Source of the DNA: Verrucomicrobiales bacterium
Lineage (GTDB): Bacteria > Verrucomicrobiota > Verrucomicrobiia > Limisphaerales > CAIMTB01
Assembly: GCA_020845805.1 (NCBI GenBank)
Contig: JADLFD010000416.1
Coordinates: forward strand, 1-59,570
DNA: 59,570 nucleotides
Direction of reading: 5' to 3'
How positions within the stretch are numbered: position 1 is the first letter of the stretch; the number at the start of each line of letters is the position of its first letter. The notes beneath the pieces were generated by a model. The model had not been told where the DNA came from. It ran no database searches and was given only the letters and a program-made list of their open reading frames with translations. A program made the position numbers and the translations under genes. Positions 1-59,570 of this stretch are shown piece by piece.

Positions 1-1055
1 AGGAGTTCGGCGGCGGTATTGGCTTCGTAGGCGATGCCCTTGTTGGCCAGCGGGCTGCGCGCGGCGAGCACCACGGGTTTGCCGGCGAGGACGGCCTCGA
101 ACTGCGTGGTGCTGGTCATGGAAACCACGGCTTCGGCGGCTTCGATGAGCACCAGGGAGGGGACATCGCGCACGATGCGGATACGGCCGTTGTCCCAGCG
201 GGAGTAATCGGTCTTGTCCTGCGGATGCGGTTTGACCAGCAAGCGACAGTCGGGTTCCTGGGAGACCACGCGCGAGAGTTCGCGGATGAGGTCGGCCGAG
301 GTCCCGATGCCGGGAGCGTGGATACGGGAGCCGAGATAGGAGTGGGGCACGAGGCCGGCGGCGGGGTCGTGCTGGAGCAGCGCGACGAGCAGGCGGCGGC
401 CATCGGGGTTATAGCGTTGGCGCAGGGCGGCGAGGTCGGAATCCGCCACGGGGGTGGGACGTGCGGCGGCTTGCGCGGCGGCAAAGAGATCAGGGCTGGC
501 GGCGCCGGAAGCGGCGCGACGCAGGGTGAAGCTCCAGTTGAGTTCGGAATGTCCGCCCTGGCCGGCCATTTCGATCATGAGGGTCTGGGGCAGGAGGCCG
601 CGCTCGATTACCCAGGTGGGGCGCCCTTGTTGGAGGGCGATTTGCTGCAGGACCACGCTCTGGGGGAGGGAGGAACCCCAGGTGAGGACTGCGGCGGGTT
701 GCAGCTCGTTGAGGAGCGTGCGGAAGACATGTTGTGCCGCGGCGATGCCCTGGAAGAACTCGGCCAGCTCGAGGTTCTCCTGTCCCGACCAGTGACGGTC
801 GCGGGCGGCGAGCGCGTGGGCCAGCGGTTCCTCGAGGGTGACGGTCGAGGTGGGGACGGTATAGGCCCGGGCGAAGCCGTGGAGCCAGAGGGGAACCTGG
901 ATGACGGGTAACTCGGAAAGGGCGGGAGCCTGGGCGCTGAGGAGCACGAGGTCGTGTCCCTGGCGCGCGAGTTCATCTCGGAATCGCAGCCACCAGCGGC
1001 AGGTTGGTTCGTCGAGGGGCAGGAAACACGAAGCGAGGCAGAGGCGGGCGCTCAT
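1..1055 (-). CDS. KpsS/KpsC (Capsule_synth)-like glycosyltransferase, C-terminus beyond window edge
   Basis: This ORF is absent from the ORF track because it has no stop in the window. My translation from the ATG at 1055 on the minus strand gives an open 351-codon frame, MSARLCLASCFLPLDEPTCRWW...LLVKPHPQDKTDY...VVSMTSTTQFEAVLAGKPVV. The KPHPQD (HP) motif and the following TSTxxFEA segment resemble capsule/beta-Kdo-type transferases. Confidence 0.55.
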   Translation of the reverse strand, partial: MSARLCLASCFLPLDEPTCRWWLRFRDELARQGHDLVLLSAQAPALSELPVIQVPLWLHGFARAYTVPTSTVTLEEPLAHALAARDRHWSGQENLELAEFFQGIAAAQHVFRTLLNELQPAAVLTWGSSLPQSVVLQQIALQQGRPTWVIERGLLPQTLMIEMAGQGGHSELNWSFTLRRAASGAASPDLFAAAQAAARPTPVADSDLAALRQRYNPDGRRLLVALLQHDPAAGLVPHSYLGSRIHAPGIGTSADLIRELSRVVSQEPDCRLLVKPHPQDKTDYSRWDNGRIRIVRDVPSLVLIEAAEAVVSMTSTTQFEAVLAGKPVVLAARSPLANKGIAYEANTAAEL

Positions 1056-1476
1056 GACAACTTGGAGGGATGCGGACTCTGGGGGGCGGGATGGGGGAAA
1101 GGGGTTGGGATCAGGGGCGGCGGGGTTACGCGCCTGGCGAGGGAGAGGCGGGGGGCACGGCGGCGGGAGCGGCCGGCGTGGACCACGACCACGGGCTGCG
1201 CGGATGAGGGGTCAAAGGGCAGGGAAGTGGCGCGGCCGGACCCGAGGAACGAGGAAGCGCACGGGCATCGCACCGGGGGGCGACGCGCCGTGCGTTCGTG
1301 GAAGGCGCCGGGGGAGAGGCGGGTCCGGAGGCCGGGACCGACGAGGGGGAGTGGGAGGGGATCGGGGGGCGGGAGGCCGGGGGCAGGAGCCCGGCTTCCG
1401 AAATCTGCGCCGGCTGGTCATGACGCGGCGCGCCGTTACCGATCGTTTCCATAGTCCCTCCGTGGTCCCTGGGTCA

Positions 1477-1501
1477 GTCCGGGCGAGCGAATCGCCGGGA
1501 C
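1477..1501 (-). terminator. Hairpin immediately after flagellin stop (possible terminator or mRNA-stabilising stem)
   Basis: gtccgggcgagcgaatcgccgggac forms a 10-bp stem with one mismatch and a 5-nt loop, 3 nt after the stop codon. No U-tract follows on the minus strand. Confidence 0.3.
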
Positions 1502-1504
1502 TCC

Positions 1505-2314
1505 TTACTGCAGCAGGCGTAGGGCGCTCTGCGGCATGGAGTTGGCTTGCGCGAGCATGGCGGTGCCGGATTGGACAAGGATGTTGTAGCGCGCGTACTG
1601 CGTGCTTTCCTCGGCCACATCGACGTCCTGGATGCGCGAGCTGGCGGCCATGAGATTCTCCTTGTTGATCTGGAGCTGCTCGGACGTGAAGTTGAGCCGT
1701 GACTGGTAGGCGCCGATGGTGGCGCGGTCGGCGGCGAGCGTGTTGATGGCGTCCTTGACGGAAGCGAGGGCGGTGGCGGCTCCGGTGGTGGTGGAGATCG
1801 TGGTGCCGGAGTCAATGGCGGTGCCGTAGACGCTGGCGCTGAGATCGATGCCGACCATGTCAAAGGAGTTGCCCTCGGAGTCGATGGTCACGCTGAGCGT
1901 GGCGCCGTCGAAAAGGCTCACCCCGTTGAACTCCTTGTTGGCGGTGTTCTCGATGTAGGACTGGATCTGCGCGAACTCCGTCTGGTAGAGCGCGCGGTCG
2001 GCGTCGCCCTTGGTGACGTCCTGGGAGAGGATGGAGAGCTCGCTCATGCGGTCGAGCGCCTTGGCGATCTTCTTGAGATAGCCATCCTGGGTCTGCGTGA
2101 AGGAGACCGCATTGCCGACGTTGGACTTGGCGGCGGCGAGGCGCTGGACCTGGGCGTCGAGGCGCGAAGCGACCGCGAGGCCGGCAGCGTCGTCGGCCGG
2201 GTTGGTAATCTTGGAGCCCGAGCTCAGCCGATTGAGGGATCGGGCGAGCATCGAGGTGCTCGCGGCGAGCGTCGATGCCGCGGCCTGGGCCTGGATGTTG
2301 GTGTTGATGACCAT
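1505..2314 (-). CDS. fliC: Flagellin (short, D0/D1-only type)
   Basis: 269 aa. The N-terminus MVINTNIQAQ...LSSGSKITNPADDAAGLAV and the C-terminus QSRLNFT...AQANSMPQSALRLLQ are canonical flagellin ends. The centre is Ser/Thr-rich. The start lies 9 nt after the csrA stop, preceded by aagagg. Confidence 0.95.
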   Translation of the reverse strand: MVINTNIQAQAAASTLAASTSMLARSLNRLSSGSKITNPADDAAGLAVASRLDAQVQRLAAAKSNVGNAVSFTQTQDGYLKKIAKALDRMSELSILSQDVTKGDADRALYQTEFAQIQSYIENTANKEFNGVSLFDGATLSVTIDSEGNSFDMVGIDLSASVYGTAIDSGTTISTTTGAATALASVKDAINTLAADRATIGAYQSRLNFTSEQLQINKENLMAASSRIQDVDVAEESTQYARYNILVQSGTAMLAQANSMPQSALRLLQ

Positions 2315-2323
2315 AAGTACCTC

Positions 2324-2620
2324 TTAGTGTTGACTTCCGATGTCTGCACCGCAGGGGGCGCCGTTGTTCACATGACTGCTTTCCGGCCTCCCGGCGGGGG
2401 CCGCTTCCCGGTTGAGCCGCGGCAGCTTGGGGCGGACCTGATGGAGGGCCTCCCGGTTGCTGCGTTGGATTTCCTCGTACACCTCCTGCCGGTGCACGGG
2501 CACGTCCATGGGTGCCTGGATGCCCAGGCGCACATGGTCGCCGTCGATTTTGACGACTTTCACCGTGATCTGTCCGTCGATCACGACGCTCTCATTGATC
2601 TTGCGAGAAAGGACGAGCAT
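2324..2620 (-). CDS. csrA: Carbon storage regulator CsrA (FliW-partnered type, long C-terminal tail)
   Basis: MLVLSRKINESVVIDGQITVKVVKIDGDHVRLGIQAPMDVPVHRQEVYEEI is the CsrA core. I chose the internal ATG at 2620 of track ORF 2324..3118. The product is 98 aa, with about 40 aa beyond the core. Confidence 0.9.
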   Translation of the reverse strand: MLVLSRKINESVVIDGQITVKVVKIDGDHVRLGIQAPMDVPVHRQEVYEEIQRSNREALHQVRPKLPRLNREAAPAGRPESSHVNNGAPCGADIGSQH

Positions 2621-2637
2621 GGCGGCAGCGGTTGAGG

Positions 2638-3078
2638 CTAGAGGGCCGCGGGCAGGGGATGCTGAAGGGGGAAACGCGAGGCGTTCAGGGGGATGACCTG
2701 TTTGCCGATGAAAGTACGGCGATTGATCACGATCGGCCCCTTGAGGTTCATGGTGGGCCGGCCGCCGGCGCGCAGGGTGACGATGTTCAGCACCAGGGCG
2801 TCGTCGGGATCCTGCAGTCGGAGGAACTGGACGTCCTCGTCCGACAGGTTCGGGTGGTAGTCCGCCACGATGCTGGCGGGTTCGACGACGACGAAGGAGT
2901 GTCGCGGTGCGTCCACCATCTGCAGCCACTGAAAGGGCGCCTCTTCGGCGGAGGCGGTCAGCGTGAACTGCTTGATGGACTCGAAGCCCAGAAGGCCCAG
3001 CGGAAGTTCGATCGAGCACTCTTTGCTGCTGCCCGCTTCCGGCGCGTCCGTGATTGCCGTGATTTCCGTGGTTGTCAT
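2638..3078 (-). CDS. fliW: Flagellar assembly factor FliW
   Basis: 146 aa. LPLGLLGFESIKQFTL...PFQWLQ...FVVVEP...NLKGPIVIN is the FliW signature. The gene lies directly upstream of csrA. Confidence 0.9.
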   Translation of the reverse strand: MTTTEITAITDAPEAGSSKECSIELPLGLLGFESIKQFTLTASAEEAPFQWLQMVDAPRHSFVVVEPASIVADYHPNLSDEDVQFLRLQDPDDALVLNIVTLRAGGRPTMNLKGPIVINRRTFIGKQVIPLNASRFPLQHPLPAAL

Positions 3079-3102
3079 ACCTGTTTTGGCGAGGCCGAAC
3101 TA

Positions 3103-3117
3103 GCAATGGGCGTGCCA
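3103..3117 (-). promoter_or_regulatory. Sigma-54 (-24/-12) promoter for fliW-csrA-flagellin
   Basis: The minus strand reads TTGGCACGCCCATTGCT, an exact match to TGGCACG-N4-TTGCW. The -12 GC lies about 25 nt upstream of the fliW ATG at 3078. Confidence 0.7.
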
Positions 3118-3380
3118 AGGGTTGTGAGGGCTGATTTTCGGCGTTCCAAGGGCCTCGCGAGGAAGGGGTTGAAGTCTGAAAGGCAGGTCCTGCCCCTCCG
3201 GGCCTCGAGGAGCGGCGGGTCTAGGCAAAATCCTCCAGAACGCCGTTCGTCCCGGCGAGAATTGCCGCACCCGGGGCCGCCGAGAGGGCGGTGGGCGGGA
3301 AGCCGGCAGCTCGTGCCGGGAGGAGGAGACCAGGAGGATCCGGGGAACGGGGAGGATCTCGCCGAAGTCGCGTTAAACCG

Positions 3381-3408
3381 TAAAGGGAAGGGTGCTTCCT
3401 GCCGATCT
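3381..3408 (+). promoter_or_regulatory. Sigma-28 (FliA) promoter upstream of cheR
   Basis: TAAAGGGA-agggtgcttcct-GCCGATCT, i.e. TAAA-N16-GCCGAT. It sits 88 nt upstream of the cheR ATG. Confidence 0.6.
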
Positions 3409-3495
3409 TCGACTGGCAAGGAGAGTGCGTTCCAGGAATGAGCCCAACAGGCTCCCGGGGCCAGTCGAACGCCTTTCTATCCGGCCACCGCACCT

Positions 3496-4317
3496 ATGCC
3501 GCAACTCATCGACGAGGCAGCCGACTTCGATTTCATCATCGCGCTCGTCTACGACCGGTCGCGCATCCGTCTGCATGACGGGAAGCAGGCGCTGATCCGG
3601 GCGCGGTTGGGCAAGCGCATGCGTTGCCACGGGTTCGAGTCGTTCCATGAGTATTGCGAGTTCCTGCGTTCCCGCGCGGACGAGGAGGAGATCACCCATG
3701 TGGTGGACGCGTTGGCCACGAACTTCACGGGCTTCCTGCGCGAGCGGGATCATTTCGATTTTCTCGTGGGCGAGGCGCTGCCCAAGTTGCTGGGGAGCAG
3801 CCGCCGGCGCATGAATGTCTGGAGTGCGGCCTGCGCCACCGGCGAGGAGCCGTATACCGTGGCCTTCTTTCTCGCGGAGCACTATCCGATCACGGAGGGA
3901 TGGGATTGGCAGATTTTGGCCACCGATATCTCCACCAAGGCCCTGGGCAAGGCGACCGCGGGTGTCTACCCGGACGATCGCATGACCGGGGTGCCCCCCG
4001 ACTGGGTGCGGAGGCATTTCCAGCGTGGGCACGGGGATTGGACGGGGCACTACCGGGTGAAGGCCGCGCTGCGCGAGCGCGTGCGGTTTGAACAGATCAA
4101 CCTGCTGGGAGCCTACGAGGTCGACCGCGAGTTCGAGGTGATCTTCTGCCGCAACGTGATGATCTATTTTGATCGGAGCACGCAGGAGCAGTTGGTGAGA
4201 CATCTGTCGAGGTATCTGGTGCCGAAGGGATACCTGCTGACCGGCCATTCCGAGAGCCTGAGTGGGCTCTCGGTCGGGCTTCGGTGCCTCCGTCCGAGTG
4301 TGTATCAGAAGAGCTAG
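3496..4317 (+). CDS. cheR: Chemotaxis protein methyltransferase CheR
   Basis: 273 aa. The sequence has ATNFTGFLRE, VWSAACATGEEPYT and IFCRNVMIYFD SAM-methyltransferase motifs. Confidence 0.93.
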   Translation: MPQLIDEAADFDFIIALVYDRSRIRLHDGKQALIRARLGKRMRCHGFESFHEYCEFLRSRADEEEITHVVDALATNFTGFLRERDHFDFLVGEALPKLLGSSRRRMNVWSAACATGEEPYTVAFFLAEHYPITEGWDWQILATDISTKALGKATAGVYPDDRMTGVPPDWVRRHFQRGHGDWTGHYRVKAALRERVRFEQINLLGAYEVDREFEVIFCRNVMIYFDRSTQEQLVRHLSRYLVPKGYLLTGHSESLSGLSVGLRCLRPSVYQKS

Positions 4318-4334
4318 AGAGCAGAGAGAGCCGT

Positions 4335-4859
4335 ATGCCGTCGCCGCAGCTAGTCGGATTTGAACATCGGGTGATTGTCGGCATCGCCGACCTGGCGGTG
4401 ACCAACAACCGTTCCGCCACGCTCACGACCTATTCGCTGGGGTCGTGTCTGGCGGTGGCGATCTATGATCCGGTGATCCGTTGCGGCGGGCTGCTGCACG
4501 CGATGCTGCCGGATTCCTCCATCGACCCGGTGAAGGCGGCCAAGCAGCCGGGCATGTTCATCGAAACAGGCGTCGCCGCGCTGTTCCGCGCCGCGTACCA
4601 GTTTGGTGCGGAGAAGATGCGCATGCGCATCGCCGTGGCCGGGGGCGGCCAGATCATGGACAACAGCGGCTTTTTCAACATCGGCAAGCGCAACTACGAG
4701 GCGCTGATGGCGCTGTTTCAGAAGCACGGGCTTCGCGTCGCGGCCGAGCAGGTGGGTGGTCTCGTAAACCGGACGGTGTACCTCAACGTTGCCTCGGGGG
4801 AGGTGAGACTGAAGGTCTCCGGACAAGCCTCCGAAACGGTACTCCTATGCGGCATCTAG
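4335..4859 (+). CDS. cheD: Chemoreceptor glutamine deamidase CheD
   Basis: SLGSCLAVAIYDP...GGLLHAMLPDS is the CheD catalytic Cys/His region. I chose the internal ATG at 4335, after the cheR stop. Confidence 0.9.
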   Translation: MPSPQLVGFEHRVIVGIADLAVTNNRSATLTTYSLGSCLAVAIYDPVIRCGGLLHAMLPDSSIDPVKAAKQPGMFIETGVAALFRAAYQFGAEKMRMRIAVAGGGQIMDNSGFFNIGKRNYEALMALFQKHGLRVAAEQVGGLVNRTVYLNVASGEVRLKVSGQASETVLLCGI

Positions 4860-5716
4860 ACGACTACCTGGACAAGGTCTCCAACCTGCCGCCGGCACCG
4901 CGGGTGCTGACGGAACTGCTCACGCTGCTGGGACGCGACGACGTCGACAGCGAGAAGATCGTGTCGATCATTGCGTTGGATCCGGGTTTGACGGCCAGCG
5001 TGCTGCAGCTGGCGAACAGCGCGCTCCTGGCGGCCGCCCGGCCGGCGGAGGAACTGAGCGAGGCGGTGGCGCGGCTCGGGTTCAACCAGGTGTTCCAGTT
5101 GGTGGCGGCGCTGGTCGGCGGTTCCGGTATGGCCCCGCCGCAGCCCGGCTACGGCATCGATTCCGGCGAACTCTGGCGTCACTCCGTCACGGTGGCGGTG
5201 GCGGCGCAGTTGGTGGCCGAGGAGGTCGGCGATGCCCCGGCGATCGTGTACACGGCTGCGTTGCTGCACGACATCGGCAAGATCGTCCTTAGCGAGACTC
5301 TGGTGCAGTCCTACGCCGCCCTGGTGGCTGACACCGAGCAGCAACAATTGCCGTTGATCGAAGCGGAGCGTCGGGTGCTGGGGACGGACCACGCCGAGAT
5401 CGGGGGACGTCTGCTCACCCGGTGGAAGATGCCGGCCGGGGTGGTGGCGGCGGTCACTTATCACCACGCGCCGCAGGAGGCGGGAACCCACGCACGACTG
5501 GCCGCGCACGTGTATGTCGGCAACATGCTGGCGCACATGATGGGCTATGGCTGCGGCCATGTTCCCTTCGCCATCCATGGGCGTTCCGAGGCCATGCGGA
5601 TCCTGGGGCTGGGCGAGGAATCTTTGCCGAAATTCATGATCGCGACCTTTGAGAAGCTGGGTTTCGTCGAGGCCCTCTTCGGCGCGGTCTCGAAATCGAA
5701 GGCGGCGAAACGGTAG
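4847..5716 (+). CDS. HDOD domain signalling protein
   Basis: The sequence has LPPAPRVLTELLTLL...IVSIIALDPGLTASVLQLANSA and LLHDIGKIVL...LGTDHAEIGG. The ATG at 4847 overlaps the cheD 3' end. Confidence 0.8.
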   Translation: MRHLDDYLDKVSNLPPAPRVLTELLTLLGRDDVDSEKIVSIIALDPGLTASVLQLANSALLAAARPAEELSEAVARLGFNQVFQLVAALVGGSGMAPPQPGYGIDSGELWRHSVTVAVAAQLVAEEVGDAPAIVYTAALLHDIGKIVLSETLVQSYAALVADTEQQQLPLIEAERRVLGTDHAEIGGRLLTRWKMPAGVVAAVTYHHAPQEAGTHARLAAHVYVGNMLAHMMGYGCGHVPFAIHGRSEAMRILGLGEESLPKFMIATFEKLGFVEALFGAVSKSKAAKR

Positions 5717-5743
5717 CCGTTGCGCCATCCCGGAAGGCCTGCC

Positions 5744-6901
5744 ATGTCCCGCATCCGAACCCTCATCGTCGACGACTCGGCCCTCGTTCGAAAGATCCTG
5801 GTCGATCACCTCTCCCGCGACCCCGAGATCGAAGTGGTCGGGACGGCGATAGATCCGTATGTGGCCCGGGACAAGATTCTCGCGCTGGACCCGGACGTCA
5901 TCACGCTCGACATCGAGATGCCGCGGATGGACGGGCTGACATTTCTGAAACTGATCATGAAACACCGGCCGATGCCGGTGGTGATCATGAGTTCGCTCAC
6001 CAGTTCCGGTTCGGCCCAGGCCATGGAGGCATTGCAGGCGGGGGCGGTGGATGTCGTGGGCAAGCCCTCGGGCTCGTTCAGCGTGGCCGACGCGGGAGAG
6101 ATGATCGCGAAGATCAAGGCGGCGGCGTTCTCGCGTTATCGTCGCCGGCCGGGCGTTCCGTCCGCGCCTGTGGTGTCCTTGCCCCGTGCCGAAGCGGTGC
6201 CGGCGCCGAGTGCCGCGGCTGCGTCGCGAGCGGTCGCGCCGCCCGGGCCGCGCGTGATCAAGCCCGTCCCTACGGGATCGGGGTGCCGGTTCCAGGCGCG
6301 CAGCCTGATCGTGATGGGAGCCTCGACGGGCGGGACCGAGGCGCTCAAGTCGGTGCTCAGCCGCCTGCCGGGCAACATGCCGGGCATATGCGTGGTACAG
6401 CACATTCCCTCCTATTTTTCCGCGGCCTTTGCCGAGCGTCTCAACCAGTGCTGCCGCATGGAAGTGCGCGAAGCGCAGCGCGGCGACGAGCTGCGTCCCG
6501 GCCTCGTACTCGTGGCTCCCGGCGGACAGCACATGCTGCTCCGATGGAACGGCAGTCTCTACATTGTCGATCTCAACGCCGGTCCGCCGGTGCATCACCA
6601 GCGTCCCGCGGTGGATGTGCTGTTTGATTCCGCCTCCAAGTCGGGGGGGGGCTCTTCGACCCTGGCGATCCTGCTCACCGGCATGGGGGCCGACGGCGCC
6701 GCGGGGATGCTACGGCTGCGCGAGGCGGGGGCGGAAACGATCGCCCAGGATGAGCAGAGCAGTGTCGTGTTCGGGATGCCACGCGAGGCGATCCGAATGG
6801 GTGCGGCGCGCGAAGTGCTGTCGCTCGATCAGATGCCGCAGCGCATGGAGCGTTTCGCGGAGCGCGTGACGGCGCGTCCGCTGGCCGTGGCGGCGGTCTG
6901 A
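5744..6901 (+). CDS. cheB: Chemotaxis response regulator protein-glutamate methylesterase CheB
   Basis: The N-terminal REC domain (LIVDDSALVRK...DVITLDIEMPRMDG) is followed by a long Pro/Ala linker. The esterase domain has GASTGGTEAL, HMLL and LTGMGADG. Confidence 0.93.
   Translation: MSRIRTLIVDDSALVRKILVDHLSRDPEIEVVGTAIDPYVARDKILALDPDVITLDIEMPRMDGLTFLKLIMKHRPMPVVIMSSLTSSGSAQAMEALQAGAVDVVGKPSGSFSVADAGEMIAKIKAAAFSRYRRRPGVPSAPVVSLPRAEAVPAPSAAAASRAVAPPGPRVIKPVPTGSGCRFQARSLIVMGASTGGTEALKSVLSRLPGNMPGICVVQHIPSYFSAAFAERLNQCCRMEVREAQRGDELRPGLVLVAPGGQHMLLRWNGSLYIVDLNAGPPVHHQRPAVDVLFDSASKSGGGSSTLAILLTGMGADGAAGMLRLREAGAETIAQDEQSSVVFGMPREAIRMGAAREVLSLDQMPQRMERFAERVTARPLAVAAV
6643..6651 (+). repeat. G9 homopolymer inside cheB
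   Basis: The sequence tcg ggg ggg ggc encodes SGGG. Nine consecutive G counted. Confidence 0.9.
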
Positions 6902-6941
6902 AGGTATCTCGCGTCCGATCGAGACAGTCTCTCAAGTGATC

Positions 6942-6968
6942 GGGGTGGGTGCCGATGAATGGGATGTC
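6942..6968 (+). promoter_or_regulatory. Sigma-28 promoter for second flagellin
   Basis: TCAAGTGA-tcggggtgggt-GCCGATGA, compared with the consensus TAAAGTTT-N11-GCCGATAA. It leaves a leader of about 135 nt. Confidence 0.6.
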
Positions 6969-7041
6969 GCAAGACAATGGCGGTTGGCGGCCAGTAAGGG
7001 CCAACGGGGCAGAAGGTGCGCACCCCAAATAATGATGCACC

Positions 7042-7060
7042 CGCGGCATGGAATGCCGCG
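7042..7060 (+). promoter_or_regulatory. Predicted CsrA-binding hairpin (GGA in loop) in flagellin leader
   Basis: cgcggcat-GGA-atgccgcg forms a perfect 8-bp stem that presents GGA in the loop. Confidence 0.5.
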
Positions 7061-7087
7061 CGTTCAAATCCCCGCAAGGGGTGACTC

Positions 7088-7097
7088 AAGGAAGGAG
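7088..7097 (+). promoter_or_regulatory. Shine-Dalgarno with tandem GGA (second predicted CsrA site)
   Basis: The sequence aaGGAaGGAg ends 5 nt before the ATG at 7103. Confidence 0.5.
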
Positions 7098-7102
7098 TCT
7101 TT

Positions 7103-7909
7103 ATGGTAATCAATACAAACGTCTCGGCTCAGACTGGTGCTCGTCTTCTTGGCGAATCCCAATCGGCATTGTCCAAGTCCCTCGCTCGGTTGTCCTCCGG
7201 CTCGAAGATCGTGTCTCCGGAAGATGATGCGGCAGGTTTGGCGGTGTCGTCCCGATTCGACGCTCAGATCAACCGTATCACGGCGACGAAGAACAACATC
7301 GGTAACGCGATCTCGTTCAGTCAGACCCAGGACGGTTTTCTGAAGAAAGTCGGAAAGGCGTTGGATCGCATGAGCGAGCTGGCGGTTCTGTCCCAGGACG
7401 TCACCAAGATTGACGCCGACCGGGACCTGTATGACGCAGAGTTCCAGACCCTCCAGGCCTACATCACCGATGTGAGCCAGAAGGAGTTCAACGGAGTCAG
7501 TCTCTTCGACGGCGCCACGCTGGGGGTCACGAAGGATGAGGATGGAAACAAGTACAACATGACGTCGGTGGATCTCACCTCCGGCGACGTGTACGACTCC
7601 ATCAGCACCGGCGATGTCACCACCACGACGAACGCCGCCACGGCGCTCACCGCGGTCAAGGATGCGATCACGCAACTGGCGACCGACCGCGCCAACGTCG
7701 GTGCGAACATCTCGCGCCTGAACTACACCAACGAACAGTTGGGCGTGCTCCGCGACAATCTCTCCGCTGCCAACAGCCGCATCAAGGACGTCGACGTCGC
7801 GGAAGAGAGCACCAATTTTGCCCGTAACAACATCCTCGTTCAGGCAGGCACGGCGATGTTGGCGCAGGCAAACGCCAATCCCCAGTCCGCGCTGCGGTTG
7901 CTATCGTAA
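7103..7909 (+). CDS. fliC: Flagellin (second paralog)
   Basis: 268 aa. The ends are MVINTNVSAQ...LSSGSKIVSPEDDAAGLAV and ISRLNYT...AQANANPQSALRLLS. Confidence 0.95.
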   Translation: MVINTNVSAQTGARLLGESQSALSKSLARLSSGSKIVSPEDDAAGLAVSSRFDAQINRITATKNNIGNAISFSQTQDGFLKKVGKALDRMSELAVLSQDVTKIDADRDLYDAEFQTLQAYITDVSQKEFNGVSLFDGATLGVTKDEDGNKYNMTSVDLTSGDVYDSISTGDVTTTTNAATALTAVKDAITQLATDRANVGANISRLNYTNEQLGVLRDNLSAANSRIKDVDVAEESTNFARNNILVQAGTAMLAQANANPQSALRLLS

Positions 7910-7937
7910 TCGCGTCGCAGACGGGTTTGGTTCGACG

Positions 7938-7971
7938 ACCCGGCCGGCCAAAAGCCGGCCGGGTTTTTTTC
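7938..7971 (+). terminator. Rho-independent terminator
   Basis: acccggccggc-caaaa-gccggccgggt forms an 11-bp GC stem followed by a T7 tract. Confidence 0.85.
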
Positions 7972-8052
7972 TTCCCTCGCTTCCTTCCCGCCCCTCCCTC
8001 GCCCGCCCTCGGACAATCGTCCTAGAAGGCACCCCGTTGACCGCGGGGCTCT

Positions 8053-8079
8053 TAACCCCGGCCAGCTTCCAACCGATAG
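8053..8079 (+). promoter_or_regulatory. Candidate sigma-28 promoter abutting fliD start
   Basis: TAAC-N15-ACCGATAG. The -10 octamer ends 9 nt before the fliD ATG. Confidence 0.4.
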
Positions 8080-8088
8080 ACCCGCAGG

Positions 8089-9807
8089 ATGGACCTTGGA
8101 GTGTCAGGTCTGGCGTCGAATTTCGACTGGCGTTCGCTCATCGATCAGATGGTCGATATCGAGCGCCTGCCGCAGAAGCGTCTGCTCGGCGAGCAAAACC
8201 TGCTCGAGCAGCGCAAGAACGCCTATAGCAGCATCGCCACCCAGTTGGGTGTGCTGCGCAACCGCATCTCGGCATTGCGCGAGGACTCCCTCTACGCCAC
8301 CCGCACCACGAGCAGCACGGACACGACCACCGCCACCGCGTCGGCCGCGGCAGGGTCGGTGCAGGGGACCTACCGTTTCGCTTTTCAGCAGTTGGCCACC
8401 GCGGCACGGCACGTGGGGGCCACCGGCGCCGGCGCCGCCTTGAGCACGACGTCGGACGTGTCGGGAGTGGTCCTGGACTCAGCCGGCTTCGCCACGAGTG
8501 TGACCGCGGGCGTGTTCCGGGTAAACGGAGCCGAGGTGACGGTGGCGACCACCGACACCCTCCAGGGCGTGTTCGACAAGATCAGTACGGCGACGGGCAG
8601 CGCGGTGACGGCCTCCTACAACGCCACCAGCGATCGCATCCAGCTTTCGAGTGCCTCGCCGATCGTCCTGGGGAGCGCGACGGACACGAGCAACTTCCTG
8701 CAGGTGGCCCAGCTGTACAACAACGGGACGTCCTCGATCTCAAGCGCTGGCGGCCTAGGCAGCGCCCGCCTCTCCGCCACCCTCAGTTCCGCGAACCTGT
8801 CCACGACGCTCACTTACGGCGGCAGTGGGGCGGGGCTTTTCAAGGTGAACGGGGTCGAGATCGAGTATTCCTCCTCCGACACGCTCTCCACCGTTCTGAA
8901 GAGGATCGGGGACTCGGAGGCCGGGGTCACCGCCAGCTACGATTTCATCAATGACCGCTTCGTCCTGGCCAACAAGGGGACGGGCGACGTCGGGATCGCA
9001 CTCGAGGACGTGTCCGGGAATTTCCTGGCCGCGTCGAAGCTGTCGTCCGGGGCGCTCGAGCGGGGCAAGGATCTGCTTTACACGGTGAATGGGGGCGGGC
9101 AGTTGCGCAGTTCGTCGAACACGGTGACGGACGCGAGCTCCGGCCTCACGGGGCTGACCGTCACTGCCCTCAAGGAGAGCGCCACCGCCGATATCAGCGT
9201 CTCCAGCGACACCTCGAAGGTGCGCGCCGCAATCACCTCCTTCATCGACGACTACAATCGCGTCCAGTCGCTGATCTCCTCCCAGACCGAGTCCACCACG
9301 GATGCCGATGGCAAGGTCGAGACCAATACGCTGACATCGGAAGGAGATGCTGAGAGCATCGCCTCGACCCTGCGTAAGATGGTGTATTCCTCCGTTTCCG
9401 GACTCGAAGCGACCATGTCGCATCTGGCCCGGCTGGGGATCTCGACCAACAGCGACGATGACACGCTGGAGCTGGAGGACGGCGGGATGCTGGACGAGGC
9501 GCTGGCGACCCAGCTGGAGGACGTCCAGGCGTTGTGGAACGACGACGCGGTGGGCATCGCCACGAAGTTGGACGAGTACATGGAACGTCTGATCGGCGAC
9601 GACGGGTCGCTGGTTGCGAAACAGGATGTCCTGGTGAAGCAGGCTTCGGGCATCGATGTGCAGGTGGCGGATCTCGAGCGGCTGGTGCAGTCCAATCGTC
9701 AACGGCTGATCGACAGTTTTGTGGCGATGGAGCAGGCTCAGTCCAAGATTAACCAGCAGATGCAGTTTCTGTCGCAGCGGTACGGCATCTCCTCGACCTC
9801 GAGCTGA
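8089..9807 (+). CDS. fliD: Flagellar filament cap protein FliD
   Basis: 572 aa. The N-terminus is MDLGVSGLASNFDWRSLIDQMVDIERLPQKRL and the C-terminal coiled coil is LIDSFVAMEQAQSKINQQMQFL. Confidence 0.9.
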   Translation: MDLGVSGLASNFDWRSLIDQMVDIERLPQKRLLGEQNLLEQRKNAYSSIATQLGVLRNRISALREDSLYATRTTSSTDTTTATASAAAGSVQGTYRFAFQQLATAARHVGATGAGAALSTTSDVSGVVLDSAGFATSVTAGVFRVNGAEVTVATTDTLQGVFDKISTATGSAVTASYNATSDRIQLSSASPIVLGSATDTSNFLQVAQLYNNGTSSISSAGGLGSARLSATLSSANLSTTLTYGGSGAGLFKVNGVEIEYSSSDTLSTVLKRIGDSEAGVTASYDFINDRFVLANKGTGDVGIALEDVSGNFLAASKLSSGALERGKDLLYTVNGGGQLRSSSNTVTDASSGLTGLTVTALKESATADISVSSDTSKVRAAITSFIDDYNRVQSLISSQTESTTDADGKVETNTLTSEGDAESIASTLRKMVYSSVSGLEATMSHLARLGISTNSDDDTLELEDGGMLDEALATQLEDVQALWNDDAVGIATKLDEYMERLIGDDGSLVAKQDVLVKQASGIDVQVADLERLVQSNRQRLIDSFVAMEQAQSKINQQMQFLSQRYGISSTSS

Positions 9808-9868
9808 ACCTCTTATCCTGATTTCCATGAATGGTCCGCATCGACCGACGCACACCGCCTGGCGGGAA

Positions 9869-9876
9869 GGGGGGGG
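9869..9876 (+). repeat. G8 homopolymer in the 5' region of the lipoprotein gene
   Basis: The sequence aaggggggggtgaacaggggATG has eight consecutive G that end 10 nt before the ATG. Confidence 0.9.
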
Positions 9877-9886
9877 TGAACAGGGG

Positions 9887-10564
9887 ATGCACCGGTTCCT
9901 CGCTCTGACGATTCTTCTTAGCGCCCTGGCTCCCTGGGGAGCCGGCTGTGGCACCGCCACCGACGTGCGCACCCGCCTCGCCACTCCGGGGCCGTTCTAT
10001 CAGCCGACGAACGTCTTTCGCGCGGACGCCAAGCTACCGGCCAGCCTCAAGCGGGTGGTGGTGCTGCCGCTGACACCGGCGGGCCCGGGGGTGGACATCG
10101 CTTCGGCGCCCGCGACTCTGGAACCGCTGTTGATCCAGGAGTTGGGGAAGTCGGGGCGGTTTGAGCTTATGCCCATGGCGCCGGCGGCGCTGAAGCAGTT
10201 GACCGGCCGGGCGACCTGGAGTGCCAGCGATCTGTTCCCCACCAATTTCTTCGATCGTCTCCGGGACTCGACCGGCTGCGACGGCGTGCTGTTTTCCGAG
10301 GTCACGGCCTACAAGGCCTATCCGCCCATGACGGTGGGTTGGCGTTTGCGTCTGATGGACGTGGACGGACCGACCGTGTGGTGGGCGGTGGACGAGGTGT
10401 TCGACGCGTCGAACGCCTTGGTGGCCAACGCCGCCAAGCGGTATCACCTGACCAACGCAGGCAAGCCGGCGGAATTGACCGATCCGGCCGAGATCCTGCT
10501 ATCCCCGCGTCGTTTCGCGGGTTACGCGGCCAGTGCGTTGGTGGAGACGTGTCCGAAAAGATAG
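9887..10564 (+). CDS. Lipoprotein, DUF799/GNA1162- or FlgO/LpoB-like fold (putative flagellar accessory)
   Basis: MHRFLALTILLSALAPWGAGCGT is a signal peptide with a lipobox. It is followed by VVVLPLTP...GRFELMP...CDGVLFSEVTAY...RLRLMDVDGPTVWW. I chose the internal ATG at 9887. Confidence 0.6.
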   Translation: MHRFLALTILLSALAPWGAGCGTATDVRTRLATPGPFYQPTNVFRADAKLPASLKRVVVLPLTPAGPGVDIASAPATLEPLLIQELGKSGRFELMPMAPAALKQLTGRATWSASDLFPTNFFDRLRDSTGCDGVLFSEVTAYKAYPPMTVGWRLRLMDVDGPTVWWAVDEVFDASNALVANAAKRYHLTNAGKPAELTDPAEILLSPRRFAGYAASALVETCPKR

Positions 10565-10578
10565 CAGTGAGTTTTGCC

Positions 10579-10606
10579 TAAAGGAATTTCACAGGTACGC
10601 CGATAG
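10579..10606 (+). promoter_or_regulatory. Sigma-28 promoter upstream of flgM-like/fliS
   Basis: TAAAGGAA-tttcacaggtac-GCCGATAG. This is the closest match to TAAA-N15/16-GCCGATAA in the window. Confidence 0.7.
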
Positions 10607-10665
10607 AGAACCACGAAAGGTAACAAAACCACGTACCTCAAGCCTGCCGGAATGGGAGAAGAAGT

Positions 10666-10929
10666 ATGGAAGTCCATGCCAACAACAACACGAATGGAGT
10701 CGATCCGGTCCGGTTCTCGCGCACGGCGCCGCGCCGCCCGGCTGAACCCACCCAAGACCAGACCAGTTTCGAGGGGGTCAACGCGGTGAATCGCGCCTTG
10801 GAGGCGACCCCCGCCAGCCGATCCGAAGCGGTGGATCGCGCCACGGGTCTGATTGGTGACTTAACCTATCCGCCCCGCGAGACGATTCAGAGATTGTCAC
10901 ATCTCCTGGCGTTGAAACTCCAGGAATGA
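10666..10929 (+). CDS. flgM: Putative anti-sigma-28 factor FlgM (alternative: FlaG-like)
   Basis: 87 aa with a disordered N-terminus. The C-terminus SRSEAVDRATGLIGDLTYPPRETIQRLSHLLALKL fits the FlgM pattern R-x-E-x-V...I...Y......I...LL. A sigma-28 promoter lies upstream. Confidence 0.5.
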   Translation: MEVHANNNTNGVDPVRFSRTAPRRPAEPTQDQTSFEGVNAVNRALEATPASRSEAVDRATGLIGDLTYPPRETIQRLSHLLALKLQE

Positions 10930-10951
10930 ACCGCCGGACGTCGCTCCTCTC

Positions 10952-11383
10952 ATGAATCGCCAGCTCATCAGCCGTTCGTACCTTCAGGTCGCGACCCAGA
11001 CCGCGTCCCGGGGCCAGCTCGTACTCATGCTGTATGAGGGAGCCATCCGGTTCCTGGAACGGGCGCTGGGTGGGTTCGCGATCGATGATCCGGCGGAATG
11101 CAACGAGACCATCAACAACAACATTCAACGAGCCCAGGCCATTCTGGACGAGCTGAACTCGGCCTTGAACGTCGAGGACGGGGGCGAGTTGGCCGACCGC
11201 TTGAGGGCCTTGTATCACTACATGGACGAGCGGTTGCAGACGGCGAACCTCAAGAAGACCACGCCCGAGGTGGAGGAAGTGATCGTCCATCTGACCACGC
11301 TGCGTGACGCGTGGCGCGAGATGCTCTGCCAGGACACCGCGCCCGACGAAGCGCGCCTGAGCGGGCTGGCCGTCGTGGGTTAA
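10952..11383 (+). CDS. fliS: Flagellin-specific chaperone FliS
   Basis: 143 aa. The sequence has QLVLMLYEGAIRFL...IQRAQAILDELNSALN...LYHYMDERL. Confidence 0.9.
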   Translation: MNRQLISRSYLQVATQTASRGQLVLMLYEGAIRFLERALGGFAIDDPAECNETINNNIQRAQAILDELNSALNVEDGGELADRLRALYHYMDERLQTANLKKTTPEVEEVIVHLTTLRDAWREMLCQDTAPDEARLSGLAVVG

Positions 11384-11406
11384 CCTTTTTCGACCTCTCC
11401 CCAGCC

Positions 11407-11784
11407 ATGGTGGCCGCCGAATCCTGGACCGTGCTTTACGCCGAGTGGCGACGCCTGACGGAGGCGGAAGCGGAGGCCATCGAGAAGGATGCCTGGGAGT
11501 TGCTCTCAGTGCACCAGCAGGCGAAGTCCGAATTGCGCGACGCCATCGTTGACGCCGAGGAGGCCCGCGGTCCCTGCGAGGGGGACGAGGAAGTCCGCCG
11601 CCGGCAGGTGATTGCCGAGCTGATTTGTCTCGAGACGCGGAACCATGAGGCCATCACGCGGCGCCGGTGTGCAGCGCAATCCCAGCAGGCCGACCTGGAG
11701 CGCCGGCGGATGGACTTGCGGCGCATTCAGCGCGCCCACGCCCATGGCACGCATCGGGATCCGGTCTGGCAGCAGTATTCCTGA
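11407..11784 (+). CDS. Small helical protein, FliT-like position and pattern
   Basis: 125 aa. WTVLYAEWRRLTEAEAEAIEKDAWELL resembles the FliT W..L....W..L design. The gene is immediately downstream of fliS. Confidence 0.4.
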   Translation: MVAAESWTVLYAEWRRLTEAEAEAIEKDAWELLSVHQQAKSELRDAIVDAEEARGPCEGDEEVRRRQVIAELICLETRNHEAITRRRCAAQSQQADLERRRMDLRRIQRAHAHGTHRDPVWQQYS

Positions 11785-11896
11785 GTCCCAGGCTGCGCAT
11801 GTTCCGCGATCGAACGTCCCGCGGGTTTGACTCGGTTCCTCCGCCCGATACGCTGCGTCCGCGCAGGACGACAGAACGCGATGATCGGCACCTAGC

Positions 11897-13885
11897 ATGG
11901 GCGTGACGGCGAACGCAGACCTTGGCGACGCAACGGATCTTCCGGCGGACGACGTTCCCGCGCGGGCTGGGCTGGGGGCGGCCTCCTGGGTGGACGGCGG
12001 CCAGGCGGTGCTGGATGCAGCGGGGCAAATCCTTTCGCACAACGACGCGCTGGGCGTCTGGTTGGGAGGCGGCGATCCGGATTCGGGTTTGGGTGTGGCC
12101 TTCTGGGATTTGTTGCAGCGTCGTTTTCCCGCTTCGGAGATGGCGATCCAGTCTTTGCGGGTCGATCCGGTCGTCTTTGCGTCGATCGATCTGGAGGGGA
12201 GCGGAGACGAGACGGACGGGGGCTGGTGCCGGCTGGAGCGGACGCGGGTGGGGGAGTCGGAGGTGGTTCGTCTCGGCTCGATGCTGGCGCCGGGCAAGGA
12301 GCTTGCGGAGCAGGGCTGGCGCGAGGCCTACAGCGGGCCGGCGGCGGGTCGGGAGCTGTTTCTTCGCCTGCAACGCGCCGAGGCCCAGCTGCAGAAGCTC
12401 TCGCAGCACTGGCCGGGAGTGATCTTCAGCCAGCGCCCGGATTTCGATTTTCATTTTGTCAGCGGCCGCATCGAGGAACTGACGGGGGTGAGCCTGGAGG
12501 AGTGGCGGCGGCGCCGCGGCCGGTTCCTGGATATCGTGCACGAGTCGGACGTGGCGGAGTTGCAGAACCAGTGCCGCCTTTCCGCCCGCAGCGGGCAGTC
12601 GGTGACCAACACCTTCCGGATCCGCAACGTACAGACCGGGCGGGTGAGTTACGTGCTGGAGCACCGGCAGCCTTCGTTGAGCCGGAGCGGGCTGTTGTTG
12701 GGGTACGAGGGGGTGTGGCTGGATGTCACCCGCCAGACGCTGGCGGAGAAGCTTCTGACTTCGGCGGCGTGGAAGGAAACGCTGGCGGTGCTCACCATGG
12801 GGTTGGCGCACGACTTCAGCAACGTCATGGCCGGGATTCACTCGCTGAGCGAGTCCTTCCTCAGCCAGCTGGAGGAGGGACACGCGTTCCGGGAAGGGCT
12901 CGACCTGATCAAGAAGAGCTCGCTCCAGGCCTCGCAGCTGGTGCACCGCATCGTGAATTTGCACCTGGGCAAGCCGGGGGAACGCAATTACCACGACCTG
13001 AACCAGATTGTCGGCGAGTTGTTGGAGCTGGTGCGCAAGGTCATCCCCCGCCGCATCGAAGTGATCTCGGAGCTCTCGCCGGAGGCGTTGCCGGTTTACG
13101 TCGACGCGGTGGAATTCCGCCAGGTGATCATCAACCTGGCGCTGAACGCGGCCGACGCGATGCCCGAGCGCGGCCGTCTGGTGCTGCGCACGGCGCGGCA
13201 GGCGAGCCGGCCGGGTGCGAGCAGCTGGCACGGGGTCGCGCTGCGGTTCCCCTGCGTCTGTCTGACCGTGGCCGACAACGGGACCGGGATCCGTCCCTCC
13301 CATCGCGACGCGGTGTTCGATCCGTTCTTCACCACCAAGGCCGGGGGCAAGGGTTCCGGGCTGGGACTGTACAACGCCCGATTGTTCGCGGAGAAACACC
13401 AGGGCGGCATCGCGCTGGATTCGGAGGAGAAGGTGGGCACGAGTTTTTACGTCTGCCTGCCGGAGGCGGACTTCACCGAATCAGAGCGTGCGGAGTCCGC
13501 GGCCGGGCCGGAGGCCCAGCGCCGGGGTCTGTTGCTTTTTGCTTCTTCGGACAGCCTGGCCGGGCCGACGGCGGAGATGCTGCGCACGGAGGGGTACCAC
13601 GTCGCGGTGGCGAAGCTCACCGAACAGGCTGGGGACATTCTGGGGGGGGGCGACTATCTATACGAGGGCGTGTTCATCGTGCTGGAATCGGCGGGGACCA
13701 GCCTCGCCCCTGCGGTGGCCTCGTGGGTGTCGCGACATCCGCGCCTGCGCGTCATCCTGCGGCCTCTGGGTCGTGATGGGGACGATCTTGAACCCGAGTT
13801 GGTGCGGTTGGCGGATCTGGTTCTGAATCCCGAGTTGTCGCAGCGCTCGTTACTGGAGAAGCTGCGCGCGACCCTCAGCCGCTGA
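11897..13885 (+). CDS. PAS sensor histidine kinase with C-terminal Asp-less pseudo-receiver
   Basis: The H-box is GLAHDFSNVMAGI, the N-box INLALNAADAM, G1 DNGTGI and G2 GSGLGLYNA. The C-terminal roughly 130 aa are REC-like, but FIVLE replaces the acceptor Asp. Confidence 0.85.
   Translation: MGVTANADLGDATDLPADDVPARAGLGAASWVDGGQAVLDAAGQILSHNDALGVWLGGGDPDSGLGVAFWDLLQRRFPASEMAIQSLRVDPVVFASIDLEGSGDETDGGWCRLERTRVGESEVVRLGSMLAPGKELAEQGWREAYSGPAAGRELFLRLQRAEAQLQKLSQHWPGVIFSQRPDFDFHFVSGRIEELTGVSLEEWRRRRGRFLDIVHESDVAELQNQCRLSARSGQSVTNTFRIRNVQTGRVSYVLEHRQPSLSRSGLLLGYEGVWLDVTRQTLAEKLLTSAAWKETLAVLTMGLAHDFSNVMAGIHSLSESFLSQLEEGHAFREGLDLIKKSSLQASQLVHRIVNLHLGKPGERNYHDLNQIVGELLELVRKVIPRRIEVISELSPEALPVYVDAVEFRQVIINLALNAADAMPERGRLVLRTARQASRPGASSWHGVALRFPCVCLTVADNGTGIRPSHRDAVFDPFFTTKAGGKGSGLGLYNARLFAEKHQGGIALDSEEKVGTSFYVCLPEADFTESERAESAAGPEAQRRGLLLFASSDSLAGPTAEMLRTEGYHVAVAKLTEQAGDILGGGDYLYEGVFIVLESAGTSLAPAVASWVSRHPRLRVILRPLGRDGDDLEPELVRLADLVLNPELSQRSLLEKLRATLSR
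13642..13650 (+). repeat. G9 homopolymer inside histidine kinase gene
   Basis: The sequence ctg ggg ggg ggc encodes LGGG. Nine consecutive G counted. Confidence 0.9.
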
Positions 13886-13893
13886 GTCTGACC

Positions 13894-15204
13894 GTGAGCA
13901 CGCCGCCTTCATCCCCGACCCCCGCGACCACGCCCGGGGCCCCTTTGTCTCCCGGGCTGCGCCGTCTGTTGGTGGTGGACGACGAGGAAATCGTGCTGGT
14001 TGCCCTGCGCGAGACCCTGCTGCGGGTCGGGTACGAGGTGGTGGCGACGGGGGACGCGGCGGATGCCCTCGAGAAGCTGAAGCAATCGGCGTTTGCGGTG
14101 ATCATCACCGACCAGCAGATGCCCCGCATGACGGGGCTCGAATTCCTCTCTCGGGCCAAGCAGGTGCAGCCGGATGCGACGCGCATCCTGATCACCGCGG
14201 TGTTGAACCTCAGTACGGTCATCGAGGCCATCAACACAGGCGAGATCTACCGGTTCGTCATCAAACCGTGGTTGCGCGAAGAATTCCTGGGGGCCATCGA
14301 AAGCGCCGTCCAGCGTCACCAGCTGGTCGCGCGCAACAAGGAGTTGCAGGCGGAAACGCAGGTGGCCAACGCCCAGTTGGTCACGCTGAACCGCGAACTC
14401 GAGTTGCAGGTGGCCCGCGTGGCCGAGCAGAACCGCGAGCTCGAGGTGCTCAACGGCGCGCTTCAGCAGAATCTCCAGCGGTCGGTCGAGCTGTGCGTCA
14501 AGACGATGGAGACTTTCTACCCGACGCTGGGGATGCAGGCGCGTCGGGTGCACGAATTGTGCCGTTCCATGGGAATGAGCGCCGGGCTTTCGCCCGTGAA
14601 CCAGCGTGCCCTTGAGATCGCCGCCTGGCTCCATGACGTCGGTTTGGTGGGCGTCCCGCGTCGGTTGATCCGGCGATGGCAGATGGGCAACGAACCCCTC
14701 AGCGAGGCGGAACGCTCCCTGATCGAGCAGCATCCTGTGCTGGGCGAAGAACTGGCCTCGTTCGTGGATCCGCTCGAGCCCGTGCGCTCCGCCATCCGCA
14801 CGCATCACGAACGATTTGACGGGAAGGGGTACCCGGCGCGGCTGGCGGGGGAAGCCATTCCCTGGCTGGGCCGGCTGCTGGGAGTGGCGGTGGCCTATGC
14901 CGAGAGCGACCTCGACCAGGCGGGTGCCCTGGCTCAATTGCGATCGGAGAGTGGCACGGCGTTTGATCCCGAGGCGGTGCTCATCCTGATGCGCTCGCTG
15001 CCGAGGGCGACGCTCTCCCGGAAGCAGCGGGAAATCTCCCTGTCGGAGCTTCGTCCGGGCATGGTGTTAGCCAAAGGGATCTATACCGCGAGCGGGATCC
15101 TCCTGGTGCCCGACGGCCACCAGCTCAACGAGACCTACATCGATAAACTGCGGAACCACCACCGCATCAGTCCCATCTCGCAGTCCCTGATGGTCTACTG
15201 TTGA
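13894..15204 (+). CDS. Response regulator with HD-GYP domain (RpfG-like c-di-GMP phosphodiesterase)
   Basis: The REC domain reads LLVVDDEEIV...VIITDQQMPRMTG. A coiled-coil linker follows, then AAWLHDVGL and HHERFDGKGYP. The start codon is GTG. Confidence 0.85.
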   Translation: MSTPPSSPTPATTPGAPLSPGLRRLLVVDDEEIVLVALRETLLRVGYEVVATGDAADALEKLKQSAFAVIITDQQMPRMTGLEFLSRAKQVQPDATRILITAVLNLSTVIEAINTGEIYRFVIKPWLREEFLGAIESAVQRHQLVARNKELQAETQVANAQLVTLNRELELQVARVAEQNRELEVLNGALQQNLQRSVELCVKTMETFYPTLGMQARRVHELCRSMGMSAGLSPVNQRALEIAAWLHDVGLVGVPRRLIRRWQMGNEPLSEAERSLIEQHPVLGEELASFVDPLEPVRSAIRTHHERFDGKGYPARLAGEAIPWLGRLLGVAVAYAESDLDQAGALAQLRSESGTAFDPEAVLILMRSLPRATLSRKQREISLSELRPGMVLAKGIYTASGILLVPDGHQLNETYIDKLRNHHRISPISQSLMVYC

Positions 15205-15305
15205 GCTGTGGTGGTCGACCCTGGGCGCCGGATCGGGGCGGGTCGAGGCCTGGGTGTGGGCGGGAGGCCACGGCGGCGGAGGAGGGGATGGGGCTCAAGA
15301 ACGGT

Positions 15306-15332
15306 TCAGCGTTCACCCTGGGCGACCGATAT
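15306..15332 (+). promoter_or_regulatory. Weak sigma-28-like element upstream of cheA
   Basis: TCAG-N15-ACCGATAT. The -10 is good and the -35 is poor. It lies 34 nt before the ATG at 15367. Confidence 0.25.
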
Positions 15333-15366
15333 TCCGAGGGAAGTCGTTTCGCACGAACCTCATCGT

Positions 15367-17589
15367 ATGGCTAGCCCGGAGACCCCCCAAGTCGCGCCCC
15401 TTTGCCTCATCATCGAGAAGATGGCCCTCGAGCTCGTGCTGGCTGAGCCAGGCAAGGACAATGGGTTGCTCCCCTGCAACAGCCTTCTGGGTGAGCTGGA
15501 AGATACGGCGCGCGGCCTGAAACTGCCCGCCTGTGTCCAAGACTCCATTCAGCAGGGGCGGCAGTGGATCGACGATACCTTCATGTCCGGGTCTTTCGAT
15601 CCGGCGTCGCTGGCGCGCATGCGAGGCTGGGTGGAGTGGATGCAGTTGGCCCTGAATGCCGTGCATTGCGGCACGGAACTGCCTCCTCGGCTCACGGCCG
15701 CGGTGGCGCAGGAGGCAGCACCCGCCCCGGTGACCACCCCCGCGACGGCGACTCCGGTGGCGCTCGCGCCGGAGGAACCGATGATTCTTAGTCTGGAGAT
15801 CGACGGGGAGTTGCTCCGTGAATTCTGCACCGAATCGCACGAGCACCTGCAGAACATCGAACTGGGCGTCCTGACGTTGGAGGAAAACCCGACGGACAGC
15901 GCGACGCTGAACTCCATCTTCCGCGCGTTCCATACCTTCAAGGGCGGGTCGGGCTTCCTGAACCTGCGCCCCATCAACCGCCTGGCTCACGAGCTGGAGT
16001 CCCTGCTCGATCTGGCGCGGCAGCACCGACTCACCATCGATTCCGAAGTCATTAATCTCATCCTGGCCGGGGGGGACACCCTCAAGCGGTTTGTGGTTGA
16101 GATCGAATCCCAACTCGGCGGCCAGAGTCCGGGCGCCGCGATCCTGGTACCCATCCAGGAACTTCTTCGCCGCGTGACCGTGGTGGTGCAAGGGACGGGC
16201 ACGGCCCAGGCCCACGATCCGAGCTCCGCTTCGGCCCCCGAGCCAGAGGTGGCGGAAACGCCCGCCACGCTCCCCACTCCGACCGCGATTCCAGTCGCGG
16301 CTGCGGTGGTGCCGGTTGCGACTCCCGTGGTGGTCCCCGATCCGGTCCCCGTGGTGAAATCCGCGCCCGAGGCACCTTCGACGGCCCAGGCCGGTGCGAA
16401 GTCAGGCGGTGGTGCCACGGTGAAGGTGGACACCCTGAAGCTCGACAGCCTCGTGGATCTGGTGGGCGAGATGGTGATTGCTCAATCGATGGTGATGCAG
16501 GATGGCGACATCGCCACGCTGCAAAGCCAGCAGCTGACGCGCAACCTCGCGCAGCTGGCGCGCATCACCAAGGAACTGCAACGCGTCGCGATGTCGCTGC
16601 GCATGGTTCCCATCCGCGCCACGTTCCAGAAGATGACCCGTTTGGTGCGCGATGTCTCCGTCAAGGCGGGCAAGCACGTGGAGCTGGAAATGAGCGGAGA
16701 GGACACGGAACTGGATCGCACCATCGTGGAGGAGATCAGTGATCCGCTCGTGCACATGATCCGCAACGCGGTGGATCATGGCATCGAGTCCGCGGACAAG
16801 CGCCTGGCGGCGGGCAAATCCCCGCACGGCGTGGTCCATCTGCGCGCCTTCCATCAGGGCGGCAGCATTGTCATCGAGGTCGAGGACGACGGCGGTGGAT
16901 TGCCGCGCGACCGCATCCTGAACAAGGCCATCGAGAAGGGCCTCGTCCCGCGCGGCGCGGAGCTCACGGACAGTGAAGTGTTCGACCTGATTTTTGCGCC
17001 CGGGTTCTCGACGGCGGAGAAGGTCACCGACATCTCCGGACGCGGCGTGGGCATGGACGTCGTGCGGCGGAACATCGAGAAGTTGCGTGGGAAGGTGGAG
17101 ATCCATTCCACCCTGGGCAAAGGCTCGCGGTTCACCATCTACCTCCCGCTCACTCTCGCCATCATCGACGGCATGATCGTGGGCATCGGGCAGCATCGGT
17201 ACATCGTGCCGACCCTGGCCGTGCGGGAGTCGTTCCGACCGACCGCCGACATGGTTTCCACGGTGCAAGGGCGCGCCGAGGTCGTGAATGTGCGCGGCAA
17301 ACTGATCCCCCTGCTGCGGCTGCACGAGTACTTCGGGATCGAGTCCCGCGCCGTCCAACCGACCGAGGGCATCGTGATCGTGATCGAATCGGATCGGGAA
17401 AGCCGATGCGTGCTCGTGGACGATCTGCTGGGCAAACAGGAAGTGGTCATCAAGAGCCTGGGCGAAACCTTCAAGCGGAGCCCGTCGCTCGCTGGGGCGG
17501 CCATCCTGGGCGACGGTCGGGTCGGTCTGATCCTGGATGTCGACGCCCTGGTGGGATCCAAGACCGCGCCGCTCTCGATGGCGGCCTAA
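15367..17589 (+). CDS. cheA: Chemotaxis histidine kinase CheA with extra N-terminal domain
   Basis: The Hpt domain has FRAFHTFKGGSGFL. A Pro-rich linker follows, then dimerisation, HATPase (NAVDHGIE, DDGGG, GRGVGMDVV) and CheW-like domains. I chose the ATG at 15367 inside track ORF 15208..17589. Confidence 0.9.
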   Translation: MASPETPQVAPLCLIIEKMALELVLAEPGKDNGLLPCNSLLGELEDTARGLKLPACVQDSIQQGRQWIDDTFMSGSFDPASLARMRGWVEWMQLALNAVHCGTELPPRLTAAVAQEAAPAPVTTPATATPVALAPEEPMILSLEIDGELLREFCTESHEHLQNIELGVLTLEENPTDSATLNSIFRAFHTFKGGSGFLNLRPINRLAHELESLLDLARQHRLTIDSEVINLILAGGDTLKRFVVEIESQLGGQSPGAAILVPIQELLRRVTVVVQGTGTAQAHDPSSASAPEPEVAETPATLPTPTAIPVAAAVVPVATPVVVPDPVPVVKSAPEAPSTAQAGAKSGGGATVKVDTLKLDSLVDLVGEMVIAQSMVMQDGDIATLQSQQLTRNLAQLARITKELQRVAMSLRMVPIRATFQKMTRLVRDVSVKAGKHVELEMSGEDTELDRTIVEEISDPLVHMIRNAVDHGIESADKRLAAGKSPHGVVHLRAFHQGGSIVIEVEDDGGGLPRDRILNKAIEKGLVPRGAELTDSEVFDLIFAPGFSTAEKVTDISGRGVGMDVVRRNIEKLRGKVEIHSTLGKGSRFTIYLPLTLAIIDGMIVGIGQHRYIVPTLAVRESFRPTADMVSTVQGRAEVVNVRGKLIPLLRLHEYFGIESRAVQPTEGIVIVIESDRESRCVLVDDLLGKQEVVIKSLGETFKRSPSLAGAAILGDGRVGLILDVDALVGSKTAPLSMAA

Positions 17590-18006
17590 CCGGCGGCGGA
17601 GCGGGACAGCTGACCCCCCCGGGGTTCCGGTCGAAGTCTCCGGCCGCCAGGATCGGGTCGCCGTCCCCGTCCTTATGGACCGATCCTGACCGCGTTCCAT
17701 CCCGAGTCGAACCGTGCTCAGGGATCTCCCGCCTGGTGAAAGAGTAGCGGTTTCTTCTGTGGATAGGGCAGCCCTGTGATGCCGTGGGGTGATCCGTTCA
17801 TCAGGCCGCAGAATGCGAGCCGGAGCTTGCATTGCTCCTCGGTGCGGTGCTTCGGCCCCGCGATTGTCTTCACCTGGTTCCGGTGCCGGGCAGGTCGGAA
17901 GGGGGGAGTGGCGAGGCGGCCGGCCAGCCAGGAGCGGTCATCGTCCGGATCCATCAGGCAGGGCCGATTCAGTTCTGCAGATCTGCTCAGGCCAGGAAGG
18001 ATTCAC

Positions 18007-18014
18007 GCCGATAC
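18007..18014 (+). promoter_or_regulatory. Sigma-28 -10-like octamer upstream of cheW
   Basis: GCCGATAC lies 61 nt before the cheW ATG. There is no convincing TAAA -35 element. Confidence 0.25.
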
Positions 18015-18075
18015 GAATAGAGAGGGAGAGGCCTCATCTTAGACATGAACCCAGTGCCTCACCCTCGTTCACACC

Positions 18076-18576
18076 ATGACTGAAGCCCCTTCCCCTACGG
18101 TTGCCAGCGCTCGCGCCAAGGCGGGCAAGTACCTGACCTTTGTGCTCGGGCGGGAATCCTATGGCATCGAGGTTCTGAAAATCCGTGAGATCATCCGCTT
18201 CACTGACATCACCGCGGTCCCGCAAATGCCCGGTCACGTCAAGGGCGTGATCAACCTGCGCGGCAAGATCATTCCGGTCATTGATTTGCGCGCCAAATTC
18301 GGACTCGCGACCACCGAGGCCACCGAGCGCACCTGCATTGTCGTGGTCCAGGTCAGTTTTGCGGCGGGGACCAACGCGCAGATGGGACTCATTGTGGACG
18401 CCGTGGAAGAGGTGGCCTTCATCGCCCAGGCCGACATCGAGGAAACCCCCGATTTCGGCGGTGCGTTTGACACCGAGTGCCTGATGGGAATGGCCAAGAT
18501 CAAGGGCGTGGTGAAGACCTTGCTCGATATCAACCGCGTGGTGGCCGGGGAAGCCTCCATGGCCATCCTCTCTTGA
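18076..18576 (+). CDS. cheW: Chemotaxis coupling protein CheW
   Basis: 166 aa. The sequence has YLTFVLGRESYGIEVLKIREI...VKGVINLRGKIIPVIDLR...GLIVDAVEEV. Confidence 0.93.
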   Translation: MTEAPSPTVASARAKAGKYLTFVLGRESYGIEVLKIREIIRFTDITAVPQMPGHVKGVINLRGKIIPVIDLRAKFGLATTEATERTCIVVVQVSFAAGTNAQMGLIVDAVEEVAFIAQADIEETPDFGGAFDTECLMGMAKIKGVVKTLLDINRVVAGEASMAILS

Positions 18577-18841
18577 ACCCCATTTCCTCTCTCCGGATCA
18601 GCGGGTCACACGGGGTGTGTCTGGTCCCCGTTCCCTCCCGCGCTGCTCGCCCTCATCCATGATTCCGTCTCCCGCGCCGATTCCGCTCTCCCTCCCGCCG
18701 ACCGATCCTCGGACCCGTGTCCGGAAGGGGCGGGCGGAGCAGGGCGGGGACCGCCAGGTTCCCATTCTTCGCTGGGAGATGGCCCAATGGGAGACGTCCT
18801 GTGAAATCGAACCCGGGCGGTCTGCACGCCGCCGACGTCGA

Positions 18842-18865
18842 GCGCGCGCGCGCACGCGTGCGCGC
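18842..18865. repeat. Alternating purine-pyrimidine tract containing an 18-nt perfect palindrome
   Basis: gcgcgcgcgcgcacgcgtgcgcgc. Positions 18848..18865 (gcgcgcacgcgtgcgcgc) are self-complementary. Confidence 0.85.
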
Positions 18866-19452
18866 CGGCGCACCGGACGAAGCACGGCCTTTCGCGGGCG
18901 GGGAGGTGGCGTCGCCGCGCCTCCCTCCCCCACCGTGTCCCGATAGCGACCACTCCCCCCTCGCCCGGCTTCGAAAGTCCTGAGGAACGCGTCCTGGGCC
19001 GGGTGGATTGGCCCGTTGCCCGAATCTTCCTGAGAACCAATCCGCAGGAGCGGCCCGCGATGGCATCCCGGAAAGGATCTGGGCTGCCCTGGCGCGGTGA
19101 GGGCTCCGGCTCCGCCGTTTCAAGGCGGAGGGACTCACGGTTCGCCCGAGGCTTGGTTTCCCAGGCGCCACCGTCGGACGCGCGGTCTTCCCCCTCGGCT
19201 CGAGTGACTTTTGTTTTGCGCTGACCATTCGTTCAGGACTAGTACGGAGGCCAGAGACAGGAGCGGGTGCAGACGTTCACGAAGTGGCCGATCTTGACTC
19301 CAGCCGCGTCGCCTTACATGGGGAACCCGAATCTCACTTCGATCCTGCCGGACCGACCTCCGGCCGCTGTCAGCGGATCCGGGGAACCCACCGCGATCGA
19401 TCGTGTGGTGGGGCGGTGTGACGCGGTTCGGGGGGAGCAAGGAGGGGGGCAC

Positions 19453-21396
19453 ATGTCGGAATGGAAGGTGGTTCTCGAGGCGGCCCCGGTGGCCATGGTG
19501 CTGCTGGACGAAGAGCTGAAGATTCGCGCCGCCAATGCGGTGGCCCGCAGCTTGGGGATCGCCGTGTCGCCGGGTCCAACGGCGGAGAGCTTTTCGGCAA
19601 TTTGCCGGTGCATCGACCCCATCGCTGCTCCCTCGATGGCGGACCCGCTGCACGCCTGGTTGCGCGCCCTGGCCTCGGGCGCTGGAGCGCCGGAGACCCG
19701 CGAGTTTCGCATCGGCTGGGGGACGGCCGATTCCGGGGGGGGGACCAGTACTTTTTCCGTGGTGGGGACCCCCGTGTCCCGAGAGGGAGAGTCGGGGGTG
19801 CTGGTGGCCTTCACGGACGTCGGTCCGCTTCGCGCTTTGGAAGATCGGGTGCGGGAGCAGTCGGCCCTGCTGGCGACCTCGAACGATGCGATCTGCGTGG
19901 TGGAGCTCACGGGGGTCATCCAATTTTGGAACCGCGGCGCGGAACGCCTCTACGGCTGGATGTCGGCAGACGCAGTGGGCAAGGAGGCGGCGGATGTCGT
20001 GTTCGGGGGCTCACGGCCGATGTGGCTGAACGTGCAACGACTCGTGCTCGAGGAGGGCTACTGGGATGGTGAACTGTTGCAGTGCCATCGCAACGGACAG
20101 CAATTGATGATCGAGGCGCGGGTGAGTCTCGCGAAGGACGCCTCAGGCAAACCGCGTTCGGTGGTGATGATGACCTCGGATCTGACCGAGCGGAAGCATC
20201 TGGAGCGGCAATTGATGCGGGCCCAGCGCCTCGAGAGCCTGGGCACGATGGCCTGCGGCATCGCGCATGATTTGAACAACGTGCTCACTCCGGTCCAGAT
20301 GGTGGTGGACTTGTTGCGGCCGTCCGTGGCGGGGTCGGATGGGGAACGTTTCCTCGAACTCCTGAACCGCAGCGCGCGGCGTGGCGCGGATATCATCAAG
20401 CAGTTGCTGCTGTTTGGTCGCGGGCTGGAGACGTCCCGGGCGGAGATGGATCTCAGTTACCTGATCAAGGAAACGGTCAAAATCCTGCGCGAAACCTTTC
20501 CCAAATCGATCCAGGTTTCGGCGGAACTGCCGGAAACACTGTGGCCGGTGATCGGGGATATCACCCAATTGCACCAGGTGCTGCTCAATCTCTGCGTGAA
20601 TGCTCGTGATGCCATGCCCCGCGGCGGAACCCTCACGCTTTCGCTCGAGAACGTGAGACTGGACTTGCGCGCGTCCCGGCTGATCGCGGAGTCCAAGCCT
20701 GGTCGCTACGTGGTGGTGCAGGTGGCGGATACCGGGACCGGGATTTCGCCGGAGGTGATGGAGCGCATTTTTGACCCGTTCTTCACCACCAAACCGCTGG
20801 GAATCGGCACCGGCCTCGGGCTGTCCACGGTGCAGGGCATCGTCCGCAACCACGGGGGATTCGTGCAGGTGGTCACCCAGATGGGGGTGGGAACTCGCTT
20901 TCGCATTCATCTCGCGGTCGGGGGCGAACCGCCCCGCGAGCTGGCGCCGGCGCCGGTGCTGGTGGAGACGGGGGGCCAAGATCGCCTGGTCCTGGTCGTC
21001 GACGATGAGGATGTGATCCGGGAGTTGCTGAAGTCGGCGCTGGAACGGGCCGGCTACCGAGTGCTCACGGCCTCGGACGGCGCGGAGGCGATCTCGATCT
21101 TTGGTCGGCACCAGACCGAGATTGCCGGGGTGGTGATCGACATGATGATGCCGTACATCGATGGGGCCACGGCGATCGCGATGTTTCGGAAGACGCGACC
21201 CTCGGTTTCGGTGGTGGCCATCAGCGGTCTGCCCAATCAGCGCGACGAGGCCGAGAAGGCCGGGGGCGGCCGGGTGTCCTTTCTGCTCAAGCCGTTCGTG
21301 GTTCGCGACCTGGTGGGGGAACTCGGCCGGCGTTTGCTGGTCGATGGCGCGGCGGGCCCGGGAGAAGGCGAAACGCCCGATCCCAAGGCGGGGTAG
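19453..21396 (+). CDS. PAS-PAS hybrid sensor histidine kinase / response regulator
   Basis: The ATG at 19453 is preceded by aaggagg. The H-box is GIAHDLNNVL, the N-box LNLCVNARDAM, and G1/G2 are DTGTGI and GTGLGLS. The C-terminal REC domain reads LVLVVDDEDV...VVIDMMMPYIDG. Confidence 0.88.
   Translation: MSEWKVVLEAAPVAMVLLDEELKIRAANAVARSLGIAVSPGPTAESFSAICRCIDPIAAPSMADPLHAWLRALASGAGAPETREFRIGWGTADSGGGTSTFSVVGTPVSREGESGVLVAFTDVGPLRALEDRVREQSALLATSNDAICVVELTGVIQFWNRGAERLYGWMSADAVGKEAADVVFGGSRPMWLNVQRLVLEEGYWDGELLQCHRNGQQLMIEARVSLAKDASGKPRSVVMMTSDLTERKHLERQLMRAQRLESLGTMACGIAHDLNNVLTPVQMVVDLLRPSVAGSDGERFLELLNRSARRGADIIKQLLLFGRGLETSRAEMDLSYLIKETVKILRETFPKSIQVSAELPETLWPVIGDITQLHQVLLNLCVNARDAMPRGGTLTLSLENVRLDLRASRLIAESKPGRYVVVQVADTGTGISPEVMERIFDPFFTTKPLGIGTGLGLSTVQGIVRNHGGFVQVVTQMGVGTRFRIHLAVGGEPPRELAPAPVLVETGGQDRLVLVVDDEDVIRELLKSALERAGYRVLTASDGAEAISIFGRHQTEIAGVVIDMMMPYIDGATAIAMFRKTRPSVSVVAISGLPNQRDEAEKAGGGRVSFLLKPFVVRDLVGELGRRLLVDGAAGPGEGETPDPKAG
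19735..19743 (+). repeat. G9 homopolymer inside hybrid kinase gene
   Basis: The sequence tcc ggg ggg ggg acc encodes SGGGT. Nine consecutive G counted. Confidence 0.9.
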
Positions 21397-21455
21397 GGGT
21401 AGCGCGTGGCGCAGTGCGGTGCGCAGAGCGCACGCAGGGCGGGGAGAAGGCGAGC

Positions 21456-22373
21456 TCAGACCAGACCGTCAAGGATCGAGGCGAGTCGCTCCAGGCTTCG
21501 CAGGAGGCTGGCTTCGGCGATGGCTTTTTCCGGTCCGGACCTCTGGTTGCAGAGGATGGCCCAGCCTGAGGCGTTCACCCAACCTTCGGAGGTCACTTCC
21601 CGCTGGTCCCCACTGTTGCCGATGTGCGCGTGTCGGATGAGCAGGTCGGCAATCTGGACGGCGGCGATGACGCGCGCGTGACGCGGGGCGGCATGCGGGC
21701 GGTGATGGAAGCGCGCGGCGTCCACCATCATCTCCGGCAGGCGATGGCTGGAGAGATAGAGCGCGCCGAGTTCCGAGTGGTCCACCCCCAGGACCTCCAT
21801 CTCGATCTCGGTCAGATCGCGGAGGGTTTCCTTGTGGCAGAGCTGGATGGCGGCGAAATGCTCGGGGAAAGCGGAAGCCATGACGATCTTGCCCACGTCA
21901 TGGACAAGGCCGGCGACATAATCCGATTCGTCGCTGGGCACTTCGAAGGCACTCGTGACTTCGCGGGTGAGGATGGCGGTCCCGATGCAATGCTGCCAGA
22001 ACTCGCGCCACTCGAAAGGCACCCGTCCGGCGAGCTTTTGAAAGTCCTCGATGATGGGGGTCATCATCGCGAGCTGTCGGATCTGTCGGACGCCCAGGAA
22101 GAAGACGGCTTCCTCGATGCTATTGATCGGGGTGGTGAAGCCGAAGTAGACGGAGTTGACCAGGCGCAGCAGGCGCGCAGTCAGGCTGGGGTCTCGACGA
22201 ATGATCTCGGCGATCTGGGAAGTGTAACGTTGATCTGCGTTAAGAAGTTCGCGTAGGGCGCTGTTGACGCTGCCCAGAGAGGGCAGTCGTGGACAGTTGC
22301 GCACCCGGGTTTCGATCTGCTGGGCGTCGCACCGCGGAAGCGAGGCGGGCGGTGATGCCAGTTCGGACGTCAT
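21456..22373 (-). CDS. HDOD domain signalling protein
   Basis: The sequence has LPSLGSVNSALRELLN...IAEIIRRDPSLTARLLRLVNS and GLVHDVGKIVM...LGVDHSELGA. The start is ambiguous: 22373 (chosen) or 22469. Confidence 0.8.
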   Translation of the reverse strand: MTSELASPPASLPRCDAQQIETRVRNCPRLPSLGSVNSALRELLNADQRYTSQIAEIIRRDPSLTARLLRLVNSVYFGFTTPINSIEEAVFFLGVRQIRQLAMMTPIIEDFQKLAGRVPFEWREFWQHCIGTAILTREVTSAFEVPSDESDYVAGLVHDVGKIVMASAFPEHFAAIQLCHKETLRDLTEIEMEVLGVDHSELGALYLSSHRLPEMMVDAARFHHRPHAAPRHARVIAAVQIADLLIRHAHIGNSGDQREVTSEGWVNASGWAILCNQRSGPEKAIAEASLLRSLERLASILDGLV

Positions 22374-22516
22374 CTCACGGGGACATCGGCATTTCGGGAC
22401 TTTGGGTTTAACGGGTTTGCGGGTGGCGTGCCGCGGGGGTGGGTGGGGGCGGGTTTTCCTTGAGCTCATCGGGCCGCCCGGGCTCGGGAACTCTCTTAGA
22501 ATTCCAAGACAGGCTA

Positions 22517-22543
22517 TTAAGTGCCTGCGGGAAGTGCCGATGG
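22517..22543 (+). promoter_or_regulatory. Sigma-28 promoter abutting cheX start
   Basis: TTAAGTGC-ctgcgggaagt-GCCGATGG closely parallels the flagellin promoter TCAAGTGA-N11-GCCGATGA. The -10 ends 9 nt before the ATG at 22553. Confidence 0.55.
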
Positions 22544-22552
22544 TCCATCAGA

Positions 22553-23020
22553 ATGATCGACCAACTTGACGAATTGGTCACGCAGGCGGTTGCGCGAGCC
22601 TTCGATACCATGCTCAACGTGAAGGTCGCGGCCGAGACCAGCGACGCCACGCTCTGGAACGGCGAGCCGCACGTGGCTGGGTCGGTTGGGTTTATCGGGA
22701 AACTCACCGGGGTGGTTTACATCTACTCCAGCGCCACCTTTGCCCGTGAGATCACCGGCCAACTCCTCGGACTCAAAATCGAGGAGATTGAAGGTGAGGA
22801 AATGGTCAACGACGCCATCGGTGAGCTCACCAACATGGTGGTGGGCCAGATCAAGTCCCAACTCTCCGACCGGGGTATGCCCTGTGTGCTCACCATCCCG
22901 TCCATTGTGCGGGGAAGCCAGTTTGTCGTGGAAAGCATGAGCTCCACCACGCGCCGTTTTAACACCTTCAAATGTGGTAACCATCGCCTGGGCGTCGAAA
23001 CCCTGATCAAACCCAGCTGA
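22553..23020 (+). CDS. cheX: CheY-P phosphatase CheX-like
   Basis: 155 aa. The sequence has MIDQLDELVTQAVARAFDTML...GSVGFIGKLTGVVYIY...DAIGELTNMVVGQIK, including the CheX E..N motif. Confidence 0.8.
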   Translation: MIDQLDELVTQAVARAFDTMLNVKVAAETSDATLWNGEPHVAGSVGFIGKLTGVVYIYSSATFAREITGQLLGLKIEEIEGEEMVNDAIGELTNMVVGQIKSQLSDRGMPCVLTIPSIVRGSQFVVESMSSTTRRFNTFKCGNHRLGVETLIKPS

Positions 23021-23034
23021 AACCTGCCCCGAGT

Positions 23035-24180
23035 ATGCCAATCAAGATTCTCACCGTCGACGACAGCAAGACCATCCGACTGATTGTCGGCAAGGCCTTC
23101 CGTTCCTTCGATTGCGAGGTGTTCGAAGCCTCGAACGGGGTCGAGGGCCTGGCGGTGGCCGCCAAGGAACGCCCCAACATCATCATCCTCGACCTGACCA
23201 TGCCCGTCATGGACGGGTTCGAAACTCTCACCAAGCTCAAATCGGATCCGGACCTCAAGTCCATCCCGGTGGTCATGCTGACCGCCGAGTCCGGGCGCGA
23301 AAACGTGCTGCGGATCGCCAAGCAGGGGGTGCGCGACTACCTGGTGAAACCCTTCAAAGAGGAACTGATCATCGAGCGCGTGGGGCGCATCGTCGACCTC
23401 AAGCCGAAGGGCGTCACCAATGCCAAGGCCAAACGCTTCGACGACCCGCTCACCGTGCTGGTGGTCGATGATAAGCCCGCCATCTCCGATCAGATCATCC
23501 ATGGGCTGGCCGACACCCCGTGGTCCGTTCAGGGGCGCTCCACCGCGGGAGAGGGGCTCGACTACTGCAACAAGTCCGTGCCCGACGTGGTGATCGTGAG
23601 TCTTAATCTGCCCGACAACGCGGCATTCACGTTCTTCCAGATGCTGCGGGCACAGCCGAAGACCAAGAGCGTTCCGGTGTTCGCGATGTGCGTGAAGACC
23701 GCCAGCGATGAGCAGGCGCGTGCGCAGCAGTCCGGGTTCACCGGCATCATCACCAAGCCCATCGACTTCGACGAGGTGAAGAGCCGCATCGCGCGCTCTC
23801 TCAATCTCGACACGTCCTACAAGTACTTCGAGCACCGTGACGGCGTGCTCTGGATCAAGTTGCCCGCGAACTTCGGGACCGCGGTGGCCAACGAGGTCAC
23901 CGGACAGTTGCGTCCCAAGATCGCGGAGGCGGTGGACGCCGGCCTGGGCAAAGTCGTTTTCGACCTCGCCCTGCTCAAGACGGCGGATGTCACGCTCATC
24001 AAGCTCGGTCTGGAAGTGCTGCAATTCTGTCACGAAATGTCGCTTCGCAGCCGCATGGTGGGCTCGGGCACCGTGGCCCAGGAGTGCCGCAAGTTCGAGG
24101 AAACCAAGGACTGGGCGTTTGCGCCCACCTTCGAGGAAGCGGTGGCCGCTCTCAACGGGAAGGAAGCCGTTCCCGCCTAG
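23035..24180 (+). CDS. CheY-like REC + Asp-less pseudo-REC + C-terminal STAS domain fusion
   Basis: REC1 (ILTVDDSKTIR...IIILDLTMPVMDG...VMLTAES...LVKPF) is intact. REC2 (LVVDDKPA...VVIVSLNLPD...ITKP) has Ser at the acceptor position. The tail VLWIKLPANFGTAVANEV...VVFDLALLKTADVTLIKLGLEVL...RMVGSG is STAS/anti-sigma-antagonist-like. Confidence 0.8.
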   Translation: MPIKILTVDDSKTIRLIVGKAFRSFDCEVFEASNGVEGLAVAAKERPNIIILDLTMPVMDGFETLTKLKSDPDLKSIPVVMLTAESGRENVLRIAKQGVRDYLVKPFKEELIIERVGRIVDLKPKGVTNAKAKRFDDPLTVLVVDDKPAISDQIIHGLADTPWSVQGRSTAGEGLDYCNKSVPDVVIVSLNLPDNAAFTFFQMLRAQPKTKSVPVFAMCVKTASDEQARAQQSGFTGIITKPIDFDEVKSRIARSLNLDTSYKYFEHRDGVLWIKLPANFGTAVANEVTGQLRPKIAEAVDAGLGKVVFDLALLKTADVTLIKLGLEVLQFCHEMSLRSRMVGSGTVAQECRKFEETKDWAFAPTFEEAVAALNGKEAVPA

Positions 24181-24233
24181 TTCATGGAACGCTGTTGCCA
24201 AGGGCCCGCGCCGCCCCCCTGCGGCCGCTCAGG

Positions 24234-24773
24234 ATGAAGCCCAACCTTTTACGCCAGGGAATCTTTGCGAGCCTGGTGATCGCGGCCACCACCGCGGTCG
24301 CCGGGCCTCGCGGCTATCTGCCCCAGGCTGGGCCGACACCCCTGAGGTACGCTTCCCTGACCAAGCCGGTCGCCGCCCCACTGCCACCGTTGCCCGAGCC
24401 CACGGTGCCCAAGGCTCCGGACGAGCCCACCTCCGGCGAACCTACTCCGCCCGCTCCGGCAGAGCCGGTCACTGTGCTCGAGGAACGGCAGATCCCCGCT
24501 CCTCAACCCGAACCGACCGCCGCCGTGGAGCCGGCATCGGAACCCGAACCGGAACCGGAATCAGAATCGTCTGCACCGGAGGTCCGGGTCACGCCGTCGC
24601 CAGCGGCGCTTTCGCCCCAGCAGCTCATCACCTACTTCACGGCCGATCCCAATCCCAAGCCGCGCCCCACCAGGCCGGCCGTCACCCCCACGGTCGTGGC
24701 TCCGGTCACGTTCGTGCCGCCGCCTCCGAGTCAGAAATCGGTGAGTCAGGCGACCTACACGCGCGGCCACTAA
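24234..24773 (+). CDS. Secreted proline-rich low-complexity protein
   Basis: 179 aa. A signal-like segment MKPNLLRQGIFASLVIAATTAVAG is followed by PxP/EPEPEPESES repeats. Confidence 0.6.
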   Translation: MKPNLLRQGIFASLVIAATTAVAGPRGYLPQAGPTPLRYASLTKPVAAPLPPLPEPTVPKAPDEPTSGEPTPPAPAEPVTVLEERQIPAPQPEPTAAVEPASEPEPEPESESSAPEVRVTPSPAALSPQQLITYFTADPNPKPRPTRPAVTPTVVAPVTFVPPPPSQKSVSQATYTRGH

Positions 24774-24776
24774 TCC

Positions 24777-26225
24777 ATGTTCTCGCTCCCCCCGACCTGC
24801 GTTCTTCCCTCCCCGGCCCGTCGCCTTTTCCAGGCGGGGTGGGGGTTGGTGGCGGTCTGGACCCTCTGGGCCTCTCCGGCGGCGCCGGCTTCCGAATCGG
24901 CCGCTCGTCCGGCCTCGGCGGTTCTGCCCACGGCGGCCCATGGCCCGGTGGTGGCGCCCTCCGGACACGGTGCTCCGGCCGCCGCGGTGCCTCAGGAATC
25001 CGAAGGAACGCTGCCCAGCGAAGTCGGAGCCGGCGATTCCCCGCGCATGGAGATCGAGCGCAAAGTGCGCGAGACCTGGGACGATGGGCCTTTGGAGGAG
25101 AGCGCGGAGATGTCGTCCTTTCGCAAGCAGCTCGAGGACGGCCGCCTGGATCGCCGACAAGGCCGTCCGGCGGATGCCGTGGCTCGGTTGGTGGCTCTCC
25201 TGCGTTCGGGGGCGCCCGAGGATCTAAAGCGGTCGGCCATGATGGAACTGGCGATCGCCATCCAGGATCAGGGGGATCTTTCCCGTGCCGCCCAGACGTA
25301 TGCGCAGTACATCCAGCGGTTTCCGCGTCAGCCGGGCGTGATCGAGGCTTACCTGCGGCAGGGACTCGCCTATCGCCAGATGGGCGCCACCTCGATCGCG
25401 ATCTCCAAGTTTTATGCCGTGATGACCAGTGCGTTGAGCCTGCGTCTCGACCAGATGGAGTATTACAAACGCCTGGTGCTCCAGGCCCAGGTGGAGATTG
25501 CGGAGACGTTCTATCTCGAGGGCCGATGGGCGGAGGCAGTGGATTTCCTGCAGCGCCTGCTCAAATCCAATGCGCCTCAGCTCGACGTCGAGGAGGTGCG
25601 ATTCAAGCTCGTGCGCGCGCTGGCCGCGCAGGACAAGCGATCTGAAGTGGTCGGCCAGGCGCAGACGTTCATCGAGCGCCATCCGGATTCAGGCAACGTG
25701 CCCGAGGTGCGGTTCCTCCTCGCTTCGACACTGAAACAGCAGGGGCGCAACCAGGAGGCCCTGCAACAGGTGCTGCAGCTGCTGGAATCCCAGCGCTCCA
25801 GCGCGGATCGCGACCCGCGCGCCTGGAGCTACTGGCAGAAGCGCGCCGGGAACGAGATCGCCAACCAGCTGTACCGGGAAGGGGACTACTTCGGCACGCT
25901 ACAGATCTACCAGCGCCTGCTGACTCTCGACGAAACGGCCGAATGGCAGCTGCCCGTGCTCTACCAGATCGGCCTCGCCCTCGAGCGATTGCAGCAGCCG
26001 AACAAGGCCTTCGACGCCTATGCCCAGTTGCTGCGTCGCGAGCCCGAGGTCGCTGGCTCCGATGGTCCGTCCCCCAGCTTGAAGACCGTCCTGGAGATGG
26101 CGCGCTGGCGTCAGAAGAATCTCAAGTGGGTCCAGACCGCTGCTGCCAGTGCCGCCGCCATCCGTCAGATTCCGGATCCCACGCAACCTGCCACCAACCA
26201 TGTATCATCCTCGGGAAATCGCTGA
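24777..26225 (+). CDS. Exported tetratricopeptide-repeat (TPR) protein
   Basis: 482 aa with a hydrophobic N-terminus. Repeated A..Y..(F/L)...P / A.Y..G.. helical hairpins resemble YbgF/BamD. Examples are RAAQTYAQYIQRFPRQPGVIEAYLRQGLAY and EALQQVLQLL. Confidence 0.75.
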   Translation: MFSLPPTCVLPSPARRLFQAGWGLVAVWTLWASPAAPASESAARPASAVLPTAAHGPVVAPSGHGAPAAAVPQESEGTLPSEVGAGDSPRMEIERKVRETWDDGPLEESAEMSSFRKQLEDGRLDRRQGRPADAVARLVALLRSGAPEDLKRSAMMELAIAIQDQGDLSRAAQTYAQYIQRFPRQPGVIEAYLRQGLAYRQMGATSIAISKFYAVMTSALSLRLDQMEYYKRLVLQAQVEIAETFYLEGRWAEAVDFLQRLLKSNAPQLDVEEVRFKLVRALAAQDKRSEVVGQAQTFIERHPDSGNVPEVRFLLASTLKQQGRNQEALQQVLQLLESQRSSADRDPRAWSYWQKRAGNEIANQLYREGDYFGTLQIYQRLLTLDETAEWQLPVLYQIGLALERLQQPNKAFDAYAQLLRREPEVAGSDGPSPSLKTVLEMARWRQKNLKWVQTAAASAAAIRQIPDPTQPATNHVSSSGNR

Positions 26226-26619
26226 GCACCTGCGCAGCACCCTCTCTCTCTATCGCAGCCTTCTGACGGTCGTGGAATCGGAGAGTGCCGAGCTTCGGCG
26301 TTCGGAACCCCCTGATCTCAAGGGAAATGCAGAGTCAAAAAAGGGCTTGCTTCCCCGCTTGGTTGAGTCGCTAGATCCGCTGGCAAAGTGCCGGTCGGCC
26401 TGGCAGGCCACGGGGCCGGCAGAACGCGCCCGGCATCCGGAGGTGGGCGACTTGGTGCGCCAAAACCAGGACTTACTCATGAAGATTCTGCTACTGGACC
26501 GCGAGAACGAGCAGGCCTTGCTGCGGCATGGCTTGGTTCCCGCCCGTGAGCTGCCCTCGGTGAACCGTCAGCGCCCGCATTTCGTCTCTGATCTTTATCG
26601 CCGGCAGGGCACCCGGTGA
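26200..26619 (+). CDS. Small helical protein (FlgN/FliT-like pattern), unknown function
   Basis: 139 aa. The sequence has LYRSLLTVVESESAELRR...KKGLLPRLVESLD...QNQDLLMKILLLDRENEQAL. It overlaps the TPR gene end by 26 nt. Confidence 0.5.
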   Translation: MYHPREIAEHLRSTLSLYRSLLTVVESESAELRRSEPPDLKGNAESKKGLLPRLVESLDPLAKCRSAWQATGPAERARHPEVGDLVRQNQDLLMKILLLDRENEQALLRHGLVPARELPSVNRQRPHFVSDLYRRQGTR

Positions 26620-26632
26620 CGCCCGACCTGAC

Positions 26633-28081
26633 ATGCCCATCGAGAAGATCATCGTCCTCGAGGACGACCTGATAGGTCGGAAGAATCTCGAGCAGCAACT
26701 GCGGCAGCGACGTTTCGACGTGGCCTCCGCCAGCACGCTGGCCGAAGCCCAGGAGTTGCTCGGGCGGGACACCTTTGACCTGATTTTCGTCGATATCCGG
26801 CTGCCCGATGGCGAGGGGACGGATCTGTTGCGTGAGCTGCAATCCCGTCCGCAACGCCCGCTCGCGGTCATGACGACCGCCTTCGGCTCGGTGGAGTCCG
26901 CGGTCGATTGCGTCAAGAACGGCGCCTTCGATTACCTGGTGAAGCCGTTCACGGCCGACCAGTTGGAGGTGACCCTCAAGCGCGCCGAGCAGCACACGCA
27001 ACTCCTGCGCGTGAACCGGTTCCTCAGCCACGAACAGGACGACGACACCGGCTACGAGTTGCTGGGCAAGAGCCCGGCCATGGAGTCGCTCCGCCAGTTG
27101 ATCCGCAAGGTCGCTCCCACCCAGGCGACGGTCCTCATCCAGGGCGAGAGCGGCACGGGCAAGGAACTCGTGGCCCGCGCGCTCTACCGGCAAAGCCCGC
27201 GCGCCAACGCTCCCTTCATCAAGATCAACTGCGCGGCGGTCCCCGAGAACCTCATCGAGAGTGAGTTCTTTGGGCACGAGAAAGGCGCGTTCACCGGAGC
27301 CATCAACAAGCGCGAAGGCCGTTTCGAGCTCGCCCACGGCGGCACGATCCTGCTCGACGAGGTCAGCGAAGTCCTGCCTCAGGTGCAGGCCAAGCTGTTG
27401 CGCGTGCTCCAGGAACGGGAACTTGAGCGCGTGGGCGGCAACCGGACGATCAAGGTGGATGTTCGCGTCATCGCGACCACCAACCGTCATCTGGAGCAAA
27501 GCGTGCAACGCAAGGAGTTCCGCCAGGACCTCTACTTCCGCCTGAATGTGGTGCCCATCCAGGTGCCGCCCCTGCGCGATCGGCGTTCCGACATCCCCGA
27601 GTTGGCCGAGCAGTTCATGGCGCGGTTCGCCCGCAAGCATGGCGTGCGCGTGAGCGGTATCTCGGAGAACTGCCACCGCGTCCTGCGCGCCCACGACTGG
27701 CCGGGTAATGTCCGCGAGCTCCAGAACGTCCTCGAACGCGCTGTCATTCTCTGTGGCGAATCCGGCCTCCTGGAGTCGGAGCATCTCGGATTTGCCCCCA
27801 ACCTCGCGACCACTCCCGAGGCGGCGCTGATCGTCCCCCCCGCCGCGACGGGCACTGGAGTCCCCGGGGTTCCCGCCGCGTCCCCCGACTCGATCACCTC
27901 GCTGGCGGAGATGGAACGCCAGCAAATCTTCCGCGCCCTCGACCACACGGGCGGCAATCGCACCCACGCGGCCCGCCTGCTGGGCATCAGTATCCGGACG
28001 CTTCGGAATAAGCTCCACGAATACGGTCGGGACGGGAAGGACGAGTCGGCGGAGGATACCGCCGAGGAACTCGCCCAATAG
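26633..28081 (+). CDS. Sigma-54-dependent response regulator (NtrC family; FlrC/FleR-like)
   Basis: The REC domain reads IIVLEDD...LIFVDIRLPDGEG. The AAA+ domain has GESGTGKE, GAFTGA and ESEFFGHEKGAFTG. The C-terminal Fis-type HTH reads NRTHAARLLGISIRTLRNKL. Confidence 0.9.
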   Translation: MPIEKIIVLEDDLIGRKNLEQQLRQRRFDVASASTLAEAQELLGRDTFDLIFVDIRLPDGEGTDLLRELQSRPQRPLAVMTTAFGSVESAVDCVKNGAFDYLVKPFTADQLEVTLKRAEQHTQLLRVNRFLSHEQDDDTGYELLGKSPAMESLRQLIRKVAPTQATVLIQGESGTGKELVARALYRQSPRANAPFIKINCAAVPENLIESEFFGHEKGAFTGAINKREGRFELAHGGTILLDEVSEVLPQVQAKLLRVLQERELERVGGNRTIKVDVRVIATTNRHLEQSVQRKEFRQDLYFRLNVVPIQVPPLRDRRSDIPELAEQFMARFARKHGVRVSGISENCHRVLRAHDWPGNVRELQNVLERAVILCGESGLLESEHLGFAPNLATTPEAALIVPPAATGTGVPGVPAASPDSITSLAEMERQQIFRALDHTGGNRTHAARLLGISIRTLRNKLHEYGRDGKDESAEDTAEELAQ

Positions 28082-28334
28082 CGGTCAGCCTGCCGCTGCC
28101 TTGGTTTCAGCACGGCGTGGGGCACTGCCTTCTTCGCGCTCCGCTCGCATCTCAGTTTCCCGGTACGGACTCCATCGCGGGGCTGGCTGTTTCTTCCTGG
28201 TGAAATCCCTTAGTCGAGGTTGGGTCGCGGCTGCCCGATCGTCCTTGCCTACCCGGTCAGCTTCACCGGTCAGAATTTTCCCAATGAGAAATAGGCGGGG
28301 TGGTAACTAGTTGATGGGGGGTTGGATGGGATCA

Positions 28335-28350
28335 TGGCATGGGCATTGCT
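28335..28350 (+). promoter_or_regulatory. Sigma-54 promoter for flgB operon
   Basis: TGGCATGGGCATTGCT has exact GG-N10-GC spacing. It is followed by the caggagg SD and the flgB GTG at 28380. Confidence 0.75.
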
Positions 28351-28379
28351 TCGGTGGTTGTCGCAGGAGGCTACCCGCC

Positions 28380-28763
28380 GTGATCGACGCCCTCTTCACT
28401 CAACCCAATTTCGTTGCCGCCAAGCAGATGCTGGACGTGGCGGCCCTTCGCCACGAGGCCATCGCCTCGAATCTCGGGAATCTCGAGACCCCGGGTTACA
28501 AGCGTCTGGATGTTTCGGCGGCGTTCGAATCCCAGCTGCAGCAGGCCATCGCCGCACGCGATACGGAGACGGTGTCCGGCTTTCGCCCGCAGTTGGAAGT
28601 GGACACCACCGCCGTGGCACGGCGTCGGGATGGCAACACGGTGGAGTTGGAGAGCGAGTTGATCCGGCTCCAGCGCAACAACCTCGAGTACGCCTCGGAA
28701 GCGCAGATGGTGACCGGTTCGCTGATGAAACTTCGGCAGGCCATCACCGGCCGCGTCGGCTAA
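28380..28763 (+). CDS. flgB: Flagellar basal-body rod protein FlgB
   Basis: VIDALFTQPNF...RHEAIASNLGNLETPGYKR...LRQAITGR. The GTG start lies 10 nt after the SD, in frame with track ORF 28311..28763. Confidence 0.9.
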   Translation: MIDALFTQPNFVAAKQMLDVAALRHEAIASNLGNLETPGYKRLDVSAAFESQLQQAIAARDTETVSGFRPQLEVDTTAVARRRDGNTVELESELIRLQRNNLEYASEAQMVTGSLMKLRQAITGRVG

Positions 28764-28773
28764 CACACAGCGT

Positions 28774-29208
28774 ATGATCAATATTCTCTCCGGACTCGAC
28801 AGCACAGCGGCGGCGCTGACCGCGGAGCGGACGCGCATGGACGTGGTCGCCCAGAACCTCGCCAATGCCCAGGTCACGCGCGGTGTCGACGGCAAGCCTT
28901 ACCAGCGGCAGCAGGTGGTGTTCGAATCGATGCTCAACGCCGCGCAGGGCGGAACCGGCCTGCCGGGCGGCACGGCGCAGTCGGTGCGCGTCTCCCGCAT
29001 CGAGGACGATCCGCGTGGGCCGAGAATGGTCTACAATCCGGGGCATCCCGACGCGGATCCGAACGGCATGCTGGCCGTTCCCAACGTGAACGTGCACGAG
29101 GAGATGGTCGACATGATGGCCGCTTCGCGGACGTTCGAAGCCAATCTCGCCGTGCTGAAGACCGCGCGCAGCATGGCCATGCAGACACTTTCCATCGGCA
29201 AACGCTGA
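28774..29208 (+). CDS. flgC: Flagellar basal-body rod protein FlgC
   Basis: 144 aa. The sequence has AERTRMDVVAQNLANAQ...VPNVNVHEEMVDMMAASRTFEANL. Confidence 0.93.
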   Translation: MINILSGLDSTAAALTAERTRMDVVAQNLANAQVTRGVDGKPYQRQQVVFESMLNAAQGGTGLPGGTAQSVRVSRIEDDPRGPRMVYNPGHPDADPNGMLAVPNVNVHEEMVDMMAASRTFEANLAVLKTARSMAMQTLSIGKR

Positions 29209-29250
29209 CCCCCTCGCCCTCACCGTTCCCGTTCCCCACCCCCCGAAACT

Positions 29251-29700
29251 ATGGACCTCCTCTCGGCCATGCGCAGCGCAGCGGATCCGATGCTGCGGAA
29301 CGCGATGTGGCAGGACGCGCGGGCGCAGGCCGAGTCCCCGCTGAAGACGGCGGGTGCCGCGGGCCTGACGGGAGCCCCGGGCCTCACGCCCGCCACACCC
29401 GGCACGGGCACGGGCACGGGAATCGGGGACACGAGTGGAGTCGGGGGCGGACTGAGCGGGGTGGGTGGCCTCCAGCGCGGGCGCTCTTTCGATTCCCTGC
29501 TGGGCGAGTTCGTCAGTGAAGTCAACGCCAAGCAGGTCGCGTCGTCCGACGCCACGCGCGCGCTGCTGGGAGGGGAAAAGATTCCGCTGCATCGCGTCAT
29601 GATTGCCGCCGAGGAGGCGAGCGTTTCATTCCAGCTCATGGTGGAGGTTCGCAACAAGGTGCTCGAATCCTACCAGGAGCTGATGCGCATGCAGATTTAG
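29251..29700 (+). CDS. fliE: Flagellar hook-basal body protein FliE (extended Gly/Thr-rich N-terminus)
   Basis: The C-terminus FDSLLGEFVSEVNAKQ...LHRVMIAAEEASVSFQLMVEVRNKVLESYQELMRMQI is FliE. The protein is 149 aa. Confidence 0.88.
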   Translation: MDLLSAMRSAADPMLRNAMWQDARAQAESPLKTAGAAGLTGAPGLTPATPGTGTGTGIGDTSGVGGGLSGVGGLQRGRSFDSLLGEFVSEVNAKQVASSDATRALLGGEKIPLHRVMIAAEEASVSFQLMVEVRNKVLESYQELMRMQI

Positions 29701-29719
29701 TGGATGAGAAAGCCGTGAC

Positions 29720-31354
29720 ATGAACCAGGGTCTGTCTCAACTCGGTCGCCAGCTGGTCATCATCTGGAAACAGCTGGGGATCAACCAGCGCGTCAGCGTC
29801 GTGGTCGCCGGGTTGGCGATCCTCGGCGTGCTGGGTGGTATCGGAGTCTGGTCGTCGCGCAAGGACTACGGGCTGCTTTATGGACGGCTCGACGAGGCCG
29901 AGGCCGCTCGCGTGATCGCTGCGCTGGACGACCTGAAAGTGCCGTACGAGGCGCGCGGCGCCGGATCCGTCTACGTGCCCACCGACCGCGTCCACGCTCT
30001 CCGCATGCAACTGGCAGGGAAGGGGATTCCCCGGGGGGATGGGGTCGGGTTCGAGATCTTCGACAAGCCGAACTTCGGCGTTTCCGATTTTGTGCAGCGC
30101 GCCAATTACCTGCGCGCGCTGCAGGGCGAACTGTCCCGCACGATCGCCCAACTGGACCAGGTGGAAGCGGCACGGGTCATGGTGGTGCTGCCGGAGAACC
30201 GGCTCGTGCTCGCGCCGCGGCAGAAGCCGACCGCGTCCGTGTTCGTGCGCGTACGAGGCAACGCCGGGCTCCCTTCGTCCGCGGTCAACTCCATCCGGCT
30301 CCTCGTGGCCAACGCGGTCGAGGGACTCCCGGTCAACAGCGTCTCGGTGGTCGACAACCAGGGCAATGTGCTCTCCGACACCGAGGACGATACGGCTGCC
30401 GGTCTGAGCAACAATCAGCTCACCGCCCGTAAGAACCTCGAGCAGTACCTGGCACGCAAGGCCGAAGGCATGCTCGAAAAGGTCCTGGGCGCCGGTCAGG
30501 CCGTGGTGCGCGTCGCCGCGGAGATCAACTGGGACACCATCTCCCGCACCGAAGAACGTTTCGACCCCGATGGCCAGGTGATCCGCATCTCCACCATCGA
30601 CGATGAGAATGTCGAGTCCACCACGCCCTCGACGGCCGCCAGCCCGGTGGGCGTCCAGACCAATTCCGGCACCGGCACCAACAACAACGCCGCCGCGTCC
30701 GGACCCACGGCTTCCGCCGGGATTTCACGAACCAAGAAGAAGACCTCGAACAACCAGTACGAGATCAACCGCACCCTGAGCAACATCATGCAGAGTTCGG
30801 GCGGCCTGAAGCGCGTGTCCGCGGCCGTGTTTGTTTCGCAGCGCGTCGACACCACGGGCACGGCGCCCAAGCCGGTGGTGCGCACCCCCGAGGAGTTGCA
30901 GAAGCTGCGCCGCATCGTGCAGAGCGCCCTCGGCATCGTCGAAAACAACCCCGACCGCACGGACGAGATCACGCTCGAGGAGATGCCCTTCAACGAACAG
31001 CCGGTCCTGGAGATCGCCCGGCAGCTCGATCAGCAGCAGACTCGCGAATACTGGACCTCGACCGCCCAGCGCTATGCCTTTCCCGCCCTCGGGCTGGTGG
31101 TTTTCCTCCTCTTCTGGCGAGCCCTGAAGCGAGCCAAGCCGGAGGACGTCACCCTGGGGATGCCCTATGAGCTCACCGCGGACGGCCGCCTCGTGCCTTC
31201 GCCCAACAGTCCCGGCAAGAACGGGAAGAATGGCGCGCCGGAAGAGCCCCAGGTGGTCACCGTGGAAGTCCTCAACCAACTCATCCGCGAGCAGCCCGGC
31301 AACATGACCCAGGCCGTGCGGACCTGGATGAGCCGCGGTTCCGCGGTGAAGTGA
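29720..31354 (+). CDS. fliF: Flagellar MS-ring protein FliF
   Basis: 544 aa. The sequence has LDDLKVPYE, GFEIFDK and RALQGELSRTI, plus a C-terminal TM segment. Confidence 0.93.
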   Translation: MNQGLSQLGRQLVIIWKQLGINQRVSVVVAGLAILGVLGGIGVWSSRKDYGLLYGRLDEAEAARVIAALDDLKVPYEARGAGSVYVPTDRVHALRMQLAGKGIPRGDGVGFEIFDKPNFGVSDFVQRANYLRALQGELSRTIAQLDQVEAARVMVVLPENRLVLAPRQKPTASVFVRVRGNAGLPSSAVNSIRLLVANAVEGLPVNSVSVVDNQGNVLSDTEDDTAAGLSNNQLTARKNLEQYLARKAEGMLEKVLGAGQAVVRVAAEINWDTISRTEERFDPDGQVIRISTIDDENVESTTPSTAASPVGVQTNSGTGTNNNAAASGPTASAGISRTKKKTSNNQYEINRTLSNIMQSSGGLKRVSAAVFVSQRVDTTGTAPKPVVRTPEELQKLRRIVQSALGIVENNPDRTDEITLEEMPFNEQPVLEIARQLDQQQTREYWTSTAQRYAFPALGLVVFLLFWRALKRAKPEDVTLGMPYELTADGRLVPSPNSPGKNGKNGAPEEPQVVTVEVLNQLIREQPGNMTQAVRTWMSRGSAVK

Positions 31355-31394
31355 GCGCCGACAACGTGAATCAAGCGGACTCTGGACGAGCAAC

Positions 31395-32444
31395 ATGAGC
31401 CAGAACTCTGACACCCAGGTGGGCCCGCCCGACGTGGCAGCGATGACCAAGGTTCAGAAACTGGCCACGCTGCTGATCATGCTCGGCCCCGAGACAGCCT
31501 CCCATCTCCTGAAGCAGTTCGACGAGAGTGAACTGGAAACGGTCACCACCGAGATGGCCAAGATTCCATACGTCACGCAGCAGATGCGCGGGGCGGTGCT
31601 CAAGGAGTTCACCGAGGTGGCGGTGCTGGCCGGTAGCTGCACGCTGGGCGGGCTCGACTACACCAAGTCGACGCTCGAAAAGTCATTCGGACAGTTCCGA
31701 GCCTCGAACATCATTGCCCGCGTCTCGCCGGTGAAGACGACGCCCAACGCCATGGCGCAGATCCTGGAGATGGACGCGCGTCAGGTGTTCAACCTGCTCA
31801 AGCACGAGCAGCCGCAGACCATCGCCCTGGTCACCAGTTATCTGCATTCGGACAAGAGCTCGGAACTGCTCATGCTCCTGCGCAACGAGGTGCGCGACCA
31901 GGTGGTTGAACGGATCGCCACCATGGCTGCCACGCCCATCGAGGTCGTGGAGCGGGTGGTGGAGATGCTCAATCAGAAGCTGGCCGGCCGGCAGCCGCGC
32001 GCGCTCAACCAGACCGGCGGCGTCAAGAACGCCGCCGAACTCCTCAACTCGATGGAGAAGGAAACCAGCAAGGCCCTGCTCGTTTCGCTGGAGGAGCGCA
32101 ACCCGGAGCTCGGGGCGGCGATCCGGCAGAAGATGTTCACCTTCGAGGATCTCGCCCACCTCGATACCGCCGCCCTGCAGAAGGTGCTGCGCGAAGTCGA
32201 AATGCGCGACCTCGCCATGGCGCTCAAGACCGCCAGCGAGAAGGTCAAGAAGGCCCTCCTGTCCTGCATCTCCAAACGCGCCGCGGAAACGGTCAACGAA
32301 GAGCTTGGCTTCATGGGGCCGCTGCGCCTGCGCGACATCGAGGCCGCCCAGGGGCGCATCATCGAGGCCGTGCGCCGTCTGGAGGCGGAAGGCGAGGTCG
32401 ATCTCAGCAGCACGGGAGGAGGCGGCGATGAAGTCGTCTCCTGA
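31395..32444 (+). CDS. fliG: Flagellar motor switch protein FliG
   Basis: 349 aa. The sequence has KLATLLIMLGPE..., MFTFEDL and ALKTASEKVKKALL...LRLRDIEAAQ. Confidence 0.93.
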   Translation: MSQNSDTQVGPPDVAAMTKVQKLATLLIMLGPETASHLLKQFDESELETVTTEMAKIPYVTQQMRGAVLKEFTEVAVLAGSCTLGGLDYTKSTLEKSFGQFRASNIIARVSPVKTTPNAMAQILEMDARQVFNLLKHEQPQTIALVTSYLHSDKSSELLMLLRNEVRDQVVERIATMAATPIEVVERVVEMLNQKLAGRQPRALNQTGGVKNAAELLNSMEKETSKALLVSLEERNPELGAAIRQKMFTFEDLAHLDTAALQKVLREVEMRDLAMALKTASEKVKKALLSCISKRAAETVNEELGFMGPLRLRDIEAAQGRIIEAVRRLEAEGEVDLSSTGGGGDEVVS

Positions 32445-33006
32445 ACCCATCCGTTTCAGCCAACCGTTGCGCGACGTGCGGCCCGGCCGCTGCGCCGCCC
32501 CCTCGCGCGACTGGGAGGGCGAGGTGCGCTCGGCCTTCGAGCGTGGCCGGCAGGAAGGCGAACGCATGCTCGCCGAGCAGCTCCTCCAGCAGCGAAACGA
32601 GACGCGTCAGGTCTTCGAAGGCGTGATCGCCTCGCTCCAGAAATCCATCCATCAGGTCACGCACGATTCCGAGCAGCAGCTCGTCGCGCTCGCGCTCGAA
32701 ATCGCCCGCAAACTCATCGGCGACATCCCCATCTCCACGGAGATGGTCGAGGCGTCGGTTCGGGAAGCCATCAGCCAGGTCGAGGACGCCACCGAGCTCC
32801 ATGTGCGGCTGCACCCGGTGGACCTGGAACTGCTGCACAAGTCCGATTCCAGCCTGCTCAAAGCACCGACGGATGGCACGACGGTCCGTTTCCACAGTTC
32901 CTCGGAAGTCTCGCGTGGCGGGTGCCTCGTGCAGACCCGTTTTGGCGTACTAGATGCCCGCCGGGAAACGCGCTTCGACCTGCTGAAGAACTCCGTGCTC
33001 GCATGA
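32428..33006 (+). CDS. fliH: Flagellar export apparatus protein FliH
   Basis: The sequence has FERGRQEGERMLAEQ...LVALALEIARKLIG...GGCLVQT. The ATG at 32428 overlaps the fliG end. Confidence 0.8.
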   Translation: MKSSPEPIRFSQPLRDVRPGRCAAPSRDWEGEVRSAFERGRQEGERMLAEQLLQQRNETRQVFEGVIASLQKSIHQVTHDSEQQLVALALEIARKLIGDIPISTEMVEASVREAISQVEDATELHVRLHPVDLELLHKSDSSLLKAPTDGTTVRFHSSSEVSRGGCLVQTRFGVLDARRETRFDLLKNSVLA

Positions 33007-34394
33007 AACCCGCCCTCCCGAGCGAAACCACGTCCGGCCCGGCGAACCGCTTGGAGTCCGTGCTCCAACGGGTGCGCGACACCAGCGTGGTGCGGAGTCA
33101 CGGGCGCGTGGTCCAATCCATCGGCCTGGTGGTGGAGTCCGAGGGCCCGCTCGCCGCCGTGGGCGAGGTGTGTCGCATCGAATCTGCGCGGCACGACGGC
33201 CATACCCTCGCGGAAGTGGTGGGGTTCCGGAACAACCATGTGCTCCTCATGCCGCTCGGCGAGACGCATGGCATCCATCCCGGCAGCGAGGTCGTCGCCT
33301 TGGGGGCACCGCTACGGGTTCCGGTGGGCGATGAACTGAAGGGTCGGGTCATCGATGGCCTGGGCCAGCCGCTGGACGACCTGGGCCCGATCCGGGCCGC
33401 GCGGAGCGCCCCCCTGAATCTCCTGCCGCCGCATCCGCTGCGGCGCCAGCGCATCGGCCAGGTGTTCCGGACCGGCGTGAAGGCGATCGACACCTTCACT
33501 CCCTGCGGGCGCGGTCAGCGCATGGGCATCTTCGCCGGCAGCGGCGTGGGCAAGTCGACCCTGCTGGGCATGATCGCCAGCGAGGCGGAGGCCGACGTGA
33601 ATGTGATCGCGCTGATCGGGGAACGCGGTCGCGAGGTGCGCGAGTTCCTCGAAAAGGATCTGACTCCGGCCGGACGCCAGAAGTCGGTGGTCGTGGTCGC
33701 CACCTCCAACGCACCCGCCATTACGCGGCTCAAGGGGGCGTTCATCGCCATGGCCATCGCCGAGCATTTCCGCGACGCCGGACAGAATGTGCTGCTGATG
33801 ATGGACTCGGTGACGCGCTTCGCCATGGCTCAGCGCGAAATCGGACTCGCGGTCGGGGAACCGCCCGCCACCCGCGGCTACACGCCGTCGGTGTTCTCGC
33901 TCCTGCCGCAGCTGCTCGAGCGCGCCGGCACTGGCGAGCGCGGCTCCATGACCGGTCTGTTCACGGTGCTCGTGGAGCAGGACGACATGAATGATCCGAT
34001 CGCGGATGCTGTGCGCTCGATCCTCGACGGGCATGTGGTGTTGTCCCGCGAACTGGCCACGCAAAATCATTACCCCGCCATCGAAGTCCTGGAGAGCGTC
34101 AGTCGTCTGGTGCGCGACCTGACTTCCGTCGATCAGCAGAAGGTGGCCGGACGCGCCCGCGAATCGCTGGCGGTGTACCGACGCAACCAGGACCTCATCA
34201 ACATCGGGGCCTATCCCGCGGGCAGCAATGCGGACATCGATCTCGCCATCCGCCTGAACGAACCGCTCAAAGCCTTTCTCCGCCAGCGTGTGGATGAAGG
34301 GTTCACCACGGCCGACAGCTGGAAGCTGCTGGCCCGGGCGCTCGACACCGCCGCAGCCACTCCGCCTGCCGCTCCACCGAAACCCAGGTTGTAA
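33003..34394 (+). CDS. fliI: Flagellum-specific ATPase FliI
   Basis: Walker A is GSGVGKSTLL and Walker B is LLMMDSVTR. The ATGA start overlaps the fliH stop. Confidence 0.93.
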   Translation: MKPALPSETTSGPANRLESVLQRVRDTSVVRSHGRVVQSIGLVVESEGPLAAVGEVCRIESARHDGHTLAEVVGFRNNHVLLMPLGETHGIHPGSEVVALGAPLRVPVGDELKGRVIDGLGQPLDDLGPIRAARSAPLNLLPPHPLRRQRIGQVFRTGVKAIDTFTPCGRGQRMGIFAGSGVGKSTLLGMIASEAEADVNVIALIGERGREVREFLEKDLTPAGRQKSVVVVATSNAPAITRLKGAFIAMAIAEHFRDAGQNVLLMMDSVTRFAMAQREIGLAVGEPPATRGYTPSVFSLLPQLLERAGTGERGSMTGLFTVLVEQDDMNDPIADAVRSILDGHVVLSRELATQNHYPAIEVLESVSRLVRDLTSVDQQKVAGRARESLAVYRRNQDLINIGAYPAGSNADIDLAIRLNEPLKAFLRQRVDEGFTTADSWKLLARALDTAAATPPAAPPKPRL

Positions 34395-34397
34395 CGC

Positions 34398-34859
34398 ATG
34401 AAACGCTTCCGATTCAGCCTCCACGCGCTGCTGGCCATTCGTAAACGCCAGGAGACCGAGGCCCAGGAACGATACGCCGCCGTGCTCGCGCGCCAACGCC
34501 AGGCCGCCAACCAGGTGGCCCTCGCCGATTCCGATCTTGGCCAGGCCGCGGGCGCCCTGCGCAGCAGCATGGGACGCGGCATGGTCGCCGCCGAGTTCGC
34601 CCAGCGCGGCGATCATCTCCGCGCGCTGGAACTCCGCCGCGCTCAGGCGGCCGTGGCCCTCGCCCGGGTCGAACACGAAGTTCCGCCCGCTCTTGACTCC
34701 ATGCTTCTCGCGCGCCGGCAGCGTGAGGTGGTGGAAAAATTCGAGTCGCGCCAGCGCGACCGTCATGAACGCGAATTCCTTCGGCGCGAAGAGAAGGAGA
34801 ACGACGAACTCGCTCTGCGCCGCTTCGCGCCCGCCGTCTTCACCACCGGCCACCGCTGA
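34398..34859 (+). CDS. fliJ: Flagellar export chaperone FliJ
   Basis: 153 aa coiled coil. The sequence has MKRFRFSLHALLAIRKRQE...REVVEKFESRQRDRHEREFLRREEKENDE. Confidence 0.8.
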   Translation: MKRFRFSLHALLAIRKRQETEAQERYAAVLARQRQAANQVALADSDLGQAAGALRSSMGRGMVAAEFAQRGDHLRALELRRAQAAVALARVEHEVPPALDSMLLARRQREVVEKFESRQRDRHEREFLRREEKENDELALRRFAPAVFTTGHR

Positions 34860-34865
34860 TTTCCC

Positions 34866-35486
34866 ATGGTCCGAAAGCTCCAATCTCCGCTGGTCGCCGT
34901 GCTCCTTGGGCTTCTGCTTTACGCCGGCGTCACGGCGGCACTCTGGCCTGCCATTGAGGTGCCCAAACCCAACAAGCCCGCCAATCCCAAGGCCATCGCC
35001 ATCAAACCTCCGCCGCCCAAAAAGGGGCCGTCCTGGGATTATGTGAACCCAGAGGTCGACCAACTCGTGGACGAGCTGAAGAAGGAACGCCAGGCCCTCG
35101 CGGATCGCGCGCGGCAACTCGATGAGCTCGCCGCCCGGCTACAGTCCGAGCGCACCGAGCTCAATGTGGTCACCCAGCAGGTCGCCCAGCTGCAGAAGGA
35201 GTTCGACAACACCATCATCCGGGTCACGGAGGAGGAAACCACCAACCTCAAGCGCCTGGCCAAGGTCTACACGTCGATGTCCCCCGAAGGCGCAGCGGTG
35301 ATTCTCAAGCAACTGGAGGAAACCACCATCGTGAAGATCCTCACCTTCATGAAGGACGGCGAAACCGCGCCCATCCTCGAAACCATCGCCAAACTCGGGG
35401 ACGAGGAGGCCAAAATGGCCGCCAGCATCTCCGAGCGTCTCCGCCTCGCCATCGTTCCGAAACCCGCCGCCAAACCCAAAACATGA
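34866..35486 (+). CDS. MotE/YlxF-like flagellar protein (MgtE_N-type domain)
   Basis: An N-terminal TM segment and a coiled coil are followed by KVYTSMSPEGAAVILKQLEETTIVKILTFMKDGETAPILE. The position matches ylxF of the Bacillus fla/che operon. Confidence 0.7.
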   Translation: MVRKLQSPLVAVLLGLLLYAGVTAALWPAIEVPKPNKPANPKAIAIKPPPPKKGPSWDYVNPEVDQLVDELKKERQALADRARQLDELAARLQSERTELNVVTQQVAQLQKEFDNTIIRVTEEETTNLKRLAKVYTSMSPEGAAVILKQLEETTIVKILTFMKDGETAPILETIAKLGDEEAKMAASISERLRLAIVPKPAAKPKT

Positions 35487-38400
35487 CCTCCCTTCCGTTC
35501 GTCGCCGCCGATCTCTCCGTTCCGGCCGGCGTGGCCAGCCTCACGCTGGAGGGAAGCGTCGGCCTCCTCGCTGCCGATCTCAACGCCCGCCCCGAGGCGG
35601 TGCCCTTCGGGGTTTTCATCGACCAGGCGCTCGGCAACAGCACCTCCACTTCGGGTGCTCACGGTGATGCCTCGGAACCGCAGATCCAGGCCTTCGCGTA
35701 TGCCGATTCCTCCGGGGCAGGGGATGTCACCCCCGACCATGCCTCCGACCCGGACCAGATCGCCGACACTCTCCCGTCCACGGAGGAGCGAGCCAGCGGA
35801 CGCGCCCAGGTCACGGCTTCCTCTTCCGAAGTCAGCAGCGGCCACTCGACTACGAGCTCCACCCTCGATACGAGCACCGACACCAACACTGACACGGATA
35901 CCGAGGCCGTTGCTGAGACCGACACCGACGCGGCTACCGAGGCCGTCGCTGACACCAAGTCGGATCGCGTGGTGGGACATGGCCCGCGGTCGACCGCCAA
36001 GGTCAGCCGTGCTGCCCTCCTGACTTCGACCGCCCCGGCACTCTCCAACAGCGGTGGCGCCGGAGCGGCGATGCTCCCGAGCGCCGAGCCCTCCCCCCAA
36101 ACGGACTCCACACGTCCCGACCCGCAATCCGCTTCCGCAGCTCGATCGGCTCCCGACCTGGGGGAATTGCCCGCGACGACTCTGGCGCCCTCCGACCCCG
36201 TCGCCGCGACGCTGCCCCTGCCGTTGCCGCTACCCCTCCTTTCGTCCACGAAACCTGACCCAAACGCCTCCGAAGCCGGGGCCCAAGCGGTTTCTTCTGC
36301 CCTTCCGGTTCCCGCCTCGGTCGCCGCACATATCTCGTCGCAAAAGGCGGACGCCTCCCCTCGGCCCTCAATTTCACAGGCCTCCACGGGGGCGTTTGAG
36401 CACGGACAACTTCCCATCGCAGCCAAACCAGCCCAAGGCGGGGTGGTGGTCGCGACGCCCAGCCCGACTCCGCTTCCCGCGGTTTCCGTCCCGGCGGCCT
36501 CCGCACCCTCCTCGACGGCATCCGTCAGTTCCCAGCCGGCCGGATCGCGGGACGAGGACGACCTGCTTCCGGAGGGGTCACGCGAAGCGACCTCAGGGGA
36601 ACCCCTGATTGCTCTGTCCCCCGCGCGAGGGATCATCCCCAGTGACCAGGTCCTGGAGGCCCCGACCCGAGCGACCCTCCCCGGCCAGTCGGCCAGGCTG
36701 AATCCTACGAGGATCGAGACACCTCCCTCTTCCGTGGTGCAGGTCGATGGTGAGGTGATCGCGCCCGTCGATCAAATCGACCTCCCGGCTAGCCCAACTC
36801 CCGAGCCAGGGCCCCAAACCGACGCTCGGCTGGAGGACCCCGTCGGGTCGCCTTCGGCAGCGCCGCGTCCGGCACGCCAAGCCATTCCGGGTTCCCGCAT
36901 CCTGTCGAAGAGCAGTAGGGAAGTACTGATGCAGGACAGTTCCCGCCCCGCACTGGCGGCATGGGAATCCGGCTTGCTGGCGGCCCGGAGCGAGCTCGCT
37001 TCCGATAGCCGGGTAGCGTCGGCTCTGAACACCGCGACCCAGTTCGCCCGGAGTGAGCTTCCCGCCGATCAGAGTGGGCCGCCCACGAAGCCGCTCGGAG
37101 TCCCGACGCCCGCGTCCGCTCGGTCCGCGGCGGCGCCAAGAGCAACAGACCCCCTGCTCATGAGCCTGGCCGCCGACGGCCAGAGCGAATCGAGCGAGGC
37201 TCCGATTGCGCCCGCCCGGGGCACTGATGCCGCCACTCTCGTGGGATCGCCTCGCCGCTTCGCCGAGGCCACCGAACTGGATCAGGCCGAGGACGATTCG
37301 GCCAGGGAGGCCGTTGCCCCCGCGATCGGACGCGGTGAATCCCCTTCCAGCCCCAAGGCTGCCTGGCCCTCGGCGAACTTGTCGCGGCAGGAACGGGACG
37401 CGCAGGCGACGAGTCGCGTGCCGGAGGATGGGGGAACGCCATGGCGCGCGTTCGCTGCCGCGGTCACGCAACCGGGAGAATTGGGGATCGAAGGACCCGG
37501 GAGTGAGGTGCTGGCATCTGCCCCCCGCGAACTCGCGACGCCCGCGGTCTCCAAGCCGGACGTTGAGGCCACCTCGGGAAAAGCGGCTGCCGCCCCGTTC
37601 GTTCGCGTCGAGGAGCCGGCTCGGGCTTTGCCACCTGGAACGCCGCCGCCAACTCTGAACGAGACGTGGACCGTGGGCGCGGGGACCGAGACCCAGGCGG
37701 TCGTTTCCGATCTCGCCCCAACCCCGGAGATCCCGGAGGCCCGTCAGGAGGTTCCGAAGCAGGTTCCGGCCCCTTCGACATCCCCTACGCCAGCTCCGCA
37801 GGCGCGCGCTCCGGTAGTTGAGGTTCTTAAGGACCCGGTGCGAGGAACCTTGATTCCCCAGGTTGGAGATGCGGACGGCTATTGGGTGGGGCAAATGCGG
37901 GGTGGCACGCCCATTGCTGAGGTAGGGGAAGCGATGCGCAACAGCCGCAAAACGACCAAACCTGCCGAGGTGGAGGCGAACTTCTTGCCGGCTGGCAGGA
38001 AGAGTCCGTCCGCGCGAGAGGTTGGGGCAGGGGTGGCGTTGGCTTCCGTCGCCAGAGGAACCGCCGCTGGCCAGTCGGACCCGGATCGGTTGGCGGACCT
38101 CTTGCTTGAGGACCTGATGAGCTCTCCCTACCGGGTGTCCCGGTGGGAGGAAATCCCGGGTTTGGACCGTACCGCGGGGGCAGTACCGCTCAGCCCGGCG
38201 GAACGTGTGGGGCGACTGGAGAGTTTGCTCAGTCGCGAAGTCACGGCCATCCGGCAGCTCGGGGCGCATACGCTCTCCGTGCTGTTGCGTCCGGACGCCG
38301 ATACCGCGCTGGTGGTGCAGCTCAAGCAGACGGATGGCGTCGTGGAAGCGGCGGTGAAGTGCGATCGCGGCGATCTTCGGGACCTGCAGGCGCATTGGCC

Positions 38401-38698
38401 GATGCTTCGGGAAGCGCTGGCGGAGCAGAACATCCGCTTGCTCCCCTTGCAGGCGCCGAGCCAGGAGTCGAGCGCAGGAAACGGCGCGCGGGCGCAGTTC
38501 TCCGACGACCGTCAGGCGCGGCAAAGTGGATCCGAACTGGAAGGGCGCCGCTCGGGTCAGGAGCAGGGGCAGGAATCGCGCCAGCGTTCGCAGGGCGGGA
38601 GCGAGTCTGGTGTGCGGCCGCTGGTGGCCCAGGTCCCGGGTCAGGCTTCCCCTCGGGCCCGGGGCGTGCGTCGGGATGGTTGGGAGTTCTGGGCGTAA
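35483..38698 (+). CDS. fliK: Flagellar hook-length control protein FliK (unusually long, 1071 aa)
   Basis: The protein is mostly Pro/Ala/Ser-rich and disordered. The C-terminus LSVLLRPDADTALVVQLKQTDGVVEAAVKCDRGDLRDLQAHWPMLREALAEQNIRLLPL matches the Flg_hook domain pattern. The gene lies between the ylxF-like gene and flgD. Confidence 0.8.
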   Translation: MTSLPFVAADLSVPAGVASLTLEGSVGLLAADLNARPEAVPFGVFIDQALGNSTSTSGAHGDASEPQIQAFAYADSSGAGDVTPDHASDPDQIADTLPSTEERASGRAQVTASSSEVSSGHSTTSSTLDTSTDTNTDTDTEAVAETDTDAATEAVADTKSDRVVGHGPRSTAKVSRAALLTSTAPALSNSGGAGAAMLPSAEPSPQTDSTRPDPQSASAARSAPDLGELPATTLAPSDPVAATLPLPLPLPLLSSTKPDPNASEAGAQAVSSALPVPASVAAHISSQKADASPRPSISQASTGAFEHGQLPIAAKPAQGGVVVATPSPTPLPAVSVPAASAPSSTASVSSQPAGSRDEDDLLPEGSREATSGEPLIALSPARGIIPSDQVLEAPTRATLPGQSARLNPTRIETPPSSVVQVDGEVIAPVDQIDLPASPTPEPGPQTDARLEDPVGSPSAAPRPARQAIPGSRILSKSSREVLMQDSSRPALAAWESGLLAARSELASDSRVASALNTATQFARSELPADQSGPPTKPLGVPTPASARSAAAPRATDPLLMSLAADGQSESSEAPIAPARGTDAATLVGSPRRFAEATELDQAEDDSAREAVAPAIGRGESPSSPKAAWPSANLSRQERDAQATSRVPEDGGTPWRAFAAAVTQPGELGIEGPGSEVLASAPRELATPAVSKPDVEATSGKAAAAPFVRVEEPARALPPGTPPPTLNETWTVGAGTETQAVVSDLAPTPEIPEARQEVPKQVPAPSTSPTPAPQARAPVVEVLKDPVRGTLIPQVGDADGYWVGQMRGGTPIAEVGEAMRNSRKTTKPAEVEANFLPAGRKSPSAREVGAGVALASVARGTAAGQSDPDRLADLLLEDLMSSPYRVSRWEEIPGLDRTAGAVPLSPAERVGRLESLLSREVTAIRQLGAHTLSVLLRPDADTALVVQLKQTDGVVEAAVKCDRGDLRDLQAHWPMLREALAEQNIRLLPLQAPSQESSAGNGARAQFSDDRQARQSGSELEGRRSGQEQGQESRQRSQGGSESGVRPLVAQVPGQASPRARGVRRDGWEFWA

Positions 38699-38728
38699 GA
38701 CAACCCTCCACCTCAAAACCCTTTTATC

Positions 38729-39172
38729 ATGAGCAGCGTAGATGGCATCAGCACCACGACGTCGGAAAGCGCGACCAATTATCTGGATCGCATCCCCAAG
38801 CAGACCCTGGGGCAGGATGATTTCCTGCAGCTGCTGGTCACGCAGTTGACGCAGCAGGATCCGATGTCGCCGAAGAGCGACTCCGAGTTCATCTCTCAGA
38901 TGGCCTCGTTCAGTTCCCTGGAGCAGACCAAGTTGATGCTGACCGACATCTCGGCGATGCGCGTGGACCAGGAGCTGCTGCAGGCGAATTCACTTTTAGG
39001 ACGCATGGTAACCCTCCGAGCGGGAAGCAAGGAGGAGACCACCGGGCTGGTCAGCGCCGTGCATGTGGAGGCAGGGACGCCCAAAGTGGAGGTCGACGGT
39101 GTTCGATATGACCTGAAGGACATATCGGTCATCGTGCCGACCCTCGTGAGTGAACCCGAAACGACAGACTGA
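38729..39172 (+). CDS. flgD: Flagellar hook cap protein FlgD
   Basis: 147 aa. The sequence has LGQDDFLQLLVTQLTQQDPMSPKSDSEFISQMASFSSLEQ. Confidence 0.92.
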   Translation: MSSVDGISTTTSESATNYLDRIPKQTLGQDDFLQLLVTQLTQQDPMSPKSDSEFISQMASFSSLEQTKLMLTDISAMRVDQELLQANSLLGRMVTLRAGSKEETTGLVSAVHVEAGTPKVEVDGVRYDLKDISVIVPTLVSEPETTD

Positions 39173-39177
39173 AACCT

Positions 39178-40044
39178 ATGTTGCGTTCCCTAACCTCAGC
39201 CATCAGCGGCCTGCAGAATTTCCAAGGCCGCATGGACGTCATCGGCAATAACATTGCCAACGTCAATACCACCGGCTTCAAGGCCGGCCGCGTCGACTTC
39301 GCTGACTCGTTCAGCCAGACGCTGCGGAGTTCCAATCCCGGCGACGGCGATGTCACCGGCACCTCGGCCATGCAGATCGGGTCCGGTGTCACCACCGGCG
39401 CGATCCGTAATCTCTACACCCAGGGCGCGGTCGCACGCACCGGAGTGAAGACGGACCTCGCTGTCTCCGGCGAAGGTTACTTCGTCGTGCGCGATCCAGT
39501 GAGTGGGACGCCCATGGTCACTCGCGCGGGCGACTTCCGCGTCGATGACGACGGATACATCGTCAATAATAGCGGACTGCGCCTCCAGGGTTACTCGGAT
39601 GCCGCTCTGGGCGTCGTAGGGGACATCAAGATTGATCTCGAAGGCAAGCCGGCCGGGGTCGCCGACACGGTGACCATGTCGGATTGGGCCATCGACCGCG
39701 AAGGCAAGATCAACGTGAGTCTCTCGGACGGCTCTCAGTTCGTGCGCGGGCAGATTCTCCTCCAGAAATTCAGTGACCCTCAGGGCCTGGTGAAGGAGGG
39801 GAACAACCTGTATTCCGGCATCTCGGCGGCCGGACCACTGGGTGGTGCCGATTCCCCCACGCCGGGCAGGCCCACCCTCGCGGGCCTGGGTTCCATTCAA
39901 TCGGGATCGTTGGAGCTTTCGAACGTCGACCTCGCCAACGAGTTCTCGAGCATGATCACCGCGCAACGCGCCTTCCAGGCCACCGCGCGCATCATCTCGA
40001 CCAGCGACGAAATGCTCCAGGAACTGGTGAACCTCAAACGCTGA
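39178..40044 (+). CDS. flgE: Flagellar hook protein FlgE (short form)
   Basis: 288 aa. The ends are MLRSLTSAISGLQNFQGRMDVIGNNIANVNTTGFK and LELSNVDLANEFSSMITAQRAFQA. The gene follows flgD. Confidence 0.85.
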   Translation: MLRSLTSAISGLQNFQGRMDVIGNNIANVNTTGFKAGRVDFADSFSQTLRSSNPGDGDVTGTSAMQIGSGVTTGAIRNLYTQGAVARTGVKTDLAVSGEGYFVVRDPVSGTPMVTRAGDFRVDDDGYIVNNSGLRLQGYSDAALGVVGDIKIDLEGKPAGVADTVTMSDWAIDREGKINVSLSDGSQFVRGQILLQKFSDPQGLVKEGNNLYSGISAAGPLGGADSPTPGRPTLAGLGSIQSGSLELSNVDLANEFSSMITAQRAFQATARIISTSDEMLQELVNLKR

Positions 40045-40054
40045 TTAGACAACC

Positions 40055-40702
40055 ATGTCGGACAAGAACGCAGATACCGCCACGGCCGAGGCGCCCAAGG
40101 CGGAAGGGGCGGCACCCGCAGGTGCCAAGGGTGGATCGGGTGGCGGCGCCGCAGCCTGGCTGCCGCTCATCGTGACTCTCGTGGCCATGCCCGCCCTCGC
40201 GTTCGCGGCCACCAAGTTCATGATCATCCCTCAGATCCAGAAGGCCGTCGCCGCTGCCAGCGGGGCCCATGGAGACGAGGCGTCCGGCACGGAACACGCC
40301 GCGGGAGGAGGGGAGGAAAAGGGAGGCGCGGCGGCGGCGGGCGGACATGGTGCCCCCGCGGCGGCAGCAGGCGGACACGGAGCCGCCGGTGACGCCAAGG
40401 AGAAGCCGCATTACGTGCTCAACAAACTGATCGTCAACGTGGCCGGTACCATGGGGACCCGACTGCTCATGAGCAGTTTCACCCTCGTGGGGGCCAAGGC
40501 CGATTTCAAAGCCAAGGCCGAGGAACACGTCGACCAGCTCAAGGATCTCGCCGGCGCGGTGCTCGCCAACAAGACCATCGCCGAGATCGAAAAACCCGGC
40601 TTTCGCAATCAGATCCGGGCCGAACTCATCACGGTTTTCAACGAGGCTCTGGGAGATGGCGTCGTTAAAGAGGTGTTTCTCACCGAGTTCGCCATCCAGT
40701 AG
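40055..40702 (+). CDS. fliL: Flagellar basal body-associated protein FliL
   Basis: A TM segment and a Gly/Ala-rich insert are followed by YVLNKLIVNVAG...FRNQIRAELITVFNE...VKEVFLTEFAIQ. Confidence 0.85.
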   Translation: MSDKNADTATAEAPKAEGAAPAGAKGGSGGGAAAWLPLIVTLVAMPALAFAATKFMIIPQIQKAVAAASGAHGDEASGTEHAAGGGEEKGGAAAAGGHGAPAAAAGGHGAAGDAKEKPHYVLNKLIVNVAGTMGTRLLMSSFTLVGAKADFKAKAEEHVDQLKDLAGAVLANKTIAEIEKPGFRNQIRAELITVFNEALGDGVVKEVFLTEFAIQ

Positions 40703-40711
40703 CCCTGTCCT

Positions 40712-41731
40712 ATGGACGACTCACTCGGCGCCGCCACTCCCGAACAGGTTCTCTCGCAATTCGAGGTCGAGAACCTGCTCGCGCAGATCGCTGAGGAAGA
40801 GAATAGCATTCTCGTCCACACGATCGACAACCGGAAGGAGCGGCGGCCCAAGGACAGTGTCCAACCCTACGACTTCCGCCATCCGGCCTTCCTTTCCGCC
40901 AGTGAGTTGCGCCGCCTGCGCCTGAGACACGAGGACTTCATCCGCGCCCTCGCGGCACGGCTGTCCCTCTATCTGCGCATGGAGTTCACGGTGCAGATGT
41001 CCCAGCTCCAGACCATTCTCTACCGAAAGTTTGTCGAAAGCCTTCCCAACCCCACTCACATCAGTCTGTTCAAGGCCGACCCGCTCCCCGGCGTCTGCCT
41101 CTTGGAGGTCCATCCGCGGCTGGCCCTGACCATCATTGATCGCCTCCTGGGCGGTCCGGCCCACTCGGTGAATGCCGAACACGACCTCTCCGAGATTGAA
41201 CTCGCGCTGATGGAGCAGGTGGTGAATGTGGTTCTCTCCGAATGGTGCGGGCACTGGCACGGGGTGAGAGAGTTGCGGCCAAGCCTGCTCGGTCACGAGA
41301 CCAACGGACGGTTCCTCCAGACCTCCACCCATGACGCGGTGATGCTGATCCTGTGCATGGAGGCGCGCCTGGGCGATTGCATGGAGCGCATGCAGATCGC
41401 CTTCCCGTACTACACCCTCGAGCCGCTCATCCTCACTCTCGCCCAACAGAACGAGGCGTCGATGGGCCCCGCGCCCACCTCCACCAACAGCCGGGGTAAG
41501 TGGATTCCGCAGTTCGATGACATCCAGGTGCCGGTGACCGCCGCCTGGCCCGACCTCGAACTCGCCGCCCGCGATGTCGCCGCGCTCAAGGTCGGGGATC
41601 TCCTCGAAATCTCCCCTTCTTTCGTGGACCAGGTGAATCTCCGCCTCGCTGACGTCTCGCGTTTCCGCGGGCGCCTCGGCACCAACGGCAACAAATGGGC
41701 CGTGCAAATCACGGACGTCCTCAAAAAGTAG
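40712..41731 (+). CDS. fliM: Flagellar motor switch protein FliM
   Basis: The N-terminal LSQFEVENLL is the CheY-P binding motif (LSQxEIDxLL). It is followed by PYDFRHP and IIDRLLGG. Confidence 0.93.
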   Translation: MDDSLGAATPEQVLSQFEVENLLAQIAEEENSILVHTIDNRKERRPKDSVQPYDFRHPAFLSASELRRLRLRHEDFIRALAARLSLYLRMEFTVQMSQLQTILYRKFVESLPNPTHISLFKADPLPGVCLLEVHPRLALTIIDRLLGGPAHSVNAEHDLSEIELALMEQVVNVVLSEWCGHWHGVRELRPSLLGHETNGRFLQTSTHDAVMLILCMEARLGDCMERMQIAFPYYTLEPLILTLAQQNEASMGPAPTSTNSRGKWIPQFDDIQVPVTAAWPDLELAARDVAALKVGDLLEISPSFVDQVNLRLADVSRFRGRLGTNGNKWAVQITDVLKK

Positions 41732-41750
41732 TCCCCCACCCCCTTTTCCC

Positions 41751-42029
41751 ATGGATGTCTCCGCTTCCATCCCCGCCAACATCGAAGTCCTGATGGACGT
41801 CCCCGTGAAGCTCACGGTGGAACTCGGTTCCTGCCTCATGCCCATGCGTGATGTGCTCCAGTTGACCGCAGGCGCTGTGGTGCAGCTCGACAAGGTGGCC
41901 GACACTCCCGTCGACCTGTTCATCAATCAGAAGCGTATTGCCCGCGGGGAAGTGGTGGTGGTCGAAGATCGGTTTGGCATCAAGATCACGGAGATCTTCG
42001 GCAGCGTGGCCCCGCCCGAGCCCAAGTAA
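41751..42029 (+). CDS. fliN: Flagellar motor switch protein FliN
   Basis: 92 aa. The sequence has VPVKLTVELGSCLMPMRDVLQLTAGAVVQLDK...LFINQKRIARGEVVVVEDRFGIKITEI. Confidence 0.93.
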   Translation: MDVSASIPANIEVLMDVPVKLTVELGSCLMPMRDVLQLTAGAVVQLDKVADTPVDLFINQKRIARGEVVVVEDRFGIKITEIFGSVAPPEPK

Positions 42030-42217
42030 TCCGCCTCCTTCCCTCCCAGCCCTGCCTCCTCCGCCGGGTTCGCACTTAGCCCAGCGGTGGGGGTGTCTCC
42101 CTTATGCCCAGGGTCTTCCGGCGGATTCTGCCGGACCGCACCACAGACTCGGCAACTTCTGCCCTTCCGAACGCTTGAAGTCTGGTTAAGTCATTGATTT
42201 TAGGTGGGATCCGATTC

Positions 42218-42233
42218 CGGCACAGGTGCTGCT
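42218..42233 (+). promoter_or_regulatory. Sigma-54 promoter candidate for fliOPQR-flhBAF
   Basis: CGGCACAGGTGCTGCT has correct GG-N10-GC spacing and the same -12 TGCT as the other sites. It lies 34 nt upstream of the ATG at 42267, and the predicted TSS is close to the GTG at 42246. Confidence 0.5.
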
Positions 42234-42266
42234 TCGTGAAGGGTTGTGGTGACTTGTCATCCAAGG

Positions 42267-42758
42267 ATGGAGATCCCGGGGACACCCGGTCTTGCGCCAG
42301 GAAGGTGGCGCGGGCTGGGGGTGTTGCCTGGAGTTATCGCGGCTGTGGTGCTCACCGGCATGGCCGCCACCGCGGCCGAAACCAACACCGTCGCCTTCGC
42401 CGGCACGGAACCCCTGACGGGGGTCGGTTCGTCGGTGATCCGCGTGCTGAGCGCCTTGGGCATTACTCTCGGGCTCTTCTTCGCTGGCATCTGGCTCTTC
42501 CGGAACTGGCAGCGGTTGGTGGCTCGGCCCGGGCGGGCTCCTGCGCTCCAGATCCTCGAATGCCGCGCCCTCGGCGGTCGGCAATCTCTCTGGGTGGTTT
42601 CCTACCAGGGCCAGCGCATGCTGCTCGGGTCGTCTTCCGCCGGGATCTCGCTCCTGGCCCATCTGCCTGCCTCGGAGGAAGTGCGTCCGCCCGAACCCGT
42701 GCCGGCCGCGCTCGATTTCGCCTCCGCGTTTCAGCAAATCCTGGGTCGCAAGCCATGA
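42267..42758 (+). CDS. fliO: Flagellar biosynthesis protein FliO
   Basis: One TM segment (LSALGITLGLFFAGIWLF) is followed by LQILECRALGGRQSLWVVSYQGQRMLLGSS. The start is uncertain: ATG at 42267 or GTG at 42246. Confidence 0.8.
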   Translation: MEIPGTPGLAPGRWRGLGVLPGVIAAVVLTGMAATAAETNTVAFAGTEPLTGVGSSVIRVLSALGITLGLFFAGIWLFRNWQRLVARPGRAPALQILECRALGGRQSLWVVSYQGQRMLLGSSSAGISLLAHLPASEEVRPPEPVPAALDFASAFQQILGRKP

Positions 42759-43582
42759 ACACGCCTTCGACCTCACGTCGGGGCGGCCCGACCCTGGACC
42801 CTGGTTGGCGGCGCGGGCGGATCTGGCTGCTGTTGGGCCTGATGCTTGCCCTGGGCTGGGGTGCGATGGCGCAGACCGCCGGGACCACGGCGTCCACCAC
42901 CACCAGTGCGCCGTTCAGCCTCAACGTGGGGCTGCAAGGACTCTCCAAGCCGGGGGATGTCGACACCGCCATCAAGGTCCTTTTCACCCTCACGCTGCTC
43001 ACGCTGGCGCCGTCGATCATCCTCCTGATGACGTGCTTCACGCGCATCGTGATCGTCCTGTCGTTCGTGCGGAACGCGCTGTCCCTGCAGTCGGCTCCCG
43101 CCAACCAGATCATCATCGGGCTTTCGCTCTTCCTGACCTTTTTCATCATGGCCCCCGTCTGGGACCGCATCGAGGTGGAGGCTCTGGCCCCGTATCGCGA
43201 GGGGCAGATTGAGGGTGTGGAAGCGCTCGGCCGTGCCGCCGTGCCGGTGCGTTCCTTCATGCTCAAGCAGGCGCGCCCCAAGGATATCGAGCTCTTCGTC
43301 GGCCTGGCCAACCTGGGCCCGACCTCACCCGACTCCCTCCCACTCAAGGTGGTGGTGCCGGGGTTCATCATGAGCGAGCTGCGCACCGCCTTTCAAATGG
43401 GCTTCCTGCTGTTCGTGCCGTTCATCCTGATCGACCTGGTGGTGGCCACCGTGCTCATGAGCATGGGCATGATGATGATGCCGCCGATGACGATTTCGCT
43501 GCCGCTGAAGATCCTGCTCTTCGTCCTCGTGGACGGCTGGAACCTGGTCGTGAAGTCCGTGGTGTTGAGCTTTGGCGGCTAG
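42755..43582 (+). CDS. fliP: Flagellar export gate protein FliP
   Basis: The sequence has TLLTLAPSIILLMTCFTRIVIVLSFVRNALSLQ...PGFIMSELRTAFQMGFLLFVPFILIDLVV. The ATGA start overlaps the fliO stop. Confidence 0.93.
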   Translation: MNTPSTSRRGGPTLDPGWRRGRIWLLLGLMLALGWGAMAQTAGTTASTTTSAPFSLNVGLQGLSKPGDVDTAIKVLFTLTLLTLAPSIILLMTCFTRIVIVLSFVRNALSLQSAPANQIIIGLSLFLTFFIMAPVWDRIEVEALAPYREGQIEGVEALGRAAVPVRSFMLKQARPKDIELFVGLANLGPTSPDSLPLKVVVPGFIMSELRTAFQMGFLLFVPFILIDLVVATVLMSMGMMMMPPMTISLPLKILLFVLVDGWNLVVKSVVLSFGG

Positions 43583-43636
43583 GCACCAGGTCCGGTGTGA
43601 ACCGAGATCCCCATCCCGCAATCCTCTCCCCTCCTG

Positions 43637-43906
43637 ATGAACCCCGAATTCGCCACCGAGCTGATCCGATCGCTCATGTACCACGCGGTGACGCTGGCGT
43701 CGCCGGTGCTGCTGACCGCCATGACCATCGGCCTGGGCGTCAGCCTGTTTCAGGCCGTGTCGTCGATCAGCGAGCAGACGCTGTCGTTTGTACCCAAGGC
43801 CCTGGGGATCGTGAGCGTGCTGGTGATCCTGCTGCCCTGGATGTTGCGCACCGTGATCGAGTTCACCGTGGCGATCATCGAGCGCATTCCCCAGATGGCG
43901 CACTAA
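43637..43906 (+). CDS. fliQ: Flagellar export gate protein FliQ
   Basis: 89 aa. The sequence has SPVLLTAMTIGLGVSLFQAVSSISEQTLSFVPK. Confidence 0.93.
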   Translation: MNPEFATELIRSLMYHAVTLASPVLLTAMTIGLGVSLFQAVSSISEQTLSFVPKALGIVSVLVILLPWMLRTVIEFTVAIIERIPQMAH

Positions 43907-43939
43907 TCCTAGGCCGCTTCCCCCGATGGCTTCTCCGCC

Positions 43940-44713
43940 ATGATCACCCTCGAACTCCTCGCCACCTGGACCGTGATCTTCCTGCGCGCGAGCGGGCTGC
44001 TGGCGCTGTTTCCCGTCTTCTCCTCCCCCGGCATCCCCACCCGCGTTCGCATTTCGCTGGGCGTCCTGCTCGCCTTCCTGCTTTGCCCCCTGATCCCACC
44101 GGTGAACTGGGACGGACTCAGCCTCTGGGAGGTCATTGGTCGCATGACGATGGAAGTGGGAATCGGACTGATGTTCGGCTTTGTGACCAAGCTGATGTTC
44201 TTCGCCCTGGAGTTCGCGGGGCTGCTGATCAGCACCGAGATCGGCCTGAACATCCAGGCCATGTTCAATCCGGTGGGGAACCCGCAGTCGCCGGTGCCCG
44301 CGGCGATCCTCACCTATCTGGGCTCGGTGATCTGGCTGAGCCTGGACCTGCATCACTGGCTGCTGGTGGCGTTCCGCGAATCGTACCACGTCCTGCCCGT
44401 GGGTTCGGCCCAGCTGCAGGAGCCCATGGTGCGTGAGGTGCTTTCCTGGATTGGCGTGCTGTTCGTCACTGGACTCCAGATGGCGGCGCCGGTGATGGCG
44501 GTGTGCTTCCTGATTTCGTTGGTGTTCTCCGTGCTGGGTCGCGCGGTGTCCCAGATGAATGTGTTCACCGAGAGTTTCTCGGTGCGCCTGATGGTGGGTC
44601 TCGGCTTTTTCGGCGCAGGCATTCAGCTGCTGGGGCAGCAGATCGTGAACTTCCTGCATCGGATCCCGGACGACCTGATCCGCATCGCGCGGCTGCTGTC
44701 CACGCACGCCTGA
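43940..44713 (+). CDS. fliR: Flagellar export gate protein FliR
   Basis: A 257-aa polytopic membrane protein. The sequence has FLRASGLLALFPVF...GIGLMFGF. Confidence 0.9.
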   Translation: MITLELLATWTVIFLRASGLLALFPVFSSPGIPTRVRISLGVLLAFLLCPLIPPVNWDGLSLWEVIGRMTMEVGIGLMFGFVTKLMFFALEFAGLLISTEIGLNIQAMFNPVGNPQSPVPAAILTYLGSVIWLSLDLHHWLLVAFRESYHVLPVGSAQLQEPMVREVLSWIGVLFVTGLQMAAPVMAVCFLISLVFSVLGRAVSQMNVFTESFSVRLMVGLGFFGAGIQLLGQQIVNFLHRIPDDLIRIARLLSTHA

Positions 44714-44743
44714 CGAGAGAACGACCCTCCGACCTGCCATGCC

Positions 44744-45832
44744 ATGAGCGAGGATACGGGCGAGAAAACGGAGCAACCGACAGCGAAAAGGCTGGAGGAA
44801 GCCTGGAGTCGCGGACAGTTCGCGCGCAGCGCCGAGATCCAGACTGTCGTGGTGCTGGGGGCCGGGTTCATGGCGCTCATGGTCACGGGCGGCGACGCCT
44901 GGCGGATGCTGGGCAACACCCTCATCGGCACGCTGGGTCACCTGCATGAAATCCCGTTGTCCTTGAACAGCATGCAGCGCACCGCCGCGGAAGGCGCCGC
45001 GGCCGTCGCGTGGTGTGTCGGGCCCATTGTGGGATCCATCGCCCTAGCGGCCCTGTTGGTCGGGGGCATGCAGAGTCGGTTTCGCACCGCCACCGAGGCG
45101 CTGCGCATCGACTGGGAGCGCGTGAATCCGATGGGCGGCTTCCAACGCATCTTCTCCACCGGCTCGTCCGTCGCGCTGGCCATCGGGCTCGCCAAGCTGG
45201 TTGTCATCGGGACCCTGACCTGGAATGTGATCCGTGGGGTGATGGACGATCCGATCTTCACCAGTGCCGTGGACCTCGTGCGCATCGGCGAGTTCATGAC
45301 CGGGTCGGCGCGCAGCATCGTGCTGCGGGTGCTGTTCTCCCTCGGCGTGATCGCGGTCATCGACTACGGCTACCAGTTTTACAAGACGCAGCAGGATTTG
45401 ATGATGACCAAGGAGGAGCTGAAGGAGGAGGTGAAGCACTCCGAGGGCAATCCGCAGATGAAGGGCCGCATGCGCCGGCGCGCGCAGGCGCTTTCCAAGC
45501 GCAAGATGCTCCAGGACGTGGCCACGGCGGACGTGGTGGTAACCAACCCCACCCACCTGGCAGTGGCCCTGCGTTACGATCGCAAGACCATGCGTGCACC
45601 GAAGATCGTGGCCAAGGGCTCGCGACTGAACGCGCTGCGCATCCGCGAGATCGCGACGCAGAACCAGGTCCCGATTCTCGAGAACAAGCCGCTGGCACGA
45701 ATGATGTTCAAGCATGGGCGCGTGGGCGCGGAGATCCCCGCCAACCTATATGCCGCGGTGGCCGAGGTGCTGGCCTGGGTCTACCGCGTGAACGCCTACC
45801 GCTATTACCGGGAGCAACATGGCACTGTCTAA
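44744..45832 (+). CDS. flhB: Flagellar export switch protein FlhB
   Basis: The sequence has GEKTEQPTAKRLEEAWSRGQFARS and MMTKEELKEEVKHSEGNPQ. The autocleavage site is VVVTNPTHLAVAL. Confidence 0.93.
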   Translation: MSEDTGEKTEQPTAKRLEEAWSRGQFARSAEIQTVVVLGAGFMALMVTGGDAWRMLGNTLIGTLGHLHEIPLSLNSMQRTAAEGAAAVAWCVGPIVGSIALAALLVGGMQSRFRTATEALRIDWERVNPMGGFQRIFSTGSSVALAIGLAKLVVIGTLTWNVIRGVMDDPIFTSAVDLVRIGEFMTGSARSIVLRVLFSLGVIAVIDYGYQFYKTQQDLMMTKEELKEEVKHSEGNPQMKGRMRRRAQALSKRKMLQDVATADVVVTNPTHLAVALRYDRKTMRAPKIVAKGSRLNALRIREIATQNQVPILENKPLARMMFKHGRVGAEIPANLYAAVAEVLAWVYRVNAYRYYREQHGTV

Positions 45833-47975
45833 ACCCAAGGCGACGGCGGCGCAGAAGTCGGCCATCGGCCGTCTGTTCGGGAACGGGGATCTGATCCTGA
45901 CTTTCGCGATTTTCGGCACCTTGATGCTGATGATCGTGCCGGTGGCGCCGGCGTTGCTCGACGTCTTCATCGCCATCAGCATCGCCATGTCGCTGCTGAT
46001 CCTGCTGGTCATCCTGTATGTGAAGGAACCGGCGGACTTCACCGGTTTCCCCACGCTGCTGCTGTTCATCACGCTCTACCGGTTGGCACTGAACATCGCC
46101 TCCACCCGGTTGATCCTCATCGACGGCAACGCCGGGCACATCATCCAGGCTTTCGGACAGTTCGTGGTGCGAGGGAACTACGTGGTGGGGTTCGTCGTCT
46201 TCGCCATCCTGGTGATCATCAACTTCATCGTCATCACCAAGGGCGCCGGCCGCATCGCCGAGGTGGCCGCGCGGTTCACCCTCGACGCCATGCCGGGCAA
46301 GCAGATGGCGATCGATGCCGAACTCAACGCCGGCATCATCAACGAAGCCGACGCCCGCGCCCGACGCAAGCGGGTGGAGCAGGAGGCGGATTTTTACGGG
46401 GCCATGGACGGTGCCTCCAAGTTCGTGCGGGGCGACGCCATTGCCGCCATCCTCATCACCATCATCAACATCGTGGGCGGCTTCGCGATCGGCATCATGC
46501 AGAAGAACATGCAGGTGCAGGATGCGCTGCAGCAGTTCACGCTGCTCTCCATCGGTGACGGTCTCGTCTCGCAGATTCCCGCCCTGATCACCTCCACCGC
46601 GGCCGGTATCCTGGTCACGCGCGCCGCCGCCAAGGACGACCTGGGCCGCGAACTCAGCAAACAGCTGCTGTTCTTCCCGCGCGCCATGTACGTGCTGGCT
46701 GCGATGCTGGGCATGTTCGCCCTCGTGCCCGGCCTGCCTTCCTTGATCTTTCTCGGTCTGGCCGGGATCTCCTTCTTCCTGGGTCGCAGTCTCAAGGAGC
46801 ACGCCGCCCAATTGTCGCCCAGCATGGAGCCGGGCATGGCCAGCTCCTCCGCCGGCGCCGCGTCGGGTCAGTCCCCGGCTGGCGCCCAGGCCGGCGCCGC
46901 CGGCACGGCCAAACCCGCCGCCAGCGGTCCGGACAAACTCGAGAACCTCCTCTCGCTCGACGCCCTGCAGATCGAACTCGGCTACGGCCTGGTCAGCCTG
47001 GCGGATGCGCGGCGCGGCGGCGACCTCCTCGAGCGGGTGACTGGCGTCCGGAAGACCTTCGCTTCCGAGATGGGAATTATCGTCCCGCCCATCCGGTTGC
47101 GCGACAATCTGCAGCTCGGCGCCAACGAGTACCGCTTCCTGCTCAAAGGCAACCCGCTGGTGCAGGGCGAGATCATGCCGGGCCACTGGCTGGCCATGAA
47201 CGCCACGCAGAGCAAGGTGGTGCTCAAGGGAGTGCCGACCGTCGAGCCGGTGTTCAAGCTGCCTGCCACCTGGATCACCGAGGTCGAACGCCGCAATGCC
47301 GAGACCGCCGGTTACACCGTGGTCGATGCCGCCTCGGTCCTCGTCACGCATCTCAGCGAGACCGTCAAACGCAACGCGCACGAGATCCTCTCACGCCAGG
47401 ATGTCCAGAACCTCGTGGACAACCTGAAGCAGACGCATCCGGCGGTGGTGAGCGAACTCATTCCGGGCATGCTCAACCTCGGCCAGGTCCAGCGCATCCT
47501 CCAGAACCTGCTGGCCGAGGGGATCTCCATCCGGAACCTCGCTGGCATCCTCGAGAAGGTCGGCGACTACGTGACGGTGACCAAGAACCCGGACGAACTC
47601 TCCGAGCACGCCCGCCGCGCGCTCGGCTGGCAGATCGTGAAGCAATACCAGACCGAGACCGGCTGCGTGCGCGCCATCACGCTCGATCCGAAGCTGGAAC
47701 AACTCATCGCCCAGGGCGTGCGCCACACACCGACCGATGTCTCTCTGGTCATGGAACCGCGTCTCGCGCGGCATATCGTGGACACGCTGTCCCAGCGGGT
47801 GCAGCAGCTGCTCTCCGTGGGCAATCCGCCCGTGGTTCTGTGCGGACCCCAGATCCGGCTCGCCTTCCGCCGCTTTTTCGAGACCACGTTCGCCGAACTC
47901 GCCGTGCTGTCCTACGCGGAGATCCCGCCCCGCGTGGAGATCCAGAGCGCGACCACCCTCCCGGCGCTCGAATGA
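45819..47975 (+). CDS. flhA: Flagellar export gate protein FlhA
   Basis: 718 aa. The sequence has FPTLLLFITLYRLALNIASTRLIL and GAMDGASKFVRGDAIA. Confidence 0.95.
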   Translation: MALSKPKATAAQKSAIGRLFGNGDLILTFAIFGTLMLMIVPVAPALLDVFIAISIAMSLLILLVILYVKEPADFTGFPTLLLFITLYRLALNIASTRLILIDGNAGHIIQAFGQFVVRGNYVVGFVVFAILVIINFIVITKGAGRIAEVAARFTLDAMPGKQMAIDAELNAGIINEADARARRKRVEQEADFYGAMDGASKFVRGDAIAAILITIINIVGGFAIGIMQKNMQVQDALQQFTLLSIGDGLVSQIPALITSTAAGILVTRAAAKDDLGRELSKQLLFFPRAMYVLAAMLGMFALVPGLPSLIFLGLAGISFFLGRSLKEHAAQLSPSMEPGMASSSAGAASGQSPAGAQAGAAGTAKPAASGPDKLENLLSLDALQIELGYGLVSLADARRGGDLLERVTGVRKTFASEMGIIVPPIRLRDNLQLGANEYRFLLKGNPLVQGEIMPGHWLAMNATQSKVVLKGVPTVEPVFKLPATWITEVERRNAETAGYTVVDAASVLVTHLSETVKRNAHEILSRQDVQNLVDNLKQTHPAVVSELIPGMLNLGQVQRILQNLLAEGISIRNLAGILEKVGDYVTVTKNPDELSEHARRALGWQIVKQYQTETGCVRAITLDPKLEQLIAQGVRHTPTDVSLVMEPRLARHIVDTLSQRVQQLLSVGNPPVVLCGPQIRLAFRRFFETTFAELAVLSYAEIPPRVEIQSATTLPALE

Positions 47976-48022
47976 ACCCGTTTCCTCGTGCACCGCTGCT
48001 GCGGCCCTGAACCCGATCTCCT

Positions 48023-49129
48023 GTGGAACTCGTCTCATTTATCGCCGAATCCGCCGCGGACGCCGCCACCAAGGTGCGTGAACGCCTGGGCGCCACCGCC
48101 GTGGTGGTGAATGTGCGGCCCATGCCGCCGGTGGCCCGAACCTGGTTCTCCCGCAAACGCCCGCGCTTTGAGATCCTCGCCTACCGCCCGGAAGCGGGGG
48201 AGACCACACCGCGCCTCGACGCCACCTCGGATGCCCCGGCGGTGCCGTCCCGGGAGACCGTCCCGACGCTCGTCACCGAGCGAAACCGGCAGGAGACACC
48301 CGCCATTGCCGCCTGGGACTCCCCCGAGACACCCGCGGTCCCGGAGACCGAGCCACGCGCCGGTGGCGGCGGGTGGCGTATTGGAGGATTGCTGGAGGCC
48401 TCGGGATTCCTGGCCTCCAACGCGCAGCGGGTGGTGGATGAGTTGCGCCGCGAGCACGGTGACGAGCCGCCGGTGGCCATGGCCGAGGAGCTGAGGCTGG
48501 CCCGCGCGGCGCTGACGAAACTATGGCGCGCACCGGCGGGCCGCGGTTGGGAAGGACGGCCCCACGTGCTCATCGGGCCACCGGGAACCGGGAAAACCAC
48601 CTGCCTCTGCAAATGGCTCACGCAGGTGGTGCTGGGCGAAGGGCGTCCGGTCCGCGTCTGGCGGCTCGATGGCCAGACGGCCAATACCGGTGAATCGCTT
48701 TCGGTGTATTGCGAGATCCTGGGAGTCCCCCTGGAACGCGTCTGGGCGCCGGAGGATTCGGGCGCGACCGCCGTGGGCGGCGAGGAGATGCGCTGGGTCG
48801 ATCTGCCCGGGGTGGATTACCGCAGCGCGGCGGCGGTGGAGGGATTGCGCGCGCAGATCGAGGCGTTGGGAGCGCCGGTGGTGCACCTCGTGGTGAACGG
48901 GGCCTATGACACCGCCCTGCTGCTGCGCCAGGTGCGCGCGTTTTCGCGGCTGCCCATCGACGACGTGGTGGTGACCCACCTCGATGAGGAGTCCCGCTGG
49001 GGCAAAATTTGGAACCTCGTGTTGGGCACGAATTTCTCCGTCCGTTTCCTCAGTGCCGGGCAAAACATTCCGGGCGAGTTCCTTTCGGCGACCGCCGAGC
49101 AGGTGATGGCCCGCCAGTTTCCGGCGTAA
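48023..49129 (+). CDS. flhF: Flagellar SRP-type GTPase FlhF
   Basis: The start codon is GTG. The N-terminus is ELVSFIAESAADAATKVRERLG. G1 is GPPGTGKTT, G3 is DLPG and G4 is VTHLDE. Confidence 0.88.
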   Translation: MELVSFIAESAADAATKVRERLGATAVVVNVRPMPPVARTWFSRKRPRFEILAYRPEAGETTPRLDATSDAPAVPSRETVPTLVTERNRQETPAIAAWDSPETPAVPETEPRAGGGGWRIGGLLEASGFLASNAQRVVDELRREHGDEPPVAMAEELRLARAALTKLWRAPAGRGWEGRPHVLIGPPGTGKTTCLCKWLTQVVLGEGRPVRVWRLDGQTANTGESLSVYCEILGVPLERVWAPEDSGATAVGGEEMRWVDLPGVDYRSAAAVEGLRAQIEALGAPVVHLVVNGAYDTALLLRQVRAFSRLPIDDVVVTHLDEESRWGKIWNLVLGTNFSVRFLSAGQNIPGEFLSATAEQVMARQFPA

Positions 49130-49169
49130 GTCGCTGATTTTCAGTCGGTGAATGGTTCTAAGAGGGATG

Positions 49170-49185
49170 TGGCAAGGGACTTGCT
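49170..49185 (+). promoter_or_regulatory. Sigma-54 promoter for small-membrane-protein/fliA/motAB unit
   Basis: TGGCAAGGGACTTGCT has exact spacing. It lies 26 nt upstream of the ATG at 49211. Confidence 0.7.
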
Positions 49186-49210
49186 TAGAGGGAACCGCGG
49201 TTGCTGCGTT

Positions 49211-49450
49211 ATGAAGTTCCTGATGCTGCTAGGTGGTGTGACGGGATTCGGGGTGGGGCTGGGGACCAGCCTGATGTTCGAGCGCCCGTGGACGACGGGT
49301 CTTTGGCACGGATGCCTGGCCGCCTACGCAATGGGAATGGGGTTCCGGTGGTGGGGGAGGACCTGGGAAACCGGTCTTCGATCTGCCCTCACGGAAAAGC
49401 AGACGGCGGCCGCGCACGAAAGCAGTCCACCTACAACGAATAAGCGATGA
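49211..49450 (+). CDS. Small two-TM membrane protein (occupies the usual flhG slot)
   Basis: 79 aa. The sequence has MKFLMLLGGVTGFGVGLGTSLMF...GLWHGCLAAYAMGMGFRWW. The stop overlaps the fliA start. Confidence 0.55.
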   Translation: MKFLMLLGGVTGFGVGLGTSLMFERPWTTGLWHGCLAAYAMGMGFRWWGRTWETGLRSALTEKQTAAAHESSPPTTNKR

Positions 49451-50286
49451 GCGCCCAAACTTCTTCCCTGGTCGAAACGGCCACAGCCTCGACCCCGGCC
49501 GCTGATGTGCTGGTCGATGTGGCTCAACTGTGGAAGGCCTATGGCAGGGCAGGGCAGGGCAGTGCGGTGGAAAGCCAGCTCGTGGAGCGGCATCTGCCCC
49601 TCGTGCGCACGGTGGTTGGCCGTATCGCCATGTCGCTGCCGCCCCATGTCGACGTGGAGGATCTGCACAGCGCCGGACTGGTCGGACTGCTCAACGCCAT
49701 CCGCCGCTTCAACCCCAAGAGCGGGGCTTCCTTCGAGACTTACGCGCGCCTGCGTATCCGCGGCGCGGTCCTGGACGAACTCCGTCGCCTCGACTGGGTG
49801 CCGCGCTCGGTGCACGAGAAGGCGCGCCGGGTCCAGGACGTCATGCTCCAGCTCGAGCAGCAGAAGGGCAGGGTCCCCACCGAGGACGAGATGGCGCGCG
49901 CGATGAAGATCTCCCTCGAGGAATACCGCGACCTGCTGACCGAGATCCGGCCGGCCACCTTCGTCTGTCTGGACTCCGTGCGCAGCATCGAGGGGGAAGA
50001 AGGCCCGCGGCACGGAGATCTCCTGGCCGACGAGAGCGCGGAGAGCCCGGGCGACCGCACCGCGGTGCGCGAGTTGGCGGCGCTCATTGCCAAGCGCATC
50101 GAGGAACTTCCCGAGGTGCAGCGCAAGGTGCTGGCCCTCTACTATTTTGAAGATTTACGCCTGCGCGAGATCGCCGAGGTTTTCGGAGTTACCGAGTCTC
50201 GGATCTGCCAGATCCACGCGCAGGCGATCCTTTCCCTCAAGACGTACCTCCGGCGGCACGACCCGGACGTCCTCGCGCTGCGCTGA
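49447..50286 (+). CDS. fliA: Flagellar sigma factor FliA (sigma-28)
   Basis: Region 2 reads HLPLVRTVVGRI...DLHSAGLVGLLNAIRRFNP...FETYARLRIRGAVLDELR. Region 4 reads LPEVQRKVLALYYFEDLRLREIAEVFGVTESRICQIHAQA. Confidence 0.92.
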   Translation: MSAQTSSLVETATASTPAADVLVDVAQLWKAYGRAGQGSAVESQLVERHLPLVRTVVGRIAMSLPPHVDVEDLHSAGLVGLLNAIRRFNPKSGASFETYARLRIRGAVLDELRRLDWVPRSVHEKARRVQDVMLQLEQQKGRVPTEDEMARAMKISLEEYRDLLTEIRPATFVCLDSVRSIEGEEGPRHGDLLADESAESPGDRTAVRELAALIAKRIEELPEVQRKVLALYYFEDLRLREIAEVFGVTESRICQIHAQAILSLKTYLRRHDPDVLALR

Positions 50287-50298
50287 AAGAGAACGGCC

Positions 50299-51165
50299 AT
50301 GATCATCCTCATCGGAGTTTTCATCGTCTTCGCCTCCGTGCTGGGAGGCTTCATGATGGCAGGGGGCCAGCTCGGCTCCCTGATGCACCCCTCCGAGTTT
50401 GTGTCCATCTGCGGCGCTGCCCTGGGTGCGCTGGTCATCATGTCGCCCAAGCGCGTCATCATCGACATCGTCAAGCGCACCATCGCCTCGCTCAAGGGCT
50501 CCCCCTACGGCAAGGCCGAGTACGAGGAGCTCTTTAAGGCGTTGTACGAGCTCTTCATGCTCGGGCGTCGCAACGGAATGATCGCCCTCGAGGAACACGT
50601 GATGAAGCCCGAGGCGAGCAGCATCTTCTCCAAGTACCCCAAGTTCCTCTCCAACCATCATGCCGTGGATTTCCTCTGCAGCGGCCTGCGCCCCATCGTC
50701 GACGGCAAGATCAAGCCCGACCAGTTGAAGCTCCTGCTGGATATCGAGATCCAGAGCATGGAGACGGAGGAACACGAGCCGGTGGACGTGCTGAGCAAGG
50801 TGGCGGACGCCATGCCCGGCTTCGGCATCGTCGCCGCCGTCATGGGCATCGTGATCACCATGGGAGCCATCGCCGGTCCCATCGAGGAAATCGGCCATAA
50901 GGTCGCCGCGGCGCTGGTCGGAACCTTCCTCGGGATCTTCGTCTCTTACGGCTTCATGAACCCGCTCGCGGTCAACATCGGCTTCATGAACGCCGCCGCC
51001 ATGGCCTACATCCGCTGCATCGCCACCGCCGTCGTCGGCTTCGCCAACGGCATGGCCCCCCTCATGGCCATCGAAGTGGCCCGCCGCGGCCTCAACTCCG
51101 AGGTCAAGCCCAAGGCCGACGTGCTCGAGCAAATGCTCAAGTCCGTGGGCTCGGGCAAGAAATAG
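50299..51165 (+). CDS. motA: Flagellar stator protein MotA
   Basis: A 288-aa, four-TM protein. The sequence has ADAMPGFGIVAAVMGIV...ALVGTFLGIFVSYGF. Confidence 0.92.
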   Translation: MIILIGVFIVFASVLGGFMMAGGQLGSLMHPSEFVSICGAALGALVIMSPKRVIIDIVKRTIASLKGSPYGKAEYEELFKALYELFMLGRRNGMIALEEHVMKPEASSIFSKYPKFLSNHHAVDFLCSGLRPIVDGKIKPDQLKLLLDIEIQSMETEEHEPVDVLSKVADAMPGFGIVAAVMGIVITMGAIAGPIEEIGHKVAAALVGTFLGIFVSYGFMNPLAVNIGFMNAAAMAYIRCIATAVVGFANGMAPLMAIEVARRGLNSEVKPKADVLEQMLKSVGSGKK

Positions 51166-51236
51166 AACCAGGCGGCTCTCCGCCCGGACCCGACGTTTTC
51201 CTCGCATGGATGCACACCTGAACCCAAAGGCACGCT

Positions 51237-51959
51237 GTGGCTAGCGGAGGCGGAGGCGCATGGAAGGTGGCTTACGCCGACTTCGTCACGGCGATGATGG
51301 CGCTGTTTCTCGTCCTCTGGCTCACCGCCCAGGACGAAAAGATCAAACAGGCCGTCGAACGCGCGTTCCGGCATCCGTTCTCGTCCATCACCAAGGAAAG
51401 CACCGGCATCATCCCCAACAAGAACGACTCCTATGACCGGGATCGTTCAGGGAACTTCTCCTCGGCGGCGGCCGTCGAGCTGCAGATGCTGCGCAAGCTC
51501 AACCAGGACCTCCTCAAATCCCTCAAGTCCGAGGAGGAAAATCCAGCCAACCGAACCGTCGAACTCGAAATGACGCCGGAAGGCCTCCGCATCAGCATCT
51601 TCGACCGTTCGCACCGCCCGATCTTCGAGGATCAATCCGTGGACTTCACCGAGTACGGGACCTGGGTGTTCTCCACCCTGGCCTGGGAAATCGCGCGCTT
51701 CCGCTCCTTCTCCGTGGAACTCGAGGGCCACACCCAACGCACCGGCAAGACCGTCAGCGAAGCCTACGGTGATTGGGAGTTGTCCGCCGACCGGGCCAAC
51801 GCCGCGCGCCGCAAACTGCTCGAACACGGCGTGGGCGCAGGCCAGTTGCGCAAGGTGGCCGGTTATGCCGACACCCAGCCGATGCCCGACCACGAACCCA
51901 CCGACGAGATCAATCGCCGCGTGACGGTCATGCTCAAAGTCTCCAACTCCAAGTCCTGA
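51237..51959 (+). CDS. motB: Flagellar stator protein MotB (OmpA-like C-terminus)
   Basis: The start codon is GTG. AWKVAYADFVTAMMALFLVLW contains the conserved Asp. The C-terminus reads LEGHT...NWELSADRANAARRKL. Confidence 0.9.
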   Translation: MASGGGGAWKVAYADFVTAMMALFLVLWLTAQDEKIKQAVERAFRHPFSSITKESTGIIPNKNDSYDRDRSGNFSSAAAVELQMLRKLNQDLLKSLKSEEENPANRTVELEMTPEGLRISIFDRSHRPIFEDQSVDFTEYGTWVFSTLAWEIARFRSFSVELEGHTQRTGKTVSEAYGDWELSADRANAARRKLLEHGVGAGQLRKVAGYADTQPMPDHEPTDEINRRVTVMLKVSNSKS

Positions 51960-51980
51960 ACCTCGAAACGCCCTCCTCGC

Positions 51981-52253
51981 ATGCCTGGCGATTTCGTTCC
52001 CCTGCTCAAGAAGGCTTCCCCGGACGCCGCCCCGTCGTTCCGCGTCAAGGTGGTGGCCGATGCCGGGCCCGCCGCGCCCTTTCATCCCTGCCCGCGTCCC
52101 GAGCCGTCCGCATTGGGCCCCGGCGCCAGTGCCCCCCCGGCACCCGCCCACGGCGATCCCACCGTGACGCTCGAACGGGATGGCGATCGTATCACCGGCA
52201 TCCGCATCGAGTGCTCCTGCGGGCGGGTGACCGAGTTGACCTGCGTGTACTGA
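51981..52253 (+). CDS. Small hypothetical protein downstream of motB
   Basis: 90 aa with GC-rich third codon positions. A Pro-rich middle region is followed by the Cys-containing tail TVTLERDGDRITGIRIECSCGRVTELTCVY. I recognise no family. Confidence 0.45.
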   Translation: MPGDFVPLLKKASPDAAPSFRVKVVADAGPAAPFHPCPRPEPSALGPGASAPPAPAHGDPTVTLERDGDRITGIRIECSCGRVTELTCVY

Positions 52254-52483
52254 GCTGGGACTGCCGCGGACTTCGCCGAACCTGACGCATGGGTTGCGGT
52301 GCCAAGCGTGCCTGCCTCCTTCGCGTCTCCTGCTTCCGGACCTGGAACGTTTCTGCCGGGTCCCCACCTCGCCTCCGTTTTCGTAGGGAAACTCGGCAAA
52401 AACCACCCTCCTGGGGGCAGCAGGAATTGCCAGGGACACACCGGCCCGAGCCGAGGTCCTTGCAAACGCGGGGGATCCGCGGG

Positions 52484-52499
52484 TGGCACAGGTGGTGCT
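52484..52499 (+). promoter_or_regulatory. Sigma-54 promoter abutting flgF start
   Basis: TGGCACAGGTGGTGCT has exact spacing. The -12 GC lies 13 to 14 nt before the ATG at 52512. Confidence 0.65.
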
Positions 52500-52511
52500 A
52501 CTCCCCGGGGG

Positions 52512-53264
52512 ATGAATGTGGGCCTCTATCAATCGGCGTCGGCGCTCAACGCAAACGCAAGATGGCAGGAGGCCATCGCGGAGAACCTCGCCTCGAGCTC
52601 CGTCCCCGGCTTCCGCAAGCAGGACCTCACCTTTGGCGCGGTGGAGGCCGGGATGCTCGGGGATTTCACGGTGCGCAATCCCCAGGGCCCCCAGCACTTC
52701 TCCATCCCCAATTCTCAGAACGTCACCAACTTCCGGCCGGGCGAACTCCGCTTCACCGGCCAGACCACGGACATCGGCATCCAGGGCAACGGCTTCTTTG
52801 AAGTGCAATTGCCGGATGGCTCGTCGGCCTTCACCCGGTCGGGTGAGTTCGCGGTCAATCCACAGGGGCAGTTGGTGACCAAACAAGGCTACGCGGTGCT
52901 GGGGGACGCCGGTCCGATCCAGTTGGATCCGCGGAACTCCGCCCCGATCTCCGTGTCGCCCACGGGGGAAATCAGCCAGGGCGTGGATATGAAGGGCAAG
53001 TTGAAGCTCACCGAGTTCGATGTTCCCTCGAAACTCACTTCGCTCAACGGGGAACTCTTCGTCGCCGACGATCCCGCCCTCAACGCGACGCCCTCCACCA
53101 CGGGCAGCGTCCGCCAGGGTTGGCTCGAATCGGCCAACACCAGTGCCGTGGCGGAAATGGCCAACCTGCTCGCCGCGATGCGCTCCTTCGAAGCCAACCA
53201 GCGGGCCGTTCAGATCCAGGACGAGCGGATGTCCAAGATCATCAACACCGTCGAATCCAACTAA
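52512..53264 (+). CDS. flgF: Flagellar proximal rod protein FlgF
   Basis: The sequence has MNVGLYQSASALNANARWQEAIAENLASSSVPGFRK, GFFEV and LESANTSAVAEMANLLAAMRSFEANQ. I chose the internal ATG of track ORF 52299..53264. Confidence 0.88.
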   Translation: MNVGLYQSASALNANARWQEAIAENLASSSVPGFRKQDLTFGAVEAGMLGDFTVRNPQGPQHFSIPNSQNVTNFRPGELRFTGQTTDIGIQGNGFFEVQLPDGSSAFTRSGEFAVNPQGQLVTKQGYAVLGDAGPIQLDPRNSAPISVSPTGEISQGVDMKGKLKLTEFDVPSKLTSLNGELFVADDPALNATPSTTGSVRQGWLESANTSAVAEMANLLAAMRSFEANQRAVQIQDERMSKIINTVESN

Positions 53265-53280
53265 CTGACCCGATCGTCGT

Positions 53281-54063
53281 ATGATGCGTGCCCTCTACTC
53301 CTCGGCGGCTGGGATGCAGTCCCAGCAGATGAATCTCGACGTCATCGCGAACACCCTCTCGAACGTCAACACGACGGGCTTCAAGAAGAGCAAGATCGAG
53401 TTCCAGGACCTCCTGTACCAAACCGCGCGCTCCGCCGGCGCGCAGCAGGGCGGGGGTAACCAGTTGCCCACGGGCATTCAGATCGGCCACGGCGCCCAGC
53501 CTGTGGCCACGGCCAAGGTGTTCACCACCGGCGAACTCACCCAGACCGGCGAACGCCTGGATGTGGCGATCCAGGGCGACGGCTTCTTCGAGGTCCAGCT
53601 TCCCGACGGTTCCCGGGCTTACACCCGCGATGGCGCGCTCAAGCTCGCCCCGGACGGACGGGTCACGACCTCGGACGGTCTCGTGCTCCAAGGCGGCTTC
53701 CAGCCGATTCCCGCGGGGACCACTTCCATCTCGATCGCCACCTCGGGCGAGGTCACCACCCAGGGTGCCAACGGCGACCAAAACTTCCGGGTGCAACTGG
53801 TCCGCTTTGCCAATCCCTCCGGCCTCGAAAGCATCGGCCGCAACCTGTACCGCGAAACCGGGGCCTCGGGCGCCGCGGAAATCGGCAATCCCAGCGAGAA
53901 CGGGTACGGCGCGTTGCAGCAGGGCTACCTCGAAATGTCCAACGTCAAGGTGGTCGAGGAGATGGTGAACATGATCGTGGCCCAGCGCGCCTATGAGGTG
54001 AACTCCAAGGCGGTGCAAGCCGCCGACGACATGATGCAGCTCAGCAACAATCTGCGCCGCTGA
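53281..54063 (+). CDS. flgG: Flagellar distal rod protein FlgG
   Basis: 260 aa. The sequence has MMRALYSSAAGMQSQQMNLDVIANTLSNVNTTGFKK...LEMSNVKVVEEMVNMIVAQRAYEVNSK. Confidence 0.95.
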   Translation: MMRALYSSAAGMQSQQMNLDVIANTLSNVNTTGFKKSKIEFQDLLYQTARSAGAQQGGGNQLPTGIQIGHGAQPVATAKVFTTGELTQTGERLDVAIQGDGFFEVQLPDGSRAYTRDGALKLAPDGRVTTSDGLVLQGGFQPIPAGTTSISIATSGEVTTQGANGDQNFRVQLVRFANPSGLESIGRNLYRETGASGAAEIGNPSENGYGALQQGYLEMSNVKVVEEMVNMIVAQRAYEVNSKAVQAADDMMQLSNNLRR

Positions 54064-54080
54064 TCCCCCCACCGACTTCC

Positions 54081-55070
54081 ATGCCGCGCCGCCTCCATCT
54101 CCTCTCCCCGGCCCTCGGACGCCGACTCCTCCTGGCTTGGGGCGCTGCCGTCCTCCTGGTTCCCTTCGTCGCTCGCGGTTCCGACGGCACACCGGTGCTC
54201 TCGCTCAATGCGAACGCCGAAGTGGGTCGGGACGGAATCTATCTCGACCAGGTCCTCGCGCTGCAGCCTCCCACCGCCCTGCCGCGGGTGCGCATCGCCC
54301 CCGCGCCCGCCATCGGCCAGATCGCGGCGCTCTCCCGTGACCAGGTCACCACCGCGCTGCGTGCCAGCGCGCCTGACCTGGTCTCCACCAACTGGTCCGG
54401 ACCCGACCGCGTGCGCGTCAGTCGGCGTTCTCGGATGCTCGACGAGGCGGGGGTCTGCGAGCTGCTGCGGGATCATCTCCAGGCGGAACACGTGCGAGGT
54501 CGCGGGGAGCTCGAGCTCCGACTCACGCGTCCCTGGGCTCCGGTCGCGGTGCCCGACGAACCTTTGAAGGTCCGCATCATCGAATCGCCAGCCACGGGGC
54601 CGGGAGCCAATTTCATCGTTCGTTTTGATCTCCTCGACGGCGAGGATCGGGTGGGCAACTGGCAGGTGGTGGCCTCGGCCAAGATCTGGCGCGAAGTCCC
54701 GGTGGCGGTGACGGCTCTGCGGCGCGGGCAGGTGCTGGCGGATCTGACGCTCGGTTCGGAACGCCGCGACGTGTTGGCCCTGCGCGATGCCCCTGCCGTG
54801 GTGGATCCGGCCGACACAACGCTGGAACTCATCGAGAACGTGCCGGCCGGCCAGCCCTTGCTGGCGCGCTCGCTGCGTCCACGACCGGTGATTCAACGCG
54901 GTCAGGTGGTCGAAGCGCTGGTGCGCGACGGTTCCATGACGATTTCCCTGAAAGTGGAAGCGCTTACCGACGCTCTGCCGGGTCAGGCCGTGCGGGTGCG
55001 CAATCCGAAGACACGCCGTGAACTCATGGCCAAGGCGATCAATGAAGAAACTGTCCTCGTCCCTCGCTAA
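54081..55070 (+). CDS. flgA: Flagellar P-ring assembly chaperone FlgA
   Basis: A signal peptide is followed by a C-terminal SAF/FlgA domain, RRGQVLA...VIQRGQVVEALVRDGSMTISLKVEALTDALPGQAVRVRN. Confidence 0.85.
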   Translation: MPRRLHLLSPALGRRLLLAWGAAVLLVPFVARGSDGTPVLSLNANAEVGRDGIYLDQVLALQPPTALPRVRIAPAPAIGQIAALSRDQVTTALRASAPDLVSTNWSGPDRVRVSRRSRMLDEAGVCELLRDHLQAEHVRGRGELELRLTRPWAPVAVPDEPLKVRIIESPATGPGANFIVRFDLLDGEDRVGNWQVVASAKIWREVPVAVTALRRGQVLADLTLGSERRDVLALRDAPAVVDPADTTLELIENVPAGQPLLARSLRPRPVIQRGQVVEALVRDGSMTISLKVEALTDALPGQAVRVRNPKTRRELMAKAINEETVLVPR

Positions 55071-55674
55071 GAGCGCGATCCTGGTGGTCGCCCTCCTCGC
55101 CGCCGCCCCGGGGGGGCGTGCGCAATCGTTGTGGAAGGAGACCACCTCGCACTCGATGTTTTCCGACAAGCGCGCCCGCGCTATCGGCGACATCCTCACC
55201 ATTCTGGTGCAGGAGAGCACTTCCTCGGCGAAGGAGAACAGTACCAAGACGGCGCGTTCTTCTGGCATCGATGCGGCCATCAACTCGTTTCTGTTCAGCC
55301 CGGCGGCCAGCGGCCTGCTGACCAAGGGCGGGAAGCTTCCGGCGATCAACCTGGCCAGCAAGACCAGCTTCGACGGCGGCGGCCAGATCCAGAACTCGGA
55401 GAAGATGACGGCGCGCATCGCGGTGCGGGTGGTCGACGTGCTTCCCAACGCGTCCCTGGTGATCGAGGGCCGGCGACAGACGAAGATCGCGGGCGAAACC
55501 ACCGATGCTGTCCTCCGCGGTGTGGTGCGGTCCGAGGACATCGCCGCCAACAACACGGTTTACAGCTACAACCTGGCGGACGCCTCCATCCAGTACCTCT
55601 CGAAGGGGCCGGTCACCGACACCCAGCGCAAGGGCTGGTTCACCAAGGTCTGGGACAAAGTCGCTCCCTTCTGA
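55042..55674 (+). CDS. flgH: Flagellar L-ring protein FlgH
   Basis: The sequence has SLWKE...MFSDKRARAIGDILTILVQE...FDGGGQ...VLPNASLVIEGRRQTKI. The signal peptide contains no lipobox Cys. The ATG at 55042 overlaps the flgA end. Confidence 0.9.
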   Translation: MKKLSSSLAKSAILVVALLAAAPGGRAQSLWKETTSHSMFSDKRARAIGDILTILVQESTSSAKENSTKTARSSGIDAAINSFLFSPAASGLLTKGGKLPAINLASKTSFDGGGQIQNSEKMTARIAVRVVDVLPNASLVIEGRRQTKIAGETTDAVLRGVVRSEDIAANNTVYSYNLADASIQYLSKGPVTDTQRKGWFTKVWDKVAPF

Positions 55675-55678
55675 ATCC

Positions 55679-56794
55679 ATGATCCGTCGTTTCCCCATCC
55701 CGGTTCTCGTTGCGCTCGTCCTGGCGCTCGCGGCCCCTCGCGAGTCGCAGGGCGCCGCGGCGCGCGTCAAAGACCTGACCACCATTGCGGGCGCGCGCGA
55801 CAACCAGCTGGTCGGTTACGGCCTCGTCACCGGCATCGCCGGCGACGGCGATAAGAACCCCGTCTACACGCTTCAGACGGTGGCCAACCTCCTGCAACGG
55901 CATGGCATCACCGTTCCCGCCGCCACCCTCTCCTCCAAGAACGTGGCCGCGGTGATCGTCACCGCCGACATCCCCGCGTTCAAGAAGCCTGGCAGTCGCA
56001 TCGACGTCACCATCTCCTCCCTGGGGGATGCCAAGACTCTGCAGGGCGGCATTCTGCTCCAGACACCGCTCATGGGCGCCGACGGCGCCGTCTATGCCGT
56101 CGCCCAAGGCGCCATGTCCATCGGCGGCGTGTTCGGCGGGTCCGAAGGCGGTGGCGGCGCCACCGTTCAGAAGAATCATCCCACCACCGCGCAGATCATC
56201 GGTGGCGCCCTCGTGGAACGTGAAATCCCGATGGCCATCGTCTCCGACCAGCACCTGGAACTCCTGCTGCGCGAACCCGATTTCACCTCCGCCGCACGTC
56301 TCGCCGTGTCGGTGAACGCCGCCTTCCCCGGCAGCGCCGTAGCCATCGACTCCACCACCGTGCGCGTGCGCGTCCCGGAAGGACACGAGGCGTCGCCCGT
56401 GGATTTCATCGCCCGCCTCGAGTCCCTCGAAGTTCAGGCCGACGCCCCCGCACGTATCATCATCAACGAACGCACCGGCACCATTGTCGCTTCCTCCCGG
56501 ATCGCCATCTCCAGTTGCGCCGTCTCGCACGGCAACCTGACCATCACTATCGCGTCCAATCTCGACGCCTCCCAGCCCGGCCCGCTGAGCGGGGGCCAGA
56601 CGGTGGTCACGCCGAGTACCCAGACGGCCGTGAACGAGGAGAAATCCTCGCTGGTGGCGCTGCCCGAGATGCCCACCATTGAAAAGGTCGCCGCGGCGCT
56701 CAACTCCCTGGGCGTCACACCGCGTGACATGATGGCCATCGTCCAGGCCATGAAACAGGCCGGCGCGCTGCAGGCCGAACTCGTCCTCCGCTGA
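55679..56794 (+). CDS. flgI: Flagellar P-ring protein FlgI
   Basis: A signal peptide is followed by RVKDLTTIAGARDNQLVGYGLVTGIAGDGD...LQGGILLQTPL...INERTGTIV. Confidence 0.93.
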   Translation: MIRRFPIPVLVALVLALAAPRESQGAAARVKDLTTIAGARDNQLVGYGLVTGIAGDGDKNPVYTLQTVANLLQRHGITVPAATLSSKNVAAVIVTADIPAFKKPGSRIDVTISSLGDAKTLQGGILLQTPLMGADGAVYAVAQGAMSIGGVFGGSEGGGGATVQKNHPTTAQIIGGALVEREIPMAIVSDQHLELLLREPDFTSAARLAVSVNAAFPGSAVAIDSTTVRVRVPEGHEASPVDFIARLESLEVQADAPARIIINERTGTIVASSRIAISSCAVSHGNLTITIASNLDASQPGPLSGGQTVVTPSTQTAVNEEKSSLVALPEMPTIEKVAAALNSLGVTPRDMMAIVQAMKQAGALQAELVLR

Positions 56795-56804
56795 CCCGCC
56801 CACC

Positions 56805-57233
56805 ATGGATCCCGTCACTTCCAGCCAGCCATCTCTCGCCGCGATCCCCATGGAGCGCCTGGCGAAGGATCCGAACTTCTCCGAGGCCACCAAGATCGGC
56901 GAGATGGCGAGGCAGTTCGAAGCCGTGCTCCTGCGCCAGATCCTCGCTTCGGCGCGGCAGCCCGTGATCGAGGACGAGGAGGGCGAGGACTCGAGCACGG
57001 ACAAGATTTACGACGACATGGTCAACCAGCAGCTCGCCGATTCGATCAGCCAATCGGGCGATTTCGGTCTCGCGCGCTCGCTGACCCGGGAACTGATGCA
57101 TCAGGCCCGCGCGGGCCAGCGCGCCAGCCCGGGGGCTGAGGCCCTCTCCCTTTCCGCCGAGAAACCGGCGGCTGAACCGAGCCTGACGGGCGACGCCCGC
57201 GCCGCGCTCCAATCCATCTCCCAACTTCGTTAA
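56805..57233 (+). CDS. flgJ: Rod-binding protein (FlgJ N-terminal domain only, no muramidase)
   Basis: 142 aa. The sequence has EMARQFEAVLLRQILASAR...YDDMVNQQLADSISQSGDFGLA. Confidence 0.75.
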   Translation: MDPVTSSQPSLAAIPMERLAKDPNFSEATKIGEMARQFEAVLLRQILASARQPVIEDEEGEDSSTDKIYDDMVNQQLADSISQSGDFGLARSLTRELMHQARAGQRASPGAEALSLSAEKPAAEPSLTGDARAALQSISQLR

Positions 57234-57239
57234 CCTACC

Positions 57240-57734
57240 ATGGACACCCTCCAAGACCTGATCGCCGCGCTCCGCGAGGAACTTCAGCAGTACGGGGAGA
57301 TGCTCGCCTTGCTCGATCGCGAGCAGGAACTGGTCATGAACCGGGCCAGTACCGAGCTCTTCGAGTCGGTCTCCACCATCCAAGGTCAATCCGTCCGGAT
57401 CCAGGAGGCACGCACGCACCGCGAACACTGCCGCTCCGAGCATGCGCGTACACTCGGGCAGTCGCCCGAAATGCCGTTCTCCGATCTCATCCCGCTGCTG
57501 CCGACGGATTACCGTCCGCTGGTCCAGGCGTTGGTGCGCGAGAACAACCAGTTGCTCGCACGGGTCCAGCAGCGCGCGCGGCAGAATCATCTGTTGCTCA
57601 GTCGTTCGGTCGATCTGATGCAACGATTCCTCTCCTCGCTCTTCCCGTCGCGCGATCCGCAGGTCTACGACGATCGGGGCACGCGCCCCGGGTGGACGCC
57701 GCCGCTGCAACCCCTGTACGAGGCCGTGGGCTGA
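57240..57734 (+). CDS. flgN: Flagellar chaperone FlgN-like
   Basis: 164 aa. The sequence has LIAALREELQQYGEMLALLDREQELVMNR...LVRENNQLLARVQQRARQNHLLL. The gene lies directly upstream of flgK. Confidence 0.7.
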   Translation: MDTLQDLIAALREELQQYGEMLALLDREQELVMNRASTELFESVSTIQGQSVRIQEARTHREHCRSEHARTLGQSPEMPFSDLIPLLPTDYRPLVQALVRENNQLLARVQQRARQNHLLLSRSVDLMQRFLSSLFPSRDPQVYDDRGTRPGWTPPLQPLYEAVG

Positions 57735-57746
57735 CCTGGAGGCGTT

Positions 57747-59174
57747 ATGCTAGGCCTATTCGGTACTCTCAACCTCGCGACGCGGTCCCTGTCCACCCAA
57801 CGACAGGGCACGGAAGTCGCGGGGCATAACCTCGCCAACGTCAATAATCCTGCCTACGCGCGCCAGCGGCTTACGCTGACCACCGGGGTCACGGTCCCCG
57901 ACACGCTTGGTCCCCAAGGCACGGGTGCCGAAGCGGTGTCCATCGTGCAGTTGCGCAACGCGCTGCTCGACCGTCAGATCCTCGGCGAAGCGGCGGTGAT
58001 CGGATCCCTGGAATCCCAGCAACGCACGCTGGAGTACGCACAGACCAATCTCGGTCAGCTCATCGACCGGCAGACCTCCGGCGCCGAGGGGGCCGCGTCC
58101 TCGGGAGGCGTCGGCGGTCAGCACGGTTTGGCCGAGGAGATGTCCAGCCTGTTCAACTCCTTCCAGAGCCTGTCCACCAATCCGACCTCGACCGCCGAAC
58201 GCCAGGTCCTGCTGCTCAAGGCCCAAACGGTGGCCACCCAGTTCAACCAGGTCTCCACCCGCCTCGGTGAACTGAACAACCTCCTCAACGAGTCGCTCAG
58301 CGTCGATGTGGAGTCGGCGAACCGCATGATCACCGAGATCGCGCAGCTCAATGAGCAGATCATCTCGGTCGAAGTCGGCGGCGCGGTGGCCAACGACCTG
58401 CGCGATATTCGGCAGCAGCGGCTGGAGGAGCTCGGGAAACTGGTCAAGGTGGATACCGTGGGTTCGGCGGCGGGTTCCATCGACCTGTCCATCGACGGCG
58501 TCGCCATGACCTCCGGTCGCGATGTCCTCGAACAACTCGAGGTCTACGATCCGGGAACGGGCCAACTCGGGATTCGGGCCCGCTCGGCCGGGACGCCGCT
58601 CACCCTCACCGGGGGATCCATCCAGGGAACCATGGAATCCCGCGACGGGGCGCTCGCCACGCTGCGCTCCGAGGTGAACACCATCGCCGCCAACCTGATC
58701 ACCGAGGTCAACGCAGTTCATTCCCGTGGCTTCAGTCTCTCCGGCACGACCGGGGCCTCATTCTTCACGGGCACGGGCTCGGCGAACATCCAGGTCAACG
58801 CCACGCTGCTGGCCGATCCGAACCTGATTCAGGCGTCGTCGGTGGCGGGAGCGAACGGCAATAATGAGGTCGTGTTGGAACTGGCGCAGTTGGCCAGTCG
58901 CAAGATCGCGGCGCTGGGGGATCAGACGTTCGGCCATGCCTATGGTCAGACGGTCGCCAAGCTCGGCCAATCCCTCGCTTCGGTCACCACGCAGATCGAC
59001 AACCAGAACAACGTGGACGAGATGCTCAAACGCCAGCGTGACTCGTTCAGCGGCGTCTCCCTCGACGAGGAGATGACCGATCTCATCAAATTCCAGAAGG
59101 CGTTCGAGGCCTCCGCCCGGCTGGTCAGCATCGTCGACGAGATGCTGGATGTCGTGATTGGCATGAAACGCTGA
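57747..59174 (+). CDS. flgK: Flagellar hook-associated protein 1 FlgK
   Basis: 475 aa. The sequence has LNLATRSLSTQRQGTEVAGHNLANVNNPAYARQ...VSLDEEMTDLIKFQKAFEASARLV. Confidence 0.92.
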   Translation: MLGLFGTLNLATRSLSTQRQGTEVAGHNLANVNNPAYARQRLTLTTGVTVPDTLGPQGTGAEAVSIVQLRNALLDRQILGEAAVIGSLESQQRTLEYAQTNLGQLIDRQTSGAEGAASSGGVGGQHGLAEEMSSLFNSFQSLSTNPTSTAERQVLLLKAQTVATQFNQVSTRLGELNNLLNESLSVDVESANRMITEIAQLNEQIISVEVGGAVANDLRDIRQQRLEELGKLVKVDTVGSAAGSIDLSIDGVAMTSGRDVLEQLEVYDPGTGQLGIRARSAGTPLTLTGGSIQGTMESRDGALATLRSEVNTIAANLITEVNAVHSRGFSLSGTTGASFFTGTGSANIQVNATLLADPNLIQASSVAGANGNNEVVLELAQLASRKIAALGDQTFGHAYGQTVAKLGQSLASVTTQIDNQNNVDEMLKRQRDSFSGVSLDEEMTDLIKFQKAFEASARLVSIVDEMLDVVIGMKR

Positions 59175-59250
59175 ACCTTTTCCCCTCGGTCCCGCCTTCG
59201 CGCGGAACCCCTGAACGCCGCGACCGACTCCGCCTCAACTCCTCCCCGTC

Positions 59251-59570
59251 ATGCGCGTCACCGCCAGCACCTTTCCCGATTCGCTGCTCGGCCAGCTCAA
59301 CCGGCTCGCCGTGCGCCAGACGCGGCTCCAGCAGCAGGCCGCCACCGGACAGCGCCTCACCATGCCGGACGACGATCCCGTCGCCATGCGGCGGGTGCTC
59401 GACATGCAGGGCGAGGCCAGTCGCGTGGGGCAGTACATCCGCAACATCGACCGCCAGCGCGAACTCGCCGATGCCTCCTTTTCCGCGGTCAAATCCATCA
59501 AGACCATCGTCGACCGCGCCTCGGAGATCGCCACCCTTGCCGACGATCTCAAGTCACCCGAGGAACTCGA
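59251..59570 (+). CDS. flgL: Flagellar hook-associated protein 3 FlgL (3' end beyond window)
   Basis: My translation from the ATG at 59251 is MRVTASTFPDSLLGQLNRLAVRQTRLQQQAATGQRLTMPDDDPVAMRRVLDMQ. This N-terminus is flagellin-like and the gene follows flgK. The frame is open to the window end. Confidence 0.8.
   Translation, partial: MRVTASTFPDSLLGQLNRLAVRQTRLQQQAATGQRLTMPDDDPVAMRRVLDMQGEASRVGQYIRNIDRQRELADASFSAVKSIKTIVDRASEIATLADDLKSPEEL

Follow-up and report, generated by a model that had tools for sequence, protein, structure and literature searches.

A CheX-associated response regulator with a receiver, a pseudo-receiver and a predicted STAS domain in Verrucomicrobiota

Verrucomicrobiota are abundant in soil and freshwater, and their motility is hardly studied. 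A flagellar and chemotaxis gene cluster from this phylum contains a three-domain response regulator next to a CheX phosphatase. Does this regulator act on the flagellar motor like CheY, control flagellar genes, drain phosphoryl groups, or work as an anti-sigma-factor antagonist? The locus lies in a stretch of 59,570 nt from a Verrucomicrobiales bacterium (assembly GCA_020845805.1, contig JADLFD010000416.1, positions 1 to 59,570, forward strand), which was analysed as a whole and is referred to as the window. The original prediction described cheX followed by a fusion of a CheY-like receiver, a second receiver lacking the phospho-acceptor, and a STAS-like domain. ORF translations and Pfam matches confirm the coordinates of the two ORFs. 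The three-domain architecture is borne out by Pfam, AlphaFold2 models, and Foldseek comparison with the PDB.

Table 1. Features of the window discussed in the text
Feature	Position	Strand	Description and basis
CheA	15208..17589	+	Hpt, dimerisation, HATPase and CheW domains (Pfam); candidate phosphodonor
HDOD-domain gene	21456..22469	-	Divergent; Pfam HDOD, E 6.4e-52
Sigma-28 (FliA)-type promoter motif	22517..22541	+	TTAAG-N14-GCCGAT; ends 11 nt before the cheX ATG
cheX	22553..23020	+	CheC/CheX-family phospho-receiver phosphatase; ATG start, 155 aa; Pfam CheX
Response regulator ORF	23035-24180	+	381 aa; REC1, REC2 pseudo-receiver, STAS
REC1	23035..23394	+	Intact CheY-type receiver; residues 1-120; Pfam Response_reg at residues 5-116
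REC2	23449..23802	+	Pseudo-receiver; residues 139-256; second Response_reg stretch
STAS-fold domain	23818..24153	+	Residues 262-373; AlphaFold2 fold, Foldseek, family-level Pfam
smallA	24234..24773	+	Pro-rich ORF with N-terminal signal-like sequence; directly downstream of the regulator
TPR protein	24777..26225	+	Signal-like N terminus; Pfam TPR families; conserved downstream neighbour (synteny)
smallB	26200..26619	+	Small conserved ORF; weakly FlgN-like (Pfam FlgN, E 8.7e-4, below cutoff); synteny
Sigma-54-dependent response regulator	26633..28081	+	REC-AAA+-HTH, FlbD/FlgR/NtrC-like; Pfam, NCBIfam, synteny
FliM N-terminal peptide	40748..40780	+	VLSQFEVENLL; translation, FliM Pfam match

Pfam Response_reg matches the regulator in two stretches (E 3.7e-42). 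By Pfam, the protein consists of receiver domains only and has no GGDEF match. The mean identity within the family is 82% for REC1, 64% for REC2, and 60% for the STAS domain, making REC1 the most constrained of the three. The full-length AlphaFold2 model has a pTM of 0.49 with unreliable inter-domain geometry, and receiver matches dominate its comparison with the PDB. Verrucomicrobiota (151 species genomes) account for almost all occurrences of the regulator family. Its architecture had not been recognised as a characterised one, and the literature searched indeed yielded no paper on a REC-pseudoREC-STAS protein; nor did papers on REC-STAS proteins, STAS-output response regulators, or chemotaxis in Verrucomicrobia include one on this family. 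JGI labels family members as 'cell cycle response regulator'. Pfam-based labels stop there or at 'response regulator', since the STAS domain has diverged beyond detection. A dedicated family model could be built for these proteins, whose STAS domain is missed by current labels.

REC1 scores 143.4 bits against Response_reg, compared with a cutoff of 30.2. It contains D9 and D10, the acceptor D53 within the sequence IILDLTMP, T83, Y102, and K105. D9, D10, D53, and K105 occur in all 77 distinct homologues, T83 in 76, and Y102 in 74. The N-terminal domain is thus a complete CheY-like receiver, as proposed, with catalytic residues that are invariant or nearly so. Its closest single-domain sequence matches in the PDB are RR468 and CheY proteins. 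In an alignment with E. coli CheY, residues A90, I95, Y106, V108, K119, and K122 correspond to S(A)86, V91, Y102, V104, R115, and R118 of REC1. However, the regulator does not qualify as an orthodox CheY. It has three domains, and the NCBIfam CheY equivalog model NF007901 gives 74.7 bits for REC1 alone and 90 for the whole protein against a cutoff of 189. NCBIfam leaves REC1 unclassified: its models for PleD, CheY, and PhoB give similar scores, none of which reaches the respective cutoff.

REC2 retains D145, D146, T222, and K241, and carries Ser189 (VVIVSLNLPD) at the acceptor position. The substitution, already noted in the original prediction, is found in 76 of the 77 homologues. Segment 140-255 of the full-length AlphaFold2 model displays alternating β and α elements with a pLDDT of 90-96. 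Having a receiver fold and a substituted acceptor Asp, REC2 is a pseudo-receiver. Its closest PDB matches are the D1 and D2 domains of PleD, a Caulobacter protein of REC-REC'-GGDEF organisation in which the acceptor position of D2 is Asn. The essentially invariant Ser189, set in an otherwise complete active site, might offer another point of regulation, for instance as a stable phospho-Ser that mimics phospho-Asp.

The C-terminal domain is confidently predicted to adopt a STAS fold. The AlphaFold2 model of residues 252-381 (pLDDT 89, pTM 0.82) has a β-β-α-β-α-β-α-α topology. Every one of the top 17 matches of this model in a Foldseek search of the PDB is a bacterial STAS protein; RsbS (6jhk; TM 0.72/0.80, E 5e-5) ranks first, followed by RsfB, SpoIIAA, and TM1442. 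The window copy has no match to Pfam STAS even at E ≤ 10 (gathering score 22.6 bits). Among 28 homologous C-termini, 20 match PF01740 at E ≤ 10 (best 1.2e-5) and 17 match STAS_2; the relative P0121 reaches 34.2 bits against PF01740. An hhalign comparison with three STAS sequences (SpoIIAA, RsbV, and RsbS) spans 99 columns end to end with an E value of 0.0015 and a probability of 16%. A profile of the 28 C-termini returned nothing meaningful from PDB sequences, the best match having an E value of 0.3 and the matched proteins being unrelated. The STAS identity, which agrees with the earlier proposal, is thus based on the predicted fold together with the Pfam matches of homologues. Conserved residues in the domain include D318, G343-S344, and a patch, E355-E356-x-K-D-W360-x-F362. 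When 1.84 billion proteins were searched with a C-terminal profile, the 181 representatives recovered were only REC-linked relatives.

A STAS output raises the possibility of partner switching, which the original prediction had envisaged. As a classical anti-sigma-factor antagonist with an added receiver input, the regulator would be phosphorylated on a Ser or Thr of the STAS domain by an RsbW/SpoIIAB-type kinase, and the modification would be reversed by a PP2C phosphatase. The fold is indeed nearest to those of RsbS, RsfB, and SpoIIAA, and position 320, which aligns with Ser58 of SpoIIAA, holds Ser or Thr in 31 of 77 sequences (17 and 14, respectively). However, this position is Asn in 40 sequences and another residue in 6, and the phospho-Ser is thus not conserved. 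The window ORFs scanned include no RsbW/SpoIIAB-type small HATPase_c kinase and no PP2C or SpoIIE protein, and the same types are absent from the Pfam-annotated gene tables of the nine related loci retrieved by protein look-up (L001-L003, L084-L089). The variable Ser58 equivalent and the missing kinase and phosphatase genes make classical partner switching highly improbable, and a Ser-phosphorylated switch was rejected on these grounds. A phosphorylation-independent role of the STAS domain in protein binding is plausible.

CheX scores 70.4 bits against Pfam PF13690 (cutoff 27) and contains a CheC motif match at residues 84-106. Its active-site motif (D/S-x3-E-x2-N) is intact as D87-x3-E91-x2-N94. 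The NCBIfam model CheX_Thtogales matches with an E value of 1.6e-14, the score of 53.9 not reaching the equivalog cutoff of 280. The cheX gene lies immediately 5' of the regulator gene in 62 of 78 evaluable loci and is absent from the other 16. The association of cheX with the regulator gene is the only one preserved as far as the most distant relatives (Opitutales) and P0221, a short relative of REC-STAS organisation. This adjacency and its persistence make for a strong functional link between the regulator and CheX, as was suggested from the gene order in the window.

The position of the sigma-28-type motif relative to the cheX start codon implies a nearly leaderless mRNA. Of 60 distinct loci, 51 carry a motif of the form [ACT]AA[AG]-N13-17-CCGAT at a distance of 10-12 nt before the cheX start codon; the background frequency is 0.6% per 69-nt scanning window. 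The 59,570-nt window contains four matches compared with 0.53 expected, and the motif also precedes cheR, a flagellin gene, and an 87-aa ORF before fliS. With the same promoter motif as cheR and flagellin, the operon can be assigned to the late (chemotaxis/filament) class. A scan for sigma-70 promoters and intrinsic terminators around the genes gave nothing useful.

The cluster also holds cheW, cheR, and cheB. A phmmer search with REC1 against all six-frame ORFs of the window matched only the regulator itself, the sigma-54 activator, the hybrid kinase, CheB, and a REC-HD-GYP protein, in agreement with the initial observation that the window lacks a standalone cheY. About 1.3 Mb of sequence surrounding 83 homologues, many of them near cheA, cheW, cheB, and cheR, contains only two small REC ORFs (in loci L010 and L018), neither of which is clearly CheY-like. 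Other parts of the genomes, beyond the window and the loci covered, may still encode a standalone CheY. FliM retains an N terminus of the CheY-binding type, VLSQFEVENLL, which matches the CheY-P-binding motif LSQxEIDALL.

The regulator might instead be a phosphate sink fused to a CheA-docking module. The STAS domain would tether the receiver to CheA, REC1 and CheX would drain phosphoryl groups and set signal termination, and another CheY would drive the motor. The regulator is co-encoded with a phosphatase, and standalone STAS genes such as cheS occur in chemosensory clusters (PMC12654446, PMC9239204); in Sinorhizobium, CheS tethers CheY1 to CheA in this manner, and by binding CheA it alters CheY binding, CheY1 handling and phosphate flow (PMC12654446, PMC9239204). 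However, the second CheY that such a sink calls for is missing from the window and has no clear counterpart among the 83 loci, and the C-terminal profile detects STAS domains of this type only in REC-linked proteins. We regard a sink function as quite unlikely.

Our tentative preference, with a probability of about 45%, is that the regulator, which occurs Verrucomicrobia-wide within the flagellar/chemotaxis supercluster, works as a CheY tethered to a PleD-style adaptor and a STAS docking module. CheA, the sole chemotaxis kinase in the cluster, would phosphorylate D53 of REC1, and CheX would strip the phosphate from it. Phosphorylated REC1 may act on the N-terminal peptide of FliM in a CheY-like manner, repack against the pseudo-receiver as in PleD, or do both. 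Repacking would alter the oligomeric state or expose the invariant acidic and aromatic surface of the STAS domain (EExKDWxF, D318). The STAS domain would then serve as a phosphorylation-independent protein-docking output and not as a Ser-phosphorylated anti-sigma antagonist.

A tethered CheY is consistent with the CheY-like character of REC1, its strong constraint, and its (near-)invariant phospho-relay residues. The pairing with cheX, the late-class promoter, the lack of a standalone cheY in the window, and the FliM peptide argue in the same direction, and the REC-pseudoREC tandem resembles PleD. On the other hand, REC1 falls below the NCBIfam CheY cutoff and scores equally against the PleD and PhoB models. 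The cluster also encodes two PAS histidine kinases, including a CckA-like hybrid, either of which would be an alternative phosphodonor. Some distant relatives with the same STAS type adjoin ordinary kinases and not CheA, and the 16 loci without cheX also weigh against this reading. In addition, PleD-like packing on REC2 would occupy the α4-β5-α5 face of REC1 and make it unavailable to FliM.

The gene neighbourhood bears on a further alternative. The conserved order of the array is a divergent HDOD gene, cheX, the regulator, the TPR gene, the FlgN-like ORF, the sigma-54 activator, and flgBC-fliEFG. The HDOD gene is the most constant neighbour of the regulator across loci. Its homologues are 305-307 aa long. 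A sigma-28-type motif of its own lies at 22411-22385 on the minus strand, and translation probably begins downstream of this motif, near 22366. smallA has no Pfam or NCBIfam match. The sigma-54 activator remains a neighbour even in distant or rearranged loci, which would also fit a function in gene regulation.

The regulator may be a checkpoint of flagellar gene expression or assembly with no role at the motor. A neighbouring PAS or hybrid kinase would phosphorylate REC1, dimerisation would proceed as in PleD, and the STAS domain would bind a component of transcription, for example the adjacent sigma-54 activator or an anti-sigma-28 factor, and modulate it. The activator adjoins in nearly all loci, including those of Opitutales, L085, and L088. 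The gene for the CckA-like hybrid kinase lies a short way upstream in the window, as it does in about ten other loci. The regulator heads the array, no terminator was found between its gene and smallA, and none was detected on the way to the activator and flgB. The window also encodes a sigma factor of the FliA type. STAS domains are common in sigma-factor control, the PDB matches are anti-sigma antagonists, and HsbA, a STAS protein of Pseudomonas aeruginosa, binds FlgM. These features have to be weighed against the operon promoter, which is of the late sigma-28 type like those of cheR and flagellin, and against the most persistent association of the regulator, which is with a phosphatase of the CheY-P type. 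No recognisable FlgM was found: the 87-aa ORF (10666-10929), suspected to encode FlgM or FlaG, has no Pfam match. RsbW-type and PP2C partners are likewise missing from the scanned window ORFs. On balance, a checkpoint without a motor function appears somewhat unlikely.

The tethered CheY could be extended to a bolder proposal that merges motor and gene control. The regulator would replace single-domain CheY throughout the flagellated Verrucomicrobiota. One phosphorylation event, controlled by CheA and CheX, would switch the motor through REC1 and dock a partner (the sigma-54 activator, an anti-sigma-28 factor, or CheA) through the pseudo-receiver-STAS tail, coupling chemotaxis to flagellar gene control. 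We consider this extension, in which Ser189 could take part as a regulatory site, unlikely. If the regulator is the chemotaxis output of Verrucomicrobiota, it would be a phylum-level exception to the textbook view of CheY as a free single-domain protein. STAS would then also serve a two-component receiver as a direct output that is not itself phosphorylated, a role beyond anti-sigma antagonism and transporter regulation.

Several known systems share parts of this organisation. As described in the literature, CheS of alpha-proteobacteria resembles the regulator in being a STAS protein of a chemotaxis cluster without a known sigma-factor role, but it is a separate small protein, whereas the STAS domain here is covalently joined to a receiver. 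In PhyR, a REC-controlled anti-anti-sigma factor, phosphorylation of the receiver exposes an output that binds a partner and so drives partner switching (PMC5964349). The Cle proteins illustrate how a module added to a CheY-like receiver can serve to tune the flagellar motor (PMC5677366). PhyR has a sigma-like output and not STAS, and Cle carries a short c-di-GMP-binding tail; neither combines a pseudo-receiver with a STAS domain.

The anti-sigma-factor antagonists SpoIIAA, RsbV, and RsbS, each a single STAS domain, share the predicted fold and the order of secondary-structure elements with the C-terminal domain (TM 0.6-0.8). The Asp before helix 2 is also conserved, D318 of the regulator being equivalent to D56 of SpoIIAA. 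However, the regulator STAS domain is fused to two receivers, its phospho-Ser position is unconserved, and no cognate kinase or phosphatase is found among the window ORFs scanned. The similarity is too low for Pfam or a PDB profile search to detect the window copy.

The CheY and CheX pairs of Thermotoga and Borrelia (CheX-CheY3) provide another parallel. REC1 is CheY-like in its phospho-relay residues and in those of the α4-β5-α5 face, and the regulator adjoins a CheX with an intact E/N motif in a cluster that contains cheA, cheW, cheR, and cheB and a FliM with a peptide of the CheY-binding type. The regulator differs from CheY in its size, 381 residues in three domains compared with about 120 in one, and in scoring below the CheY equivalog cutoff.

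PleD is the best full-length match of the regulator in the PDB by both sequence (phmmer E 2.5e-25, residues 2-299) and fold, and its residues 1-254 align with the PleD model of NCBIfam. The regulator is not a member of the PleD family, as NF007135 yields 117 bits against a cutoff of 474 and a GGDEF match is lacking. The predicted geometry does not match that of PleD (TM 0.31, rmsd ~14 Å), and this poor superposition, together with the low pTM of the full-length model, precludes claims on domain packing. The regulator also differs in its flagellar and chemotaxis context with CheX, and it ends in a STAS fold in place of GGDEF. The two proteins are alike in that a phosphorylatable receiver is followed by a receiver without the acceptor Asp, which is replaced by Asn in PleD and by Ser in the regulator.

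Gene identification across the window (65% G+C) reveals a single large flagellar and chemotaxis supercluster. Pfam places CheX upstream of the regulator and two Response_reg stretches within the 381-residue protein, as the original prediction had it, and the coordinates first given for both genes are exact. CheX contains the active-site motif D87-x3-E91-x2-N94. The first receiver (REC1) carries the full phospho-relay quintet, and the second (REC2) has S189 (codon 23599-23601) at the acceptor aspartate position, also as predicted. REC2 retains a complete metal/phosphate-binding set, composed of the acidic pair DD, Thr, and Lys.

Residue conservation was counted in 77 distinct homologs from species-representative genomes. 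Every homolog has D9, D10, D53, and K105 (77/77), while T83, Y102, and S189 are present in 76, 74, and 76 homologs, respectively. The strict conservation of S189 suggests that the REC2 pocket is still in use, for a ligand or for serine phosphorylation. REC1 is the most constrained domain, with a mean identity of 82% in the family, compared with 64% for REC2 and 60% for the C-terminal domain. The full-length AlphaFold2 model has a pTM of 0.49, and its inter-domain geometry is unreliable.

Features of the window, with positions and strands
Feature	Position	Strand	Description
fliW, upstream of flagellin gene	1505-3078	-	
Sigma-28-type motif before cheR	3381-3406	+	
cheR-HDOD-cheB, with second HDOD-domain gene	3496-6901		between cheR and cheB
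Sigma-28-type motif before flagellin gene	6932-6956	+	
Sigma-28-type motif before 87-aa ORF	10579-10604	+	ORF precedes fliS
87-aa ORF	10666-10929		between lipoprotein-like gene and fliS; sigma-28-type motif upstream; no Pfam match
PAS histidine kinase, REC-HD-GYP, cheA	11897-17589		end to end
cheA N-terminal stretch	15208-15810		~200 residues ahead of Hpt domain; no Pfam match
Longest HDOD ORF	21456-22469	-	
Similar motif (TTAAA...GCCGAT)	22411-22385	-	faces divergent HDOD gene
Sigma-28-type motif before cheX	22517-22541	+	
cheX	22553-23020	+	Pfam CheX, 70.4 bits
Regulator gene	23035-24180	+	Pfam Response_reg, two stretches, E 3.7e-42
1071-aa ORF	35483-38698		between fliJ and flgD; no Pfam match
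Filament genes and their control			fliW, two flagellin genes, fliD, fliS
Chemotaxis genes, in order			cheR-HDOD-cheB; PAS kinase, REC-HD-GYP, cheA, cheW consecutive; then PAS hybrid kinase
Regulator region			HDOD (-), cheX, 381-aa gene, small secreted-looking ORF, TPR protein, small FlgN-like ORF, sigma-54 activator
Flagellar structural and export genes			flgB, flgC, fliE, F, G, H, I, J, flgD, flgE-like, fliL, M, N, P, Q, R, flhB, flhA, flhF, FliA-type sigma factor, motA, motB; rod, ring, hook-associated genes

The C-terminal 120 residues of the window copy have no Pfam match, and a family profile of the C-termini found no STAS match among PDB sequences. Three independent lines nevertheless say that this is a STAS domain, as predicted: Pfam matches in the family, the modeled fold, and profile alignment. 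Among the C-termini of 28 homologs, 20 match PF01740 (best E 1.2e-5) and 17 match STAS_2; one relative (P0121) clears the Pfam STAS gathering score. AlphaFold2 modeled residues 252-381 with confidence (pLDDT 89, pTM 0.82), and the model displays STAS topology. The top 17 Foldseek matches in the PDB are all bacterial STAS proteins (TM 0.6-0.8), including RsbS, RsfB, a mycobacterial antagonist, TM1442, and SpoIIAA. An end-to-end hhalign alignment with SpoIIAA, RsbV, and RsbS spans 99 columns and adds weak support (E 0.0015).

The profile of the C-terminal domain retrieved 181 proteins at E<=0.001 from 1.84 billion representative proteins and does not draw in generic STAS proteins. By sequence, the domain is a narrow, divergent STAS subfamily. 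A receiver domain is present in all ten architecturally diverse relatives scanned. The variants comprise single REC-STAS proteins of ~250 aa, REC-HD-GYP-REC'-STAS (P0141), REC-Hpt-REC'-STAS (P0193), and REC-REC'-STAS-VWA (P0210), where REC' is the second receiver. The divergent subtype, found in these three proteins and in loci L086 and L089, appears to be an output module that can move between proteins and serves receiver domains specifically.

A partner-switching output, one of two alternatives proposed originally, is weakened in its classical form. The position equivalent to Ser58 is variable in the 77 homologs (N, 40; S, 17; T, 14; other residues, 6), and a scan of ORFs in the window found no RsbW-type kinase or PP2C. 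Classical partner switching is therefore unlikely. The STAS domain of the regulator shares its fold with anti-sigma antagonists, yet lacks the features that define them.

Upstream of cheX is a motif of the sigma-28/FliA type, (C)T(A/C/T)AAG-N14-15-GCCGAT. The motif ends 10-12 nt ahead of the cheX ATG in 51 of 60 distinct loci (among related loci L001-L077), against a background rate of 0.6% per 69-nt window. In the window, the motif (as T-N-AAG-N13-16-GCCGAT) is also found ahead of cheR, a flagellin gene, and the 87-aa ORF; there are four matches versus 0.53 expected, and no shuffle reached four. Jointly, the motifs delineate a late flagellar regulon, and the motif shared with cheR and flagellin places the cheX-regulator operon in the late chemotaxis/filament class. 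Given the spacing of 10-12 nt between the -10 element and the ATG (22541-22555 in the window), the cheX mRNA appears to be almost leaderless and to lack space for a Shine-Dalgarno sequence. No terminator was found downstream of the regulator gene. The longest HDOD ORF extends across its own putative promoter; its true start is probably near 22366, giving ~303 aa, consistent with the 305-307-aa homologs in loci L001-L003.

Gene order is highly conserved across 83 loci: HDOD (-), cheX, regulator, (small ORF), TPR, FlgN-like ORF, sigma-54 activator, flgB, flgC, fliE, fliF, and fliG, with cheA/W/B/R clusters frequently adjoining. cheX is directly upstream of the regulator in 62 of 78 evaluable loci; in a subclade of 16 loci, cheX is absent and the HDOD gene directly adjoins the regulator. 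The most distant loci (Opitutales) retain only cheX-regulator and a sigma-54 activator. The same partners are rearranged around a short REC-STAS relative (sigma-54 activator, CheX, REC-STAS), with TPR and small ORFs close by. A second short relative sits amid flagellin, fliD, fliS, a small REC gene, and a sigma-54 activator, and two more distant relatives adjoin ordinary or hybrid histidine kinases. The persistence of the sigma-54 activator would fit a checkpoint regulator that takes input from the adjacent PAS/hybrid kinases and acts through STAS either on sigma-28 control or on this activator. Both the pairing with CheX and the promoter, which is of the late class, argue against such a role, and we consider it less likely than the reading favored below.

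We tentatively favor a chemotaxis output, with a probability of roughly 0.45. CheA would phosphorylate D53 and CheX would reset it. Phosphorylated REC1 would act like CheY and/or repack on the pseudo-receiver in the fashion of PleD, and the STAS domain would provide a phosphorylation-independent docking output through the invariant D318 and the EExKDWxF surface. In our own alignment, REC1 keeps residues (Y102, V104, R115, and R118) equivalent to those on the face with which E. coli CheY binds FliM. The FliM N terminus, VLSQFEVENLL, resembles the CheY-P-binding peptide. A phmmer search of REC1 against all six-frame ORFs returned multidomain proteins only, in agreement with the claim that a standalone cheY is absent from the window, and ~1.3 Mb of related che/fla loci contain only two small ORFs for a receiver, of which neither is clearly CheY-like. 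The constraint on REC1, the CheY-face residues, the FliM peptide, and the lack of another CheY-like single-domain gene in the window together favor the CheY-like reading. Less probable still than the checkpoint role is a phosphate sink that would dock on CheA as a fused counterpart of CheS plus CheY1; standalone STAS proteins do function in che clusters (PMC12654446; PMC9239204).

Several other features of the supercluster were observed. Locus L084, a 1.4-kb public contig, encodes a flagellin identical to that of the window, with csrA called directly before its gene; together with fliW in the window, this indicates a FliW-CsrA-flagellin control module. The trio of PAS kinase, REC-HD-GYP c-di-GMP phosphodiesterase (NosR-like, 328 bits), and cheA is kept in loci L041, L049, L052, and L066, suggesting a c-di-GMP output branch within the same chemosensory system. 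The N-terminal stretch of cheA reflects either a start codon placed too far upstream or a CheA with an unrecognized N-terminal domain. Ten or more related loci share the cheR-HDOD-cheB order (e.g., L033, L036, L044, L053, L055, L068, and L071), and HDOD proteins thus look integral to this chemotaxis system. The 87-aa ORF has a C terminus, GDLTYPPRETIQRLSHLL, reminiscent of FlgM or FlaG. Judged by position, the 1071-aa ORF might encode a FliK-like hook-length protein of great length.

Full-length homologs are numerous (64-93% identity) and carry no label beyond 'response regulator' or 'cell cycle response regulator', a few with a precomputed STAS match. A relative is encoded in 151 GTDB species genomes, and the best 80 of the 151 are nearly all from Verrucomicrobiota (Limisphaerales/Pedosphaera, Verrucomicrobiales, and Opitutales). 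In locus L014 (~9289-10369), the gene is apparently split by a frame change into two ORFs, one a 106-aa N-terminal fragment, likely owing to a frameshift, an assembly error, or a pseudogene. This environmental-Verrucomicrobia flagellar locus is also carried by MAG records named as Akkermansia (A. muciniphila or sp.), Bifidobacterium sp., or Bifidobacteriaceae (L011, L015, L047, L051, L058, L059, and L065), which look like mislabeled or mis-binned assemblies.

The regulator is phylum-wide and strongly conserved, and possibly represents the chemotaxis output of Verrucomicrobiota. A literature search found no paper on its REC-pseudoREC-STAS architecture, consistent with the first impression that it is not a characterized one. 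The closest likeness in working is the REC-REC' stem of PleD, and the closest in genomic context is CheY/CheX. However, the regulator has no GGDEF domain, unlike PleD, is multidomain rather than single-domain, unlike CheY, and falls under the equivalog cutoff of both. We place it among the response regulators whose output is protein binding.
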